Below, piece after piece: positions 1-64,000 of a stretch of DNA of 64,000 nt; positions within the stretch are counted from its first letter, which is position 1; every line of letters begins with the position of its first letter. The DNA is from an uncultured delta proteobacterium (GTDB lineage Bacteria > Desulfobacterota > Binatia > JACPRU01), in NCBI GenBank assembly GCA_963745025.1, contig CAVUWD010000014.1:32001-96000 (forward strand). Direction: 5' to 3'. The position numbers and the translations under genes were made by a program. A model generated the notes under the pieces. It did no database searches. It saw only the letters and a program-made list of their open reading frames with translations, and was not told where the DNA came from.

Positions 1-158
1 CCATCATCGTCGGCAGCGACCGCTCCCGGGTGGACCGCAGCCGGGTGGGCGAAAGCGGCCGCTTCCGCGGACGGCACCGATACTCCGCGTCCGGCGATTC
101 CGAGCGAGAGCGCGAATCCGAACAATGCCAACAGAAAACGCAGTCCTTCTGGTTTCAT
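1..158 (-). CDS. Partial secreted/exported protein (N-terminus only; runs off window start)
   Basis: Reverse strand reads MKPEGLRFLLALFGFALSLGIAGRGVSVPSAEAAAFAHPAAV..., which is signal-peptide-like, preceded by GAAAGG RBS-like sequence. Not in the ORF track because it is truncated. Confidence 0.55.
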   Translation of the reverse strand, partial: MKPEGLRFLLALFGFALSLGIAGRGVSVPSAEAAAFAHPAAVHPGAVAADDD

Positions 159-344
159 GTCCAACCTTTCTCGCCGAGGAGCCGAGGCTCGAGGGCTATC
201 TCGGTAGCCTGCGTCGGCCGGAGCCGGGTCGGGACCAACGGAGCGACCTCAGACGCAAACTCCTAATTTCACTGTTAGCATACGGCGTCGGCCAGACGAA
301 GCGGGAATCGTTTCCCTCCGTGTGATGCCTCAGTCTTCGCCTCC

Positions 345-548
345 GGCGCTCGAGATCCGGAAGCGCTGGATTTTCCGGTCGGCCCGGATTCGGGTCGACC
401 GGAAAATCCAGCCACCGCGCGCAAGCGCGGAAGACAATAGACCAGTGTCGAGGGTTATTGTCTTCCGCGCTACGCGCGGTCGCGGTCGATTGTGGTCGAC
501 CCGAGTACGGGCCGACCACAACCGACCGCGTCCGTCTCCTCGAGCGTC
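345..548. repeat. Cluster of three long inverted-repeat hairpins with a possible closing stem
   Basis: Hairpins at 365-412, 424-471 and 481-530 (stems about 16-23 bp). Cores of hairpins 1 and 3 (GGTCGRCCCG-N4-CGGGYCGACC) are inverted copies of each other. GGCGCTCGAG (345-354) can pair with CTCGAGCGTC (539-548). Confidence 0.8.
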
Positions 549-632
549 GTGCGAAAACTGATCGGGTGCGGGTCACATTCCCTCCGGCGACCCTCCCCTC
601 CGTAGATCGAGGACCCGAGTGAGCATCCGAGC

Positions 633-1493
633 TCACACCTTACCGATCAAGCCCTTCTCCGCCTCGTCGATCAGGGTCAGCAGGCTCGCTTCGTCGCGCG
701 CTCGGGGCGCGTAGACGATCAGCCGGGCGACACCGAGCGCGGCGAAGCGCTCCGCGGTTTCGCGGTCGGGGAGCAGCCGGTCGCGCTCGGGAACCGGCGT
801 CACGCTGATCTCCACGTCCTCGAAACGGCGCCCCTTGCGCTCGCAGGCCGCGCGCACGCCCGCGATCGCGCCCTTCGTGCGCTCGAGGTCGAGGGCAAAG
901 CCGTACCAGCCTTTGGCGAGGCGTGCGGCACGCGAGTACGCCGCCGGCGTGTGTCCGCCGAAGACAATCGGTGGATGCGGCTTCTGCGCGGGCTGCGGTC
1001 TCGCCTGGATGTTCGAGAAAGAGACGAACCGGCCCTCGAAGCGGGGCTTCTCCATCGTCCAGAGCGCGAGCATCGCGCCGAGATATTCTTCGCTGCGCGC
1101 CCCCTTGTCCTGGAACGACACACCGAGCGCCGCGAACTCGGGCTCGAGATAGCCGATGCCGATACCGAAGATCAGCCGCCCGCCGGAGAGCACGTCGAGC
1201 GACGCCAGTTCCTTGGCGAGAACCAGCGGGTTTCGCTGCGGCAGGATGATGATCCCGGTCCCGAGCCGGATGGTCGTCGTGTGCGCGGCGAGAAACCCGA
1301 GCGCGACCGTTGGATCGAGCATCGCCGAAAGCGGTGGGAGCGGCGACGGCGGCGCCTGCGGGTCGGGAAGCACGATGTGCTCGCCGGCCCAGAGGCTCTC
1401 GAAGCCAGCCGCTTCGGCGGCGCGCGCCACCCGAGCCGCGACCTTGGGGTCGGCGCACGGCCCCATGTTGCAGGCGAAGAGTCCGAATTTCAT
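633..1493 (-). CDS. LLM-class (luciferase-like, probably F420-dependent) oxidoreductase
   Basis: AEAAGFESLWAGEH, IRLGTGIIILPQRNPLVLAKELASLDVLSGGRL and PQPAQKPHPPI motifs are typical of this family. Confidence 0.9.
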   Translation of the reverse strand: MKFGLFACNMGPCADPKVAARVARAAEAAGFESLWAGEHIVLPDPQAPPSPLPPLSAMLDPTVALGFLAAHTTTIRLGTGIIILPQRNPLVLAKELASLDVLSGGRLIFGIGIGYLEPEFAALGVSFQDKGARSEEYLGAMLALWTMEKPRFEGRFVSFSNIQARPQPAQKPHPPIVFGGHTPAAYSRAARLAKGWYGFALDLERTKGAIAGVRAACERKGRRFEDVEISVTPVPERDRLLPDRETAERFAALGVARLIVYAPRARDEASLLTLIDEAEKGLIGKV

Positions 1494-1569
1494 GACAGCT
1501 CCTTTCGGCTCCTGGCTACGGGCTACGGGAAAAAACTCCGCGGCTTCTCTCCTGCAGCCTGTAGCCTCT

Positions 1570-3984
1570 TCAATAAAGCACCTTCTCCGCGCGCAGCCGC
1601 GCGATCTCCTCGGCCGGCATGCCCAGCAGCTCCCGCATCACGCGATCCGTGTGCTCGCCGATCAGCGGGGCGGGTGAGCGAACCCCGTTCGTCGTTTCGG
1701 CGAAGCGCCACGGAACGCCCGCGTGCGCGCGCACTCCGACCTCCGCGTGCTCGAGGCGCGTGAAGAAGCCACGCTCGTTCAGATGCGCATCCTCCACTAG
1801 ATCGCGGCTCGACATCGACGGGAATGCCGCCACACCGGCTGCCTGCAGCGCTCGCGTGATCTCCCAGCGGTCGCGCGTCTGCGTCCACGCGGTGATCTCT
1901 GCTTCGAGAGCATCCTCGTTGGCCTTCCGATCCTCGGCGGCCGCGAAGCGCGGATCGCTCGCCAGCTCGGTCCGCCCGATCACGCCACAGAGCGCTTGCC
2001 ACTCGCGGTCCGTGGCGCAGGCGATCGTCACCCAGGCATCCTCACCTGAAGCGCGAAAACAATTGCACGGCGACAGCAGCGGATCGCGGTTGCCGATCCG
2101 CTCCGGCAGACGTCCGCTCATCAGAAACTCCAACCACCCTTCGGCGACCAGCGCCGCCGTCGCTTCCCAGAGCGCGAGATCGATGTGCTGGCCCTTGCCC
2201 GTGCGTCGGTGCACGACGAGCGCCGCGAGCACTCCTGCTGCCGCGGTGATGCCGCCGGTGGGATCGCCATAAGAGATCCCCACCTCTGCGGGCGGCCCGC
2301 CGGGATAGCCGGTGAGCGATGCGAGCCCGGAAAGCGGCACGATCGCCGGGCCGTAACCCATGTAACTTCGCTGCGGCCCGGTATGCCCGTAACCGGAGAT
2401 CGACGCCATGATGATGTCGGGCTTCACCTGGCGCAGATCCTCGTAACTCAGCCCGAGTCGCTCCATCACGCCGGTCGCGAAGTTCTCGACCACGACGTCG
2501 CTCTTGGCGATCAGGCGGCGGGCGATCTCGATTGCACCCGGCGCGGCGAGGTTCAAGAGCACGCTCTGCTTGCCCTGATTCCACTGATTGAAATAGCCCG
2601 AGCGGTTGAGGCCCGGCTCCATGCCGGCCGGCGTGATCGGCAGCCGGCGCGCAGCGTCGGGCCGCGCCTGCGACTCGAGGCGGATGACCTCGGCGCCGAG
2701 GTGGGCGAGCTGCATCGCGCAGAATGGGCCCGCCCAGACCCAGCTGAAGTCGACGACGCGCACGCCCGCGAGCGGAAGTGGCTGCTCCGCGCGCGGGCCG
2801 GGAGCCGATGACTGCGCCGCGCTCGCACCGTTCGGCCTCGACGCGAGCATCTCACGGTTGTGCTCGCCGAGACGCGGCGCGGGGCGACGGATCCGCCACC
2901 ACGGGTCGTGGAGACGGTAGGGCGGGCCGGGCAGGCGAAGCGTTCCCGCGCGCGGATGCTCCGCCTCGACGAAGAATCCGCGCGCGCGAAGCTGGGCCTC
3001 GTCGGCGAGGGCGGCCATCGTGAAGACCGGAGCGAAGCAGACGCGCCGCTCCTGACCCGCGCGGAAGAGGTCCGCCACTCTCCATTGACGCGTCCACTCC
3101 GTGAGGTAGGGCTTCATCACGTCGGCGTTGTCGGCGCGTCCCACCAGCCCGCGGAAGATCTCCCAGCTCGCCCATTCCGGATTGCCCATCAGCTCGACCA
3201 GCCGTCTCCACTGGTCGTCCTCGACGATCACCAGGAAGATCAGCCCGTCCGCGCACTCGAAGATTCCCCACGGAAAGAGCAGTCGCTGCCCGAGACGAGA
3301 CGCGACCTTTTCGCAGTAGGTGAAATAGACCAGGTTCTGCTCGATGAACGAGGCGACGTGCGCCTGGACGGAGAGATCGACGTGCTCTCCGCGGCCGGAC
3401 GCGAGCGCGCGGAAGTAGGCTCCGAGAGAGGCGACGGCGGCGCTCAGGCCCGCGTGGAAGTCGGATTGGTGGCCGAAGGCCTTGAGCGGCGGCAGGTCCG
3501 GGCGGTCCGAGGCGCCGGGTGCGACCCAGGCCCATCCGCCGCCGTGCGCCATCGTGATCTCCTCGGCCCGATAGTCGCGATGCGGTCCGGTGAGCCCGAA
3601 CGGCGTGATCGAGCAGAGCACGAGGCGGGGATTGATCGCACGGAGCCGCTCGTAGTCGAGTCCCCGCGCCGCCATCTCTTTCGGCGCGTAGTTGTGGACG
3701 ACGATCTCCGCCCACTCGGCGATCCGCTCGAGCTGCGGCCGCTCGCGCGGATCGGTCAAATCGAGCGTCACGCCCCGCTTGTTGGTATTGAGATAGAGGA
3801 AGAGGCCGCTCTTCTCGGGGTCGGCGATGCCTCCCGGGAACGGTCCGCGCATCCGCGCAACGTCCCCGGTCGGCTCCTCGACTTTGACCACGTCCGCGCC
3901 GAGATCGGCCATGATCTTCGTCGCGTAGGCGGCCGACACCAAGTGGCCGAGCTCGGCGATGCGGATGCCTTCGAGCCCCTGCAT
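1570..3984 (-). CDS. Family III CoA-transferase (CaiB/BaiF), tandem double-domain
   Basis: Two CaiB repeats: LEGIRIAELG...ADLGADVVKVE...NTNKRGVTLDL and LAGVRVVDFSWVWAGP...LGAEVIRLE...NQGKQSVLLNL. Start taken at ATG 3984 (ATG 4008 possible). Confidence 0.9.
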   Translation of the reverse strand: MQGLEGIRIAELGHLVSAAYATKIMADLGADVVKVEEPTGDVARMRGPFPGGIADPEKSGLFLYLNTNKRGVTLDLTDPRERPQLERIAEWAEIVVHNYAPKEMAARGLDYERLRAINPRLVLCSITPFGLTGPHRDYRAEEITMAHGGGWAWVAPGASDRPDLPPLKAFGHQSDFHAGLSAAVASLGAYFRALASGRGEHVDLSVQAHVASFIEQNLVYFTYCEKVASRLGQRLLFPWGIFECADGLIFLVIVEDDQWRRLVELMGNPEWASWEIFRGLVGRADNADVMKPYLTEWTRQWRVADLFRAGQERRVCFAPVFTMAALADEAQLRARGFFVEAEHPRAGTLRLPGPPYRLHDPWWRIRRPAPRLGEHNREMLASRPNGASAAQSSAPGPRAEQPLPLAGVRVVDFSWVWAGPFCAMQLAHLGAEVIRLESQARPDAARRLPITPAGMEPGLNRSGYFNQWNQGKQSVLLNLAAPGAIEIARRLIAKSDVVVENFATGVMERLGLSYEDLRQVKPDIIMASISGYGHTGPQRSYMGYGPAIVPLSGLASLTGYPGGPPAEVGISYGDPTGGITAAAGVLAALVVHRRTGKGQHIDLALWEATAALVAEGWLEFLMSGRLPERIGNRDPLLSPCNCFRASGEDAWVTIACATDREWQALCGVIGRTELASDPRFAAAEDRKANEDALEAEITAWTQTRDRWEITRALQAAGVAAFPSMSSRDLVEDAHLNERGFFTRLEHAEVGVRAHAGVPWRFAETTNGVRSPAPLIGEHTDRVMRELLGMPAEEIARLRAEKVLY

Positions 3985-4116
3985 CGTGACGACGCGGTCG
4001 TGGGTCATCTTGGCGATCGACTCCGCGGAGGGTGGCGTCGCGGTATCATCGGAATTGTTCCCCGCCGCCGCATAGCGCTTGTCGCGGGAGAGCCGCAAGG
4101 AGTAGAGGGGAGTCGC

Positions 4117-5457
4117 GTGAAAATTCGCACCGACGAGCGCTGGCGCGCGCGCTGCGGAGGCAAGCTCTGCAGCGCGGCCGAGGCCGTTCAGGTGGTCGCC
4201 AGCGGACATTCCGTCTACGCGGGAGGGTGGACCTCCGTGCCGGTGATGCTCTGCCGCGCGCTGGCGGCGCGCCGTGGCGAGCTTCGCGACGTGACGATCG
4301 GGACTTACCTCGCGCCGTTTTCCTGGGATGACGCCGCGACGCTCGAGAGCTTCCGTATTCGCACCTTCTACGCGGGACCCTTCGAGCGCCCCGCCGTCCA
4401 GACAGGCCGCTTCGACTACGTGCCGATCGCGCAGTGGCGTACGGGCCAGATGCCACCAGGGTTCGGCGAGCGCTTCGACGTGGCGATGATCCCGATCTCA
4501 CCGCCCGACGCGGAGGGGTATTGCTCGTTCGGCACCGGCGTCTGGTTCGGGCCGACGGCGATGGCCAACGCCGAATTGGTGATCGGCGAGGTGCATCCGG
4601 AGTTCATCCGCACCGGCGGGCAGAACCGCGTGCACGTCTCGCGCTTTGAGCGGCTCGCCGAGATCGATGCCAAGCCGCCGCCCTCGCCCATCCCCCCGCG
4701 CTCCGAGGAGACCGAGATCGCGGCGCGGGCGATCTGCACGCTCGTCGCGGCCGAGATCGTCCGCGATCGCGCAACCCTGCAGATCGGGATCGGAGACGTG
4801 TCCGCGGCGCTCCTCGCCTTTCTCGACGACAAGCACGATCTCGGCATCCATACCGAGCTCTGTCCGGCAGGCGTTGCCGATCTCGTCCGGCGCGGCGTCG
4901 TCACCGGCAAGTACAAGTCGCTTCACCCGGGAAAGGTCGTCGCCTCGGCGCTCGGGCAGATGTCCGACGACGAGCTCGACTTCATCGATGGGAACCCGGC
5001 CTTCGAGCTCCACGACTTCACCTACACGGACGACCTGCGCAATCTGTTGCTGATAGAGAACTTCATCGCCATCAACAACGCGCTGGCCGTCGACCTGACC
5101 GGCAACGTGTGCTCCGAGACGCGCGGCCCGGAAGTGTTCAGCGGTCCGGGAGGCCAACCGGCATTCGCGGTCAGTGCGTCGATCACGAGCGGCGGCTCGG
5201 TGATCGTGCTGCCGTCATCGCAGCTGCGGCCCGAGGGACGTCAGCCGCGGATCGTCGCCGCGCTCGCGCCCGGCTCGACCACGACGCTGCATCGGGGCTT
5301 CGTCGATTGCGTCGTGACCGAGCAAGGCGTGGCCCGACTGCGCGGTAAGAGCCTCCGCGAGCGGATCGGCGAGATGATCGCCGTCGCACACCCGGATTTC
5401 CGCGGCGAGCTGCGGAGCGAGGCCAAGCGGCTATACGGCGTGACGGTCTGTGGCTAG
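4117..5457 (+). CDS. Acetyl-CoA hydrolase/transferase family (4-hydroxybutyrate CoA-transferase-like)
   Basis: ATLQIGIG, DLGIHTE, IAINNALAVDLTG, SGPGGQ and VVTEQGVARLRGKSLRER..IAVAHPDFR motifs. GTG start after GAGGGGAG. Confidence 0.85.
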   Translation: MKIRTDERWRARCGGKLCSAAEAVQVVASGHSVYAGGWTSVPVMLCRALAARRGELRDVTIGTYLAPFSWDDAATLESFRIRTFYAGPFERPAVQTGRFDYVPIAQWRTGQMPPGFGERFDVAMIPISPPDAEGYCSFGTGVWFGPTAMANAELVIGEVHPEFIRTGGQNRVHVSRFERLAEIDAKPPPSPIPPRSEETEIAARAICTLVAAEIVRDRATLQIGIGDVSAALLAFLDDKHDLGIHTELCPAGVADLVRRGVVTGKYKSLHPGKVVASALGQMSDDELDFIDGNPAFELHDFTYTDDLRNLLLIENFIAINNALAVDLTGNVCSETRGPEVFSGPGGQPAFAVSASITSGGSVIVLPSSQLRPEGRQPRIVAALAPGSTTTLHRGFVDCVVTEQGVARLRGKSLRERIGEMIAVAHPDFRGELRSEAKRLYGVTVCG

Positions 5458-5568
5458 CTCGGCAGGATGTTGCATCCCCTTTGATCGCGCCCGTTGGGAG
5501 CGATCCGTGACGCAGGCTCCTCGTCCGCGTAGGCACTCTGTGGCGGCGTGACGCGGGCCGCGGAAGGT

Positions 5569-8500
5569 CTATTCGGACGGCCGCCGCTCGGGGGCGTCGA
5601 TGCTGGCCATCAGGCGGAGGAGCTTGTCGCGGCGCAGCGGCTTCACCATGTGCTCGTTGAAGCCCGACTCGAGCGCGCGGCGGCGGTCGATCGGCTGACC
5701 GTAGCCGGTGAGCGCCACGAGATAGACGAAGTTGGTGCCTTCGGAGGCGCGGATCTCGCGTGCGACGTCGTAGCCATCGAGCCCCGGCAGGCCGATGTCG
5801 ATGAAGGCAATCTCCGGCGCGCGCGACAGCGCGAGCTCCACGGCCTCGTTGCCGTTGCTCGCGGCGTCGACGCGGTGACCCGACGCTTCGAGCAGCAGCC
5901 GCAGCGACTCCCGCGAATCGGCGTGATCCTCCGCGATGAGGACGTGGCGGGCCACGACCTTACCGAGCTCCGGCGTCGATTCGGCTGCGGCGCGGTCGTC
6001 GGAGGGATGCGCCGGCAGACGTACCCGAAACTCGCTCCCCTGCCCCACACCCGCGCTCTCCACCTCGACGGAGCCGCCGTGTAGCTCGGCGAGTCGGCGC
6101 ACCAGCGTGAGCCCGATGCCAAGCCCCCCGCGCGGACGATCCAGCGACTGCTTTCCCTGAACGAAAAGATCGAAGATGCGCGGCAGCAAGTCCGGCTCGA
6201 TCCCTTGTCCGTTGTCGCGTACGCGAAGCTGCGCCCCGGCGCTGCCGTGACGCTCGACGGCGACCTCGACCTCCCCCCCGTCCGGCGTGTACTTGAGCGC
6301 GTTCTCGATGAGGTTGGTGATGATCTGCTCGAGGCGGACGGGATCGGCGTCGACGAAGACCGACTCGCCGCCGCAATGGACGAAGTGCCGCGACGCTTTG
6401 CCGGCGGCTCGCAGCGACTCGAGGGTCTGGTTGGTGAGCTCCAGTAGATCCACGAGGCGCGTCCGCAGGCGGATCTTCCCCGAGATCAGCCGCGTGACGT
6501 CGAGCAGGTCGTCGACGAGCTGGGCGAGCGTCTCGGTCTGGCGGCCGATGATCGAGCAGAGCATCTCACCTGCCCCGTCGCCGCTCCGTGCTTGCGAGAT
6601 CTCAAGCGCCTCGACGCTGTTGCGGATCGCGCCGATCGGGTTGCGCAGCTCGTGCCCGAGCATGGCGAGGAACTCATCCTTGGCTCGACTGGCGGTCTCG
6701 GCCGCTTCGCGTGCGCGTCGCTCCGCCTCGTAGAGCTCGGCGTTGTCGATCGCCACCGCCGCGTGGGCCGCGATGCCGGCAACGACGCGCTCCTCGCGCT
6801 TGGTGAAGGCACCCGGGTCCGGATGGGCGAGCCAGAGGCCGCCGAGGATCCGGCCCGTCCGGGAGACGACGGGGACTGCAAGAACGCTGGCAACCGAAGG
6901 CCCGGCGAAGGGAATCTCGACGCCGGACGGCGGCGGTCCGCTTCTCAGGTCGTCGATTCGCAGTGGCCCATCGCTGGAGAAGAGGCGGATCGGAAAGCCC
7001 GTCGAGCGCAGCGCCGGCAGCCCGAACGTAGCCCGAGACGTTCCCGCCGACGTATAGCTTCGGTACCCTTGTCCCTGGCCGTCGCGCGAGTGGTAGAAGA
7101 ACGTGCCGAATTGGGCGTTGGCGAGCTTCGTCGCCGCGTCGGTGATCTCCTGAATGAGCTTGTCGACGTCGAGCGTGCCCGAGGACATGGACGAGAGGCG
7201 GGTCACCGTCTCGAGCGCGGCACCCTCCTCGCGCAACCGTTCGTCGCCTCGCTTGCGTTCGATGAACTGACCGATCTGATTGCCGAGCGAGGCGACGAGC
7301 GCGAGCAGGCGCTCGTCGGGGAGGAGCGCATCTCCACTGTAGAGCTCGACGACGCCGATAAATTCCTCGCGCGCACGGATCGGTGCCCCGATTGCGGCAT
7401 GGAGGGCTTCCCGCTCCGCGGCGGGGGCGCGCAACAGCCCTTCCTCGCGCGCGACGTCGGCAATCCACAGCGGCTGACCGCTCGCCCACACGCGTCCGGG
7501 AAATTCCTCGCCGCGAGCGAACGTGAGGTCGCGGGCCGCAGCTGCGAACGCGGACGTGCCGTTCGCCGACGCTTGCCAGACCTCGGCGCAGCGAAGCACG
7601 CCGAGCTCGCGGTCGAGCGTCCATACCGCCGCCGTCTCCCAGCCGAGCGTCGAGCCGAAGGCGGCGAGAAGGCGCGGCAGCGCCGCGTGCAGGGTTTGAG
7701 ACTCCGCGAGGATCTTCGCCGTCTCGTACTGTGCGGCAAGCCGCTGCTCGTGCTCCTTCCGGTCCGTGACATCGATCATGACGCCGCGTTGCCAGTGTCG
7801 ATCGCCATTTGCCGGGCCCGCGTAGAGGCGACTCTCGAGCCACCGGACGCGGCCATCCGCGGTGACGGTTCGGAACTCGAAGTCGCAATCCCGCCGCTCC
7901 TCGTCGGCGGCGCGGAGCGCGGCCGCGATGCGCTCACGATCGCGTGGGTGCGGGAGCCGCGACCAAACGTCGCCGCTGGCGAGCAAACGCTCGGGTGAAT
8001 CGCCCAGCATCTCCCGGACAGCAGAGCTCACGAACTTGAGCCGGCCGCTCTCGAGATCGGCTTCCCAGACAATCGCGTCGAGATCGCGCAGCAGTTCCAG
8101 ATAGTGGGCCCGTGAACGTTCCGCCTGCTCACGAGCGGCATTCGCGCGCATGAGCCGCGCGTGCGCTCGAGACGCTACCTGCAGGGCTTGCTCCGCCCGA
8201 CGCATGCCGTCCGAGCCCAGCCAGATGATGTCCACGAAGCTCGCCATCGCCAGCGTGACGAGCAGCGAGATCGCTCCCGCGTGATCGAGCCACCCGGACC
8301 GCACCCCGACGATCGCGAACAGGCCGACGAGCAGCGGTCCGCCGATTGCCAGGGGCAAAAGCCGCCGGGCCACCCGACCGGCCGGGCTATCGCTGCCGAG
8401 CAGCCCCACCGCGGCGGACTCGATGCGCGTCGAGAGCAGCGCCGCGGCGGCGAGCACGAAGAAGAGTGTCGAACCAAGGCCCACGCCCGTGCGCGGTTCA

Positions 8501-9075
8501 AACGCCCCGGCCGCTCCGCAGAGCCTCGCCAGGCCAAGTTGCAGGAGCACGAACAACGAAGCGAGCACGAGAAAGTCGGAGAGGCGGTGGTGCTGCGGCG
8601 TCTTCACGTCGATGGCGAACGCCGCAGCCCCGAGTAAGACGAACTCTACGGCGCTCGGCAAGCTCATGCGCACGTCGGCGGCGGAGCCGCCCCCGCCCGC
8701 GAACAGCCGATCGATGCGAAGATCGACGCCGAAGAGGTGCTCGGCGGCGGTCGCGGCGCCGAGAAGAGCGACGACGAGCCCGAGCGCCTTGCCCGCGACT
8801 TGCCGTCGCGAGTTCTCCTCTGCCACGAGAAAGGCCGCGGCCGACAAAGCGAGGAACGGGACGGCGGCGCTCGGTCCGAGAGGGGACGAACCGGGAAGAA
8901 TGCGCGCCACGAGACTCGCCCCGAGAAGATGGTCCGCGAGGGCGAGGGCTGTGAAGGCGAAGAGCAAACCCGTGGTGATACGAACGAACCGGTCGGCCGT
9001 CTTCGAACGCAGCGAAGATGACTCCACGACCGACCCCTCCACGTTGCTACCAACCCACACGAAAGGCTCGCCCAC
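5569..9075 (-). CDS. Membrane hybrid sensor histidine kinase (TM-PAS-GAF-GAF-HisKA-HATPase-REC)
   Basis: H-box KDEFLAMLGHELRNP, N-box NLIENALKYT, G-boxes DNGQGI and GGLGIGL, receiver IAEDH...DIGLPGLDGY...KP, and a hydrophobic N-terminal region. Confidence 0.92.
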   Translation of the reverse strand: MGEPFVWVGSNVEGSVVESSSLRSKTADRFVRITTGLLFAFTALALADHLLGASLVARILPGSSPLGPSAAVPFLALSAAAFLVAEENSRRQVAGKALGLVVALLGAATAAEHLFGVDLRIDRLFAGGGGSAADVRMSLPSAVEFVLLGAAAFAIDVKTPQHHRLSDFLVLASLFVLLQLGLARLCGAAGAFEPRTGVGLGSTLFFVLAAAALLSTRIESAAVGLLGSDSPAGRVARRLLPLAIGGPLLVGLFAIVGVRSGWLDHAGAISLLVTLAMASFVDIIWLGSDGMRRAEQALQVASRAHARLMRANAAREQAERSRAHYLELLRDLDAIVWEADLESGRLKFVSSAVREMLGDSPERLLASGDVWSRLPHPRDRERIAAALRAADEERRDCDFEFRTVTADGRVRWLESRLYAGPANGDRHWQRGVMIDVTDRKEHEQRLAAQYETAKILAESQTLHAALPRLLAAFGSTLGWETAAVWTLDRELGVLRCAEVWQASANGTSAFAAAARDLTFARGEEFPGRVWASGQPLWIADVAREEGLLRAPAAEREALHAAIGAPIRAREEFIGVVELYSGDALLPDERLLALVASLGNQIGQFIERKRGDERLREEGAALETVTRLSSMSSGTLDVDKLIQEITDAATKLANAQFGTFFYHSRDGQGQGYRSYTSAGTSRATFGLPALRSTGFPIRLFSSDGPLRIDDLRSGPPPSGVEIPFAGPSVASVLAVPVVSRTGRILGGLWLAHPDPGAFTKREERVVAGIAAHAAVAIDNAELYEAERRAREAAETASRAKDEFLAMLGHELRNPIGAIRNSVEALEISQARSGDGAGEMLCSIIGRQTETLAQLVDDLLDVTRLISGKIRLRTRLVDLLELTNQTLESLRAAGKASRHFVHCGGESVFVDADPVRLEQIITNLIENALKYTPDGGEVEVAVERHGSAGAQLRVRDNGQGIEPDLLPRIFDLFVQGKQSLDRPRGGLGIGLTLVRRLAELHGGSVEVESAGVGQGSEFRVRLPAHPSDDRAAAESTPELGKVVARHVLIAEDHADSRESLRLLLEASGHRVDAASNGNEAVELALSRAPEIAFIDIGLPGLDGYDVAREIRASEGTNFVYLVALTGYGQPIDRRRALESGFNEHMVKPLRRDKLLRLMASIDAPERRPSE

Positions 9076-9363
9076 CGGCGGCGCCTTTCATTATCACGTT
9101 CTTCGCGGCGACCGATAGGGCTCAGCGGCGGCGGTAGTGGGTCGTTTCGGGATCTGCTCAAATGAGGAAGAGGACGTTGCCGCACAATCGGAATCGTTTT
9201 CCTCATTTGGCGCGAGCGATGAAAACAAATCCGGCGATGCGGCGACGTCCCCTTCCTCTGCGGCTTCGGGCGCCAAAATGGCCCACCACCTCGGCGGCGG
9301 GCGCCTATACACTCCGTAACCTCGAGTGGTAAGACCGCGGGCGGGGACAAGGCGACGAACGGC

Positions 9364-11418
9364 TTGATCATCGCCCTCGGCCTCGGGGTCGTCTACTTCG
9401 TCACGGGCAAGCTCGGTCTCGCGGTTGCGTTCGTTCACCCGAGCGCCACGCCGATCTGGCCACCGGCGGGCATCGCCCTGGCGGCCGTCTTGGTGCTCGG
9501 ACGCAGCATCTGGCCGGTCATCACCATCGGGGCGTTCCTCGTCAACTTGACGACGTGGGGCTCGTGGGAAACGTCGCTCGCGATCGCGCTCGGCAACACG
9601 CTGGAAGCGCTGGTGGGCGGCGCCCTCGCCGAGCGATTCGCAAACGGCGCCCGCTGCTTCGTGCGCGGCCGAGACGTCGTGCGCTTCGTCCTCTTCACGG
9701 GGTTCGTGAGCACGATGGTGAGCGCCACGATCGGGGTGACGGCTCTCAGCCTCGCAGGATACGCGAGGTGGTCGGACTGCGGCTCGATCTGGCTGACGTG
9801 GTGGCTGGGCGATACGGGGAGCGACCTCGTCGTCGCTCCGTTCCTCGTTCTCTGGGCGACGAACTCTCAGCTGGATTGGGACGCGACTCGAGCGCTCGAA
9901 GCGTCGGCGCTCCTCTTGGCGATCGCCATACTCAGCGTCTTCGCGATCTTCCCGTGGCCTCCGCTGCCGGGATCCGGCTACCCCGTCGCATTCCTCTCGT
10001 TTCCGTTGATTCTCTGGGCGGCCTTTGGATTCGGGCCTCGCGAAACGGCAACGGTGGTCCTGCTGCTGTCGGCGCTCTCGGTGTGGAGCACGCTGCATGG
10101 CCTCGGTCCCTTCACTCTGACCTCGCCCAACGAGTCGCTTCTGCTGCTCGATTCCTTCCTCATCGTCGCTTCGCTCACGGGAATGGGCCTCGCCGCGGTG
10201 GTCCACGAGCAACAATCCACGGCGCAGGCGCTGAAGAACGCGGAGCGCCGGCTGCAGGGCCTTCTTCGTTACGAGCAAGCCGAGCGGCGGCAAGCCGAAG
10301 CGATCAGCAAGGCGAAGGACCAGTTCCTGGCGGTTCTCGGCCACGAGCTGCGGAGCCCGCTTTCCGCGCTCAGCCACGCGATCGCGGCGCTCGGGCGAGG
10401 CGCCGAGCAGGAGCCGCGGGTCGCTCGACTGCACGCGATCATCGAGCGACAGGCTCGCTACCTGACCCGCCTGGTCGACGACCTCCTCGACGTCTCGCGC
10501 CTCGACTCCGGAAAGATCCGGCTGGCCCCCGAGGTACTCGACTTGAAGGAGGTCGCCGAACGCTGCCTCAGCTCCTTCGGCGAGACGGGGGCCTGGGGAG
10601 AACGCATCGTCTCCACCGCGCTCGAGTCGGCGTGGGTGCGCGCGGACGCGACCCGGCTCTACCAGGTCGTCACGAACCTTCTCGACAACGCGACGAAGTT
10701 CACGCCCGCGGGCGGACGAATCGAGGTGGCGGTGCGTCCGGACGACGGCCATGCGGTGCTCGAGGTCAAAGACAATGGACGGGGAATCGATCCGGCTACG
10801 CGGCCACGCATCTTCGATTTCTTCGCCCAGGCCGATGACTCGCTGGATCGCTCGCACGGCGGGCTCGGCATCGGGCTTACCATCGTTCGCCGGCTGGTCG
10901 AGATGCACGACGGCAGCGTCGAGGCGCGGAGCGAGGGGCCGGGCCGGGGCAGCGAGTTCGTCGTGCGGCTTCCGCTTCGCGCCGCGCCGCCCGTCGCGCG
11001 GCCTGCCCCGAGCCCGGCGCTCGCGTCAGCCGCGCGGCAGTGTCTCCGCGTGCTCGTCGTCGAGGACTACGAGGATTCTCGAGTCGCGCTCGAGGTCTAC
11101 CTCGGGCTACTCGGCCACACCGTGCAGAGCGCCGCGGATGGGTTGCGGGGCGTAGAGCTCGCACGCGAGTGGCGGCCTGACGCCGCTCTCGTCGACATCG
11201 GCCTTCCCGGCCTCAGCGGCTACGACGTCGCCAGGAGAATCCGCACCTCCGCGGGCGGGAACGACATGCTCCTGATCGCCATCACCGGCTACGGGCAAGC
11301 AGAGGTGAGACGACGCGCCCTGGACGCGGGGTTCAGCGATTGTCTGGTGAAGCCGGTGAAGCCGCGAGAGCTCGCGTGGCTGCTCTCGAGCCGGTTGCGG
11401 CCGGCCGCCGTCGGATAG
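9364..11418 (+). CDS. MASE1-domain hybrid sensor histidine kinase
   Basis: IWPPAGIALA and WWLGD MASE1 motifs, FLAVLGHELRSP, NLLDNATKFT, GGLGIGL, C-terminal receiver. Exact start uncertain. Confidence 0.9.
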   Translation: MIIALGLGVVYFVTGKLGLAVAFVHPSATPIWPPAGIALAAVLVLGRSIWPVITIGAFLVNLTTWGSWETSLAIALGNTLEALVGGALAERFANGARCFVRGRDVVRFVLFTGFVSTMVSATIGVTALSLAGYARWSDCGSIWLTWWLGDTGSDLVVAPFLVLWATNSQLDWDATRALEASALLLAIAILSVFAIFPWPPLPGSGYPVAFLSFPLILWAAFGFGPRETATVVLLLSALSVWSTLHGLGPFTLTSPNESLLLLDSFLIVASLTGMGLAAVVHEQQSTAQALKNAERRLQGLLRYEQAERRQAEAISKAKDQFLAVLGHELRSPLSALSHAIAALGRGAEQEPRVARLHAIIERQARYLTRLVDDLLDVSRLDSGKIRLAPEVLDLKEVAERCLSSFGETGAWGERIVSTALESAWVRADATRLYQVVTNLLDNATKFTPAGGRIEVAVRPDDGHAVLEVKDNGRGIDPATRPRIFDFFAQADDSLDRSHGGLGIGLTIVRRLVEMHDGSVEARSEGPGRGSEFVVRLPLRAAPPVARPAPSPALASAARQCLRVLVVEDYEDSRVALEVYLGLLGHTVQSAADGLRGVELAREWRPDAALVDIGLPGLSGYDVARRIRTSAGGNDMLLIAITGYGQAEVRRRALDAGFSDCLVKPVKPRELAWLLSSRLRPAAVG

Positions 11419-11685
11419 GCGAGCGGGCGCGCCGACGAATGGGGGCACGACGGATCACCCGTTCGGCCGTGGTTTCGAGTATTGTCCTCGAAAGAGCCTC
11501 GTCGCTGACCGCGCGCGCGAGAATCAGGCCACCGGCCATTACACAGCTTCGGCCACGGCGGCCGTCTGTGGCCCTTCGATACCTGACGGTACGGCCCTCG
11601 GATCGGTCAACCAAACCGGCACGTCGCACGTCTATAGGGGCAAGCGCTCGATAGCGGGCGCATCGATGAACCAAAGGATCATTCT

Positions 11686-12087
11686 ATGAGACCACTCAAG
11701 CTCATCACTCTGGTTGCGCCGATCACCATGGCGCTCATGGCCGCACCGGCCTTCGCACATGGCGGAGGTGATCGAGGCGCGTGTCGCGCGGACGTTCAAC
11801 GGCTGTGCCCGGACATCACCCCCGGCCCGGGCAGTCGGAAGAGCGTTCATGACTGTCTCGAGCGGAACACCGCCAACCTGTCCCCGACGTGCCAACAGCA
11901 GCTGACTCGAAGGCAAGCCAAAATGGACCAGGCCCGACAAGCCTGCCAGGCCGACATCCAAAATCTCTGCAGTGACGTCGGCTCCGATCCGCACGCGACG
12001 TCCAAATGTCTCTTCCAGCATCGGACCGATCTCTCTGCAACCTGTAGCGATGCACTTCCGCACCATCACCGCGATGGCGGCTCGTAG
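11686..12087 (+). CDS. Secreted cysteine-rich repeat protein (Cys_rich_FGFR/GLG1-like repeats)
   Basis: Signal peptide ending AFA, then two repeats C-x-x-D-x-x-x-L-C...C-L...L-S-x-T-C. AAGGA RBS upstream. Confidence 0.75.
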   Translation: MRPLKLITLVAPITMALMAAPAFAHGGGDRGACRADVQRLCPDITPGPGSRKSVHDCLERNTANLSPTCQQQLTRRQAKMDQARQACQADIQNLCSDVGSDPHATSKCLFQHRTDLSATCSDALPHHHRDGGS

Positions 12088-12493
12088 TTGGTGGAAATGA
12101 GAAAGGGCGCGAGGGACATCACCTGTACCTCCACGCCCAGCGACTACACCCCGCGCAGCCCTGGCCCTGTCCGCTGGTGATCTGGGCGCGGTGTCGGACG
12201 TGCTCGTTCCTCGACTACGATAACGCCGGCACGCCGTAGTGCGCGGCGGCTGGAAGATCTGGAAGATGCGGAGTGTGATCCAGGGATCCGACTCGGGTGA
12301 GAGCCTCCTTGTTCTCGTCGAATCGCACGGCTCGCCAGGGCGTTCCGATCGTCACCGAGTCGAGCGGGGTTCTCCTTTACGGATGGGTCCAAATGGCGCA
12401 TTGCACCGGACCAGGGATCGAGCTAGGTCCGTCGCCGCACCTGTCGGCCCCGTCGGCGATATGAGGCGGCGCCTTCGAACCACGGAGATTGGG

Positions 12494-13339
12494 ATGGACC
12501 GAGCAGGCTTCACACAGTCGTTCTCCCTGCCAATCGGAACGGGCGGCGCGTACCCACCGCCCCCGTACACGTATCGCGGCGTCGAGGACATCTTCGTCGC
12601 CTACGAGAGCTCGCGAGTGGGCGTCGACGCGCTTCTACCGCCCGGGGTCACCGCGGCCGACCGGACGCCGACGTGCATCGCCTGGGCTCGATGGGTGCCG
12701 TTCTCGACGTTCGGCCCCTATCACGAGGCCTACATCATGATCCGCGCGTCGTTCGAGGGGCAGACCTATCTCTACCAGCCGTTCATCTTCACCGACAACG
12801 AGATCCCGCTCGTGGCCGGCCGCGAGATCTGGGGCTACGCGAAGAAGCTCGCCGTCATGGAGCGTTCATGGGGCGGCGCCGGATCGCCGTTCGGCGAGCA
12901 GCTCGTCTTCACCGTCGAGCGCCCGCGAGGGCAGCGGATCCTGACGGTGTCGATGGCCTGCGACCGGCTCTGCGACCCAGCGAGCCTCGAAGACCTTCCC
13001 GTGCTCTCGACCCGCCTCATCCCCAACGCCGAGCACGGCCGGCGCCCTTCGGTCGCAGAACTCGTGCGGCTCGACGTGGCCGCGCCCATCCACCGAAGTG
13101 CGGACGGCACGCCGAAGCTCTGGACCGGGCGGGCCTCGATCACGATGGATGCGCGCTCCGAGGTCGACCCCTGGCACCTGCTCGCCCCGACGCGGGTTCT
13201 CCAGGGCTGGTTCGGCGTCTTCGACTTCGATCTGCACCACGGCAAGGTCGTCCACGACTACCTCGCGGACGACGACCTTTGGGCGGACGGCCGACGTGCC
13301 GGCAGCTCGAAAGCGACACCCTCCGCCCGCACGAAGTAG
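12494..13339 (+). CDS. Acetoacetate decarboxylase family protein
   Basis: YPPPPY, FGPYHEA and AGREIWGYAKK (Schiff-base Lys region). Start at MDRAGF after GGAG. Confidence 0.85.
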   Translation: MDRAGFTQSFSLPIGTGGAYPPPPYTYRGVEDIFVAYESSRVGVDALLPPGVTAADRTPTCIAWARWVPFSTFGPYHEAYIMIRASFEGQTYLYQPFIFTDNEIPLVAGREIWGYAKKLAVMERSWGGAGSPFGEQLVFTVERPRGQRILTVSMACDRLCDPASLEDLPVLSTRLIPNAEHGRRPSVAELVRLDVAAPIHRSADGTPKLWTGRASITMDARSEVDPWHLLAPTRVLQGWFGVFDFDLHHGKVVHDYLADDDLWADGRRAGSSKATPSARTK

Positions 13340-13541
13340 TCCGGCGGGTGGGCGCGATCCCGCTCCCCTGCGCATTGCCCCACGTGCCCATGTGGTGGGC
13401 AGCGCCTCAATATTCGGCGAGGCTCGCGGCGATTTCGGCAACGTCGGCGGCCGAAATCGGGGCTACCCGCGGTGGTCGGATTTTTGCAGGTGACATCTCG
13501 AGACTGCAATGGGGTGAGGCCGCCGCGCAGGGACGGCATCC

Positions 13542-15422
13542 ATGAGGCTCCAGTACGTGCCGGGCGCACCAAAAGCGGCCATCGTCCGTTCGCCGATCGA
13601 GATGCATCTCGAGGCGATCCACGCGCGATACGCCGATCTGCGCGAGGGCACGGTCGCCACCTACATCCCCGAGCTCGCCAAGGCCAATCCCGACTGGTTC
13701 GCGATCTGCTTGGCGACCAACGACGGGCATCTCTACGAGATCGGAGACAGCGGCCGGACGTTCACGATCCAGTCGATCTCCAAGCCGTTCGTCTATGGTC
13801 TGGCCATCGAGGACCGGGGTCGCGAGACGGTGCTGCAACGGATCGGGGTGGAGCCGACGGGCGACGCCTTCAATGCCATCAGCCTCGAATCCAACAGCGG
13901 TCGGCCCTTCAACCCGATGATCAACGCCGGAGCGATCACGGCCAGTTCACTGATCGCGGGTCACTCCCCCGACGACAAGCGCGAGCGGCTGCTCGCGCTG
14001 TTGTCGACGTATGCCGGTCGCCCGCTCGCCCTCGATCATGCAGTCTACGAATCGGAGCGCGGCACCGGGCATCGCAACCGCGCGATCGGTCACCTGCTGC
14101 GCAACTTCGACATCGTCACCGAGGATCCGGAGCCGGCGCTCGATCTGTACTTCCGCCAGTGCTCCGTCGCCGTGACGTGCCGCGATCTCGCCCTCATGGC
14201 GGCGACGCTCGCCAACGGAGGCGTTCACCCGATCAGCGGCGAACGCGCGATCCGCGAAGACGTCGTGCCCGACGTGCTGAGCGTGATGACGACCTGCGGG
14301 ATGTACGACTTCGCCGGCGAGTGGGTGTATCGCGTCGGAATGCCGGCCAAGAGCGGTGTGGCGGGGGGCATCCTGGCGGTGCTGCCCGGGCAGTTCGGAA
14401 TCGGCGTCTTCTCGCCGCCGCTCGACGCGCGCGGCAACAGCGCGCGAGGCGTGGCGGTCTGCAGGGACCTGTCGCTCGATTTGGCTCTTCACTGCCTGCG
14501 TGCCACGCCCCTGTCGCGCTCGACGATCCGCTCCAGGTACAACGTGGCCAACGTCCGATCGAAGATGCGCCGCCCGGAGCACGAGCGCACGCTTCTCGAT
14601 TCGGTGGGCGATCGCGCCGCCGTCTACGAGCTACAGGGCGATCTCGTGTTCGGCACAGTCGAGCCGATCGTTCGGCGTATCTCGGAGCAGAGCGGCGACG
14701 TCGATCTCGTTCTTCTCGACATGCAACGCGTGAAGCGCGCCAACGCACCCGCCATGCGAGTGCTCCGCGACCTCTGCCTCGAGGCTCGCGCGCACGGCAA
14801 GCCGCTGCTTTTCGTCGGTGCCGAGCGCCAGCCGGGATTCCTGCGGGTGATCGAAGAGGCGCTGGCGGAGCGCGGTGAAGCCGCGCGCAGCCTCAACTTC
14901 GCCGATCTGGATCCGGCGCTCGAATGGTGCGAGGAGCAGTTGCTCCGCCGCCACGGCAGCGCCTTGCCGGCCCTGCGGGCGAGCGCGACGCTATCTGCCC
15001 AGGAGATCTGCCGCGGCCTCGACGACGACGCGCTGGCCGTGCTCGAGGCGCTGATGGTGAGAAAGCGATTCGCGTCGGGCGAGCTCGTCGTCCGCGTCGG
15101 GGAGGCCGCCGACGCCATGTACTTCCTTCTGGAGGGCCGCGTGAGCGTGGTGATGAACCGCGACACCGGGGAACCGCAGCGGCTGACCACGCTCTCCCCG
15201 GGCATGGCGTTCGGCGAGCTGGCTCTAGTGACTCGCGCGCGGCGCTCCGCCGACGTGCGCGCCGACACCGTCGTCGACTGCTACGTGCTCTCGGCCGATG
15301 CCTTCGAGCGGCTCGGCAAAAGGCACCCCGCCGTCAAGATGCAGCTCCTCGAAAACGTGCTCCGCCAGGCGCTCGACGTAGTCGCTCGCCTCAACCAGGA
15401 GGTCGTGGCGCGACAGCATTGA
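13542..15422 (+). CDS. glsA: Glutaminase A with C-terminal STAS and cNMP-binding domains
   Basis: YIPELA, FTIQSISKPF, NPMINAGA, GMYD and PAKSGVAGG, then LQGDLVFG (STAS) and FGELAL...RSADVRA (cNMP). Confidence 0.92.
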   Translation: MRLQYVPGAPKAAIVRSPIEMHLEAIHARYADLREGTVATYIPELAKANPDWFAICLATNDGHLYEIGDSGRTFTIQSISKPFVYGLAIEDRGRETVLQRIGVEPTGDAFNAISLESNSGRPFNPMINAGAITASSLIAGHSPDDKRERLLALLSTYAGRPLALDHAVYESERGTGHRNRAIGHLLRNFDIVTEDPEPALDLYFRQCSVAVTCRDLALMAATLANGGVHPISGERAIREDVVPDVLSVMTTCGMYDFAGEWVYRVGMPAKSGVAGGILAVLPGQFGIGVFSPPLDARGNSARGVAVCRDLSLDLALHCLRATPLSRSTIRSRYNVANVRSKMRRPEHERTLLDSVGDRAAVYELQGDLVFGTVEPIVRRISEQSGDVDLVLLDMQRVKRANAPAMRVLRDLCLEARAHGKPLLFVGAERQPGFLRVIEEALAERGEAARSLNFADLDPALEWCEEQLLRRHGSALPALRASATLSAQEICRGLDDDALAVLEALMVRKRFASGELVVRVGEAADAMYFLLEGRVSVVMNRDTGEPQRLTTLSPGMAFGELALVTRARRSADVRADTVVDCYVLSADAFERLGKRHPAVKMQLLENVLRQALDVVARLNQEVVARQH

Positions 15423-15649
15423 TCCGTTCGCCGCTCACGTGAGGGCACGCACGTTTCGTTGATCGGGCCGCAAGGTTGCGGTGGATACCCTGGCGCAGAT
15501 CGCCGCGCGCATACGGGTCCCCTCGGATTACGGCGTTGACTTCCAACGCTGGCTCTTCGGGCGCTAATACCGACTATCCGCAGCCGGCGCGCCGGCATTC
15601 TGTGGGTCGTTCACTTGAATCGAGATGGTAATAGGTAAGGAGGTTCGCG

Positions 15650-16798
15650 ATGGACTTCAGCTTTACTGAAGAGCAGGAGCTTTTTCGGCAAACAGTGCGC
15701 CAGTTCAGCGAGCGCGAGGTGCGACCGCACTACGCGGAGCGCGAGCGAATGGACTATGATCTGCCGTCCTTCCTGCAGAAAATGGCGCAACTGGATCTGC
15801 TGGGGCTTCGCGTTCCGGTGGAATACGGCGGCGTCGACACTTCTTATGTCAATGTGGGTATCGCCACGGAGGAGCTCTCTCGCGGCGATTACAACGTCGG
15901 TACGCTCATCGTAAGCAACGTGATCAGCGCCGAGATCCTGAGCCGGCATGCCAGCGAGCGCGTGAAAGAGGAGTGGCTGCGCGACATCGTCACCGGCCGC
16001 CGGCGCGTCGCCCTCGCACTTACCGAGCCCCACAGCGGCTCCGACGCCGTTGCGCTGACAACGCGGGCCGTGCTCGACGGCGATGAATATGTGATCACGG
16101 GCGAGAAGTCCTCCACCAGTCAAGTTGACGCCGACGCCTGCATCGTATTCGTGCGCACGCGCCAAGTGGCGGGTGCGCGCGGCGTCAGCGCGATCCTCGT
16201 GCCGCTCGACGCGCCGGGACTAGGCACCTCACGCTTCACCGACCTTGGTATGAAGCTCAGCCGTCGTGGCGCGCTGCACCTTGACGGCGTGCGCGTCCCG
16301 GCGCACAACCTGGTCGGCGAGGAGGGGCAGGGCTTCTACGCTGTGATGAACCAGTTCGACTACAGCCGCGCGGTCATCGCCATTCAGTGCGTGGCCACGG
16401 CCATGCAGTCGGTGGACGAGACGATCGAGTACGTGAAGACGAGGACCGCCTTCGGGCAGCCAATCGCGCGCTATGAGGGTGTCTCGTTTCCGATCGCCGA
16501 GGCGATGACGAAGCTGGAGGCGGCGCGGCTGCTTTGCTACAAGGCGCTCTGGCTCCGTGATATGAACCTGCCGCACGCCAAAGAGGCGGCGATGACGAAG
16601 TGGCTCGGACCGAAGCTAGCGGTGGAGGCGATACACCAGATGCTTCTGCTGCACGGGCACGCCGGCTATAGTAACGACTACCCGCACGAGCAACGGCTGC
16701 GCGACGTGATCGGCCACCAGATCGGTGATGGGACCGGCGAGATAATGAAGCTGATCATCGCGCGCGAGATGTTGGGGCGTGAGTTCCGGCCACGCTAG
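15650..16798 (+). CDS. Acyl-CoA dehydrogenase, cyclohexanecarboxyl-CoA dehydrogenase (AliB/BadJ)-like
   Basis: LALTEPHSGSDA, FDYSRAVIA, GVSFPIAE and PHEQRLRDVIGHQIGDGT. Strong AAGGAGG RBS. Confidence 0.88.
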   Translation: MDFSFTEEQELFRQTVRQFSEREVRPHYAERERMDYDLPSFLQKMAQLDLLGLRVPVEYGGVDTSYVNVGIATEELSRGDYNVGTLIVSNVISAEILSRHASERVKEEWLRDIVTGRRRVALALTEPHSGSDAVALTTRAVLDGDEYVITGEKSSTSQVDADACIVFVRTRQVAGARGVSAILVPLDAPGLGTSRFTDLGMKLSRRGALHLDGVRVPAHNLVGEEGQGFYAVMNQFDYSRAVIAIQCVATAMQSVDETIEYVKTRTAFGQPIARYEGVSFPIAEAMTKLEAARLLCYKALWLRDMNLPHAKEAAMTKWLGPKLAVEAIHQMLLLHGHAGYSNDYPHEQRLRDVIGHQIGDGTGEIMKLIIAREMLGREFRPR

Positions 16799-17586
16799 TG
16801 GTGGTGACGGCGGGGATCGACATCGGCCACGAGAGCGTCAGCGTCGTCGTCCTGGACGACGACGCGATTCTGGGCCAAGCGACGTTCGTCATTTCGGGAG
16901 AAGTGGGCGCGACGGCGAGGCTCGCATTCGAACAGACGCTCGATCGACTGGGGATCGCGCGGGCCAGCATCGACCGCATCTTCGCCACCGGGGTCGAGCG
17001 AGAGAAGGTCGCGCTCGCCGACGGTCACCGAACGCAGATGCTGAGCCATGCCCGCGGGGCGCACTGGTGGTTCCCGGGCGCCCGTACCGTCATCGACGTC
17101 GGCGCCGAGGGCAGTCGCGCAATGCGCTGCGACGCCAGCGGCCAGCTCACGAACTTCGCCCTCAACGACAAGTGTGCGTCCGGCTCGGGCGTGTTCCTGG
17201 AGACCGTTGCCGGGATGCTCGACGTCCCTCTCGCCGACATGGGCGCCCTGTCGTTGCGAGCGCCCAGACCGGTCGTGCTGACCAGCACCTGCGCGGTGTT
17301 CGCCGAGTCGGAGATCGTCGCGGAGATCCATCGCGGTACCTCGACGGAAGACATCCTCCGGGGGGTGAACGAGTCGATGGTCTCGAAGATCGCCGCCATC
17401 GGCCGGCGCGTGGGCATCGTGCCCGACGTCGTGCTCACCGGAGGGGTTGCCCGGAACGTCGGCGTCGTCCAGGCGCTCCGGGAGCTGCTCGAGATGGATG
17501 TGGCGGTGCCGGAGCATCCCGAGATCACCGGCGCGCTGGGCGCGGCGCTGCTCGCCCGGGAGCCCGCGGGAGCCGCTCGAGCATGA
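16798..17586 (+). CDS. ATP-dependent electron activase (BcrAD/BadFG/HgdC family; BzdP-like)
   Basis: TAGIDIG, VIDVGAEG, NDKCASGSG, STCAVFAESE and LTGGVARN motifs. Confidence 0.88.
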   Translation: MVVTAGIDIGHESVSVVVLDDDAILGQATFVISGEVGATARLAFEQTLDRLGIARASIDRIFATGVEREKVALADGHRTQMLSHARGAHWWFPGARTVIDVGAEGSRAMRCDASGQLTNFALNDKCASGSGVFLETVAGMLDVPLADMGALSLRAPRPVVLTSTCAVFAESEIVAEIHRGTSTEDILRGVNESMVSKIAAIGRRVGIVPDVVLTGGVARNVGVVQALRELLEMDVAVPEHPEITGALGAALLAREPAGAARA

Positions 17587-18380
17587 TCGTCTGCGGGATC
17601 GACGTCGGCGCTCGCACCGCCAAGGCGGTGGTGCTGGCTGATGGCAAGATCGCGGCCCATAGCGTCATCGGCACGGGTCCGCAGAGCGCCGCGGCGGCGG
17701 TGGCAGCATTCGAAGCGGCCATGGCGACGACGTCCCTGCGCCGCGAGGACGTCGAGTTCACCGTGGCCACCGGGTACGGCCGCGTCGTGGTGCCGTTCGC
17801 CCAGCGGAACGTGACCGAGATCGCCTGCCACGCTCGGGGAAGCCATCACTTCTTCCCCGAGGTCCGGACCATCCTCGACATGGGGGGCCAGGACTGCAAG
17901 GCGATCCGCTGCGACGAGACGGGAAAGGTCACCAATTTCCTGATGAACGACAAGTGTGCGGCGGGCACCGGCCGCTCCCTCGAAGTCATGGCGTCCCTGC
18001 TCCAGGTGCGTCTCGAGGACGTCGGTCCGCTCTCCCTGGAGGCGAACAACGGGCTCGCGAAGATCAGCAATACCTGCGTCGTCTTCGCGAAGTCCGAGGT
18101 GCTGGCCCTCGCGCGTCAGGGCGTGCCCACGCGCGACATTCTCGGCGGGTTGTGCGACGGCGTCGCCGACCGCGTGAAGCGGCTCCTCCGCGCGGTGGGC
18201 GTGGAGGAGGACTTCGTGATCAGCGGCGGGATCTCGAAGAACGTCGGCGTCGTGCGCCGCATCGAGCAGAAGCTCGGCGTGATGTCGCACATCTGCTTCG
18301 AGCCACAGATCGTCGGCGCCGTGGGCGCGGCGCTGTTCGCGCAGGCCTTCCTGGAACGGAAGGCTTCGACGGGACCGTAG
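17583..18380 (+). CDS. ATP-dependent electron activase (BzdQ-like)
   Basis: GIDVG, ATGYGR, TEIACHARG, ILDMGGQDCKAI, FLMNDKCAAGTGR and NTCVVFAKSE. ATGA overlap with the upstream gene. Confidence 0.9.
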   Translation: MIVCGIDVGARTAKAVVLADGKIAAHSVIGTGPQSAAAAVAAFEAAMATTSLRREDVEFTVATGYGRVVVPFAQRNVTEIACHARGSHHFFPEVRTILDMGGQDCKAIRCDETGKVTNFLMNDKCAAGTGRSLEVMASLLQVRLEDVGPLSLEANNGLAKISNTCVVFAKSEVLALARQGVPTRDILGGLCDGVADRVKRLLRAVGVEEDFVISGGISKNVGVVRRIEQKLGVMSHICFEPQIVGAVGAALFAQAFLERKASTGP

Positions 18381-18384
18381 CGCT

Positions 18385-19488
18385 CTACGCGAGCGATTCG
18401 ATGAACGACTGGACTCGCACGTTCAGCTGCTCGATCGAGCCCGGCGTCGCCTCGGCCTCCAGCTTGAGGTGCGGCAGCTTCCAGCGCTCGAAGCGCTCCT
18501 TCAGCACGGCGTACTCGAACGCGTACGCGTCGCAGTAAAGCTGGACGAGATAGATCAGGCCCTCGGCTCCCGCCCGGCTCATCGCTTCCCGGATCCCGTT
18601 CGCCCGATCTTCCACGGGGTACATCCCCGGCGCCGGCACCGTGCGCAGGTAGCCCCGGGCGAGAGCCCGGAACGGGTCCCCGTCGGTCGGCACGTCGGCG
18701 GAGCCGTACCGCGCGTTGCGGATGAAGTCGTCCGTGACCACGGTCGCGCCGTACTTCTCGACCATCCGGATCACGTCCAGTGACATGGGAATGTTGAGCG
18801 CGGACAGCATCAGCTTTGGGCCGGACTTGGGCTCCCCCGGCGACAGCGAGGCGAGCAGCTGCCGCAGCAAGGCGTTGTGCTCCTCCACGGGCGTCGTCAG
18901 CGCCGACGCGAAGACGTACACGGCGTCCTCGGCCGAGATGCCCGCGGTCGGACGGGTCTCGTAGAAGCGGCGGAACAGGGCACGGTTCTCGTTGAACAGC
19001 GCAATCGACTCCCGGAGGCTGTCGTCGGCGACCGGCTGGCCCGACACCCTTCCCAGCTCGGCCGCGAGGCGTCTCAGCTCCTTCGTGAAGTAGTCGATGG
19101 CCCCCTCGTCGTTCTTCGCCGGCGTGCGGACGAGCCAGTGGTTCGAGAACGCGCGCTGGTGCACCCAGATGTCGAGCATGTGCCGGTTGGTGTCGCAGAC
19201 GGTGGACACCATGACGCCCTCCATGTAGCCGAGGACGCTGGACGCGATCTGGCCCGCCAGGTTCTTGCTCATGCCGCACATGTACGGAAGCAGACCCGAC
19301 TTCGCCTCGTACCGCGAATCCCGGTCCTCGACGAGCTGGACGGGCACCATCCCGGCCGCGTGCACGAGCTCTTTCGGCGCCAGCCCATAGAAGCACGCGA
19401 CGATCTTCTTGCCCCGCTGCTCGAGCGCGCGCGCGCGCTCGTGTCGCGTCTCGAACCGCTCTCTGAATCCGACGATCGCGTTCGTCAC
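18385..19488 (-). CDS. 2-hydroxyacyl-CoA dehydratase / benzoyl-CoA reductase subunit (HgdB/BcrC/BzdN-like)
   Basis: PKELVHAAGMVP, YMC, STVCD, LYCD and EQLNVRVQSFIE motifs of the HGD-D family. Confidence 0.85.
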   Translation of the reverse strand: MTNAIVGFRERFETRHERARALEQRGKKIVACFYGLAPKELVHAAGMVPVQLVEDRDSRYEAKSGLLPYMCGMSKNLAGQIASSVLGYMEGVMVSTVCDTNRHMLDIWVHQRAFSNHWLVRTPAKNDEGAIDYFTKELRRLAAELGRVSGQPVADDSLRESIALFNENRALFRRFYETRPTAGISAEDAVYVFASALTTPVEEHNALLRQLLASLSPGEPKSGPKLMLSALNIPMSLDVIRMVEKYGATVVTDDFIRNARYGSADVPTDGDPFRALARGYLRTVPAPGMYPVEDRANGIREAMSRAGAEGLIYLVQLYCDAYAFEYAVLKERFERWKLPHLKLEAEATPGSIEQLNVRVQSFIESLA

Positions 19489-20705
19489 TTCTTCCGGCCC
19501 TCCAGGATCTCGATGAACCCGTCGATCCGCATCCGGGCGTCGGCCCAGCTGAATCCCTCGGGATCCGCCTGGTCGCCCTCGAAAATCAGCACGGGCAGAT
19601 CGTGTCGCGCCGTGATCAACTCGATGAGCTCCTGCTGGCCCAGGGACATGGGCCGACAGCTCCGGTTCGAGAACATGACGAGCCCGTCCACCGCGTAGTC
19701 CCGGATCGCCTCATCGAAATATTCGAACCGCTTCGCGATCGGCTTGTTGGTGAAGACGTTCGTGTACTTCTCGGCCATCGTGTGGAAGGGCCGGTGGAGA
19801 TCCAGCCGTCCCGTGCTGGTCTTGTTCCCCCAGTTCAGCGAGGTGTACGGCTCCCACACGAAGTTCGCGCCCTTCTCCTCGAAGTAGTCGATGATCTGCA
19901 AGTGGTGCCAGATCGGGATGCCGTTCCAGATCAGACGATATCGCTCGCCATCCCGCGCCGGCGTCTTGCCTTCCTTCGCGTCCTGCACGTACCGCTCATA
20001 CAGTGCCTCGTAGAAGTCGGCCGCGTCCTGCTCGCCCAGCGACGTGACCAGTGGCAGGACCTGGCCGGCGAGCGCCCGGAAGCTGATCGGGGAGGGGCGA
20101 TGCCGCCGCAGCTCCATCATCTGCTTCCAATAGTGGCCGGCACGATCGGAGTTCCCCAATGACTCGTCCAGCCGCTCCCGCTCGAGCCGGCAGGGAGTGG
20201 TGCGCTCGATGAACGTCACCATCTGCCGGATCTGGCTCTCGTAGTAGTCGATGTACTCCGGCGCACCCGGGTCGTCGGTCGACGGCATGTCCATGTAGAA
20301 CGTCGGCAGCGCGAAGTGGTCCTCGAGATAGGACCACCACGTCTGGTGCAGCGAGCACATGTTCACGTCGGTGATGGAGATGGTGGGCTGCGGAATGGGT
20401 CCGAGCGCGGTCTGGCGGGTCCAGCAGATGCCGAGCCCGCACCGCGTGTAGGAGCAGATGGTGCTGGACATCCCGCGGTCCTTCGCCTCGTCGAAGAACG
20501 GCTCCGCCTTGCCGACCCCCGCGGAGATCGCGGCCAGGCTCTCGGGGTAGATGGCGTGCACGCCCATCGCGTGCAGGACCTCGTTGGGGATGCCGGCGCT
20601 CGCCACGCAGACCGGCTGTCCGGCCTCGGCGGCCGCGATCAGCTTCCGGTGGTTCGCCCCAGCCGTCACTCGTCGCTGGATCGCCTTTAGCTCCAGTTCG
20701 GCCAT
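19485..20705 (-). CDS. 2-hydroxyacyl-CoA dehydratase / benzoyl-CoA reductase subunit (HgdA/BcrB/BzdO-like)
   Basis: PNEVLHAMG..YPE, ICSY, NMC, NRSCRP and EGDQAD..RIDGFIE. ATG 20705 preceded by GAGGGAGG. Confidence 0.85.
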   Translation of the reverse strand: MAELELKAIQRRVTAGANHRKLIAAAEAGQPVCVASAGIPNEVLHAMGVHAIYPESLAAISAGVGKAEPFFDEAKDRGMSSTICSYTRCGLGICWTRQTALGPIPQPTISITDVNMCSLHQTWWSYLEDHFALPTFYMDMPSTDDPGAPEYIDYYESQIRQMVTFIERTTPCRLERERLDESLGNSDRAGHYWKQMMELRRHRPSPISFRALAGQVLPLVTSLGEQDAADFYEALYERYVQDAKEGKTPARDGERYRLIWNGIPIWHHLQIIDYFEEKGANFVWEPYTSLNWGNKTSTGRLDLHRPFHTMAEKYTNVFTNKPIAKRFEYFDEAIRDYAVDGLVMFSNRSCRPMSLGQQELIELITARHDLPVLIFEGDQADPEGFSWADARMRIDGFIEILEGRKK

Positions 20706-21079
20706 GCGGTCCTCCCTCGAATCGACTGCGTAACCCAGGTCCGAAACAATCTTCCGCCCTTTGCCCGATCGGTCCGGAGCTCTGACGCCCGGCCGCACTC
20801 CGAACCTCGGCCGGTCAGCCGCGCACGCGGGAGTATAGCAGAAGCGACGGGCGCGCGTAGCACTTCCACACCCGGCCCGGTGGGAGGATGCGCGTGAACG
20901 ACGAGGCACCCGCGCCGAGCCGGCGACGGCGGCCTCGGTTTGCACGGGGGCGCCTCAGACGAGCCGAAGAGTCCCGCCCGCGAGCGTGGCGGTGGTGGCG
21001 GTAGCACACACCGTCGGGAGTGCCGCCGTTACCTTCCCTAGCCCGCCGCCCGGTTGCTATGCTGGCAGGATGACACATG

Positions 21080-21115
21080 GGACGCCGGCACTTCCCCATC
21101 TCTTGCCCCGCTTTG
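21080..21115 (-). repeat. 36-bp imperfect inverted repeat, copy 1 (partner at 31847-31881)
   Basis: Reverse complement CAAAGCGGGGCAAGAGATGGGGAAGTGCCGGCGTCC versus CAAAGCGGGACAGGAGATGGGGAAGTGCCG-CGTCC: two mismatches and one gap. Confidence 0.8.
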
Positions 21116-21242
21116 GCTGATCCAAACTTCGCGATCATCCACGATCGGTCCAATCCTTGTGCACCGGGGCCGGAATCAGACTTCCCCGCAAGAGGGCCGT
21201 TTCAATTCCGGAACTCGCCACGGACAACGCGCATCTACGACC

Positions 21243-22469
21243 ATGGACCGGAAGCTTCGCTGGATAGCTGCCGCGGCGCTGGCCGGCATCGTTGGCTTCG
21301 GCGTTGCCGCGGATGCCCGTGAAGGCGATGCCGCGGCCGAGACCCCCTCGCAGGTTTGCCTCACGCCCGCTGCCTGGACGGTGCCCGACGGCGAGCGGTC
21401 GCACGTCACGAGCGCCAGCGCGTTACTGACGGAGATGGCGAAACGGCAGGTCGTGTTGCTGGGCGAGGACCACGACGAGGATGACCATCACCGCTGGCAG
21501 CTACAGGCGCTTGCCGCGCTGCACGCCCGGCGGCCTGACATGGTCATCGGCTTCGAGATGTTCCCGCGCCGTGTCCAGCCGGTGCTGGACAGCTGGGTGG
21601 CCGGGGATCTCACCGTGCGGCAGTTCCTGGAGCAGTCGGAGTGGCGCAATGTCTGGGACCTTCCGGCCGACCTGTACCTGCCCCTGTTCCAGTTCGCCCG
21701 CATCAACCGCATCCCGATGGTGGCGCTCAACGTCGACGAGAAGCTCAACAAGGCCGTCGCCGCGAAAGGCTGGGATGCCATCCCGGAAAGCGAGCGTGAA
21801 GGCTTGGGCCGTCCCGCGCCGCCGTCCAAGGCCTACCGCGACTACCTTTTCGAGATCTACCGCGAGCACGCCACCGTCGGCGGAAACGATACCACGAAGG
21901 CAGAGGTGACCGACCGCGCCTTCGGCTACTTCGTCGAGGCGCAGACGACGTGGGACCGGGCCATGGCGGAGCCGTTGGCGCGGTACGCCCTTGCAGGCTC
22001 GGGCGGCGGAAAGCCACTGACGGTGGGCATCATGGGCAGCGCCCACATCCGTTTCGGCCACGGCGTGCCGCACCAGCTGCGCGTCTTGGGCGTGAAGAAC
22101 ATCGGTACGCTGCTGCCGCTCCCCTTCGACGCCGATTGCAGCAAGGATCTGCCGACCGGTCTGGCGGATGCAGTATTCGCGTTGCCCCAAGTGGCAACGG
22201 CAAAGCCCGAGCCACCGCGACTTGGCGTCCGATTGGAAGAGAGCGAGGGTGGCGTGCGAATCGTCGACGTCACGGCCGGAAGCCTGGCCGACGAGACCGG
22301 ACTCAAAGTCGGTGACCTTCTCGTGGAGGTCGCTGGCATCGAAGTGAAGCAGCTGACGCCGGTGGTTGCCGCAATCCGGCAGCAGCCTGCGGGCACCTGG
22401 CTGCCGATCCGGGTGAAACGTGGCGACGAAACGTTGGATCTGGTGGTCAAGTTCCGCGCCAAGCCATGA
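21243..22469 (+). CDS. ChaN-family (haem-binding uptake) protein with C-terminal PDZ domain
   Basis: VVLLGEDHD, IGFEMF, AQTTWDRAMAE and GIMGSAH..GHGVP. C-terminal LGVRL...GSLADETGLKVGD PDZ. Signal peptide. Confidence 0.85.
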   Translation: MDRKLRWIAAAALAGIVGFGVAADAREGDAAAETPSQVCLTPAAWTVPDGERSHVTSASALLTEMAKRQVVLLGEDHDEDDHHRWQLQALAALHARRPDMVIGFEMFPRRVQPVLDSWVAGDLTVRQFLEQSEWRNVWDLPADLYLPLFQFARINRIPMVALNVDEKLNKAVAAKGWDAIPESEREGLGRPAPPSKAYRDYLFEIYREHATVGGNDTTKAEVTDRAFGYFVEAQTTWDRAMAEPLARYALAGSGGGKPLTVGIMGSAHIRFGHGVPHQLRVLGVKNIGTLLPLPFDADCSKDLPTGLADAVFALPQVATAKPEPPRLGVRLEESEGGVRIVDVTAGSLADETGLKVGDLLVEVAGIEVKQLTPVVAAIRQQPAGTWLPIRVKRGDETLDLVVKFRAKP

Positions 22470-24514
22470 CGGTCGTGTTCGCCCGCCCGTCCCGCGTGGC
22501 GCTCCTGGCGGTCGTCACGAGCATCGCTTCGACTTCGGTCCGGGCCGCGCCGCCATTCCTCGATCTCGAGGTCGAGCTCGACCCCGGCACGCGCCACTTG
22601 AAGGTTTCGGCACTCGTCGTGCCGGAGTCGCGCGACTTCCGGTTCGCGTTGCACGAATCCCTGCAGGTAACTGCTGCCTCCGCGGACGGCAAGATGCTGC
22701 GCATCGTTTCGACGGGACGCGCGGGGGCGGTTGGCGGCTGGCAGGTGCAGGTGCCGGCAGACTCTGCCGGGCTGCGGCTGGAATATGGCGGTACGCTCCC
22801 GGTACTGGACCGAAATCTCGATGATCGCGGCGTGCTGCGGCGCCTGCCGCCGATGGCGTCGAACGAGGGTAGCTTCCTGCCGGCGGGCGGTGCCTGGTAT
22901 CCGCAGCCGGCGGCACGATTCATCTACCGTGTGAAATTGTCGGTGCCCGCCGATCAACGCGCGCTGGTGCCCGGCCGGCTCGAGTCCGAGGAAGTGCCCA
23001 CCGAGGCTTCGGGACGCTATCGTGCCCGCTTCGAATTCTCGCGGCCCGCCGAGGGCATCGACCTCATGGCCGGGCCCTGGGTCGTTCGCGAGAGGACGAT
23101 GACGCGCGCGAACGACGGGCCGGTGCGGCTGCGCACCTATTTCTTCCGCGACCTCGATGCGACGGCGGGGCTGGCTGACGGTTATCTCGAGGACACGCGC
23201 CGCTACCTCGAACGCTACGGCGGCGAGATCGGCGCCTATCCCTTCACCGAATTCTCCGTCGTCGCGAGCCCGCTCCCCACGGGCTTCGGCATGCCAACGC
23301 TCACCTACATGGGCGCTGATGTGCTGAAGCTGCCCTTCATCCGCGCCACTTCGCTCGGCCACGAGGTGCTGCACAGCTGGTGGGGCAACGGCGTCTACGT
23401 TGACTACGCGCAAGGCAACTGGTCGGAGGGACTGACCACCTTCATGGCCGATTACGCGTACAAAGAGCACGAGTCGGCGGAGGCCGCACGCGAAATGCGG
23501 CAGGGGTGGCTACGGGATTTCGCCGCGGTGCCGCCCGGCGGCCACCAGGCGTTGGCGTCCTTCCGTTCCCGCACCCATGGCGCAGCGGCTGCCGTCGGGT
23601 ACGGCAAGTCGGCCATGCTGTTCGTGATGCTCCGCGATGCCATCGGCGAGGATGCGTTTCGGCGTGGCATTCGCAGGTTCTGGGAGAACCACCGATTCCG
23701 GGCGGCTGCATGGAGCGACCTGCGCGCCCGCTTCGAGGAGGCGTCGGGCAGATCGCTGTTGCCGTTCTTCGACCAGTGGCTCAACCGGTCCGGAGGGCCC
23801 GCGGTGAAGATCGCCACGGCCAGCGCGAAAACGGAGGCGGCCAGAACCCGCCTGACCATGGCCCTCGAGCAGACCGCACCGGCCTACGCGTTGCACGTCC
23901 CGCTGGAAATCGTGTTCCCCGGCCGCACCGAGACGCGCTGGATCGATATCGAACGGCAACGGGACGTAGCGACGATAGACGTGGATGCAATGCCCGAAGG
24001 CGTGCGGCTCGATCCGGAGCTGCGCGTCTGGCGCATGCTGGACCGGGAGCAGCTGCCCCCGATCCTGCGCCAGTGGGTCATTGCTCGCGCGCCCCGGATC
24101 GTGCAGGCCTCGACCGCCGGCGACGTACGCGAGGCGGCGCTGTCGCTGGCGAAACGCTTCTTCGAGGCTCCGCCGCAGGAGGTGCCGCCAGACCAGCTGA
24201 ATCGGGGCCGCGAGCCGGTGTTGCTGATGGGCCTGCATCCGGACGTGGGCGCGGCACTGGCCCGTGCCGGTTTGCCGCGGCAGCCCGCAAATCTGGAGGG
24301 ACGCGGCAGCGCCCAGGTGTGGACCGTCGCGGGCGAGGCAAGCGCACCGGTGGCGGTGATCTCGGTGACGGACGCCGACGCGATGCGGGCGCTCCAGCGC
24401 CCCCTCCCGCATTACGGCGCGCAGAGTTGGCTGGTGTTCGAGGGCGCTCGCATGCTCGAGCGCGGCGTGTGGTCCGCGTCCGGCCGGCTGACCCCAGTGC
24501 ACAGCATTCGTTAG
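22466..24514 (+). CDS. M1 family zinc aminopeptidase-like protein
   Basis: HEVLH-x18-E (HEVLHSWWGNGVYVDYAQGNWSEG) and YGKSAMLFVMLR. ATGA overlap with ChaN. Confidence 0.88.
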   Translation: MTVVFARPSRVALLAVVTSIASTSVRAAPPFLDLEVELDPGTRHLKVSALVVPESRDFRFALHESLQVTAASADGKMLRIVSTGRAGAVGGWQVQVPADSAGLRLEYGGTLPVLDRNLDDRGVLRRLPPMASNEGSFLPAGGAWYPQPAARFIYRVKLSVPADQRALVPGRLESEEVPTEASGRYRARFEFSRPAEGIDLMAGPWVVRERTMTRANDGPVRLRTYFFRDLDATAGLADGYLEDTRRYLERYGGEIGAYPFTEFSVVASPLPTGFGMPTLTYMGADVLKLPFIRATSLGHEVLHSWWGNGVYVDYAQGNWSEGLTTFMADYAYKEHESAEAAREMRQGWLRDFAAVPPGGHQALASFRSRTHGAAAAVGYGKSAMLFVMLRDAIGEDAFRRGIRRFWENHRFRAAAWSDLRARFEEASGRSLLPFFDQWLNRSGGPAVKIATASAKTEAARTRLTMALEQTAPAYALHVPLEIVFPGRTETRWIDIERQRDVATIDVDAMPEGVRLDPELRVWRMLDREQLPPILRQWVIARAPRIVQASTAGDVREAALSLAKRFFEAPPQEVPPDQLNRGREPVLLMGLHPDVGAALARAGLPRQPANLEGRGSAQVWTVAGEASAPVAVISVTDADAMRALQRPLPHYGAQSWLVFEGARMLERGVWSASGRLTPVHSIR

Positions 24515-24777
24515 AGCGATCATTGCCAACGCCAGCATCGACTCCACACGGCTGGGATGAACGGCCGGCGAACGGCGAGCACTGGCCAAGAACGATGGGA
24601 CCTTGCACGGCCGCCTCGGCCGAATCACTCGACTGGCATGCAAGATTTCTCTGGAGTTGTTCCATCGAGTACGACCGCGTAGATCGTCGAGAACTCCATG
24701 TTCATCCGCGGCGACCCACGTGACGTCCGCGCCGCAGGCGAGTACGCTGTTCGCGTGTTGCTGTGGAGGGTTCACGC

Positions 24778-25791
24778 ATGCCTGCCAATCTCTCGCCCGA
24801 CTACAAGGCCGCGGAGGCCAACTTCCGCAAGGCGCGCGACCCGCAGGAGCGCCTCGAGTGGCTGCGGGAGATGCTGCGCGTCATTCCCAAGCACAAGGGT
24901 ACGGATCACCTGCAGGGCGACATCAAGAGCAAGATCCGGCAGTTGTCCGAGGAGCTGGAGGCGCACAGGAAAGGCGCGACGCGCGGCGGCCCCAGCATCG
25001 TCACGCACCCAGAAGGCGCCGCCCAGCTCGCGTTGATCGGCCCGCCCAACTCGGGCAAGTCTTCGCTCCACGCGAGGCTGACAGGATCGAATGCACACGT
25101 GGCGCCCTATCCCTTCACCACCCAGTTCCCCGAGCCGGGGATGATGCCGTACCAGGATATCCACTTTCAGCTCGTCGATCTGCCGGCGATCTCGCCCGAA
25201 CATCCGGTGGCGTGGATTGCCGACGCTGTGCAGACGGCAGATGGGTGCCTGCTGGTGGTCGATCTGAGCGACGCCGATTGTGTCGACCAGGTGCAGGCGC
25301 TGCACCTGGTGCTCGCAGCGCGGCATGTCACGCTGAGCGAGCACTGGGCCCCGGACGAAGAGGCTCCGGACACCGAGACAGACGTCTTCCGAGTGCGTCT
25401 GCCGACGCTGCTGGTGGACAACAAATGCGACCGGGAAACGGAGCCGGAGGAAGACCTCGAGGTATTTCGCGAGTTGACCGGGTTGCGTTATCCCGCGCTG
25501 GCCGTATCGGCCGTCACCGGACACGGCCTCGGCGAGCTGGGGGCCTTCCTGTTTCGCAACTTACGTATCGTGCGCGTTTATACCAAGACGCCGGGGCATG
25601 CCGTCGATCGCCAGCGCCCGTTCACGCTGCGGCAGGGGCAGACCATCGAGCACGTGGCGCGCCTGGTGCACAAAGATCTCCTGAACACCCTGCGCTATGC
25701 CCGCGTGTGGGGAAAGTCGGGGTTCGATGGTCAGCACGTGGGAGGCGAGCATCGCGTCGAAGATGGGGACGTGATCGAGCTTCACAGCTGA
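24778..25791 (+). CDS. OBG/DRG-like GTPase with TGS domain
   Basis: MPANL start, PKHKGTDHL, G1 GPPNSGKS, YPFTT, DLP, NKCD, and C-terminal TGS (YARVWG...DGDVIELH). Confidence 0.9.
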   Translation: MPANLSPDYKAAEANFRKARDPQERLEWLREMLRVIPKHKGTDHLQGDIKSKIRQLSEELEAHRKGATRGGPSIVTHPEGAAQLALIGPPNSGKSSLHARLTGSNAHVAPYPFTTQFPEPGMMPYQDIHFQLVDLPAISPEHPVAWIADAVQTADGCLLVVDLSDADCVDQVQALHLVLAARHVTLSEHWAPDEEAPDTETDVFRVRLPTLLVDNKCDRETEPEEDLEVFRELTGLRYPALAVSAVTGHGLGELGAFLFRNLRIVRVYTKTPGHAVDRQRPFTLRQGQTIEHVARLVHKDLLNTLRYARVWGKSGFDGQHVGGEHRVEDGDVIELHS

Positions 25792-25839
25792 GCGAATGAG
25801 GCGCACACGCGGCCGCTCTATTCCTTGCATGCCCGCTGC

Positions 25840-26055
25840 GCGGGAGTTTCTGAGGGCGTGGTTCTGATGACCGGCGGTTGGAAGACGCGGCCGATCTTCG
25901 AGCGCTACAACATCAAGAGCGAAGACAAACTGCGCGACGCCGCTGCCGCGGTTGCCGTTTGCGCCCTTGGGAAAGAATCGAGAAAACAGCTCGCACGAAA
26001 CCCATCGGGAAGACTTGGAGGTCTCGCGATACACCGTGACTTCCAGTTTTTTTGA
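25840..26055 (+). pseudogene. Tyrosine integrase C-terminal remnant
   Basis: AGVSEGVVLMTGGWKTRPIFERYNIKSEDKLRDAA resembles the box II/catalytic-Tyr end of phage integrases. No N-terminal part; its stop lies inside the att repeat. Confidence 0.75.
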
Positions 26056-26108
26056 GTGCCGGAAGGGGGACTCGAACCCCCACGGCCTTGCGACCACCGG
26101 ATTTTGAG
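26053..26108 (-). repeat. att site: duplicated 3' half of tRNA-Leu(CAA)
   Basis: TGAGTGCCGGAAGGGGGACTCGAACCCCCACGGCCTTGCGACCACCGGATTTTGAG matches 31398-31454 except one fewer G. Identity ends in the anticodon loop. Confidence 0.93.
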
Positions 26109-26714
26109 ATCTGGATAATATCGAGCAGTACGGTCAAATCCGAAGGAACTCAAGGCCCTTGGCGGGTTCGAGCCGTAGCCGTCCGTACCTGCCCAGCACG
26201 GAAATGGGTCGGAAATGGGTCTGTCTAATCGCGCGGCGCTGAGTCCCGCGAGCCTTCCTCGAAGCTGCAAATGGCGGTGCGCTCGGGCCCCCTGGGAAAC
26301 CCCTACGGGGTGCGCCACCCGCGGGTACGCTGCCGTACTGTGCCGTCGCCCTGTTGGGCAGAGGTTGGGCGCGCCCTCGTGCGTCTTGACAACACTCTCG
26401 GCGCGGGCAAACGTCTTCACTGATGAGCTGAAGAGGTCCGTCGTCGGCGCTGTTCCAGCGGATCGAAGGAGATGGAAGGGTCTCGAGGATAAAAAGAATT
26501 ACTTCAAGTTGCAACAGGCGGTTCGTGTCCACTGTGCCGCATCCGGCATTGGCGAACATGTCACGTGGGCCCCACCGAAGACGCAGCCAGCATGCACAGC
26601 CGACGGCCTGCTCTACGAACGCGAGAACGGCAAGAATCGAGTGACACCGATGCAATCCCATCGCAGGTGACAGACGCCGGGGAGACCATCGTCGAAAGGG
26701 AAAGGGCGTACATC

Positions 26715-27345
26715 ATGGCAAAAGATTCCAAATCGGTAACAGCAACAAATCCCGAAGGAGCCAACGGAGAGAAGTCCCTTTCCGTGGCCGACCTGGGCAT
26801 GGGCGATGCCCGCGGCGTGGACAAGATCCGCGATCTCCTGTTCGGAAACCAGATGCAGGATTACGATCGCCGGTTCTCGATGCTCGCGGAAGGCTTCCAT
26901 CAGAAGCTGCGAGACGTGGAGTCCGAGACCGCTCGGAGCCTGAGTAGCCTAGAGGCCAACCTCAAGAAGCAGCTCGACTCGATCGCGGGCCAGGTTCGGG
27001 AAGAGAAGGATCTGCGAACCGACGCGGACAAGGAGCTCGATCACAAACCTGCGCGAGTCGAGCCAGGCGCTGGAGAAGCGCATCGGACAGCTGTCCGACC
27101 AACTCGCGTGCCTGGAGCGGGACATGAACGATCGCGTCAGCCACGATGTCCAGGGCTTGCGTGAAGAGATCAAGCGCCGGAGCGACGACGCGCGTGCCAC
27201 CCTCGATCGGATGTTCGCCGAGCTTCGCGACGTGAAAACGGACCGGAGCCTGCTTGCCGGCTTATTCGTGGAAGTCGCGCGCTGCTTGAACCAGGAGCTG
27301 CCTCCGTCGCTCGCGACCAAGAGCGGAGGCGGCGAGCGGAGCTGA
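26715..27345 (+). CDS. Coiled-coil hypothetical protein, split by a single frameshift near 27045
   Basis: GVDKIRDLLFGNQMQDYDRRF followed by heptad-rich sequence. Removing one A in CACAAACCTG joins ORF 26565-27164 to the frame ending at 27345 (...NLRESSQALEKRIGQL...DRSLLAGLFVEVA). Confidence 0.7.
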
Positions 27346-27369
27346 ACCGCGCCGCGCAGGGCGCCGGTC

Positions 27370-29211
27370 ATGTCGGATTCCCCGCCGCTTCGCAGGCCGG
27401 GTTCGGACGTCAACGGGCAGACGCCGAACCCTGATCGGCTCGCCAACCTCTTGATCGGGATCGCACGGTACGTCGATCCCGCGACCGCTCCGAGCATCCC
27501 GGCGCCGAGCGGCGATCCGAGTCTCGACGCGGTCCGGCACATCCTGCTCGACCGGGAGCTGCAAGTTCTCGCCCGGCTTCGGAGGACGCTCGACGAGCCC
27601 GAGCGCTTGGCCGCGGCCGTCGGTGACGTCCTGTCGCTGGCCGTTCAGCGGGCCGCGGCGCGCGACGGGCGGTTGGGTGAGGTGCTCACCCCGGCGGTCG
27701 AGCGCGCCGCGCAATGCTCGATCAAGAAGGACCCGCGGACGTTCATAGGCATCTTCTCTCCGCTGATGGGCGCCACCATCCGCAAGTCGATCGCGGAGGC
27801 TCTGGAGAGCACGCTCCAATCCCTCAATCAGGCGCTCAAGCACAGCCTGTCGTGGCGAGGGCTCATGTGGCGGATCGAGGCGCGTCGCGCCGGCACGACG
27901 TTCGCGGACGTGGTGCTCCGGCACACGCTCGTCTACCGCGTCGAGCACCTCTTCCTGATCCACAAGGAGAGCGGCCTCCTCATCAGCCACGTCGCGGCGG
28001 ACGACGCCGCGAGCGAGGACCCGCAGCTCGTCTCGGGAATGCTCAGCGCCATCCAGGACTTCGTCCGGGACTCTTTCGGTCGCGCCGACGCCACCGGCCT
28101 CGACACCCTGCGTCTGGGTGATCGGGTCCTGTGGTGCGAGCAAGGCGCGCTCGCTTTTCTCGCGGCCGTCATTCGCGGCACGCCGCCCGAAACGCTCCAC
28201 GTCACTCTCCGCGAGACGTTGGCGAGCATCCACGACGAGTGGCGCGCCCCACTCGCGGACTTCGCCGGCGACGATGCGGACTTCGCCGGCGTCGCCGAAC
28301 GCCTGCGGACGTCTCTGCAAGCGCAGGCGAGCGCCCCCGAAAAGCGCCTGTCGCCTCTCCTCTGGGTGCTGCCCCTGTTGTTGGTCGCCCTCGGCGGCTA
28401 CTGGCTGTACGAGCGACACGAAGCCCGGCGGCGGTTCGACCGGTACGTCGCGCAGCTCGAAGCCGAGCCTGGGATCGTCGTAACCAGCGCCGGAAGGCGC
28501 GGCGGCGTCTGGCAGGTGACCGGCATGCGGGACCCGTTGTCGCCCGACCCGACGACGCTGCTGGCCGCGGCCGACCTGGCACCGGCCGAGGTCGATGGAC
28601 ATTGGCAGCCGTATCTCGCGCTCGACCCGGCCCTAGCGCTCAAGAGGTTCCAGACGAGCCTGCAGCCGCCGCCGACCGTCTCCCTCGCGCTCGAGGATGG
28701 CACGGTACGGGCGCACGGGTCTGCGCCGCACCATTGGATCGAGCGGGCACGCGCCCTCGTTCGCACGTTGCCACCCGGATCCCCCGGGCTCGATCTGGCG
28801 AGCCTCGAGGATCCCGAGATGGCGGAATACGAGCGCGTACGCAGCGCCGTCCAATCCCACGTGATCTACTTCGATCACAACGTCCCGAAGCCGGCGAGCG
28901 GCCAGGAGGCCGAGATCGACGCTCTGGCTGGCGAGCTGCTCGAGCTCGAGCGGGTGGTGCGCGAGATGCGCGTCTCCGCGCGCGTGACGATTGCAGGCCA
29001 TGCCGATTCCACGGGCAAGGACACGCCGAACCTCGCCCTCAGCATGGGGCGAGCGGAGGTCGTTCGCTCCATGCTGAGGGCGCGTGGCGTCGATCCCGAC
29101 CTGTTGGCGGTCCGGGGCGCGGGGCCGCTCGAGCCCTTGAAGCCAGAGACGACCGAAGAGGATCGTTCCATCAATCGACGCGTGTCGTTCACCGTCGGCA
29201 TCGGAGAGTGA
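27370..29211 (+). CDS. Single-pass membrane protein with C-terminal OmpA-like peptidoglycan-binding domain
   Basis: TM helix LLWVLPLLLVALGGYWLY, then IAGHADSTG...NLALSMGRAEVV...NRRVSF. Large N-terminal cytoplasmic region. Confidence 0.88.
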   Translation: MSDSPPLRRPGSDVNGQTPNPDRLANLLIGIARYVDPATAPSIPAPSGDPSLDAVRHILLDRELQVLARLRRTLDEPERLAAAVGDVLSLAVQRAAARDGRLGEVLTPAVERAAQCSIKKDPRTFIGIFSPLMGATIRKSIAEALESTLQSLNQALKHSLSWRGLMWRIEARRAGTTFADVVLRHTLVYRVEHLFLIHKESGLLISHVAADDAASEDPQLVSGMLSAIQDFVRDSFGRADATGLDTLRLGDRVLWCEQGALAFLAAVIRGTPPETLHVTLRETLASIHDEWRAPLADFAGDDADFAGVAERLRTSLQAQASAPEKRLSPLLWVLPLLLVALGGYWLYERHEARRRFDRYVAQLEAEPGIVVTSAGRRGGVWQVTGMRDPLSPDPTTLLAAADLAPAEVDGHWQPYLALDPALALKRFQTSLQPPPTVSLALEDGTVRAHGSAPHHWIERARALVRTLPPGSPGLDLASLEDPEMAEYERVRSAVQSHVIYFDHNVPKPASGQEAEIDALAGELLELERVVREMRVSARVTIAGHADSTGKDTPNLALSMGRAEVVRSMLRARGVDPDLLAVRGAGPLEPLKPETTEEDRSINRRVSFTVGIGE

Positions 29212-29720
29212 TGCAGCAGAAGAAGATCTGCATGCTAGGTGCGTTCGCCGTGGGCAAGACGAGTCTCGTGCGCCGCTACGTCGACAGCATCTTCTCGGAC
29301 ACCTACCTCACGACGGTAGGGGTTAAGATCGACAAGCGCGTGGTCACGGTCGGCGACGACACGCTGAACCTGATTCTCTGGGACATCGCCGGCGAGGACG
29401 ATGTGTCTTCCGTCCGGATGAGCTATCTCCGCGGCGCGAGCGGCTATTTCCTGGTGGTGGACGGGACACGTGCCGCGACGCTCGACGTCGCGCGTTCCAT
29501 CCAGCAGCGCGCCGAAAGCGAGATCGGCAGCGTGCCGTTCATCGCCCTCGTCAACAAGCTCGACGTACGCGACGAGTGGGCCGTCACGCAGGAAAGCCTG
29601 GCCGAGCTCGAAGACGCCGGGTGGTCGGTGGCGCTGACCAGCGCCCGAACCGGCGAAGGCGTCGAAGTGGCGTTCCGCACCCTCGCCGAACGCATGCTCC
29701 GGCCGAACCCGGCGACGTGA
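29211..29720 (+). CDS. Stand-alone Ras/Rab-like small GTPase
   Basis: G1 GAFAVGKT, G2 YLTTVG, G3 WDIAGE, G4 NKLD, G5 SAR; 169 aa. TGATG overlap with the OmpA gene. Confidence 0.92.
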   Translation: MQQKKICMLGAFAVGKTSLVRRYVDSIFSDTYLTTVGVKIDKRVVTVGDDTLNLILWDIAGEDDVSSVRMSYLRGASGYFLVVDGTRAATLDVARSIQQRAESEIGSVPFIALVNKLDVRDEWAVTQESLAELEDAGWSVALTSARTGEGVEVAFRTLAERMLRPNPAT

Positions 29721-31159
29721 TAAACCTGCCCGGCAGCCTGAGGGAAGCGCTGCTCGGCCGCGTATGCGCCGAGCACGAGCCCACGTATCTCCTGCTCGAT
29801 TCCAGCTACCGAGTCGCCCGGGTGGGCGCCGACATGGAGCGTTACGGCCTGAACGAGCTCCGGATCGGCGAACCCGCCAACACGCAGGTGCGGTTCCTCG
29901 AAGGCCTGCTTCCGCCACGAGACCTGCCGTTCACACTACCTGCCGTGGAGATGCCCTCCGGTCGCGTCGCCGACGTGCTGCTGCACGGCGACGTCGACGG
30001 CCTCTGGGTGGTCCTCTTGGACGTGACCGGCGAAATCGAACAGGCCAGGCTCTTACAGCAAAAGGCATACGACATCATGCTGCGGAGCGAGCGCGCGGCG
30101 CGGCGCGGAGAAGCCTGGCCCGCCGCAGCTACCGATTATCTCAATCGGCTGCTGCAAGAGCAATTTCGCCCGGCCTTTCTGCAAGTCGATGTGGACGGCA
30201 ACGTGATGGCGGCTGGCGGCGCGCTCGAGCTGTACGGACTTTCGGTGGTCCAGGTGGGCGCGTCCATCGTTGACTACCTGCCCCTCCTGATGGGCCTCTT
30301 GCCGCTGCAAGCGCCGGGCGATCCGTTCGTAATCCCCTGGGTCAACATCGACGGCGGCGGCTATATGGATGTCCACCTCGTTCCCGGCGACGGCTCCGAC
30401 TTCGTAATCTGCGTCGAGGCCCTCGTCGAAAGGCAGGAGCGCGTGGCATGGCAGCAGAAGGGAAACGAGCTCGCCCTGACCAAGCACAAGCAGGCGCAGC
30501 TGCTCGAATCTCACGTGGGAAAGTACGTTGCCGAAGAGCTGCTGCGGGGTGGTTTGGTGCCGGACGAGGAAGGCGAGCGGTGCGAGGCCTCGCTTCTCTT
30601 CTGTGACATTCGCGGTTTTACCACCTTCGCCGAGCGGCAGCCACCGCAGGTGGTCTTCCAGACGCTGAATCAGCTTCTCCAGGCCATGGTTCAGCCCATC
30701 CTCGATCACGGTGGCTGGCTCGACAAGATGGCCGGAGACGCCGTGTTTGGCGCGTTCGGTCTCATTCCCTACCAGCGACCTGACGGAGACGAACTGAAGA
30801 CCACAGCGCCGATTCGCGCGCTGCTCGCCGCGCAGGCCATCATGCGCGGGCTGCGCGACTGGAACGACGAGCGGCGGCGTAGCGGAGCCGAGGCGCTGCA
30901 CGCCGGAATCGGGATCAGCACTGGAGCAGTCGCGGTCGGAGTTCTTGGCACGCGTGAGCGGCGGCAGTTCACGATCATCGGCCACCACGTCAACCTCGCG
31001 GCGCGGCTGCAGACACAGGCGCTGGCCGGCGAGATCATCATTGATACGTCGACCCACGAGGCGCTTGGCGAGCTCGCGCAGGGCTTTAAGCCGCGACCGC
31101 TTCGTCTCAAAGGCCTGCAGGACCTCGTGACTGCCTACGTACTCGCCGCGGATTTGTAG
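29717..31159 (+). CDS. Class III adenylate/guanylate cyclase with duplicated N-terminal PAS-like module
   Basis: LFCDIRGFT, DKMAGDA, GIGISTG and FTIIGHHVNLAARLQ. GTGA overlap with the GTPase. Confidence 0.9.
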   Translation: MINLPGSLREALLGRVCAEHEPTYLLLDSSYRVARVGADMERYGLNELRIGEPANTQVRFLEGLLPPRDLPFTLPAVEMPSGRVADVLLHGDVDGLWVVLLDVTGEIEQARLLQQKAYDIMLRSERAARRGEAWPAAATDYLNRLLQEQFRPAFLQVDVDGNVMAAGGALELYGLSVVQVGASIVDYLPLLMGLLPLQAPGDPFVIPWVNIDGGGYMDVHLVPGDGSDFVICVEALVERQERVAWQQKGNELALTKHKQAQLLESHVGKYVAEELLRGGLVPDEEGERCEASLLFCDIRGFTTFAERQPPQVVFQTLNQLLQAMVQPILDHGGWLDKMAGDAVFGAFGLIPYQRPDGDELKTTAPIRALLAAQAIMRGLRDWNDERRRSGAEALHAGIGISTGAVAVGVLGTRERRQFTIIGHHVNLAARLQTQALAGEIIIDTSTHEALGELAQGFKPRPLRLKGLQDLVTAYVLAADL

Positions 31160-31246
31160 ACGCCGCTTCGCCGACGTTGCTGTACAGTGGGCGATGCGAC
31201 AGCGTGATCGGCATCCCCGAATCGACTTCCTCGATCGCGCGCGGCG

Positions 31247-31330
31247 GTTGAAAACGGCTACCTGCAGCTAAGCGAGCAGGGCCTTCGCGAGGCGGCCGAG
31301 AGAGTAGCTAGCGCCTCTGTTGGTAGCGTC
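31247..31330 (+). pseudogene. Possible highly eroded integrase C-terminal remnant
   Basis: VENGYLQLSEQGLREAAERVA resembles the catalytic-Tyr helix of tyrosine integrases and points toward the tRNA 3' end, like the remnant at 25840. Confidence 0.4.
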
Positions 31331-31401
31331 GGGCAAAACGGCCGATGTAGTGCCACCCCTAAGAGATCCTCGGCGGGCGACGTACCCCGGAACTACGTGA
31401 G

Positions 31402-31486
31402 TGCCGGAAGGGGGGACTCGAACCCCCACGGCCTTGCGACCACCGGATTTTGAGTCCGGCGCGTCTACCAGTTCCGCCATTCCGGC
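31402..31486 (-). tRNA. tRNA-Leu (anticodon CAA)
   Basis: GCCGGAATGGCGGAACTGGTAGACGCGCCGGACTCAAAATCCGGTGGTCGCAAGGCCGTGGGGGTTCGAGTCCCCCCTTCCGGCA: acceptor stem, D loop, CCGGA-CTCAAAA-TCCGG anticodon arm, long variable arm, GTTCGA T loop. CCA is not encoded. Confidence 0.97.
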
Positions 31487-31559
31487 CTAGTTTGCGGGTA
31501 TCAGCGAAGCTCTTGAGATTCAAGGTGATTCTTGCCGGGGTACGCGGCACATTGCGGTG

Positions 31560-31739
31560 CTACAGCGCGGATTTCGTGACGTTCATCCCCTCAACTCGGG
31601 CTTTTGCCCCCTTATCTCGGGCGGCAGCTACCTGCGCTGCGGCATTCCGCAGATCATCCTCGTTCTTGATGTCGTAGCGGTCGAACATCTAGTGCGTCCT
31701 CCATCCGCAGATCTGCATCACGATCCCTTCTGGCACGCC
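31560..31739 (-). pseudogene. Second tyrosine integrase C-terminal remnant with internal stop
   Basis: GVPEGIVMQICGWRTH*MFDRYDIKNEDDLRNAAAQ (TAG at 31689-31691), clearly related to the 25840 remnant. Confidence 0.75.
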
Positions 31740-31846
31740 GCGCCGCCATCTCATTCTGCCTCGTCGCCGGGGCTGCTCCTTCCGCTCGTCGCGAGTCAAT
31801 GTAGAGATCCATCCGCGGGTCCGTCACGGCACACCGGCATCGCCGT

Positions 31847-31881
31847 CAAAGCGGGACAGGAGATGGGGAAGTGCCGCGTCC
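31847..31881 (+). repeat. Imperfect inverted repeat, copy 2 (partner at 21080-21115)
   Basis: 33 of 36 aligned positions identical to the reverse complement of 21080-21115. Confidence 0.8.
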
Positions 31882-32065
31882 GAGATCGACCGTTACGTAG
31901 CGTTTCGGCCCTTGTAGCCGCTAACCTAACCGCGACCTAGCACCTCCACCGCCTCACCGGCACGTCGAGCAACCGGCACTCCTTTTCAGCAACGGCTTCT
32001 CATAGTATGGCGGGGCGGCATCTTCGCCGAGCGGAAGGAGCTCGCGCGGATAGGAGGACCAGCGG

Positions 32066-32869
32066 ATGAGTCGGATCGACGGGAAGGTGGCGCTCATTTC
32101 GGGCGCGGCGAGCGGCATCGGCGCGGAGACCGCGCGTGTGCTCGCCGAGGCGGGCGGCGTGGTGGTGCTCGCCGACATCGACGAAGCGGGTGGCGTGCGT
32201 GTAACCGCGGCGCTCAAGGCGGCGGGGCACGGCGCACACTTCCACCGCCTTGACGTCACGCGCGAGCAGGACTGGGAGTCCGTCACGCGCCGCGTCTGCG
32301 GCGAACTCGGCGGCATCGACGTCGTGGTGAACAACGCCGGGATCGAGCTGATCAAGCGTATCGCCGATCTCACCCTCGACGATTGGCACCGCGTGAGCGG
32401 CGTGAACCTCGACGGTGTATTCCTGGGCACGAAGTACGGCATTTGGGCCATGACCGAGGGCAGCACCCGGCGGCCGAAGGGCGGCTCGATCGTGAATCTG
32501 TCGTCGGTGGCGGGTCTCGTCGGCACGCCCGGCCAGTCCGCGTACAACATGAGCAAGGGCGGCGTGCGCCTCTTCACGAAATCGGCGGCGCTGGAGTGCG
32601 CGCAGCTCGGCTACGGAATCCGCGTCAACTCGGTGCACCCCGGCGTGATCGAGACGCCGATGGTCGCGGCGGCGTGGAAGGAGTGGTCGGCGGTCGGCTT
32701 TGGCGCGACGGACGCGGAGACGCGAGCGAACGTCCTCGCGCTGCACCCGATCGGCCGGCTCGGCCGCGCCGAGGACGTCGCGCGCGCGATCCTCTACCTC
32801 GCCTCCGACGACTCGTCGTTCGTCACGGGCGCGGAGCTTGTGGTCGACGGCGGCCTCACCGCGCAGTAG
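32066..32869 (+). CDS. Short-chain dehydrogenase/reductase (3-alpha,20-beta-HSD/cyclopentanol dehydrogenase-like)
   Basis: SGAASGIG, NNAG, YNMSK and IRVNSVHPG. AGGAGG RBS. Confidence 0.9.
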   Translation: MSRIDGKVALISGAASGIGAETARVLAEAGGVVVLADIDEAGGVRVTAALKAAGHGAHFHRLDVTREQDWESVTRRVCGELGGIDVVVNNAGIELIKRIADLTLDDWHRVSGVNLDGVFLGTKYGIWAMTEGSTRRPKGGSIVNLSSVAGLVGTPGQSAYNMSKGGVRLFTKSAALECAQLGYGIRVNSVHPGVIETPMVAAAWKEWSAVGFGATDAETRANVLALHPIGRLGRAEDVARAILYLASDDSSFVTGAELVVDGGLTAQ

Positions 32870-33076
32870 CAAGATCGACTGATCGTCCGGCAGCGACTTC
32901 CCGCCGCCCGCACGCGACCCGCGCGCCTACACGCCGAAGCACCTTGCCGAGAAGATTCTGCCATCCAAGCGACCAACTCGACCCGCGCCATCGCGCGGGA
33001 CAACGTGGCAGTCCAACGAGCCGCTCTGCTATGCTGCGGTCGCGGCTTTCGTCATGGTTGCGGCAATCCGGGAGGG

Positions 33077-33550
33077 ATGTCGATGGAAACTTCAGCGCTT
33101 CTGAAGGCGTTCTGCTCCGCCGTCGAACGGCGTGACGGCAAGGCATTCGCTGCCCTGTTCACGTCCGACGGCGTCTATCACGATGTGTTTTACGGCGCGT
33201 TCAAAGGACCCGAAAAAATCGTCGAGATGATCGACGATTGGTTCTATCGTACGGCGCGCGAGCTCCGCTGGGAAATGTTCCGGCCGGTGAGCGACGGCAA
33301 GACACTCTACGCCTACTACACCTTCAGCTACGTCTCGACCTTGCCCGAAGCTCGGGGCAAGCGCGTGGGCTTCGAGGGCGTCTCGATGATGAGCTTGCGC
33401 GACGGCAAGATCGCCGAGTATCGCGAGGTCGCCAACGTCGGCCCGGGCTTCGTGCAGATGGGCTTTGCTCCGGAGCGCATCGCCAAGATCCTCGGGCGCG
33501 AAGGCGAGCAACTGAGGAAGCGGCCAGAGTGGACGCGGCACTCGGCGTAG
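33077..33550 (+). CDS. NTF2/SnoaL-like protein
   Basis: FAALFTSDGVYHD...RDGKIAEYRE pattern. GGAGGG RBS. Confidence 0.8.
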   Translation: MSMETSALLKAFCSAVERRDGKAFAALFTSDGVYHDVFYGAFKGPEKIVEMIDDWFYRTARELRWEMFRPVSDGKTLYAYYTFSYVSTLPEARGKRVGFEGVSMMSLRDGKIAEYREVANVGPGFVQMGFAPERIAKILGREGEQLRKRPEWTRHSA

Positions 33551-33796
33551 CTCCGCGTCCGCCCTTCGGGCACGTCACCCACCCATATGGTGGGGGAGGA
33601 AGGGACTCTTCGTTCACGGCCTTAGACCTCGGCCAGAGACGGTCGCCGAAGTGATCAGGGAGTCGACAGTCGAGCGGCGGCAGTCTAGAGTGCGTGCGGT
33701 CGGTGCTGTCGGCGGGGGCTACGGCCACGTGAGTTGCGGCTGCCCTTTTACCATTACCATCTCATGACAGGTTCACGCAGCGAAAGGAGCTGACCT

Positions 33797-35033
33797 ATGC
33801 GCTTCAAAGCGGTGGTTGGCGGCGTCGGCATGACGCGATTCGGCAAGCACATGGACACGGGGCTCAAGGCGCTCGGCGCCGAGGCCGTGCAGGCGGCGAT
33901 CGCGGACGCCGGCATTCAGGCCGGCGACATCGAGGCCGCGTTCGTCGGCAACGCCGCGGCCGGGCTCGTCACCGGCCAGGAGTCCATCCGCGGCCAGGTG
34001 ATCCTGCGCAGCATCGGCATCGGCCGCATTCCCGTGGTCAACGTCGAGAACGCCTGCGCCAGCGCCTCGACGGCGCTCCACCAGGCCTGCGCGATGGTGT
34101 CCGCCGGCATGCTACGACGTCGTGCTCGCGCTCGGCGTCGAGAAGCTCTACCACGAGGACAAGCGCAAGAGCTTCGCGGCCTTCAGCGGCGCGGTGGATG
34201 TCGAGATCCTGCAGATGCTGCTCGAGGGCCTCAAAGCGAGCGCCAAGCGCAGGGGCGCCGAGGCCGCCGAGGGCGGCGCCGGCGAGAAGCGCTCGATGTT
34301 CATGGACATCTACGCCGCCGCGGCGCGCAGCCACATGCAGCGCTACGGCACCACCGCCCAGCAGTTCGCCGCAGTGGCGGCCAAGAACTCATTCCACGGC
34401 AGCATGAACCCGCGCGCGCAGTTCCGCGAGGTGCTGACCGTGGACCAGGTGCTCGCCGCGCCGATGATCGCCGAGCCGCTGACGCGGCCGATGTGCTCGC
34501 CGATCGGCGACGGCGCCGCGGCGGTGCTCGTGGTGAGCGAACGGAAGGCGCGGGAGCGCGGCGTGCGCGCCCCGGTGCGCGTGGTCACGCATGGTGCTCC
34601 GCTCCGGCTGGGATCACGGCATCGACGAGCCGGGCACGGTCGAGGTCTGCGCGCAAGAAGCCTACGAGGAAGCCGGCCTCGGCCCGAACGACGTCAACGT
34701 CATCGAATGCCACGACGCCTCCGCGCCGGCCGAACTGATGGCCTACGAGTCGCTCGGCCTGTGCGCCAAGGGCGAGGGCGGGGCACTGGTCGACAGCGGC
34801 GCGACGAGACTCGGCGGACGCATTCCGGTCAACACCTCCGGCGGCCTGCTGCGCAAGGGGCACCCGGTCGGCGCCACCGGCATCGCGCAGATCGTCGAGC
34901 TGACCGAGCAGTTGCAGGGCCGCAGCGGCAAGCGCCAGGTCGCAACGCCCGCATCGGTCTCGCACACAACGGTGGCGGCACGATCGGCATCGACGCCGCC
35001 GCGATGTGCGTCACCATCCTGCAGCGCGATTAG
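33797..35033 (+). pseudogene. Thiolase family (SCP-x type) gene broken by about three frameshifts
   Basis: GVGMTRFGK and VENACAS (frame 1), MCSPIGDGAAA (frame 2), IECHD and NTSGGLLRKGHPVGATG (frame 3), LAHNGGG (frame 2). Shifts near 34112, 34590 and 34942. Confidence 0.8.
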
Positions 35034-35165
35034 GGCGCCTGTGGAATCGTGCACCCTACACCGCAGGGCCGGCCGTGCCGGCCGAACCATAGTTGCTGCA
35101 GTTGAGGCTTGGAGCCCTCTCTCCCACACTCGCGGTGGGAGAGGGCCCTCCCGGAGAGAACGCAC

Positions 35166-36779
35166 ATGCGTGAACGCAACGAACTGATCCTGACCGACCT
35201 GATCGCGGCGCGCGCCGAGGCCCGCCCGGACCTCGACGTGCTCACCTTCGAACGCTGGAGCATCGGCGACGGCGCCTCGCCCGACGAGGTGCGCACCTAC
35301 GCGGCACTGCGCGAGAATGCCAACCGCATCGCCGCCGCGCTGGTGCGCCACGGCATGGCGCCGGGGGCGCGCTTCGGACTGATGATGCGCAACCATCCCG
35401 AGTTCGTGGAGACGATGATCGCGGCCTCCATCACCGGCTGCGTGTTCGTGCCGATCGACCCGCGCACGCGCGGCGAGAAGCTCGCGTACATGCTGCGTCA
35501 GTCGGGATGCCAGGGCCTGGTGTGCGCCGACTATTGCCTCGATCAGGTCCGCGACATCCGCGCCAAGGTGCCCGACATGCGCTGGGTCCTGGTGCTCGAG
35601 ACGGGCGAGAACGGCGCGCCGGTGCCGCTGGACGGCGTCGATTCCCTCAACGAGGTGCTCGCAAAGGCGGCGGCAACGGTGGACGTGCGCCTCGAGCACG
35701 CCGACGCGCCGCTGCAGATCATCTACACATCGGGGACGACCGGCGACCCGAAAGGCGTCGTCTTCCCCAACTCGCGCTTCGGGCTCTTCGCCATGCTCGG
35801 GATGATGCTCGGCTACCAGCCCGACGACCGGCCATACACCGGCCTTTCGCTTACGCACGGCAACGCCCAGGCGGTGACCCTCGGCCCGTCCCTGCACATG
35901 GGCTTGCGCGCGGTGTTCAGCCGCAAGTTCACCAAGTCGCGCCTGTGGGATATCACCCGCCGCTACGGGTGCACGACCTTCTCGATGCTCGGCGGCATGG
36001 CCACGGCGATTTACAGCGAGCCGCGCCGCCCCAACGACGGCGACAATCCGGTGCGCGTGGTGATCGACGCCGGCATGCCGGCGTCGATCATGGGGGAGTT
36101 CGAGCGGCGCTTCGGGGTGCGCATCTTCGAGTGGTACGGCGCGGTCGAAGGCGGACTGGCCTTCAAGCCGATCGGTGTCGGGCCGATCGGCAGCTTCGGC
36201 AAGCCGGTGCCCGGACTCGATATGAAGGTCGTCGACGAGCAGGACAACGAGTGCCCGCCGGAGGTGGTCGGCGAGATCGTCTCGCGCCCCGCGACCGGCG
36301 AGTCGGCCAACGTCGAGTACTTCGAAAACGAGGAGGCGTCGCGCAAGAAGACGCACGGCGGCTGGCTGCGCAGCGGCGACATGGGACACCGGGACGCCGA
36401 CGGTTGGTTCTTCTTCGATTACCGCAAGGGCGGCAGCATTCGCCACAACGGCGACTTCGTCAACGCCGGCTTCGTCGAGAAGGTGATCGCCGAGCACCCG
36501 GCCGTGGCGGACGTCTTCGTGTACGGTGTCCCGGCGGCATCGGGGGCACCGGGAGAGAAGGACGTGGTTGCGGCGATCGTGCCCGCGGCCGGCGTGGGGT
36601 TCGATGCCGACTCGGTGTTCGCGGCGTGCCGCAAGGGGCTCGAGCCGAACTTCGTGCCGTCCTATTTGCAGGTGGTGGACGAGATTCCGAAGACGGCATC
36701 GGAGAAGCCACAGGAGCGCTTCCTGATCGAGCGCTTCGCCCCCGACGGACCGGGGATCTTCACCCAAACGCAAGCGTAG
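35166..36779 (+). CDS. AMP-binding acyl-CoA ligase (CaiC-like)
   Basis: IYTSGTTGDPKGV, WYGAVEG, GWLRSGD and IPKTASEKP. Confidence 0.9.
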   Translation: MRERNELILTDLIAARAEARPDLDVLTFERWSIGDGASPDEVRTYAALRENANRIAAALVRHGMAPGARFGLMMRNHPEFVETMIAASITGCVFVPIDPRTRGEKLAYMLRQSGCQGLVCADYCLDQVRDIRAKVPDMRWVLVLETGENGAPVPLDGVDSLNEVLAKAAATVDVRLEHADAPLQIIYTSGTTGDPKGVVFPNSRFGLFAMLGMMLGYQPDDRPYTGLSLTHGNAQAVTLGPSLHMGLRAVFSRKFTKSRLWDITRRYGCTTFSMLGGMATAIYSEPRRPNDGDNPVRVVIDAGMPASIMGEFERRFGVRIFEWYGAVEGGLAFKPIGVGPIGSFGKPVPGLDMKVVDEQDNECPPEVVGEIVSRPATGESANVEYFENEEASRKKTHGGWLRSGDMGHRDADGWFFFDYRKGGSIRHNGDFVNAGFVEKVIAEHPAVADVFVYGVPAASGAPGEKDVVAAIVPAAGVGFDADSVFAACRKGLEPNFVPSYLQVVDEIPKTASEKPQERFLIERFAPDGPGIFTQTQA

Positions 36780-36925
36780 GCGGCGGAGCGTTCAGCGAAT
36801 AGGCGCAGTGTCCCCCGGCACCTGCGCTGAGGGGAAGTGCGCCCGCTCAGAAAGCGAACTTCCCATCAGTCGCCGGTGCGGCCGACGGGCTGCCACAAAA
36901 ATCGCCGCCACATCTGCCGATGACG

Positions 36926-37312
36926 CTATTCTCCGCCTCCCGAAGGAACGACATGACAGTCGCTACACCTATCGTAGGCCGGCATATACGAAATGAAAAT
37001 TTTGTTGCCATGGCATCTGGCGCACGGTTTATCGGCTTCCATATTCACATTCTGAAAACCGACTAAGCTGGGGGGGACCATTGGCCCGGCACCCGTATTG
37101 ACATCGGTATGGCAATCGGTGCAGCTGCCCGCGCCTTCCGAATTGTACATCTCAATATGCCTCTTGCCGATGTCGGCCGTGGGTTTCCATAGGAGGCCCG
37201 CACTTTCACCACCACCACTACGACGACTACCAGTGCCATCCGCCAGGGCAATCCCTGCAAAGGCGACGAGAACAACCGCCACTACAAGCAACTTCACAGA
37301 CAGACTTTTCAT
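36926..37312 (-). CDS. Small periplasmic triheme cytochrome c
   Basis: Signal peptide ending ALA, three CXXCH motifs (CTDCH, CARCH, CSDCH), GAGGAGG RBS. Confidence 0.8.
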   Translation of the reverse strand: MKSLSVKLLVVAVVLVAFAGIALADGTGSRRSGGGESAGLLWKPTADIGKRHIEMYNSEGAGSCTDCHTDVNTGAGPMVPPSLVGFQNVNMEADKPCARCHGNKIFISYMPAYDRCSDCHVVPSGGGE

Positions 37313-37942
37313 CTCAAGCACCTCCTCTTGATTGGTGGAACCGTCAATGAACCTGAATGCACCGCGGCCGCCCGCAAATTGCCCATGTGTTGGGCGACGT
37401 GACGCCTTCTCGAACCTTCGACCTTGTCCTTCCGGCAGCTTCCACATCCATGGCTGCTTCCCCCCTTTTCGCGATCTCAAAATGGGAATTTTACCCATTC
37501 ACAATGCATCTGATAGCAACTAGCCGTGAGCCGAGCAAGAGGAAAAATGCGATGAGTTGGGGATCAACGAAGGACAGCGCTTTGGCGAGAGCCGACCAGG
37601 AATCGTAAACACGGGCCGGTCTCCCCCACGATCTCGGGCTCGATGTGGTAGCCCGAGTTGTCGAGGTAGCGCCTGGCGATCGAACCCGCAGGCGGCACAC
37701 CTGCCGCAGGCCGATCATCGCGCCGTTCGGCACCGGCGTCGCGCAGGGTGCGTCAAGAAGGCCCGGGCGAGCTCTAAGACAAACGGCGAACCTTACCGTG
37801 CCCGTTCCGGTAACCCGCCGCCGCATCCACCACTACCCCGCCGCTCCGGCTCGTGCCGCCCGAGCAGATCGGTGATCTCTTCCTCGAGCAGATCTTGGAT
37901 CCGGCCCTGCAACCTGATCCGCGCGAATCCGGGGGACGACGT

Positions 37943-38470
37943 CTATTTGACGACGCCGCAGGCGATGCGGCCGCCGCCGCCACCGAGCGGCTTCGGCTGG
38001 TCGGATAAGTTGTCGCCGCCTTCGTGGATCACCACCGCGTGTCCCGCGAGGTCCGCCACCTTGAGACGCGGGGCCGTCAGCTTCTCCTCGGCGATGCCAT
38101 TCTTGTCCACGACGAGGGGCGGCAGGTCGCCGAGGTGCCCCTGGCCATTCGGTCCTTCGTGCTTGCCGGTCTTGGCTGGATCGAGGTGGCCTCCGGCCGC
38201 CACCCCGGCCGTCATCTTTCCGTCCTTCTCCTTCGGGCCGCAGTCGCTCCCCTCATGCACGTGGAGGCCGTGCTCGCCCGGCGGCAGACCAGTGAGCTTG
38301 GTCTCGATGACGAGCCCCTCCTTGCCGTCGTCAAAATGGATCGTGCCGAGCGCCTTACCAACCCCCTTTTCATCGATCTGGTTCATCGTCACGGTGACGC
38401 CCGCCGCCAAAGCGAACGGGCTCATCGCAACCGTCGCCGCGATCGTGAGAACGCTCGTTTTCCTCAGCAT
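37943..38470 (-). CDS. sodC: Periplasmic Cu/Zn superoxide dismutase
   Basis: HGLHVHE, AAGGHLDP, GHLGDLP and GGDN...GGGGGRIACG, plus signal peptide. Confidence 0.95.
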   Translation of the reverse strand: MLRKTSVLTIAATVAMSPFALAAGVTVTMNQIDEKGVGKALGTIHFDDGKEGLVIETKLTGLPPGEHGLHVHEGSDCGPKEKDGKMTAGVAAGGHLDPAKTGKHEGPNGQGHLGDLPPLVVDKNGIAEEKLTAPRLKVADLAGHAVVIHEGGDNLSDQPKPLGGGGGRIACGVVK

Positions 38471-39087
38471 CTTTTCTCTCCTTTCCCGTTGAGAAGAGAC
38501 TCTCTACTCTTTCTCCGGTTTCGTCGCCATCGCCGGGTGGCACCACGCCTCCTTGCTCATCTTGCCCGCTCGGCCTCGCGTCTCTTCCCGCGCGCAAGCC
38601 TTCTTGTGAACCACGGGCGGAGCCAAGACAAACGATGCGAATCGTCATGCTGGATCTCTTACAAGATTTCGCGCCGCGCAGTCGATCGGACGGTTCCCTT
38701 GGCACGCAACTATGTCGGCGACAGCGACCTGATCGCCTTCGAAAGGTGAATCTTTGCCAGCGAGGCCGTGAGCGTCGCTCGCGCCCGCGGAACTCGGGAC
38801 CGAGCGACCAAGCGTCCCACATCGCCGCGGGGCACGCCGCGTCGAGCGTCCGCTCGCGGCGCCCGTCGTCACGGCAGATCCTTCGAAGGAAGAGCAGCCG
38901 ACCGTCGTCCTGTGCGAAAGCATAGTCGCAGAGCTCGCACCGCGTCGGCCATGGAGGATCGTCACGAAAGCCGCCGCCGCCAAAGCGCTGTCGGGGCTAC
39001 GGAATCCGGTCATCGAACCGGCATCGCACTAGCCAACATCGTTCGCGGGAATTGCAATCGCTCGGTTGCTCTCAGACAATCGCCGCC

Positions 39088-40488
39088 GTGAACGCGTTTG
39101 CCACCACCACGCCGCAGAAAGCGATCGCGCTCAATCTCGACAGCAGCAAGTACGGCACCATCGCCGAGATCGGCGCGGGGCAGGAGGTCGCGCGCTGGTT
39201 CTTTCGCGTGGGCGGGGCCGCGGGCACCGTGGCGAAGAGCATCTCCGCTTACGACATGGCGGTGAGCGACGCTATCTACGGTTCCGCGCCGCGCTATGTC
39301 AGCCGGCAGCGGCTGCAGGCCATGCTCGACCACGAGTTCACCCTGCTGTGCGATCGCCTGGACGCGTCAAGGGGCGCGACGACGACCTTCTTCGCCTTTG
39401 CCGATACCGTTGCGACACGTAGCTACACGCGCGCAGAGGACGGGCGCGGGTGGGTCGGTGTCCGCTTCCAGCGCGCGCCGCGGGAGGCGCCATCCGACAT
39501 CCTCATCCACGCCCACCTGAAGGACATGACTGCGATGCACCAGCAGGAGGCGCTGGGGGTGCTGGGAGTCAACCTGATCTACGGCGCCTACCACCGCCAC
39601 GCCGAGCCGGCGGCCCTAGCGGGCTCGCTCATGGACGAGCTCTCGCGCGAACGCCTCGAGGTCGACATGATCAAGTTCTCGGGGCCGGCATTCGAGGGCG
39701 TCGACAACCGGCTCATGAGCCTGCAGCTGGTCGAGCAGGGGCTGACGGACACGGCCATGTTCACGGCTGACGGGGAGGTCGTTCAGCCGTCGGAGGTGCT
39801 CTACAAGAAACCCATCCTCGTCGAGCGTGGCAGCTTCAGACCGGCGACCAATCTCACGCTCGACATCCTGGCCGGGGCACGCGCGCAGTTCGTCGAGGAG
39901 CCGGCCGTCAGGGGGCAGGAGCCGATCGTGCTCATGGAGATGACGCTGCGGAATCTCACCACCGAGGCCGGCGTAGACCACGCCGACTTCCTCGCGCGGG
40001 CGGACATACTGGGCGCCCTTGGCTTCGACGTGCTCATCTCCCGTTTCGGGCAGTACTACCGCCTCGTCGATTACCTCGCCACCTACACCGACAAGCCGAT
40101 CGGCATCGCCGCCGGCTTGCCGAGCATCACGGAGATCGCCAACGAGCGATACTACGACAACCTCGCCGGCGGCATGCTTGAGTCGATCGGGCGTCTCTTC
40201 AAGCGCTCGGTCCGGATGTATGTCTATCCGCTGCGCGACGCGGCCGCGGGGCACGTCGTCACCGTCGAGACGCTGCCGGTGACGGGGGCCTGGCGCCACC
40301 TGCGCGACTTCCTCCTTGATAGCGGCCATCTCGTGCCGATCCACCGCTACGACGAGCTCTTGCTGACCATTTCCACCAAGGATGTCCTCGCGCGCATCCA
40401 GTCGGGCGACTCCGGGTGGGAGGCGATGGTGCCCCCCGCGGTCGCGGACACGATCAAGGCCAAGCGTCTCTTCGCGAGCAATCCGTAA
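39088..40488 (+). CDS. Conserved protein of uncertain function (family often labelled nucleotide adenylyltransferase-like or TonB-dependent receptor)
   Basis: YGTIAEIGAGQEVARWFFRVGGAAGTVAKSISAYD and ERGSFRP motifs recognised from memory. No beta-barrel features or signal peptide seen. Confidence 0.7.
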   Translation: MNAFATTTPQKAIALNLDSSKYGTIAEIGAGQEVARWFFRVGGAAGTVAKSISAYDMAVSDAIYGSAPRYVSRQRLQAMLDHEFTLLCDRLDASRGATTTFFAFADTVATRSYTRAEDGRGWVGVRFQRAPREAPSDILIHAHLKDMTAMHQQEALGVLGVNLIYGAYHRHAEPAALAGSLMDELSRERLEVDMIKFSGPAFEGVDNRLMSLQLVEQGLTDTAMFTADGEVVQPSEVLYKKPILVERGSFRPATNLTLDILAGARAQFVEEPAVRGQEPIVLMEMTLRNLTTEAGVDHADFLARADILGALGFDVLISRFGQYYRLVDYLATYTDKPIGIAAGLPSITEIANERYYDNLAGGMLESIGRLFKRSVRMYVYPLRDAAAGHVVTVETLPVTGAWRHLRDFLLDSGHLVPIHRYDELLLTISTKDVLARIQSGDSGWEAMVPPAVADTIKAKRLFASNP

Positions 40489-40666
40489 AGCGGGCGCGAA
40501 AACCGTGAAGAGCGCCCGGGGACATCATCGCCCCGGGAAATCCGTGAATGGGTGACGGAGTCCATGCGAGACCCCTTTTGATGGAACCGGTGTTCGATTG
40601 ACTTCGGCGCGATGTCCGCAGGAGACTCCGCGCACTTTCGTTTCCTCTCACCCAGGAGAAGAGTCC

Positions 40667-42751
40667 ATGAAGCGTCCTTCGCTGGTAGAGGTCGGTCTTT
40701 GGGGGCTGTCGATCGTGCTCGTCCTTTCCCGCCAGAGTCTCGGTGCGGACGAGGCGGGGACGCGGAAGCCTCCGACCGTCGAGGAGATCCAGGCCGCCAC
40801 GGCCCAGGTCGACGACGAGCGGCTGAAGCATCCGCAGCCGGGGGAATGGCTGACCTACAACGGCAGCCCGAACGAGCAACGCTACAGCCCGCTCGATCAG
40901 GTCAATGACAAGAACGTCACCGACCTGAATCTGGTGTGGAGCTTCTCGACGAACTCGATCCGCGGGCTCGAGGCCACGCCGCTCGTGGCCGGCGGCGTGA
41001 TGTACACGACCGCGCCGTGGAGCGTGGTCTTCGCGCTCGACGCACGCACCGGCAAGCAGATCTGGAGCTACGATCCGAAGGTACCGAAGGAGTGGGGACA
41101 GAAGGCGTGCTGCGACGTGGTGAACCGCGGTGTGGCGGTCTACAAGGGCAAGGTCTACGTCGCGACGCTCGACGCGCGGCTGGTGGCGCTGGATGCCGCG
41201 ACCGGAAAGGTCGTGTGGGAAGAGCGGACGACCGAAAAGGACAAGCCCTACACGATCACCGGTGCTCCGCGCATCGTCAACGGCCGTGTGGTGATCGGCA
41301 ACGGCGGCTCCGAGTACGGCGTGCGCGGCTACGTGTCGGCCTACGACGCGGAGAGCGGGAAGCTTGCCTGGCGCACGTACACGGTTCCGGGCGATCCCGG
41401 GAAGCCGTTCGAGTCGGAAGCGATCGAGGAGGCCGCGAGGACCTGGAAAGGCGCCGACAAGTGGCTGAAGGAAGGCGCGGGCGGCACCGCGTGGGACGCG
41501 ATCACGTACGATCCCGAGCTCAACCTACTCTATTTCGGCACCGGCAACGGCGTGTCGTGGGATCGCGATGACCGCAGCCCCGGTGGCGGCGACAACCTCT
41601 ATCTGAGCTCGATCCTCGCGGTGTTCGCCGACACCGGCGAGGTCAAATGGCACTATCAGGTCGTCCCCGGCGACACCTGGGACTTCGACGCCTGCCAGCA
41701 ACTCGTGCTCGCCGATCTCAAGATCGACGGCAAGGTGCGAAAGGTCTTGATGCAGGCGCCGAAGGAGGGCTTCTTCTACGTCATCGATCGCGAGACCGGA
41801 ACCCTGATCTCCGCGAAGCAGTACGCCGACACGGTCACCTGGGCCAAGGCGATCGACATGAAGACCGGCCGGCCGATCGAGAATCCGGATCAGCGCTACG
41901 CCAAGGGCGTATCGCTGGTCATGCCCTCCAATTTCGGCGCCCACAACTGGCACCCGATGTCGTTCAGTCCGAAGACGGGGCTCGTCTACATTCCGGCTCA
42001 AGAGACGGGGGGGGCGTTCGCGAAGGAAGAGAATCCGAAGATCAAGCCGGGCGCCTGGAACCTGGCGATCGACCTCAATCAGTTCCGGGCGTTGAATCGC
42101 CAGAACGCAGGCACGGGGCACCTGCTCGCGTGGGACCCCGTGAAGCAGAAGCCCGCGTGGCGCGTGCAGCATGCGTACCTCTGGAACGGCGGCACGGTCG
42201 CCACGGCCGGCAACCTGGTCTTCCAGGGCACGTCCGACATGCGCTTCGTGGCCTACAGCGCCGACAAGGGAAAGAAGCTCTGGGAGGTGCCCGTCCAGAG
42301 CGGCATCATCGCCGGGCCGATGACCTACATGCTCGACGGCGTGCAGTACGTCACGGTGAGCGCCGGCTGGGGCGGCGCGTTCGCGCTCGCCGGCGGCGAT
42401 GCCGCGCTCGCGACGGGAGCCCGGCCCGGTGGCGCGGTGCTCACCTATGCGCTCGCGAGCAAGGTGCCGCCCATCTCTGCGGCCGCGGTGGATCCCGACG
42501 TCGCGAGAGGCGAAAAGCTCTACCACAGCTACTGCGCGGTCTGTCACGGCGCGGGCGCCGTCTCGGGCGGCCTGGTGCCGGATCTGCGCCACTCGAACGA
42601 GGACGTGAAGAAGAACATGCTGCTGATCACCAAGCACGGTCTTGCGGGAACCGGCATGGCGCCCTTCGGGGCATGGGTGAGCGAGGACGAGGCGCAGCTC
42701 ATCCAGAAGTACATCCGCGCGCGCGCCGACACCGAGAAAAGCGGGAGGTGA
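40667..42751 (+). CDS. PQQ-dependent alcohol dehydrogenase with C-terminal cytochrome c (type II quinohemoprotein)
   Basis: [14 protein letters not shown], vicinal [19 protein letters not shown], Trp-docking repeats, and CAVCH plus GMAPF haem domain. Confidence 0.93.
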
Positions 42752-42898
42752 CGGTCTCGCACCGTCTCTGACGAGGAGGTTCTGGTGGCGCTGCCGACGT
42801 GGCGGTGGTAGTCGGAAAGTGTAAGCGCGACAGCGCGCGACGCAACGACAACAAGGTCCTGATCGGGGCAACGCCGCTTCTTCGTTATGGGATAGGTC

Positions 42899-43879
42899 AT
42901 GGTGCGCGCCCGCATCATCGGAACCGGAAGCTATGCGCCCGAGACGGTCGTGACAAACCACGATCTCTCGAATCGCATCGAGACCAGCGACGAGTGGATC
43001 TTTACGCGCACCGGAATCCGCGAACGCCGGATCGCCAAAGACGGCGAGCAGACGTCCGACATGGCCGTCGCTGCGGCGAGGCGTGCGCTCGAGATGGCCG
43101 GTGTGAAGCCCTCCGAGCTCGACCTGATCATCGTCGGGACGATCTCCGGAGACATGAAGATGCCGTCTTGTGCGGTCTTCGTCCAAGCGAAACTCGGCGC
43201 ACGCGCGCCCGCATTCGACGTCTCCGCCGCATGCGCCGGATCACTCTACGGTCTTTCTATCGCCGACAAGTTCGTGCGCACGGGTGCCGCGAAACGCGTG
43301 CTCGTGGTCGGTGTCGAGCTCCTCTCACGCCTCCTCGACTGGGAAGACCGGAGTACTTGCGTGCTCTTCGGTGATGCAGCCGGGGCGATGCTGATCGCGC
43401 CCGAGACCGAGAGCGACCGCGGTGTTCTCACGACTCACCTCGATGCCGACGGCACCCTCGCCGCGATCCTAACCATCCCGGGTGGGGGCTCCGTCCATCC
43501 GACGACCCACGAGACCGTGGACGCGCGCCTTCACAAGGTGAAGATGAATGGGCGCGAGGTCTATAAGATCGCAGTGCGCGCGCTGGTCGACACGGTCGAG
43601 AAGAGTCTCGCTGCGAACAAAATGACCGCCGCCGACATCACCCACGTCGTCGCGCACCAAGCGAACATCCGCATCGTGGACGCCGTGTTCGAGAGGCTCG
43701 GAGTTCCCAGGGAGAAGGCGATTCTCAACATCCATCGCTATGGGAATACCTCGAGCGCGTCCGTACCGGTCACGCTCGACGAGGGGGTACGGAGTGGCCG
43801 CATCTTGAAGAACGACATCGTTGCGATGATGGCGATCGGCTCGGGGATGGCCTGGGGGAGTGCTCTCATCCGTTGGTGA
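42899..43879 (+). CDS. fabH: 3-oxoacyl-ACP synthase III
   Basis: SDEWIFTRTGIRERR, AACAG (Cys), HQAN (His), GNTSSAS (Asn). Confidence 0.95.
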   Translation: MVRARIIGTGSYAPETVVTNHDLSNRIETSDEWIFTRTGIRERRIAKDGEQTSDMAVAAARRALEMAGVKPSELDLIIVGTISGDMKMPSCAVFVQAKLGARAPAFDVSAACAGSLYGLSIADKFVRTGAAKRVLVVGVELLSRLLDWEDRSTCVLFGDAAGAMLIAPETESDRGVLTTHLDADGTLAAILTIPGGGSVHPTTHETVDARLHKVKMNGREVYKIAVRALVDTVEKSLAANKMTAADITHVVAHQANIRIVDAVFERLGVPREKAILNIHRYGNTSSASVPVTLDEGVRSGRILKNDIVAMMAIGSGMAWGSALIRW

Positions 43880-43908
43880 TCGGCCAAGGGGGGGGCAGAG
43901 CACACTCG

Positions 43909-45057
43909 ATGACACGAGGAGAAGGGAAGCCGGTTGACGTTCTCATCATCGGCGCGGGCATCGCGGGCGCATCGCTCTCCTACTTCCTGAGCGAGCACGG
44001 CGTGAGCGACGTGCTCGTGATCGAGCGCGAAAGCCAGCCGGGCTACCACGCCACCGGACGAAGCGCTGCGACTCTCGTCGAGCTCGATTCGATCCCGGAG
44101 CTCCAGAAGCTCAAGATGTTGGGTGCCCGCTTTCTACGCGAGCCGCCGGCAGGCTTCGCGACGAACCCGGTGCTCGAGCGCACGGGCGTGCTCAGCCTGC
44201 TTCGCGAGCCGCAATGGAGCGGGCTGCGCCAGGCGGCAACCGCATCCCAGCCAGACGGGTTGCGCTTCGAGCTGCTGACGCCCCGGGAGGCGAGCGAGCG
44301 CCTCGACGGAGTGTTGCAGGAGGGCGAACTCACCGGCGCAGCCTGGTTGCCCGACGACGGCTTCATCGACATCCACGAGCTGCTCACCAGTTACATGGGT
44401 CACGCGAAGCGCCGCGGCATCGAGTTTCGATTCGGCGTCGAGGTCGCCGGCATCGTTCGCGAGGGCGGCGAGTGCCGGGGAATCTCGACGACGGCCGGCC
44501 TCATCCGGGCGCGACGCGTCGTGAACGCAGCGGGGGCGTGGGTCGGTGAGATCGCCCGGGCGGCGGGTACGACTCCGATCGAGTTCCGGCCGTTACGCCG
44601 CAGCATCGCGATCCTCCCAGCCCCGGCGGGCATCGATGTGCGTCGCTGGCCGATGGTGTGGAGCGATCCGCACAACGTCTACTTTCGCCCCGAGTCGGGC
44701 GGGCTCCTCTTCTGCCCGATGGACGAGGTGGCGATGGCGCCGTGCGATGCCAGCCCCGATGAGGAGATCATCGCCGAGGGGCTCGAGCGTCTGCGCGCAC
44801 TCGCGCCCGCGCTGGTGCCCCGCGTACTGGGCCGGCGCTGGGCCGGTCTGCGGACCTTCTCTCCCGACCGCGTGCCCGTGGTCGGCGACGACCCCGCCCT
44901 GCCGGGGTTCTTCTGGCTCGCCGGTCAGGGTGGCTGCGGAATAGAAACCAGCCCTGCTCTCGGCCAGATCGCCGCCGACCTCATCGCCACCGGCAAGACG
45001 AACCTGTTCGACGCCGCCGCCCTGTCACCGGCGCGATTCGCCGCCTTGCCGGCGTGA
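43909..45057 (+). CDS. FAD-dependent oxidoreductase (DAO/glycine oxidase family)
   Basis: IIGAGIAG, HATGRSAA, VVNAAGAW, WAGLRTF and GQGGCGIETSP. Confidence 0.88.
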   Translation: MTRGEGKPVDVLIIGAGIAGASLSYFLSEHGVSDVLVIERESQPGYHATGRSAATLVELDSIPELQKLKMLGARFLREPPAGFATNPVLERTGVLSLLREPQWSGLRQAATASQPDGLRFELLTPREASERLDGVLQEGELTGAAWLPDDGFIDIHELLTSYMGHAKRRGIEFRFGVEVAGIVREGGECRGISTTAGLIRARRVVNAAGAWVGEIARAAGTTPIEFRPLRRSIAILPAPAGIDVRRWPMVWSDPHNVYFRPESGGLLFCPMDEVAMAPCDASPDEEIIAEGLERLRALAPALVPRVLGRRWAGLRTFSPDRVPVVGDDPALPGFFWLAGQGGCGIETSPALGQIAADLIATGKTNLFDAAALSPARFAALPA

Positions 45058-45222
45058 ACGGTGCGACTCGGGGTCTGGAGCCATCGGATGGGCCGCCTTC
45101 CTGCCGGCCCATCACCGCGCGATCATGGCCCACCTTCCGGCAGCTGCTCGCTCGCCTGGGTCACACGGTTCCCAATTCTGAGAGCGTTGTCCGTAACGAT
45201 TCTCATGGCTCGGAAGCGCGAG

Positions 45223-45660
45223 CTAGGGAACGCACAGAACCGGAACCCGCGCGCCGCGCAGGACTTTCTCGGCCGTGCTGCCGAACAAGAGCTCCTCGAC
45301 GCTCCCCTCCGCACTGCGGCTGCCGATCACGATGAGGTCGCACTCGAGGTCGCCGGCGATCTTGATGATCTCGGCGAACGGCACGCCTTCGACGACCATG
45401 CGTTCGAACTTGCCGGCGACCGATCGCTCGACGTCGTCGAGCTGGCCCTCGGCGCGTGCGCGCATTCGCGTCACCGCCTCCGCGTACGAGCAGATGCCCG
45501 TAGCCTCGAGGTGCCGCGCGAGTTCCACGTCGACGACGTGAACCGCAGTGATCTCGGCGGCCGGGGAGTACCAGGCGATCGCGGTCTCGAGCACGCGTCG
45601 CGAAGATGCCGAGAGATCGACCGCGACCAGCACGGCGGTAGGCACCGGGCGCGCGCTCAC
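45223..45660 (-). CDS. Universal stress protein
   Basis: VLVAVDLS, GVPFAEII, DLIVIGS and FGSTAEKVLR..PVLCV. GTG start at 45660. Confidence 0.88.
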   Translation of the reverse strand: MSARPVPTAVLVAVDLSASSRRVLETAIAWYSPAAEITAVHVVDVELARHLEATGICSYAEAVTRMRARAEGQLDDVERSVAGKFERMVVEGVPFAEIIKIAGDLECDLIVIGSRSAEGSVEELLFGSTAEKVLRGARVPVLCVP

Positions 45661-45827
45661 CGTCCGCCTCTCGGTGCGGCGGTTCGGCAGCCGCGATCGG
45701 GGAGCGCGCGAATCGCGTCGGCGGGTACCCGCCGGGTCAATGGTCGTACCTCCTCTCTCGAGCGCATCTGCTCCAGGTTCCGATCCGCGAGCACGAGGGC
45801 GCGGGCAATCCAGAGTATGGTGATCAT
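45657..45827 (-). CDS. Putative 56-aa small protein coupled to the usp gene
   Basis: GGGAG RBS, then MITILWIARALVLADRNLEQMRSREEVRPL...GGR*. Its TGA overlaps the usp GTG (GTGA). Confidence 0.4.
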   Translation of the reverse strand: MITILWIARALVLADRNLEQMRSREEVRPLTRRVPADAIRALPDRGCRTAAPRGGR

Positions 45828-46043
45828 AGTTCAATCTCCCCTGGCTCGTAAGCAGATGCACGGATCGTGCCCTGGGAGAGGGCTGACGGCTTCTACGAGC
45901 GGCGGAAGGACGTCGATCGGACGTCTACTTCGCTGTACCCGGGCCAATAGCGAAATAAAGACCAAAACGGTGCTTCGGTGCGCCTCGGGTCGCTTCAAGT
46001 ATACGCCGTGGGATATCGTCCGGTCCTCACGAAAGGAGATCTC

Positions 46044-46553
46044 ATGAACCCCAACGATGCCATCCGCCTATTCGCCAAGACCCTGCAGAATCTCGAACGT
46101 TGGATGGACAAGGCCACCGCACACGCGAAGGCCAAGTCCTTCGATATCGACGTGCTTGCCCAGGCACGGCTGGCGCCGGATCAGTACGCCTTCGTCGGCC
46201 AGGTGCAGTCCGCCTGCGACCAGGCGAAGTACGCGGCCGCGTACCTCGGCAACAAGACGGCGCCGTCCCACCCGGACACGGAACAGACGTTCGCCGAGCT
46301 CCGGCAGCGGATCCAGAAGTGCCTCAGCTTCGTCGAGACCGTGCAGGAGAATGATCTGGCTGGAGCGGACGAGCGGAAAGTGGCTCCGCCTTGGCTCGGC
46401 GGCAGATGGCTCCGCGGCGACGACTACCTGGTGCACATCGCGCTGCCGAACTTCTTCTTCCATGCGACGATGGCGTACGCGATCCTCCGCCACAACGGCG
46501 TCGATCTCGGCAAGATGGACTACATCGGATCGATCCCGACGAGGGAAGGCTGA
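46044..46553 (+). CDS. DUF1993 family protein
   Basis: RLAPDQ, QVQSACDQAK and LPNFFFHATMAYAILRHNGVDLGKMDY. AAGGAG RBS. Confidence 0.9.
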   Translation: MNPNDAIRLFAKTLQNLERWMDKATAHAKAKSFDIDVLAQARLAPDQYAFVGQVQSACDQAKYAAAYLGNKTAPSHPDTEQTFAELRQRIQKCLSFVETVQENDLAGADERKVAPPWLGGRWLRGDDYLVHIALPNFFFHATMAYAILRHNGVDLGKMDYIGSIPTREG

Positions 46554-46709
46554 CGTCAGGCGGCATCGATCTCTTGAACGCTCGATCGCCGGTGGCGTCT
46601 ACGGGAAACACTGACAGCACGGGTGAAGGCGGCTTCCCCTGAACGTCGGATCGAAGTAGTCGAACTCCGGGAGACCGAGATCGGCGACGAGCGTGGGAGA
46701 CTACCCACC

Positions 46710-47627
46710 ATGAACGAGAAGCCCGCGTGGCTCCGTGAGCTCTTCCCGTGGGAGCAGCAAACGCTCCGCGTGAACGGGCGCTCGATGGCATACGTCGACG
46801 AGGGCGAGCGCGGGACGCGGCCGGTCGTCCTCCTCCACGGGAACCCGACGTGGGGCTTTCTCTATCGCGACTTCGTCGGGCCGTTGAAGCGCGCCGGCTA
46901 CCGCGTCGTCGTCCCCGATTGGATCGGCGCCGGCTACTCCGACCACCCGCGCCTCGACGCCGCGTACTCGCTCGCGCACCACGCGGCCGACCTCGTGTCG
47001 CTGATCGACCAGCTCGATCTCCGGGGCTTCGTGATCGTCGGGCAGGACTGGGGCGGACCGCAGGGCGTCGGCGCCGCGCTCCGGCGGCTCGACCGCCTGG
47101 CGGCGCTCGTCCTGATGAACACTTGGCTCTTCACGGGTTATGCCGGGAAGTTCCATTCCTCTCCGCGGCCGTGGACGACGTGGCACGCGCCCCTGGTCGG
47201 CCAACTGCCGATGAAGCGCTGGAAGGTGCTGTCGCATGCGGGGCCCTCCGCCGTCACGCGGCGGGGATTGAGCGAGGCGGAGAAGCGCGCCTACCATCAC
47301 GTCTTCGACGAGCCGGAGTCGGATACCGTGGTGCTTACCTGGCCGCGGACGATCCCGATGCGCGAGGGGGACCGCGGCTGGGCGGACATGAAGGAGATCG
47401 AGCGCCGCCTCCCCGAGCTCGCGAGCACGCCGACGCTTCTTCTCTGGGCGCCGGAGGACAACGTCTTCCCGATCGAGTACGCGAACCGGATGAAGGAGCT
47501 CCTGCCGCACGCGGAGGGCCCGATCCTCTTCGACCGCGCGGCGCACTTTCTCCAAGATGATCGTGGCCCGGACCTCGTCGCCGCGATCGTGCCGTTTCTC
47601 GACCGCACCGTCGGGAGCCGCCGATGA
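46710..47627 (+). CDS. Alpha/beta hydrolase, haloalkane dehalogenase-like
   Basis: LLHGNPTW, PDWIGAGYSD, nucleophile elbow GQDWGG and HFLQDD. Confidence 0.85.
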   Translation: MNEKPAWLRELFPWEQQTLRVNGRSMAYVDEGERGTRPVVLLHGNPTWGFLYRDFVGPLKRAGYRVVVPDWIGAGYSDHPRLDAAYSLAHHAADLVSLIDQLDLRGFVIVGQDWGGPQGVGAALRRLDRLAALVLMNTWLFTGYAGKFHSSPRPWTTWHAPLVGQLPMKRWKVLSHAGPSAVTRRGLSEAEKRAYHHVFDEPESDTVVLTWPRTIPMREGDRGWADMKEIERRLPELASTPTLLLWAPEDNVFPIEYANRMKELLPHAEGPILFDRAAHFLQDDRGPDLVAAIVPFLDRTVGSRR

Positions 47628-48001
47628 AGTTCGTGACGGCCCCGACGCCCGAAGAGCTCGCCGCCCTCCGTGCCGATCCTCTCCTCTGGGAGCAGGAGCT
47701 CGACGTACGACCCGAGGTCGCCGAGTCGATCGAGCGCGCGCTCGGGTTCCGCGCCGGGCGGGCCTACTGGCAATCGGCGCGTGGCCACCTCTACGCGCTC
47801 GAGCTCGCGGATCTCGGGCGCGGCCGGCCATCGATGGCGATCGTGTACGGCTTCTGGTCGCGCTGGGAGCCGCGGCCGGCCGAGGACGTCATCGACGCCG
47901 ATCTCGTCGACTTCTGCCTGTGGTTCGCCGAAGCCGCCGACGGGCTCGAGCGGGAGGACGTCGAGCGGGTGTTCGAGCGCGCACGGCGACGGCCGGCGTG
48001 A
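47624..48001 (+). CDS. Hypothetical protein
   Basis: ATGA overlap with the upstream hydrolase, normal codon pattern, no recognised motif. Confidence 0.6.
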   Translation: MKFVTAPTPEELAALRADPLLWEQELDVRPEVAESIERALGFRAGRAYWQSARGHLYALELADLGRGRPSMAIVYGFWSRWEPRPAEDVIDADLVDFCLWFAEAADGLEREDVERVFERARRRPA

Positions 48002-48219
48002 CGCCGTGCTTCGGCGTCGTCATTCCCGCGGGCCGCTTTCCATCTCCCGCTTCAATGCCGAAGACGGTCGCCCGGTCCCTCTTCGGTTCGCCTCGGTCCG
48101 GAATTTGCGCCGGTGGCGTCGGCATCGGGCGCCCGAGCCGCGCGCAGCGAATGCGGGGCGAAGCCCCGGGGCGGCAAGACGAGCGTGACGGCGGCGTGGA
48201 ATGGAATTCGGTCGAGCGG

Positions 48220-48696
48220 TCAGCCTGCGGTTTCGCTGAGCCGATCGGTCGGAATGCATCCTTCTCGGCCCCGAAGGTTCCCGGACAGGATTCTAACCTT
48301 TGCCATCAGCCCGCATTCGCCCAGGATCTCTACCTTGGTCCCATGCGCGACTTCGCCGAGCTGAAAAGGCGCGCATGCGTCCTGATCTTGCCGGTCGGCC
48401 GAAGGACTCACCTCCGAACGTACCAGGTCGTCGATCCGCCTTTTCGCATCTCGCTTCCTCGCCTCGATCACCTGAGCGCAATCCTCGAGGGCCGTGGACG
48501 TCTGCCAAGCCATTGCGTTCGGTTGGCTCGCGCCGTCCCTGTTCTCGCCGGCATTCACGAACCGAAATACCGGCGTGACGGCAGCTTCTCGACTAGCGGG
48601 TGCGACCACGCTTTCGATCAACCGGCCTATGGCAAGCCACGCCACTGCGCCGAACAACAGCACCGCTCCGAGGACCGAGATGTTCTTCGTCTTCAC
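48220..48696 (-). CDS. Membrane-anchored/exported hypothetical protein with SH3-like C-terminus
   Basis: N-terminal hydrophobic helix, then GTKVEIL...KVRILSG..GREGCI. GTG after GGAG. Confidence 0.55.
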   Translation of the reverse strand: MKTKNISVLGAVLLFGAVAWLAIGRLIESVVAPASREAAVTPVFRFVNAGENRDGASQPNAMAWQTSTALEDCAQVIEARKRDAKRRIDDLVRSEVSPSADRQDQDACAPFQLGEVAHGTKVEILGECGLMAKVRILSGNLRGREGCIPTDRLSETAG

Positions 48697-48993
48697 AACT
48701 CCGATTCGAAACGCAGCTTCTCCCGGGTGAGCACTGCGACGGCTCCTCATGGGCGATCGGAGCGCCGAACGGCGCGAAGATCAAGGACCCGGCATGCGAT
48801 CCCCCGCGAAATTTCGAGACACGACGTGTTCTTTGCCGGTGGCCGCATGCCAAGAGCCGTCCGTTCAGCCGCCGGCCGCTCTTGCGCGGCTCTCTGTCGT
48901 CGGAGAGAGTCCGGCAGGCACCCTCGTGGCTCTCCTCGGCGACGTCATGGCGGCACACCGCGGCGCTCGATCGCTCGATCACCGGGTCGGCGC

Positions 48994-50415
48994 GTGACCG
49001 GCCGCCTCGACTTCGCCACGAAGCTCTCCTACGGCCTCGGCTCGGTCGCCTTCGGCGTCAAGGACAACGGCTTCTCGTTTTTCCTGCTCCTCTACTACAA
49101 CCAGGTGCTCGGTCTGCCGGAAGCGTGGGTCGGTCTCGGCATCATGGTAGCGCTCATGATCGACGCCGTCGTCGACCCGGTCATCGGTCACCTCTCCGAT
49201 CATCTCCACGCTCGCTGGGGCCGCCGACATCCGTTCATGTACGCGTCCGCGGTCCCGGTCGCGGTCGTGTACTGGCTCTTGTGGAATCCACCCACTCACT
49301 TGCCGCCCGCGCCGCTCTTCGGCTACTTTCTGCTCGTCTCCGTGATCGTGCGGATCGCGATCTCGGTCTACGAGATCCCCAGTGCGTCGTTGGCGCCCGA
49401 GCTGACCGACCACTACGACGAACGCACCTCGATCATCAGCTATCGCTTCTTCTTCGGCTGGTGGGGCGGCCTCGGCATGACCGTGCTCGCCTACGCGTTG
49501 TTCCTGCAACCCGACGCCGCGCACCCGGTCGGCGTGCTGAATCCGGAAGGCTACCGCCGTTACGGCCTCGCCGCGGCGATCCTCATCCTGCTCGCGATCC
49601 TCGTCTCTGCCGTCGGGACGCATGGCTTCATCCCCTATCTGAAGCAGCCCCCGGCGAAACGACACCTCGGAGTCCGCGGCATATTTCGCGAGCTCGGCGA
49701 GACGCTTTCGAACCGTTCCTTCCTCGCGCTCTTCTGTGCCGGAGTGTGCGCCGCCATGGCGGCCGGTCTCGCGGCAGCGCTCTCCATCTACGTCAACACG
49801 TACTTCTGGGAGCTGACGTCGAGCCAGATCTCGGTGCTCGTCTTGAGCTCGTTCGTGTCGGCCGTGGTGGCCCTCGCCGCGACGCCGATCGTATCGAGGC
49901 GGTTCGGGAAGAAGCGTGCGGCGATCGGAGTGTCGCTCGCCGCGATCACCCTCGGTCCGGCGCCGATCGTGCTTCGCCTGTTCGACGCTTTCCCCGCGAA
50001 CGGTTCGCCGAAGCTGATGCCGCTCTTGCTCGTCGCCAATCTCGTCACCACCACGCTGGTGATCATGTCCGGCATTCTTGGCTCCTCGATGGGCGCGGAC
50101 ATCGTCGAGGACAGCGAGCTGTCGACGGGCCGCCGGTCCGAAGGAGTCTTCGTGGCCGCGAACGCCTTCGTGCAGAAGGCGGTATCCGGAGTGGGGATCT
50201 TCGCCTCGACCCTGCTGCTCGGCTTCATCGGCTTCCCGAGGGATGCGAAGCCCGGCGCGGTCGATCCGGCGGTGGTGCGGCACCTCGGCCTGGTCTTCGC
50301 ACCGGCGACCGTGGTGCTCTATCTGATCGCGATCGGCTTCCTCGCGACGTATCGGATCAGTCGGGAGCGCCACGAGGCGAACCTCGAGAAGCTCGCCGAG
50401 AAGGCGCGCTCGTGA
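48994..50415 (+). CDS. MFS transporter, GPH/MelB family
   Basis: KLSYGLG, DAVVDPVIGHLSD...RWGRRHPF, ELTDHYDERT and TGRRSEGVF. Confidence 0.92.
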   Translation: MTGRLDFATKLSYGLGSVAFGVKDNGFSFFLLLYYNQVLGLPEAWVGLGIMVALMIDAVVDPVIGHLSDHLHARWGRRHPFMYASAVPVAVVYWLLWNPPTHLPPAPLFGYFLLVSVIVRIAISVYEIPSASLAPELTDHYDERTSIISYRFFFGWWGGLGMTVLAYALFLQPDAAHPVGVLNPEGYRRYGLAAAILILLAILVSAVGTHGFIPYLKQPPAKRHLGVRGIFRELGETLSNRSFLALFCAGVCAAMAAGLAAALSIYVNTYFWELTSSQISVLVLSSFVSAVVALAATPIVSRRFGKKRAAIGVSLAAITLGPAPIVLRLFDAFPANGSPKLMPLLLVANLVTTTLVIMSGILGSSMGADIVEDSELSTGRRSEGVFVAANAFVQKAVSGVGIFASTLLLGFIGFPRDAKPGAVDPAVVRHLGLVFAPATVVLYLIAIGFLATYRISRERHEANLEKLAEKARS

Positions 50416-50633
50416 AGGTCGTCCGCGAGACGCCGAACCCTGGCAAGGCCTGGACTCTCGACCCCTATGACCGAGGCAAGACGTGGTCCCATGGCGCGGC
50501 CGAGATCGAGACGAGTCACGATGGCGGACGCACGTGGAGCCCGCCGCTCACGTGTCGATTCGGAGCGACGAATCCCGATCCGCAGCGCTCGGTCTCGAGC
50601 GCTCGGCTCGGTGAGCATCGCCAGCGCGAGGGC

Positions 50634-51623
50634 ATGGCAGAGAAGCGACTCCCCTCGTTCGGCTGGCTCATGCTCGTGCTTCTCAGCGCGACGGTCGCTC
50701 GGGCCGCCGGCGAAGCATCGAAGGCGGGCCAGGGTGTGCCGCGCCTTCAGCACGTTTTCGTCATCATCGAAGAGAACATGGGCTTCGACGAAGTCGCCAC
50801 CACCCACGCCGGCGAAGCCCCGTATCTGAACGCGCTGGCGGCGGCTCACGTGCGGCACGAAGCCTACTACGCGATCACTCACCCGAGCTTGGGTAACTAC
50901 ACGGCGCTCGTCAGCGGGCAGCTTCCGAGCCCGCTCGAGCGACGAAATTGCCCTTTTTATAACAATTGCATCCGCGCAGGGCCGACGCTCGCCGATCAGC
51001 TCACGACCAAAGGCCTCACCTGGCGCGGCTACTTCGAAAGCATGCCCGTTCCTTGCGCCCGGCCCACCGGCTTCTGGGACGACTACCAGGACGGCTATGC
51101 GACGCGGCACAATCCCTTCGTCTATTTTCAGGAGATCGTCCGCGACGAAGCCTACTGCCAGACACACGTCGTCCCCTACGAGAAGCACTTCGCGGCCGAT
51201 CTCAAGGCCGGCCCGCCGAACTTCGCGTTCATCGTGCCGAACACCTGTAACGACGGCCACGATACCGGCTGCAAGGTCGGCAAGACGGCGCTCGAGGTGC
51301 TCGACGGCTGGCTGCAGAACAACGTGCCGCCGATCCTCAAGTTCGTCTACGAGAATCCGGGCTCGGCGCTCGTCATCACCTTCGACGAGGCGGAATTCAG
51401 CGACGGCGCGGCCTGCTGCAAGCAGAAATCGGGGCGCGGCGGCGGCCACATCGACTTCGTGCTGATCGCGCCCGGCCTCGAGCGAGCTCCGGGGCATCGC
51501 TCGCGGGTGCCGGCCAATCACTACTCGTTGCTGCGAACGCTCGAGGACGCGTTCGGCCTCGCACCCCTCGGCGAAGCGGCACACGTCGAGCCCATGAAGG
51601 ACCTGTTCGCCTCGGCGCCTTGA
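50634..51623 (+). CDS. Secreted phosphoesterase (acid phosphatase family)
   Basis: HVFVIIEEN, THPSLGNY, RHNPFVYF, PNTCNDGHD, ITFDE and NHYSLLRT. Confidence 0.88.
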   Translation: MAEKRLPSFGWLMLVLLSATVARAAGEASKAGQGVPRLQHVFVIIEENMGFDEVATTHAGEAPYLNALAAAHVRHEAYYAITHPSLGNYTALVSGQLPSPLERRNCPFYNNCIRAGPTLADQLTTKGLTWRGYFESMPVPCARPTGFWDDYQDGYATRHNPFVYFQEIVRDEAYCQTHVVPYEKHFAADLKAGPPNFAFIVPNTCNDGHDTGCKVGKTALEVLDGWLQNNVPPILKFVYENPGSALVITFDEAEFSDGAACCKQKSGRGGGHIDFVLIAPGLERAPGHRSRVPANHYSLLRTLEDAFGLAPLGEAAHVEPMKDLFASAP

Positions 51624-51625
51624 GG

Positions 51626-51793
51626 GTCGTTCAAGTGCTCGACCGCGCCGTGACCATACTCGACACGCTGGCTGCCGACGACGATCTGTCGCTCTTCGAG
51701 CTCGCCGAGCGGTTGAGCCTCCACAAGAGCACGATCCATCGCCTGCTCGTGGTGCTCGAGCGGCACCGGCTGGTCGAGCGCCGTTCTACGTGA
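51626..51793 (+). pseudogene. IclR-family regulator, N-terminal HTH fragment only
   Basis: VQVLDRAVTILDTLAADDDLSLFELAERLSLHKSTIHRLLVVLERHRLVER, then stop. Effector domain absent. Confidence 0.75.
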
Positions 51794-51987
51794 CCGGCGG
51801 CACCTTCACACACGGTAAGGAGTCGCTCGGCGAGAGTTACGTCGAAGGAACGGCGATCGAACCCCCGTGGACGGCGGTCGCTTTGAGTGTCGCTTTCACA
51901 TTGCCAACGGTCGGCCGACGTGCTTGCCTGCGGTCGAGCCGATCATCACCGATGCCATGGCGGTGGTCGGGGAGCTCGGGGGTCGAT

Positions 51988-52269
51988 ATGCGCGGGTTGA
52001 AAGACAAGGTAACGCTGGTGACCGGCGCGGGTCGTGGCATCGAGCGGGCGATCGCGGAGCGGTGCGCCGACGAAGGCGCGAAGGTTGCGGCGCTCGACGT
52101 CGCCCCGGACAATCCGAAGCTCATCGAGGCGCTGAAGCGAGCTGTGCCGTTCGGACGAATCGGCGAGCCGCACGAGATCGCTGCGGCGGTCGCGTTCCTC
52201 GCCGTAGCCGACGCCGCGTTCATCACCGGGCAAACTCTGTCGGTGAGCGGCGGCCTGACCACGGTGTAG
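51988..52269 (+). pseudogene. badH: BadH-like 2-hydroxycyclohexanecarboxyl-CoA dehydrogenase with large in-frame internal deletion
   Basis: MRGLKDKVTLVTGAGRGI... joined directly (near 52101) to ...PFGRIGEP...FITGQTLSVSGGLT. The NNAG and YxxxK catalytic core is missing; 93 aa. Confidence 0.75.
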
Positions 52270-52273
52270 GAGC

Positions 52274-53053
52274 ATGTACGAGACGCTCCGCTTCGAGGTG
52301 GAAGAATCGATCGGCTGGGTGCGGCTCGCACGGCCGCAGAAGCTGAACGCGATCAGCCCGCAGATGGTGCGCGAGCTCCGGGCGGTGGTCGACGCCGTGC
52401 GGGCCGACGCGTCGATCCGTGCCGTCGTGTTCACCGGCACGGGGCGCGCCTTCTCTGCAGGCGCCGACATCGCCGAGCTCGTCGGTCTCGCGAGCTCGAC
52501 GCGCTTCCTGCAATTCCTCGAAGAGATCCAGGGCGTGTACGACGAGATCGAAGCGCTCGACCGTCCGACGCTCGCCGCCGTGAATGGCCTCGCCTACGGT
52601 GGCGGCTGCGAGCTGGCCATCGCCTGCGACCTACGCATCATGGCCGAGAGCGCCACGCTCGGCGTACCGGAGATCCTGATCGGCATGCTACCGGGGGGCG
52701 GCGGCACGCAGCGGCTCTCGCGTCTGCTGCCACCGGCGATCGCCAAGCAGTTGATCTTCTTCGGCGAGCCGCTCGACGCGGCATCGGCGGCGCGCCATGG
52801 CATCGTCAACTCGGTGGTGCCCGACGAAGCGATCGAGCCGACGGCTCGGCGATGGGCAAAGAAGCTCGCGTCGCGACCGCCGCTCGCGCTCGCCGCCGCC
52901 AAGAGGCTCGTCCGCGCGGCGGGCAATGCCGACCTCCAGAGCGGCCTCGACGCCGAACGAACCGCCGTCGGGTTCCTCTACGGCACCGAAGACGGCCGTG
53001 AAGGCCTCACGGCGTTCCTCGAGAAGCGTGCGGCGAAGTTCCGCGGGCGGTAG
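52274..53053 (+). CDS. Enoyl-CoA hydratase/isomerase (BadK-like by context)
   Basis: RAFSAGADI, AYGGGCEL and PE..IG.LPGGGGTQRL. Confidence 0.9.
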   Translation: MYETLRFEVEESIGWVRLARPQKLNAISPQMVRELRAVVDAVRADASIRAVVFTGTGRAFSAGADIAELVGLASSTRFLQFLEEIQGVYDEIEALDRPTLAAVNGLAYGGGCELAIACDLRIMAESATLGVPEILIGMLPGGGGTQRLSRLLPPAIAKQLIFFGEPLDAASAARHGIVNSVVPDEAIEPTARRWAKKLASRPPLALAAAKRLVRAAGNADLQSGLDAERTAVGFLYGTEDGREGLTAFLEKRAAKFRGR

Positions 53054-53061
53054 AGCGTCGC

Positions 53062-54723
53062 ATGTTCTTCGAGACGACGCTCGCCGCCGAGCGAATCGAG
53101 ACGCTCACCGCCAACGGCAGCTATACCGATCGGCTGCTCAACGACTTCGTCGAGGACTGGGCGAAGCGCCGGCCCAACAAGACCGCGATCGTCGACGCGC
53201 GCGGCCGCTACAGTTACGGCGAGCTCCGCGCGCGCGCCGACACGGCGGCACTCGGCTTTCTCGACTGCGGCGTGCGTCATGGAGACGTCGTCACGGTTCA
53301 GCTTCCGAACTGGAACGAATTCGTCGTCATCGCGCTCGCGCTCGAGCGCATCGGAGCCGTGATCAACCCCGTGGCGCCGATCTTCCGCAGCCACGAGCTG
53401 CGGAGCATCCTGCGCCTCGCCCGCAGCAAGGCGGTGGTCATGCCGGCGAGCTTCCGCGGCTTCGATTACGCGCCCATGTATCGCGCGCTTTGCGCGGAGC
53501 TTCCGACGGCCGCCACGCAAATCGTGGTCGGAGACGGGGGATCGACGCCCGACTACCTCTGCTGGGACGAGCTTCTCGATCGCGGCACGAGCCGCGATCG
53601 GCTCCGCGTCGCGCTCGACGTGGTTCGTCCCGGGCCAAACGAGGTGCGCGAGCTGATATTCACCTCGGGAACGACCGGTGAGCCGAAAGGAGTGATGCAC
53701 ACGGCGAACACGATCTCGGCGGGCGTCGATCCCATCATGCGCACCCTGGGCATGTCGGGCGACGACGTCTGCCACATGGCTTCCACGCTCGGTCACCAGA
53801 CGGGGTTCCTCTACGGCATGGAGCTCGCCCTGCGCAGCGGCGCGCGCCTGATCCTCCAGGAGACCTGGGATGCCGTTCACTTCGTGAAGCTCGTCGAGGC
53901 GGAGCGCATCACCGTGACGATGGGCGCGACGCCCTTCCTCGCCGACACGCTGGCGGCGCCGAACGTGGCGCATCACGACATGACGTCGCTCCGCGTCTTC
54001 ATCTGCGGGGGGGCGCCGATTCCGCGCCCGCTCGCCGAGCGCGCGAGCCGCGAGCTCGCCTGCCGGCTGGTGCCGGTCTGGGGGATGACCGAGATCGGCA
54101 TCGTCACCACCGTCGGCCCACAAGACCCGGCGGCGAAGATCTCGACGAGCGACGGCAAGCCCTACCCCGGAGGGGAAGTTGCGGTGCGCGCCGACGACGG
54201 CACGCCGGCGCCGGCCGGGTGCGAAGGCGAGCTTTGGACACGGACGCCCGCGATGTTCGCGGGCTACAGCCAGGGCCGCGCGTTCACGGCGAAATTCTTC
54301 GACGCGGACGGCTGGTTCCAGACGGGCGACCGTGCGACCATGGACGGCGACGGGTACATCCGCATCACCGGCCGCAGCAAGGATCTCATCATCCGCGGGG
54401 GCGAGAACGTGTCGGTCAAGGAGATCGAGGACGTGTTGATCCGCCACCCCAAAGTGCGAAGCGTCGCGCTCGTCGCCGTGCCGCACCCTAGGCTCGGCGA
54501 GATCGGCTGCGCCTGTGTGGTGCCCAAGACCGGGGCAAGCCCCTCGCTCGAGGGGCTCTGCGCCTTGCTGAAGGAGGACCAGGTGACGCGACAGTTTTGG
54601 CCCGAGCGGATCCTCGTGCTCGACGAGCTGCCGATGACGCCAAGCGGCAAGATCCAGAAGTTCCGCCTGCGCGAGCTCGCCGCGGAAGCGGGATGCGTTG
54701 CCGCTTCCGCAACGGGGGGTTAA
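53062..54723 (+). CDS. aliA: Cyclohexanecarboxylate-CoA ligase-like AMP-binding enzyme
   Basis: QLPNWNEF, FTSGTTGEPKGVMHT, HQTGFLYG, WGMTE, GRSKDLIIRGGEN and SGKIQKF, plus operon context. Confidence 0.8.
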   Translation: MFFETTLAAERIETLTANGSYTDRLLNDFVEDWAKRRPNKTAIVDARGRYSYGELRARADTAALGFLDCGVRHGDVVTVQLPNWNEFVVIALALERIGAVINPVAPIFRSHELRSILRLARSKAVVMPASFRGFDYAPMYRALCAELPTAATQIVVGDGGSTPDYLCWDELLDRGTSRDRLRVALDVVRPGPNEVRELIFTSGTTGEPKGVMHTANTISAGVDPIMRTLGMSGDDVCHMASTLGHQTGFLYGMELALRSGARLILQETWDAVHFVKLVEAERITVTMGATPFLADTLAAPNVAHHDMTSLRVFICGGAPIPRPLAERASRELACRLVPVWGMTEIGIVTTVGPQDPAAKISTSDGKPYPGGEVAVRADDGTPAPAGCEGELWTRTPAMFAGYSQGRAFTAKFFDADGWFQTGDRATMDGDGYIRITGRSKDLIIRGGENVSVKEIEDVLIRHPKVRSVALVAVPHPRLGEIGCACVVPKTGASPSLEGLCALLKEDQVTRQFWPERILVLDELPMTPSGKIQKFRLRELAAEAGCVAASATGG

Positions 54724-54742
54724 GCCGACTTCGAGGATTTCC

Positions 54743-55894
54743 GTGGACTTCACGTTTTCCGACCCGGAACGCCAATTCGCCGAATCGCTCCGTCGCTATG
54801 CGCGAGAGCGCCTGCGTGCGGAGTACGCGCAGTGGGACCGCGGCACGCCGTACCCGCGTAGCCGCATTCGCGAGCTCGCGGAACTCGGTATCACGGGCTT
54901 GCGCATCCCGGCCGAGTACGGCGGCGCCCAGGCGACCTACGTGATGGCCGGGATCGCCGCCGAGGAGCTCGCGCGCGGCGACTACAACGTGACGCTCGTC
55001 CTCCAGATCGCGATGATCAGCGGCGACATATTGAGCGCGCACGCGACGGCAGCGGTGAAGGATGCGTGGCTGCCGGCGATGGCGAGCGGTGAGCGTCTGG
55101 TCGCCTTCGGCCTGACGGAGCCGGGTGCGGGATCCGACGCAGCCGCCCTCACGACCACCGCGGTGCGGGACGGCGACTCGTACCTCGTGAGCGGCGAAAA
55201 GGCCTCCATCACCTTCGCGGGAATGGCCGACGCATGCATCGTCTTCGCCCGCATGGGCGGCACGGGAGCGCGCGGCATCGGCGCGGTCCTCGTGCCGCTC
55301 GACGCGCCGGGAGTCTCGCGCCGCATCTACCGCTCGCCGGGAGAACGATTGAGCCAGCGAGGCTCGCTCTGCTTCGACGGCGTGCGCGTGCCGGCGGAGA
55401 ATCGGATCGGCGACGAGAGCGGCGGCTTCATCCAGGCCATGACCGCGTTCGACTACAACCGCGCGGTCATCGCGCTCTGCTGCGTCGGAGCCGCAGAGCA
55501 GTCGCTCGACGAGACGATCGAGTACGCCAAGCAGCGCCACACGTTCGGCAAGCCGATCGCCAAGCACGAAGGCGTATCGTTTCAGATCGCCGAGCATCTG
55601 ACGATGCTCTCCGCCGCCCGTCTGCTCGCCTATCAGTGCCTGGCGCTTCGCGACCGAGGACGACCGCACACCAAGGAAGCGGCCATGGCCAAGTGGCTCG
55701 GTCCGAAGGCGGCCGCGGAGGCGATCCACGCCTGCATCCTGCTCCACGGCTGGATCGGCTACGATCAGGACTTGCCGCACGAGCAGCGGCTGCGCGACGT
55801 CATCGGTCTCGAGATCGGCGACGGAACCCCGGAGATCATGAAGGCGATCATCGCCCGCGAGACGTTCGGGCGCGAGTTCTCCGCCTACAAGTGA
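54743..55894 (+). CDS. aliB: Cyclohexanecarboxyl-CoA dehydrogenase-like acyl-CoA dehydrogenase
   Basis: LTEPGAGSDAA, FDYNRA and PHEQRLRDVIGLEIGDGT. GTG start after GAGG. Confidence 0.8.
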   Translation: MDFTFSDPERQFAESLRRYARERLRAEYAQWDRGTPYPRSRIRELAELGITGLRIPAEYGGAQATYVMAGIAAEELARGDYNVTLVLQIAMISGDILSAHATAAVKDAWLPAMASGERLVAFGLTEPGAGSDAAALTTTAVRDGDSYLVSGEKASITFAGMADACIVFARMGGTGARGIGAVLVPLDAPGVSRRIYRSPGERLSQRGSLCFDGVRVPAENRIGDESGGFIQAMTAFDYNRAVIALCCVGAAEQSLDETIEYAKQRHTFGKPIAKHEGVSFQIAEHLTMLSAARLLAYQCLALRDRGRPHTKEAAMAKWLGPKAAAEAIHACILLHGWIGYDQDLPHEQRLRDVIGLEIGDGTPEIMKAIIARETFGREFSAYK

Positions 55895-56100
55895 GGAGCC
55901 AAATTTCCTTCGACGACATCCTCTACGACAAGCGGGACGGCAGCGCGACGATCACCATCAACCGTCCCAATGTAGGGATCTCGGCGCTCGGGATGTCGTC
56001 GCTCGCGCTCTGCTAAATCACGGAGGAAGCGATGGAAGGCCGCAACGCGTTCATCGAGAAGCGCAAGCCAAACTTCCGCAAATACCGTCGATCGCCATGA
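55891..56100 (+). pseudogene. badI: BadI/MenB-like ring-cleaving hydrolase with internal deletion and stop codon
   Basis: FDDILYDKRDGSATITINRP fused (near 55974) to GISALGMSSLALC*ITEEAMEGRNAFIEKRKPNFRKY. TAA at 56014-56016. Confidence 0.75.
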
Positions 56101-56855
56101 GACTCGCCGGAAAGATCGCGCTCATCACCGGGGCGTCGCGCGGCATCGGCCGTGCGACGGCCGAACGTTTCGCCCGCGAGGGCGCTGCGATCGTCGTCAA
56201 CTACCGGCGCGGTCGCGAGGCCGCCGCCGCAACCGTCGACGCAATCGTTGGCGGCGGCGGAACGGCGATCGCCGTCGAGGCCGACCTCGGGAGCGGCGAC
56301 GCGATCGCGGCGATGTTCGCCGAGGTTCGCAGCCGCTTCGGCGCGCTCGACGTACTCGTCGCCAACGCGGCGGCGACCGCGTTTCGCCCGCTCCTCGAGA
56401 CCAAGCCGCATCACGTCGAACGCACGTTCGCGATCACGGTCTCGGGCTTTCTCCGCTGCGTGCAGGAGGCCGTGCCGCTGATGGACGGGCGCGGCGGCGC
56501 GATCGTGGCGGTCTCGGGCTTCGACACGCTGAAGACGCTCCCCGGCCACGGCACACTCGGTGCGGCCAAGGCTTCGATGGAGATGCTGGCCCGCTACCTC
56601 GCCGCCGAGCTCGCGCCGCGTGGGATCCGAGTCAACGCCGTGAATCCCGGTTACGTCGACACCGACTCGGCGCGCTTTTACGCGGGAGAGGACTACGAGC
56701 GGCGGGTCCGCGAAGAGTGGATTCCATCGATCCCGGCGTCGCGCATCGCGTCGCCGGAGGAGATCGCCGCGGCGATCCTCTTTCTCTGCTCGGCCGACGC
56801 GAGCTACGTCTACGGCCAGACGCTCGTCGTGGACGGAGGGCTAACGCTCGCTTGA
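56097..56855 (+). CDS. SDR, FabL-like enoyl reductase
   Basis: TGASRGIG, ANAAATAFRP, GAAKASME and YLAAELAPRGIRVNAV. Confidence 0.85.
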   Translation: MRLAGKIALITGASRGIGRATAERFAREGAAIVVNYRRGREAAAATVDAIVGGGGTAIAVEADLGSGDAIAAMFAEVRSRFGALDVLVANAAATAFRPLLETKPHHVERTFAITVSGFLRCVQEAVPLMDGRGGAIVAVSGFDTLKTLPGHGTLGAAKASMEMLARYLAAELAPRGIRVNAVNPGYVDTDSARFYAGEDYERRVREEWIPSIPASRIASPEEIAAAILFLCSADASYVYGQTLVVDGGLTLA

Positions 56856-56922
56856 CGGACGTTCACGGCGTCGCCCAAATTCTGGGGATCTCATCTCGTA
56901 ATATAAGACGGCGGATCGGGTC

Positions 56923-57666
56923 ATGGATTCGGGGCTGAGAGTCGCGGTCGTCACCGGAGCGAGCCACGGCATCGGCCGAGAGATCGCGATGACGCTCGCC
57001 GAGCACGGTTTCATGGTGCGCGGCATCGGTCTCTATGCGCGCGACATCGCGGCGGCCCACGAGGAAGCGAAGCGCCGCTCGCTCGATGTCGAGATCTACG
57101 AAGGCGATGTCAGCCGCGCCGCGGAGGTCGCCAAGTTCCAGCGCTGGGTGGAGAAGACGGGCGGCCGGCTGCGCGCGATCTGCAACAACGCCGCCATCCG
57201 CCCGGCCGGCACCGTCCTCACCACGTCGGAGGAAGACTGGGATCGCGCGTTCGCGGTCAACGTGAAGGGGGCGTTTCTCGTCCTGCGCGCCTTCGTTCCT
57301 AGGCTGATCGCCGCCGGCGGCGGCTCGATCGTCAACATCGCGTCGTGCTCGGCGATGGGTGCCGCGAACCTCCTCGCCTACTCGGCGAGCAAGAGCGCTC
57401 TCATCGCCATGACTCGCTGCCTCGCGGAGGACCACAAGGGCGACCGAATACGCGCCAACGTGATCCTTCCCGGGCCGATCCGCTCCGGCATGACCGAGGG
57501 CTTGCCGAACGAGCGCCTCGTCTGGTGCGAGCACAACGGCGTACAGGGGCGCCTCGGGCTGCCGCGCGACGTCGCCAACGCGGTCGCGTTCCTGGCCTCG
57601 GACGAAGCCGAAACCATCAGCGGAACCGAGCTCCGCGTGAATTACTGGCCTGCCCTCTTCGGCTGA
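56923..57666 (+). CDS. SDR family oxidoreductase
   Basis: TGASHGIG, NNAA, YSASK and IRANVILPG. Confidence 0.88.
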   Translation: MDSGLRVAVVTGASHGIGREIAMTLAEHGFMVRGIGLYARDIAAAHEEAKRRSLDVEIYEGDVSRAAEVAKFQRWVEKTGGRLRAICNNAAIRPAGTVLTTSEEDWDRAFAVNVKGAFLVLRAFVPRLIAAGGGSIVNIASCSAMGAANLLAYSASKSALIAMTRCLAEDHKGDRIRANVILPGPIRSGMTEGLPNERLVWCEHNGVQGRLGLPRDVANAVAFLASDEAETISGTELRVNYWPALFG

Positions 57667-57747
57667 GGCTAAAGCACGAGTATGTACGGGCGGAGACGAC
57701 TCGCGACCAACGGGAGCGAGCAAACGAGACGGTAAGGCGCAGTGCCC

Positions 57748-58533
57748 ATGGACTCCACGAAGATCGAGCACTACGGCGACGAGCTCTACCGGGCGTTACG
57801 CGAGCGTTTCACCGTCGCGCCGCTCACCGAGCGGGAGCCGGAGATCACGGTCGAAGACGCCTACCGCATCCAGCTCGCGATCGTGGCGCGGAAGCTCGCT
57901 CGCGAGGGCGTTCGCCACGTCGGCAAGAAGATCGGCGTGACGAGCGAGGTCGTGCAGAAGGCGCTCGGCGTCGACCGGCCCGACTTCGGCCACCTGACCT
58001 CGGAGATGTGGCTGCGCGACGGCGACTCCGTACCGACCGATCGCCTGCTCCAGCCGCGCGCCGAGGGTGAGATCGCCTTTGTGCTGAAGCGGGACCTCCG
58101 TGGCCCCGGCCTCACGGAGGCCGACGTGCTCGCGGCGACCGATTGCGTCAAGGCCTGCTTCGAGATCGTCGACTCGCGGATCCGCGACTGGAAGATCAAG
58201 ATCCAGGACACGATCGCCGACAATGCTTCCTCCGGCATGCTGGTGGTGAGCGACGGCGCGGTCTCGCCGGCGTGCGTAGACCTGCTCGGCTGCCGCATGA
58301 GGCTCGAGAAGAACGGTGGCGTCGTCGGCACGGGGACCGGCGCCGCGACGATGGGATCGCCGCTCCGCGCCGTGACGTGGCTCGTCGACACGCTCGGCGA
58401 GCTCGGCGTCGTGCTCCGCGCCGGCGAGATCGTGCTTTCGGGCTCGCTCGGGCCGCTCGTCCCGGCGCTCCACGGGGACCGCATGCGGCTCGCCATCGAG
58501 GGGATCGGCGAGTGCGCGGCGCACTTCGGGTGA
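57748..58533 (+). CDS. 2-keto-4-pentenoate hydratase (FAH family, MhpD/XylJ-like)
   Basis: EDAYRIQ, GKKIGVTS, PDFG, EGEIAF, EIVDSRI and DTIADNASS. Confidence 0.9.
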   Translation: MDSTKIEHYGDELYRALRERFTVAPLTEREPEITVEDAYRIQLAIVARKLAREGVRHVGKKIGVTSEVVQKALGVDRPDFGHLTSEMWLRDGDSVPTDRLLQPRAEGEIAFVLKRDLRGPGLTEADVLAATDCVKACFEIVDSRIRDWKIKIQDTIADNASSGMLVVSDGAVSPACVDLLGCRMRLEKNGGVVGTGTGAATMGSPLRAVTWLVDTLGELGVVLRAGEIVLSGSLGPLVPALHGDRMRLAIEGIGECAAHFG

Positions 58534-58652
58534 GCGGCCGGAAGCCGCCTGCGCGATCACCGGATCGGGCGACGTCGCGACCGACCGCCTCTACCTGCTG
58601 CGGTGCTTCGCGCCACCCCTCGTCCGATGCCGGATCGGCTGGTCTCGGCTTC

Positions 58653-59762
58653 TCAAAACCGCACCACGGCCCGGATCGACTCGCCGCGGTGCATGAGATC
58701 GAAGCCCTCGTTGATTCGTTCGAGCGGCAGCACGTGGGTGATGAGGTCGTCGATGTCGAGACGTCCTTGCATGTACCAGTCGACGATCTTCGGCACGTCC
58801 GTGCGGCCCCTCGCACCGCCGAACGCGGTGCCTTTCCATACCCTGCCGGTGACGAGCTGGAAGGGGCGCGTCGAGATCTCCTGACCGGCGCCGGCGACGC
58901 CGATGATCACGCTCACGCCCCAGCCCTTGTGGCAGCATTCGAGCGCCTGCCGCATGACCGTCACGTTACCGATGCACTCGAAGCTGTAGTCGGCGCCGCC
59001 TCCGGTGAGGCTCACCAGGTGGGGCACTAGATCGCCTTCGACCTCGTTCGGGTTCACGAAGTCCGTCATGCCGAACTTCTCGGCGAGCGCCCGCTTCGCG
59101 GGGTTGACGTCGACGCCGACGATCCGGTTGGCGCCGCAGAGGCGCGCTCCCTGAATGACGTTCAACCCGATCCCGCCGAGCCCGAAGACCACGACGTTCG
59201 CGCCGGCCTCGACCTTGGCGGTGTTGATGACCGCGCCGATACCCGTGGTCACGCCGCAGCCGACGTAGCAAACCTTGTCGAAAGGCGCGTCCTCACGGAT
59301 CTTGGCGACGGCGATCTCGGGGAGCACCGTGTAGTGCGCGAACGTCGAGGTCCCCATGTAGTGGTGAACTTTGGTCCCGCCGAGCGAGAAGCGACTGGTG
59401 CCGTCGGGCATGACGCCCCTCCCCTGCGTCTCGCGGATCGCCTGGCAGAGGTTCGTCTTGCGGCTGAGGCAGTACTCGCACTGGCGGCACTCCGGCGTGT
59501 AGAGCGGGATCACGTGGTCGCCCTTCTTCACGCTGGCGACGCCGGCGCCCACCTCCACCACGACGCCGGCGCCCTCGTGGCCGAGGATGGCGGGGAACAA
59601 TCCCTCGGGATCGGCACCGGAGCGCGTGAACTCGTCGGTGTGGCAGATCCCGGTGGCGTGGATCTCGACCATCACCTCGCCCGCGCGCGGGCCGTCGAGA
59701 TCGACGGTCTCGATCGCCAAGGGCTCGCCCGCCTTGTGCGCGACTGCGGCTTTGACTTTCAT
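58653..59762 (-). CDS. frmA: S-(hydroxymethyl)glutathione dehydrogenase / class III alcohol dehydrogenase
   Basis: [36 protein letters not shown] and [15 protein letters not shown]. Confidence 0.95.
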
Positions 59763-59905
59763 CGATCTGCCCCCTCAAGACGAGATGTCCGCCACTCTGA
59801 CGTCGTGGGCATGACCGTTTGTCAAGCGATTCGCCCTGACGACAGGCCATCGTCGCGGGGCGCTCGCGAAGTCACGGCGAGCGTTCGGATGGTTCCGGAA
59901 CGCCC

Positions 59906-60335
59906 TCAGGCGCGCATCGCGTAGAGGCCGGAGAACGGATCTCGACGGCAGCCTGCCGAACTCTCGAAAGCGCGGCCTCGGCGAGCTCACGCGCCTTGCT
60001 CGCCGAGCACCGCGTCGATGCCCTCGCTCTGGGCGAGCGACTGCGTCATGCGGTAAAGCGTGCTCACGCTGTAGAGAAGCTTGCCGATGAAGTTGATGTT
60101 CTCGTCGACGTTCGCCGAGCAGTTCATCTCCAGCATGAGGTAGGTGCCGCCGGGGGCGAGCGCGCGCCGGATCGCCTTCAGCAACGCGACGGGATGGGCC
60201 GATTCGTGCACCATGTCGAAGGCCGTGATGAAGTCGAACTTCGGTCCGCGCATCCGTTTGGCGTCGAGCACTTTGAAGGTGATCCGCTTCCCGATGCCTT
60301 CGAAGCGGGCATTGGCGCGGGCGCGGCCGATCACA
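59906..60335 (-). pseudogene. Class I SAM-methyltransferase C-terminal fragment with frameshifts
   Basis: FDFITAFDMVH...AIRRALAPGGTYLMLE...LLYSVSTLY.MTQSLA. The N-terminal SAM-binding motif is absent and the tail continues in shifted frames to a TGA at 59906. Confidence 0.65.
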
Positions 60336-60475
60336 ACCGACCGCGCTCTTCGTCGTCCCGAAGCATTCGAGGCGAAGACTGAGGCGTTACGCGAGCGAAT
60401 AACGCCTGAATCGCTCCGCAAGACAGGCGACTCGACGCCGAGGATTTCGGCGACTGCCGGCAGCGCTCAACTATC

Positions 60476-61252
60476 TCAGCGACCGCGGAAGACCGGCCTT
60501 CGCTTCTCGAGAAACGCGCGTACGCCTTCGCGATAGTCCTCGCTCGCGAAGCAGGCCCGGATCGATTCGGCGGCCGCCTCGGTTTCGTCGCGGCCTCGCG
60601 CCAGCGCGCCGAGCATGCGCTTGGCGCTGCGGATCGTCAGCGGCGCGTTGGAGGCGATGTCCTCGGCGGCCTTGCGCACGAAGGGCTCGAGCTCGCGCTT
60701 CGCCACGACCGCGTTGACGAGCCCCTTCCGCGCCGCTTCCCCGGCATCGAAGCGGCGCGCCGTGAAGAGGATCTCCTTTGCGACCGATTCGCCGACCACG
60801 GCCGTCAGAGCCGCCAGGCCGTGCGCCGGATAGCCGAGCCCGAGCCGAGCCGCGGGGATCGCAAACGTGGCGTCGTCGGCGGCGTAGCGAATGTCGGCAC
60901 AGAGGGCGAGCGCGACACCGCCGCCGACGCAGAATCCGTGAATCATGGCGAGGAGCGGTTTCGTCACCGCCCGCAGCGCCTCGAACGCCCTCGCGTTCTC
61001 TTCCTCGTACCGGCTGCCTGCCTCGCCGGTGCGCAGTCGCTCGAACTCGGAGATGTCCGCGCCGGCGACGAACGCTTCCTCGCCCGCTCCGCGGAGGATC
61101 ACCACGCGAACGGCGTCGTCCTCGTCGACTCTCTTTGCCGCGGGCGAGATCGCCCGCCACATCTCGCCGGTGATCGCGTTTCGTCGCTCGGCGTGGTCGA
61201 AGACGATCCAGCCGATAGCGCCCTCGCGAACGATGCGCACTTCGCCGGGCAT
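60476..61252 (-). CDS. Enoyl-CoA hydratase/isomerase family protein
   Basis: [30 protein letters not shown] and SEDYREG..AFLEKR. Confidence 0.9.
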
Positions 61253-61367
61253 CAGCAGCCCCCTCGACGCGGTACGGTGCCTTGCATTCTTGGCTCTCTA
61301 TCTCGTTCGAAAGATCGTGTCGATTCGCCTTGACTGCATGGCCGGCGACGCGCGAAACCTTGGTTCG

Positions 61368-61881
61368 ATGCGCTCGCTCCTGCTTTTTTGCGCGCTGCTT
61401 CTGCTACCGGCGAGCGTGGGCGCCAACCTGCTCAAGGAAGGCGACAAGGCGCCCGATTTCACGCTCACGGATCAGGGCGGAAAGCCCGTCCGACTCGCCG
61501 ATTTCCACGGGAAGTCGAACGTGGTCATCGCCTTCTACGTGATGGCGTTCACGCCCGGCTGAACGCAAGAGCTGAAAGCGTATCAGGCCGATGCGCCCGA
61601 GCTCCGGAAATCCGAGACGCGAGGTGTTAGCGATCAGCGTCGATGATCGAAAGACCGTGCGCGAATTTGCCGACTCGCTCGGCGCGTCGTATCCTCTTCT
61701 TTCGGACGAGACGCGGGAGGTCTCCAAATCCTATGGCGTCCTCGATGCGAGCGGGCGAATCGACCGGCGCGTCACCTTCGTCGTCGATCGTGAGGGAGTC
61801 ATCCGCAAGGTCGACGAAGGCATGGCCGCCGTCGATCCGAGCGCCGTCGTGAAGTTCTGCAGCGTCCTCAAACGCAAGTGA
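61368..61881 (+). CDS. Peroxiredoxin (AhpC/TSA, BCP-like), probable selenoprotein (TGA at 61560-61562), with an additional frameshift near 61620
   Basis: GDKAPDFTL...[20 protein letters not shown]: the TGA occupies the peroxidatic Cys of FTPGCT. C-terminal half EVLAISVD...YPLLSD...[13 protein letters not shown]. Confidence 0.8.
61569..61604 (+). promoter_or_regulatory. Candidate bacterial SECIS hairpin
   Basis: GAGCT/AGCTC lower stem, GCGTATC/GATGCGC upper stem, and an AGGCC loop beginning 22 nt after the UGA with G at loop position 2. Confidence 0.65.
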
Positions 61882-61892
61882 ACGGAGTCCCT

Positions 61893-62978
61893 ATGCGCGC
61901 CGCCGTCATGAGACAGAAGAAGCTCGTGGTCACCGATCTCCCCATGCCGGAGCCCGGCCCCGGCGAGGTGCTCGTCAAGACCCTCGCCTGTGGGATCTGC
62001 GGCTCGGACCTGCACGCGCTGAAGCACGCCGAGAAGCTCGTCGACAGCGCGCGACGGTCGGGCGGGCCGTTCGTAATGGACCTCGCACGCGACATCGTGA
62101 TGGGTCACGAGTTCTGCGCCGAGATCGTCGACCACGGCCCCGCGACCACCAAGGCGCTGAAGACCGGCACGCGCGTCTGCTCGCTGCCGGTGCTGATCCG
62201 GCCCACAGGCGTCGAGACCGTCGGCTACTCGAACGACAACCCGGGGGGTTACGGCGAGTACATGCGACTCACCGAGGCCCTCCTGCTCGAAGTGCCGGCG
62301 GGCCTTTCTACGGAGCACGCCGCCCTCACCGAGCCGCTGGCCGTCGGCCTGCATGCCGTCGAGAAATCGCGGCTCGACAAGCAGGACGTGCCGCTCGTCA
62401 TCGGCTGTGGGCCCGTCGGTCTCGCGGTGATCGCGGCGCTCCGCCTGAAGAACGTCCATCCGATCGTGGCCGCGGACTTCTCGAAGCGCCGGCGCGAGCT
62501 CGCGACGGCGCTCGGCGCCGACATCGTCGTCGATCCGGCCGAGAAGTCTCCCTACGAAAGCTGGAAGCAAGTGGCGACTTGGAGCGATCCCGCCGAGGCA
62601 CCGCCCTTGCCGCCCTGGATTCCCGGACCAGCGCTGCGGCCTGCGGTCATCTTCGAGTGCGTCGGCGTGCCCGGCGTCATCGACAAGATCATGATGTCGG
62701 CCCCGCCGGGAGCCCGCGTCGTGGTCGTCGGCGTGTGCATGGAGCGCGACTCGATCGAGCCGATGTTCGGCATCAACAAGGAGCTGAATCTGCAGTTCGT
62801 GCTCGGCTACACGCCCGAGGAGTTCGCCGCCACGCTCTACAACATCGCGGACGGCAAGATTCTGACCGAGCCGCTGATCACCGGCAAAGTCGGCGTCGAG
62901 GGAGTGGCCGGCGCCTTCGAAGAGCTCGCCTCGCCCGAGCGGCACGCGAAGATCCTCGTCGAGCCCTGGCGGAGCTGA
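61893..62978 (+). CDS. Zinc-binding (MDR) dehydrogenase
   Basis: CGICGSDLH, MGHEF, LTEPLAVGLHA, IGCGPVG and FECVGVPG. Confidence 0.9.
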   Translation: MRAAVMRQKKLVVTDLPMPEPGPGEVLVKTLACGICGSDLHALKHAEKLVDSARRSGGPFVMDLARDIVMGHEFCAEIVDHGPATTKALKTGTRVCSLPVLIRPTGVETVGYSNDNPGGYGEYMRLTEALLLEVPAGLSTEHAALTEPLAVGLHAVEKSRLDKQDVPLVIGCGPVGLAVIAALRLKNVHPIVAADFSKRRRELATALGADIVVDPAEKSPYESWKQVATWSDPAEAPPLPPWIPGPALRPAVIFECVGVPGVIDKIMMSAPPGARVVVVGVCMERDSIEPMFGINKELNLQFVLGYTPEEFAATLYNIADGKILTEPLITGKVGVEGVAGAFEELASPERHAKILVEPWRS

Positions 62979-63082
62979 GCGCCGAGCGCGCGCCACGGAA
63001 CTCGGCATCGGGCGCTTCCTCTCGCCGACGCTCGAGCGAGGCGGTGGCTTGCGCCAGACCCGCTCGAGCGTATAGTCAGCGG

Positions 63083-63430
63083 ATGTCGATATCGAATGCC
63101 GATGGGAATGATCGAGACCTCTACGCCGGGCTGATCCGCCTCCACATCCTTCACCACGCGGCGCTCGAGTCGGTGTTCGGCTCGTGGATCACCGAAGAGC
63201 TCGCACGCCACGGATACCGGCTGAGCGCGGGAACCTTGTATCCGCTGCTCCATGGGCTGGAGCGTCGCGGCTATCTGCGCTCGAAGATCGAGCGCGCGGG
63301 CCGCCGGTCTCGGCGGATGTACCGGGCGACGCCGCGCGGCCGGCGGGCCCTCGTCGCCGCCAAAGGAAGAGTGCAGGAGCTGTTCGGCGAGCTGTTCGAA
63401 GAGAGGCTTCGGCCGAGGAGGTCGCGATGA
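63083..63430 (+). CDS. PadR-family transcriptional regulator
   Basis: LIRLHILHHA...GTLYPLLHGLERRGYL...YRATPRG. Confidence 0.88.
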   Translation: MSISNADGNDRDLYAGLIRLHILHHAALESVFGSWITEELARHGYRLSAGTLYPLLHGLERRGYLRSKIERAGRRSRRMYRATPRGRRALVAAKGRVQELFGELFEERLRPRRSR

Positions 63431-63861
63431 ATGCTGTACGGGAGCGGTGGCGCCTCGCCGCCGGCTTGCTGCTCGTCCGCGCGATGATCGGTGGTGTCTT
63501 CCTCTCCGAAGGCATCCAGAAGTTCCTCTTCCCCGAGGCGCTCGGCGTCGGGCGCTTCACCCAGATCGGCATCCCGGTCCCCGCGCTGTCGGCGCCGTTC
63601 GTGGGAATCGTCGAGATCGCGTGCGGCGCGCTCACGCTCCTCGGCCTCTGGACGTCGCTGGCCACCCTGCCGCTTCTCGCCGATATGGCTGTCGCGATCG
63701 CCACGACCAAGGTGCCGATTCTCCTGCAGAAGGGCTTCTGGAGCATGGCCCATGAGGCGCGCACGGACTACTGCATGGTGCTCGGGTCGCTGACGCTCTT
63801 CCTCTTGGGCGGCGGTGCCTGGTCCGTCGACGCTGCGCGATGGCCGGAAAGAGAGCCATGA
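63427..63861 (+). CDS. DoxX family membrane protein
   Basis: GGVFLSEGIQKF, VEIACG..LLG and GGGAWSVD. ATGA overlap with padR. Confidence 0.88.
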   Translation: MNAVRERWRLAAGLLLVRAMIGGVFLSEGIQKFLFPEALGVGRFTQIGIPVPALSAPFVGIVEIACGALTLLGLWTSLATLPLLADMAVAIATTKVPILLQKGFWSMAHEARTDYCMVLGSLTLFLLGGGAWSVDAARWPEREP

Positions 63862-64000
63862 GGAGGCCTGCAGGCTCGTCCGTGTCAGGGGCAGCGCTCG
63901 GCGCGCTGGCGCTCGTCGGTTCGGTCGTCGCGGCCGAGCCGCCGACGGGGGATTACCTGCCCGAGAACGCATCGGCGGCGGCGTCGGCGGCGTTGGCTCA
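63858..64000 (+). CDS. Partial exported protein (runs off window end)
   Basis: ATGA overlap with DoxX; MRRPAGSSVSGAALGALALVGSVVAAEP is signal-peptide-like. Confidence 0.5.
   Translation, partial: MRRPAGSSVSGAALGALALVGSVVAAEPPTGDYLPENASAAASAALA

What the first reader, a model, noticed from the sequence alone, without database searches (positions are those of the whole stretch)
26715..31159. Island-borne four-gene module resembling a bacterial receptor - small G protein - adenylate cyclase pathway
Seen: the whole recognisable cargo of the island is one operon-like run: coiled-coil protein, TM/OmpA protein, Rab-like GTPase (G1-G5 intact) and class III cyclase. The last three overlap by TGATG and GTGA. 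The cyclase keeps both metal Asp residues, the N/R pair and Lys/Thr at the purine-selecting positions, which favours ATP. Knowledge: stand-alone non-MglA Ras-superfamily GTPases in bacteria (the Rup group) are known from genomics but, to my knowledge, lack a demonstrated pathway. Inference: the OmpA domain anchors to or senses peptidoglycan, its cytoplasmic part controls the GTPase nucleotide state, and the GTP-bound form regulates cAMP output, with the coiled-coil protein as scaffold or polar localiser. This is the best candidate for an undescribed system in the window.
Basis: partly seen in the sequence, partly recalled or inferred. Interest (0 to 1): 0.85.

Follow-up and report, generated by a model that had tools for sequence, protein, structure and literature searches.

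The report
Bacterial Rab-like GTPase signalling operon
This four-gene operon is a member of a bacterial small-GTPase signalling module first described from genomes in 2014 and, in the papers searched, not yet tested in the lab; here it ends in a cAMP-making enzyme.

Summary
The four genes are real and lie where stated: a coiled-coil protein, a membrane protein with an OmpA domain, a Rab-like GTPase and a class III cyclase. The TGATG and GTGA overlaps are present.

The module is not undescribed. It matches the 'Group 1 Rup' four-gene neighbourhood of Wuichet & Søgaard-Andersen 2014 (PMC4316618), including the missing G3 glutamine and an invariant glutamine in the output protein's N-terminal region. 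I found no experimental study.

In 80 related loci the first three genes and the output's N-domain stay together while the output varies: PP2C 33, cyclase 32, histidine kinase 5, HD 1 of 76.

New here, all from prediction:
- The OmpA protein's 'unknown' cytoplasmic domain has a longin fold (Z 13.2).
- The output N-domain has a PAS fold.
- It is predicted to dock on the GTPase's switch I and P-loop through the invariant Gln-Gln pair (ipSAE 0.90, best control 0.00).

Specific to this window:
- A 1-nt frameshift in gene 1.
- A tandem duplication of the PAS-like domain.
- A position between a tRNA-Leu and a 44-nt copy of its 3' part, with integrase remnants.

Verdict: a member of a known but uncharacterised kind.

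The parts
25840..25971 (+). Remnant of the C-terminal 44 residues of a tyrosine integrase, left of the tRNA fragment
   Evidence: tblastn with the intact integrase of the same-genus genome G001 (Pfam Phage_integrase 7.3e-20): 59% identity over 44 aa, E 2.8e-6.
26065..26108 (.). Direct-repeat copy of the 3' part of tRNA-Leu (att-like, left boundary)
   Evidence: Perfect 44-nt repeat with 31411-31454. 52 nt are identical to the tRNA-Leu of G001.
26715..27345 (+). Gene 1, conserved coiled-coil protein, broken by a +1 frameshift at about 27048 (frame 0 to 27047, +1 frame from 27049)
   Evidence: The two halves are in one frame in 68 of 69 related loci. Contigs of 2 public runs that bridge 27048 lack the extra base. 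No Pfam family except a weak apolipoprotein-like hit.
27370..29211 (+). Gene 2, 613-aa inner-membrane protein: helical N-part, longin-fold domain, one TM segment, conserved periplasmic region, OmpA-like domain
27934..28335 (+). Longin-fold cytoplasmic domain of gene 2 (residues ~189-322)
   Evidence: AF2 pLDDT 70-84 in this part. VIA-align: Z 13.2, rmsd 2.8, 124 aa to Sec22 longin; the 50 rows are almost all longin, roadblock or related GTPase-platform chains. Foldseek: LAMTOR, MglB, Mon1-Ccz1 at E 3e-4 to 1e-3.
28348..28410 (+). Single transmembrane segment of gene 2 (residues ~327-347)
   Evidence: Highest Kyte-Doolittle 19-residue window, 1.72.
28912..29178 (+). OmpA-like peptidoglycan-binding domain of gene 2 (residues 515-603)
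   Evidence: Pfam PF00691, E 6.4e-12, 46.1 bits against a cut-off of 27.2. NCBIfam OmpA/Pal/MotB-type hits.
29211..29720 (+). Gene 3, Rab-like small GTPase of the Rup group 1 type (169 aa)
   Evidence: Pfam Ras 2.8e-27. Best PDB relatives are Rab23 and Rab1. G1 GAFAVGKT, G2 T35, G3 WDIAGE (no Gln), G4 NKLD, G5 SAR. 58-91% identical in the 80 loci kept.
29717..31159 (+). Gene 4, output protein: two PAS-like Rup-associated N-domains followed by a class III adenylate cyclase domain (480 aa)
29717..30121 (+). N-domain copy A (residues 1-135), the canonical copy, with the invariant Gln114-Gln115
   Evidence: 40-50% identical to the single N-domain of homologues. AF2 pLDDT 90.9. PAS fold. Predicted to bind the GTPase. 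Absent from the closest relative L002.
30164..30511 (+). N-domain copy B (residues ~150-265), divergent, keeps Gln-Gln-Lys
   Evidence: 26% identical to copy A, E 1e-6; 30-38% identical to homologues' N-domains.
30584..31144 (+). Class III nucleotide cyclase catalytic domain (residues 290-476)
   Evidence: Pfam PF00211, 2.4e-17. Best PDB match 2w01, 1.2e-24. Catalytic residues present, with Lys and Thr at the base-selecting positions.
31244..31342 (+). Remnant of an integrase C-terminal tail next to the intact tRNA
   Evidence: tblastn: 59% identity over 34 aa, E 4e-4. DNA alignment with the G001 site.
31401..31486 (-). tRNA-Leu(CAA), intact; holds the right repeat copy at 31411-31454
   Evidence: ARAGORN, Rfam RF00005 54.2 bits, repeat.

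Best explanation
This is a member of the 'Group 1 Rup' (Rup1) small-GTPase signalling system, with a class III adenylate cyclase as its output.

Proposed working, with the basis marked:
1. Gene 2 is an inner-membrane protein. Its periplasmic OmpA-like domain holds on to peptidoglycan, and its cytoplasmic longin-fold domain is the platform that sets the nucleotide state of the Rab-like GTPase, as a GEF or a GAP. The domains rest on Pfam matches and on predicted folds. The activity is inferred from what longin and roadblock domains do elsewhere.
2. The GTP form of the GTPase binds the PAS-like N-domain of the output protein through switch I, switch II and the P-loop. This is predicted, not measured.
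3. The invariant Gln-Gln pair sits at the start of the helix that follows the PAS core, against switch I and the P-loop. The GTPase itself has Glu where Ras and Rab proteins have the catalytic Gln. The pair may therefore act as a glutamine finger supplied in trans, so that the effector would also switch the signal off. This is inference, and it is the 2014 authors' speculation.
4. Binding is passed through the helix to the dimeric cyclase domain and changes cAMP synthesis. This is inference.
5. The conserved coiled-coil protein is a scaffold or a further regulator. This is inference only.

In this genome the module sits in a decayed integrative island at tRNA-Leu. Gene 1 carries a 1-nt frameshift that may be an assembly error.
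For: Match to the published description (PMC4316618, sections 16-18 read):
- A coiled-coil protein, an unknown-domain + TM + OmpA protein, a Rup GTPase without the G3 Gln, and an output protein whose N-region has an invariant Gln.
- Each point was found here.

Conservation:
- 418 of 600 candidate stretches in GTDB species genomes encode a relative.
- 70 of 72 loci with enough upstream DNA have the coiled-coil and OmpA-protein genes in order.
- 69 of 76 with enough downstream DNA have the N-domain right after the GTPase.
- 62 of 69 testable on both sides have all four.

Outputs vary behind a constant N-domain:
- SpoIIE/PP2C 33, Guanylate_cyc 32, HATPase_c 5 and HD 1 of 76.
- In a profile search of 1.84 billion representatives, 1024 hits at E<=1e-3 and 756 at E<=1e-10, nearly all with the domain at the N-terminus.
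- Of the 94 of the best 150 that are >=280 aa: HATPase_c 30, Guanylate_cyc 26, SpoIIE 8, sigma-54 activator 2.

Folds:
- Longin: Z 13.2, rmsd 2.8, 124 aa. Foldseek hits to LAMTOR, MglB and Mon1-Ccz1.
- PAS: Foldseek E 1e-4. Z 9.9, rmsd 2.4, 84 aa to PYP, with PAS-type rows throughout.

Predicted binding of the GTPase (+GTP, Mg) to the N-domain:
- ipSAE 0.90 in 3 of 3 runs; the best of 3 controls was 0.00.
- The mark was reached by 58 of 80 solved complexes and 2 of 110 mismatched pairs in the tool's calibration.
- The runs agree in >=98% of contacts, and the partner's pLDDT is >=89.
- The least-error contacts are GTPase T34 with Q114 and Q115. GTPase residues 12-13, 32-40 and 69-76 lie in the interface.

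Cyclase:
- The catalytic residues are present.
- They are conserved in the 32 cyclase-type outputs: Asp 31/32, Asp 32/32, Asn 32/32, Arg 31/32, Lys 25 or Arg 7.
Against: - I found no experiment on any member of the family.
- The AF2 model of the OmpA protein's N-part is poor overall: mean pLDDT 55.8, pTM 0.40. Only residues ~189-300 reach 70-84.
- The complex job used my own alignments and carried ligands, unlike the tool's calibration, so its counts hold only roughly.
- The Gln-Gln pair lies just after the DVT motif that ends the PAS-like core (that such a motif is typical of PAS domains is recalled). It could be structural or a plain effector contact rather than catalytic.
- Gene 1 is frameshifted here, so the module may be impaired in this organism.
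- The direction of signal flow and the stimulus are unknown.
- The two N-domain copies make it unclear which one binds the GTPase.
Confidence: 0.6

Rival explanations
1. The module is an anti-phage or other conflict system carried on a mobile island. The cyclase would make a nucleotide alarm signal, as in Pycsar or CBASS, after the GTPase senses infection.
For: - It lies between tRNA-derived direct repeats with integrase remnants.
- Its distribution is patchy: 3 of 31 related genomes, G000 included, and not found in the same-genus genome G001, which is 82% complete.
- The GTPase is 60-69% identical across phyla, which fits horizontal spread.
- PADLOC gives PycC hits, best 5.2e-21.
Against: - The PADLOC hits are to the generic class III cyclase and MotB/OmpA folds. 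No defence-specific component matched the GTPase.
- There is no effector gene with a nucleotide-binding domain in the module or beside it.
- The alternative outputs are ordinary regulatory enzymes: PP2C phosphatases, histidine kinases and sigma-54 activators.
- The base-selecting residues are Lys/Thr here and Lys/Asp in most relatives. These are the purine (ATP) type, by recalled knowledge of class III cyclases.
Confidence: 0.07
2. The PAS-like N-domain is only the GTPase's off-switch (a GAP), or only a tether. The GTPase's real target would be elsewhere, for example envelope or polarity machinery as with MglA, and the fused enzyme would be regulated by other inputs.
For: - The GTPase lacks its own catalytic Gln, and the N-domain's invariant Gln pair is predicted at switch I and the P-loop. 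That is what a GAP would look like.
- The OmpA-type anchor and the coiled-coil partner recall envelope-spanning machines.
Against: - The N-domain is nearly always fused directly, through a long helix, to a signalling enzyme.
- Per the recalled textbook model for PAS-linked sensors, such a domain controls the enzyme joined to it.
- No other conserved neighbour was seen beyond the four genes.
Confidence: 0.15
3. In this particular genome the module is a decaying remnant. The coiled-coil gene is broken and the island has lost its integrase, so the pathway no longer works here.
For: - A 1-nt insertion at about 27048 splits gene 1.
- 68 of 69 related loci keep one frame.
- Integrase genes are reduced to fragments.
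Against: - Genes 2-4 are intact and keep their translational overlaps.
- Two contigs from two studies of near-identical environmental DNA lack the extra base. The genome is a draft of 20 contigs with 7.6% contamination. An assembly error is therefore at least as likely.
- The other locus with a shifted frame (L079) is also a metagenome-assembled genome.
Confidence: 0.15

Closest known systems
Group 1 Rup (Rup1) GTPase neighbourhood, Wuichet & Søgaard-Andersen, Genome Biol Evol 2014 (PMC4316618; sections 16-18 read)
   Same: - The same four components in the same roles: a coiled-coil cytoplasmic protein, a conserved unknown domain + TM + OmpA protein, a Ras-like GTPase with eukaryote-like G motifs but no G3 Gln, and an output protein whose N-region has an invariant Gln.
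- The same hypothesis of a membrane-linked signalling complex.
   Different: - The paper's text names GGDEF/EAL proteins and histidine kinases as the typical outputs. Here the output is a class III cyclase. In my samples cyclases and PP2C phosphatases are the commonest outputs.
- The paper calls the gene-2 domain and the output N-region unknown. Here they are predicted to have longin and PAS folds.
- This copy has a duplicated N-domain and a frameshifted gene 1.
Actinobacterial conservon (CvnA-D); as described in PMC4316618 section 18
   Same: A membrane sensor, a roadblock/longin-superfamily protein and a small GTPase encoded together. It has been proposed to work like a receptor-G-protein system.
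   Different: - The conservon GTPase is of the MglA family, its sensor is a histidine kinase, and the roadblock protein is a separate small protein.
- There is no OmpA anchor, no coiled-coil gene and no PAS-fused output.
- The GTPase here is Rab-like.
MglA-MglB of Myxococcus and Thermus (solved complexes 3t12, 6h5b, listed)
   Same: A bacterial Ras-superfamily GTPase regulated by a roadblock/longin-superfamily partner. MglB appears among the fold matches (Z 8.7; E 6e-4).
   Different: - MglB is a soluble homodimeric GAP, and MglA controls cell polarity. This is recalled, and matches the abstracts listed.
- Here the domain is fused to a TM and an OmpA anchor and scores higher against eukaryotic longins (Z 11-13) than against roadblocks (Z 8-9).
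Eukaryotic Rab with longin-domain GEFs (Mon1-Ccz1, TRAPP, DENN, CPLANE) and TBC-type GAPs
   Same: - A Rab-like GTPase (best PDB hit Rab23) paired with a longin-fold protein. CPLANE Z 12.8, Mon1-Ccz1 Z 10.6, TRAPP subunits Z 10-11.
- A partner that may supply a Gln in trans. That TBC GAPs do so is recalled knowledge.
   Different: - No sequence similarity of the partners (one search found nothing).
- No lipid-anchor motif was looked for.
- The putative Gln donor is a PAS fold, not a TBC domain.
- The output is a second-messenger enzyme, not vesicle traffic.
PAS-regulated class III cyclases, e.g. the phytochrome-linked cyclase 6fht
   Same: A sensor domain, a long helix and a class III cyclase. 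6fht is the second-best sequence match of the catalytic domain (5.9e-24), and its PAS part is a fold match (Z 7.8).
   Different: Here the proposed 'ligand' of the PAS-like domain is a protein, the GTPase, not a cofactor or a small molecule. No Pfam PAS model matches it.

Membership tests
Group 1 Rup system (PMC4316618) | Single-domain Ras-superfamily GTPase with eukaryote-like G1-G5 motifs | tested here: met
   Pfam Ras 2.8e-27. G1, G2, G4 and G5 are invariant or nearly so in 53 sequences. Rab23 is the best PDB relative.
Group 1 Rup system (PMC4316618) | No catalytic Gln in G3 | tested here: met
   WDIAGE: Glu62 at that position, at least 90% Glu in alignment A5.
Group 1 Rup system (PMC4316618) | Neighbouring gene for a coiled-coil cytoplasmic protein | tested here: met
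   Present upstream and conserved in 70 of 72 testable loci. In the window it is split by a 1-nt frameshift. The coiled-coil character itself was judged from the sequence and a weak apolipoprotein-like hit only.
Group 1 Rup system (PMC4316618) | Neighbouring gene: conserved domain + inner-membrane helix + C-terminal OmpA domain | tested here: met
   Pfam OmpA 6.4e-12. One hydrophobic segment. The N-part is conserved at 33-87% identity in 51 sequences.
Group 1 Rup system (PMC4316618) | Output protein whose N-terminal region has an invariant Gln | tested here: met
   Q114 and Q115 are invariant in 61 sequences. One Gln is invariant and the next is at >=90% in 94 distant representatives.
Group 1 Rup system (PMC4316618) | Falls in the Rup1 clade in a tree with the published reference sequences | not tested
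   I held no named Rup1 reference sequence, and supplementary table S2 was closed.
Class III adenylate cyclase | Two metal-binding Asp, transition-state Asn and Arg, and Lys plus Asp/Thr at the base-selecting positions | tested here: met
   Alignment to 2w01 and 6fht. Column counts in 32 cyclase outputs. The meaning of the positions is recalled knowledge.
Class III adenylate cyclase | Makes cAMP | not testable with these tools
   Needs an enzyme assay or cya- complementation.
Longin / roadblock superfamily | Beta-beta-alpha-beta-beta-beta-alpha fold | tested here: met
   Predicted elements E189-198, E204-209, H218-236, E246-270 and H275-296. Z 13.2, rmsd 2.8, 124 aa. Foldseek E 3e-4. This is a prediction of moderate confidence.
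Longin / roadblock superfamily | Binds and regulates a small GTPase | not tested
PAS domain | Five-stranded antiparallel sheet with flanking helices, followed by a signalling helix | tested here: met
   AF2 pLDDT 90.9. Foldseek to FlrB and VC2136 PAS at E 1e-4. VIA Z 9.9-7.3, with PAS-type rows throughout.
PAS domain | Match to a Pfam PAS model | tested here: not met
   No Pfam hit on residues 1-289 of the window protein. The assignment rests on fold only.
Pycsar (cyclase + effector defence system) | Cyclase next to an effector with a cyclic-nucleotide-binding domain | tested here: not met
   No such gene among the module or the flanking ORFs scanned. The PycC hits are to the shared cyclase fold.
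tRNA-integrated genomic island | Flanking direct repeats derived from the tRNA 3' part | tested here: met
   Perfect 44-nt repeat 5346 nt apart.
tRNA-integrated genomic island | Integrase gene | tested here: not met
   Only fragments remain, at 25840-25971, 31244-31342 and 31644-31833. None was found in the relative L002 either, in 9 ORFs scanned.
tRNA-integrated genomic island | Absent from the same site in a close relative | tested here: inconclusive
   G001 (same genus, 82% complete) has no GTPase match. Its tRNA-Leu is next to an intact integrase. Flanking synteny is otherwise not kept. G006 has the module near the same tRNA.

The most novel reading that the evidence does not exclude
The Rup1 operon is a bacterial, operon-encoded counterpart of the eukaryotic Rab cycle.
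- A membrane-anchored longin-domain protein acts as the exchange factor.
- A PAS-fold domain serves at once as effector and as a trans-glutamine GAP.
- This GTPase-reading PAS module has been fused again and again to cyclases, PP2C phosphatases, histidine kinases and sigma-54 activators.

If true, it would be a one-to-one GTPase-longin-effector set in culturable bacteria (Variovorax, Mesorhizobium). It would also bear on where the Rab-longin partnership arose.
Probability: 0.3. Interest if true: 0.8.

Novelty: new member of a known kind. Interest (0 to 1): 0.5.

Why it matters
No Rup GTPase pathway has been shown to work. The 2014 paper says none had been characterised, and my searches found nothing later.

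The family is large: 756 representative clusters of the output N-domain at E<=1e-10. It occurs in easily grown soil bacteria.

The predictions made here turn a gene-neighbourhood observation into specific experiments:
- Which domain binds the GTPase.
- Which two glutamines to mutate.
- Which domain to test for exchange activity.
- cAMP as a simple read-out.

A Rab-like GTPase encoded beside its own longin-fold partner is also of interest for the evolution of small-GTPase regulation. In Asgard archaea such pairs are generally not in operons (passage seen in PMC10933270).

Tried and rejected
- Sequence searches of the two unknown domains against PDB sequences gave nothing usable. The A4 profile had two hits at E 0.45 and 0.84. 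The A3 profile had none.
- Pfam and NCBIfam gave no family for gene 1, for the N-part of gene 2 or for the N-part of gene 4.
- The ESM Atlas placed the intact coiled-coil protein of L002 only among unnamed 'hypothetical protein' clusters. The nearest named one, SF-assemblin at 0.77, is below the level worth trusting.
- The promoter and terminator scan of 26000-31500 found 0 promoter-like sites and 3 terminator-like sites against 3.0 expected, so it was uninformative.
- Base composition does not mark the module. GC is 0.60-0.70 across it against about 0.67 in the window, with dips only at 25-27 kb and 30-32 kb.
- A simple 'empty site' comparison with the same-genus genome failed. The left flank, the tRNA and the right flank lie on three different contigs of G001.
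- I looked for an integrase between the cyclase and the tRNA in L002 and found none. A sulfatase fragment and an ion-channel domain lie there instead.
- Public runs: no run held half or more of the sampled words. The best held 0.44, so the source strain itself was not seen.
- Run X2 covered only the conserved 26801-26872 stretch, and the X5 contig ended at 27048. Neither bears on the frameshift.
- The defence reading was considered and ranked low.
- The idea that the hydrophobic stretch at residue ~177 of the cyclase is a TM segment was dropped. It lies inside PAS-like copy B.
- Supplementary table S2 of PMC4316618 could not be seen. It may list cyclase outputs and reference accessions.

Full report
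**What is there**

The window is about 67% G+C. On the + strand between 26715 and 31159 lie four genes.
- Gene 2 (27370-29211, 613 aa) ends in an OmpA domain: Pfam E 6.4e-12, residues 515-603. NCBIfam gives OmpA/Pal/MotB-type hits. It has one strongly hydrophobic segment at residues ~327-347.
- Gene 3 (29211-29720, 169 aa) is a Ras-superfamily GTPase (Pfam Ras 2.8e-27, Roc 3.3e-21). Its best solved relatives are Rabs: Rab23 at 7.6e-23, Rab1, and a Thorarchaeota Rab.
- Gene 4 (29717-31159, 480 aa) ends in a class III cyclase domain (PF00211, 2.4e-17, residues 290-476).
- The cyclase has both metal Asp, Lys in the DKxxGD motif, Thr in FTIIG, and Asn and Arg in VNLAARL.
- In the best structural relative, 2w01, the Lys position is Glu. 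In the engineered adenylate cyclase 6fht it is Lys (alignment). This fits an ATP preference. What these positions mean is recalled knowledge.

**Three corrections to the observation**

1. Gene 1 is not one open frame. The frame that starts at 26715 stops at 27164, while the conserved C-terminal half is in the +1 frame and ends at 27345.
   - Against the closest relative (L002, 87% DNA identity) the window has one extra base at about 27048.
   - The two halves are in one frame in 68 of 69 related loci that have both (the exception is L079).
   - Contigs from two public soil runs of two studies that bridge the site lack the extra base, each at depth about 4.
   - The break is therefore either private to this strain or an assembly error. 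The genome is a 20-contig draft, 92.65% complete with 7.6% contamination.
2. G3 of the GTPase is WDIAGE, with Glu where Ras and Rab proteins carry the catalytic Gln. That position is Glu in at least 90% of 53 aligned relatives.
3. The cyclase has two tandem copies of an N-terminal domain: A at residues 1-~130 and B at ~150-265. They are 26% identical to each other (E 1e-6), and both match the single N-domain of homologues.
   - The closest relative L002 lacks copy A; window 29735-30092 has no counterpart there.
   - A 79%-identical metagenomic protein (P0001) has both copies.
   - A distant one (P0003, 30% identity, 488 aa) also has two copies plus a cyclase.
   - Loss of copy A in L002 is therefore the simpler reading.

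**It is a described system**

Wuichet & Søgaard-Andersen (Genome Biol Evol 2014, PMC4316618; sections 16, 17 and 18 read in full) defined the Rup family. For its Group 1 they described a conserved neighbourhood of three further genes:
- a coiled-coil cytoplasmic protein;
- a signal-transduction output protein, 'typically' a GGDEF/EAL protein or a histidine kinase, whose N-terminal region has an invariant glutamine.

They noted that Group 1 Rup GTPases lack the G3 glutamine. They speculated that it is supplied in trans, and they proposed a membrane-linked signalling complex like the actinobacterial conservon. They stated that no Rup member had been characterised experimentally.

Every one of these features is met here (see the membership test). 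The one test I could not make is a tree with their reference sequences, because their supplementary table was closed.

My literature searches (listings and abstracts only, unless stated) found no later functional study. A 2024 preprint (10.1101/2024.02.28.582541, passages seen) uses 'Rup1' only as a phylogenetic group nested with Asgard RasL and eukaryotic Rab/Ras/Rho/Ran.

**Neighbourhood survey**

Of these, 418 encode a relative. The best 80 were kept, at 58-91% identity to the window's GTPase.
- They come from Alpha-, Beta-, Gamma- and Deltaproteobacteria, Acidobacteriota, a cyanobacterium, Meiothermus and others.
- With tblastn of the window's proteins:
  - 70 of 72 loci with at least 2.7 kb upstream have the coiled-coil and OmpA-protein genes in order. 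The exceptions are L030 and L072.
  - 69 of 76 with at least 500 nt downstream have the N-domain within 200 nt after the GTPase.
  - 62 of 69 testable on both sides have all four.
- The seven without a detectable N-domain still have a downstream signalling gene in six cases. It is a histidine kinase or an HD protein with a different N-terminus.
- Pfam on the window's output protein plus those of 75 loci gave SpoIIE/PP2C 33, Guanylate_cyc 32, HATPase_c 5 and HD 1. Five loci whose downstream ORF was missing or under 190 aa were dropped.
- A profile of the N-domain against 1.84 billion representatives found 1024 proteins at E<=1e-3, 756 at E<=1e-10 and 88 at E<=1e-30. The match is nearly always at residues ~3-135.
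- Of the 94 of the best 150 that are at least 280 aa long: HATPase_c 30, Guanylate_cyc 26, SpoIIE 8, sigma-54 activator 2.

So the first three genes and the N-domain are the constant core, and the enzyme behind the N-domain is interchangeable. A cyclase is one of the commonest choices, not a rarity.

**What the two 'unknown' domains look like**

The output N-domain:
- Copy A with 60 homologues folds confidently: pLDDT 90.9, pTM 0.76. It forms an N-terminal helix, five strands with short helices, and a long C-terminal helix.
- Foldseek's best hits are the PAS-like domains of the histidine kinases VC2136 and FlrB (E 1e-4, TM about 0.5), then phytochrome PAS and LOV domains.
- An independent all-against-all structural search gives Z 9.9 (rmsd 2.4, 84 aa) to photoactive yellow protein, with PAS-type domains through rank 50 (Z 7.3).
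- The Z values are middling, but the list is uniform.
- The invariant residues are G37, G44, G63, L65, Q114, Q115 and L122. The Gln pair opens the helix right after a DVT motif.

The N-part of gene 2:
- It folds poorly overall (mean pLDDT 55.8, pTM 0.40). Residues ~189-300 reach 70-84 and form a beta-beta-alpha-beta-beta-beta-alpha unit.
- That unit matches longin domains:
  - Sec22 Z 13.2 (rmsd 2.8, 124 aa) and VAMP7 Z 12.9;
  - the CPLANE complex Z 12.8;
  - AP sigma and mu subunits about Z 12;
  - TRAPP subunits Z 10-11 and Mon1-Ccz1 Z 10.6.
- It matches roadblock proteins more weakly (MglB Z 8.7). The 50 listed rows are almost all longin, roadblock or related GTPase-platform chains.
- Foldseek agrees: LAMTOR 3.3e-4, MglB 6.1e-4, Mon1-Ccz1 6.1e-4.
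- Longin and roadblock domains are the common platform of small-GTPase GEFs and some GAPs (abstract of PMC3747258; passages of PMC10933270).

**Predicted contact**

The single complex job was given the GTPase (53-row alignment), GTP, Mg and N-domain copy A (61-row alignment).
- ipSAE was 0.90 in each of three runs. The best of three controls scored 0.00.
- In the tool's calibration the mark was reached by 58 of 80 solved complexes and 2 of 110 mismatched pairs.
- The runs agree in at least 98% of contacts, and the partner's pLDDT is at least 89.
- The tool warns that my alignments and the ligands make the calibration only roughly applicable, and that a pass supports binding but does not show it.
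- The interface uses GTPase residues 3-5, 12-13 (P-loop), 32-40 (switch I and the following strand) and 55-76 (switch II region).
- On the N-domain it uses 55-64, 72-78 and the helix at 107-129. The least-error pairs are T34 with Q115 and T34 with Q114.
- Residue 12 is Phe in at least 90% of relatives and touches the N-domain helix.
- This is what one expects of an effector that reads the GTP state. It is compatible with, but does not prove, a glutamine supplied in trans.

**Genomic setting**

- A tRNA-Leu(CAA) lies 240 nt downstream of the cyclase, on the other strand (31401-31486).
- A perfect 44-nt copy of its 3' part lies at 26065-26108, 5346 nt to the left. The module is therefore bracketed by att-like repeats.
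- Fragments of tyrosine-integrase genes lie at 25840-25971, 31244-31342 and, on the minus strand, 31644-31833. They were recognised with the intact integrase that sits beside the tRNA-Leu of the same-genus genome G001.
- The GTPase was found in 3 of 31 related genomes, G000 included. It was not found in G001 (82% complete). It was found in one other family member, G006, which holds it near the same tRNA.
- Flanking synteny with G001 is broken, so a clean empty site could not be shown.
- I read this as a decayed integrative island at a tRNA hot spot.
- PADLOC models hit only the generic cyclase (PycC, 5.2e-21) and MotB-like (ZorB) folds. No effector gene is present. With PP2C, kinase and sigma-54 outputs elsewhere, a regulatory role is far more likely than a defence role.

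**Verdict**

The window holds an ordinary member of the Rup1 system with one of its common outputs.

- a longin fold for the membrane protein's cytoplasmic domain;
- a PAS fold for the output N-domain;
- a specific, strongly scored GTPase-N-domain interface centred on the invariant Gln pair.

All three are directly testable in culturable bacteria.

I put about 0.9 on membership of the Rup1 system. I put about 0.5-0.6 on the envelope-anchored longin protein, to GTPase, to PAS-cyclase mechanism as stated.

Noticed in passing
window 32899-32969: A short sequence with dozens of 74-97% identical copies scattered over the genomes G001 and G006. It looks like a REP-type interspersed repeat.
   Followed up: no
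window 31644-31833 (minus strand): Two further integrase fragments to the right of tRNA-Leu, an N-terminal piece and a C-terminal piece with an in-frame stop. The tRNA appears to be a repeatedly used integration site.
   Followed up: partly
window 26814-26878: The stretch that encodes the N-terminal motif of the coiled-coil protein is covered by many contigs of other organisms in all four runs laid. It is almost invariant in the protein alignment. It is the most conserved part of gene 1 and has no known function.
   Followed up: partly
window 27370-27930 and 28411-28910: The helical N-terminal ~185 residues of gene 2 are conserved but were modelled with low confidence. The periplasmic region between the TM segment and the OmpA domain is conserved at 30-88% identity in relatives and was not modelled at all. 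The latter could be the sensing part.
   Followed up: no
L072 10093-12202: In this Terriglobia MAG the coiled-coil and OmpA-protein genes lie about 4 kb downstream of the GTPase rather than upstream. This could be a second or a rearranged module.
   Followed up: no
window 24763-25791: An Obg/DRG-type GTPase gene (MMR_HSR1 + TGS) lies just left of the island. It is unrelated to the module. Its counterpart in G001 is on another contig.
   Followed up: no
window 19485-24514: Flanking genes: a 2-hydroxyglutaryl-CoA dehydratase D-component, a ChaN/Tiki haem-binding protein with a PDZ domain, and an M1 peptidase.
   Followed up: no
L002 7620-11900: In the closest relative, 4.3 kb separate the cyclase from the tRNA-Leu. 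This stretch holds a sulfatase fragment and an ion-channel domain gene and is absent from the window.
   Followed up: partly
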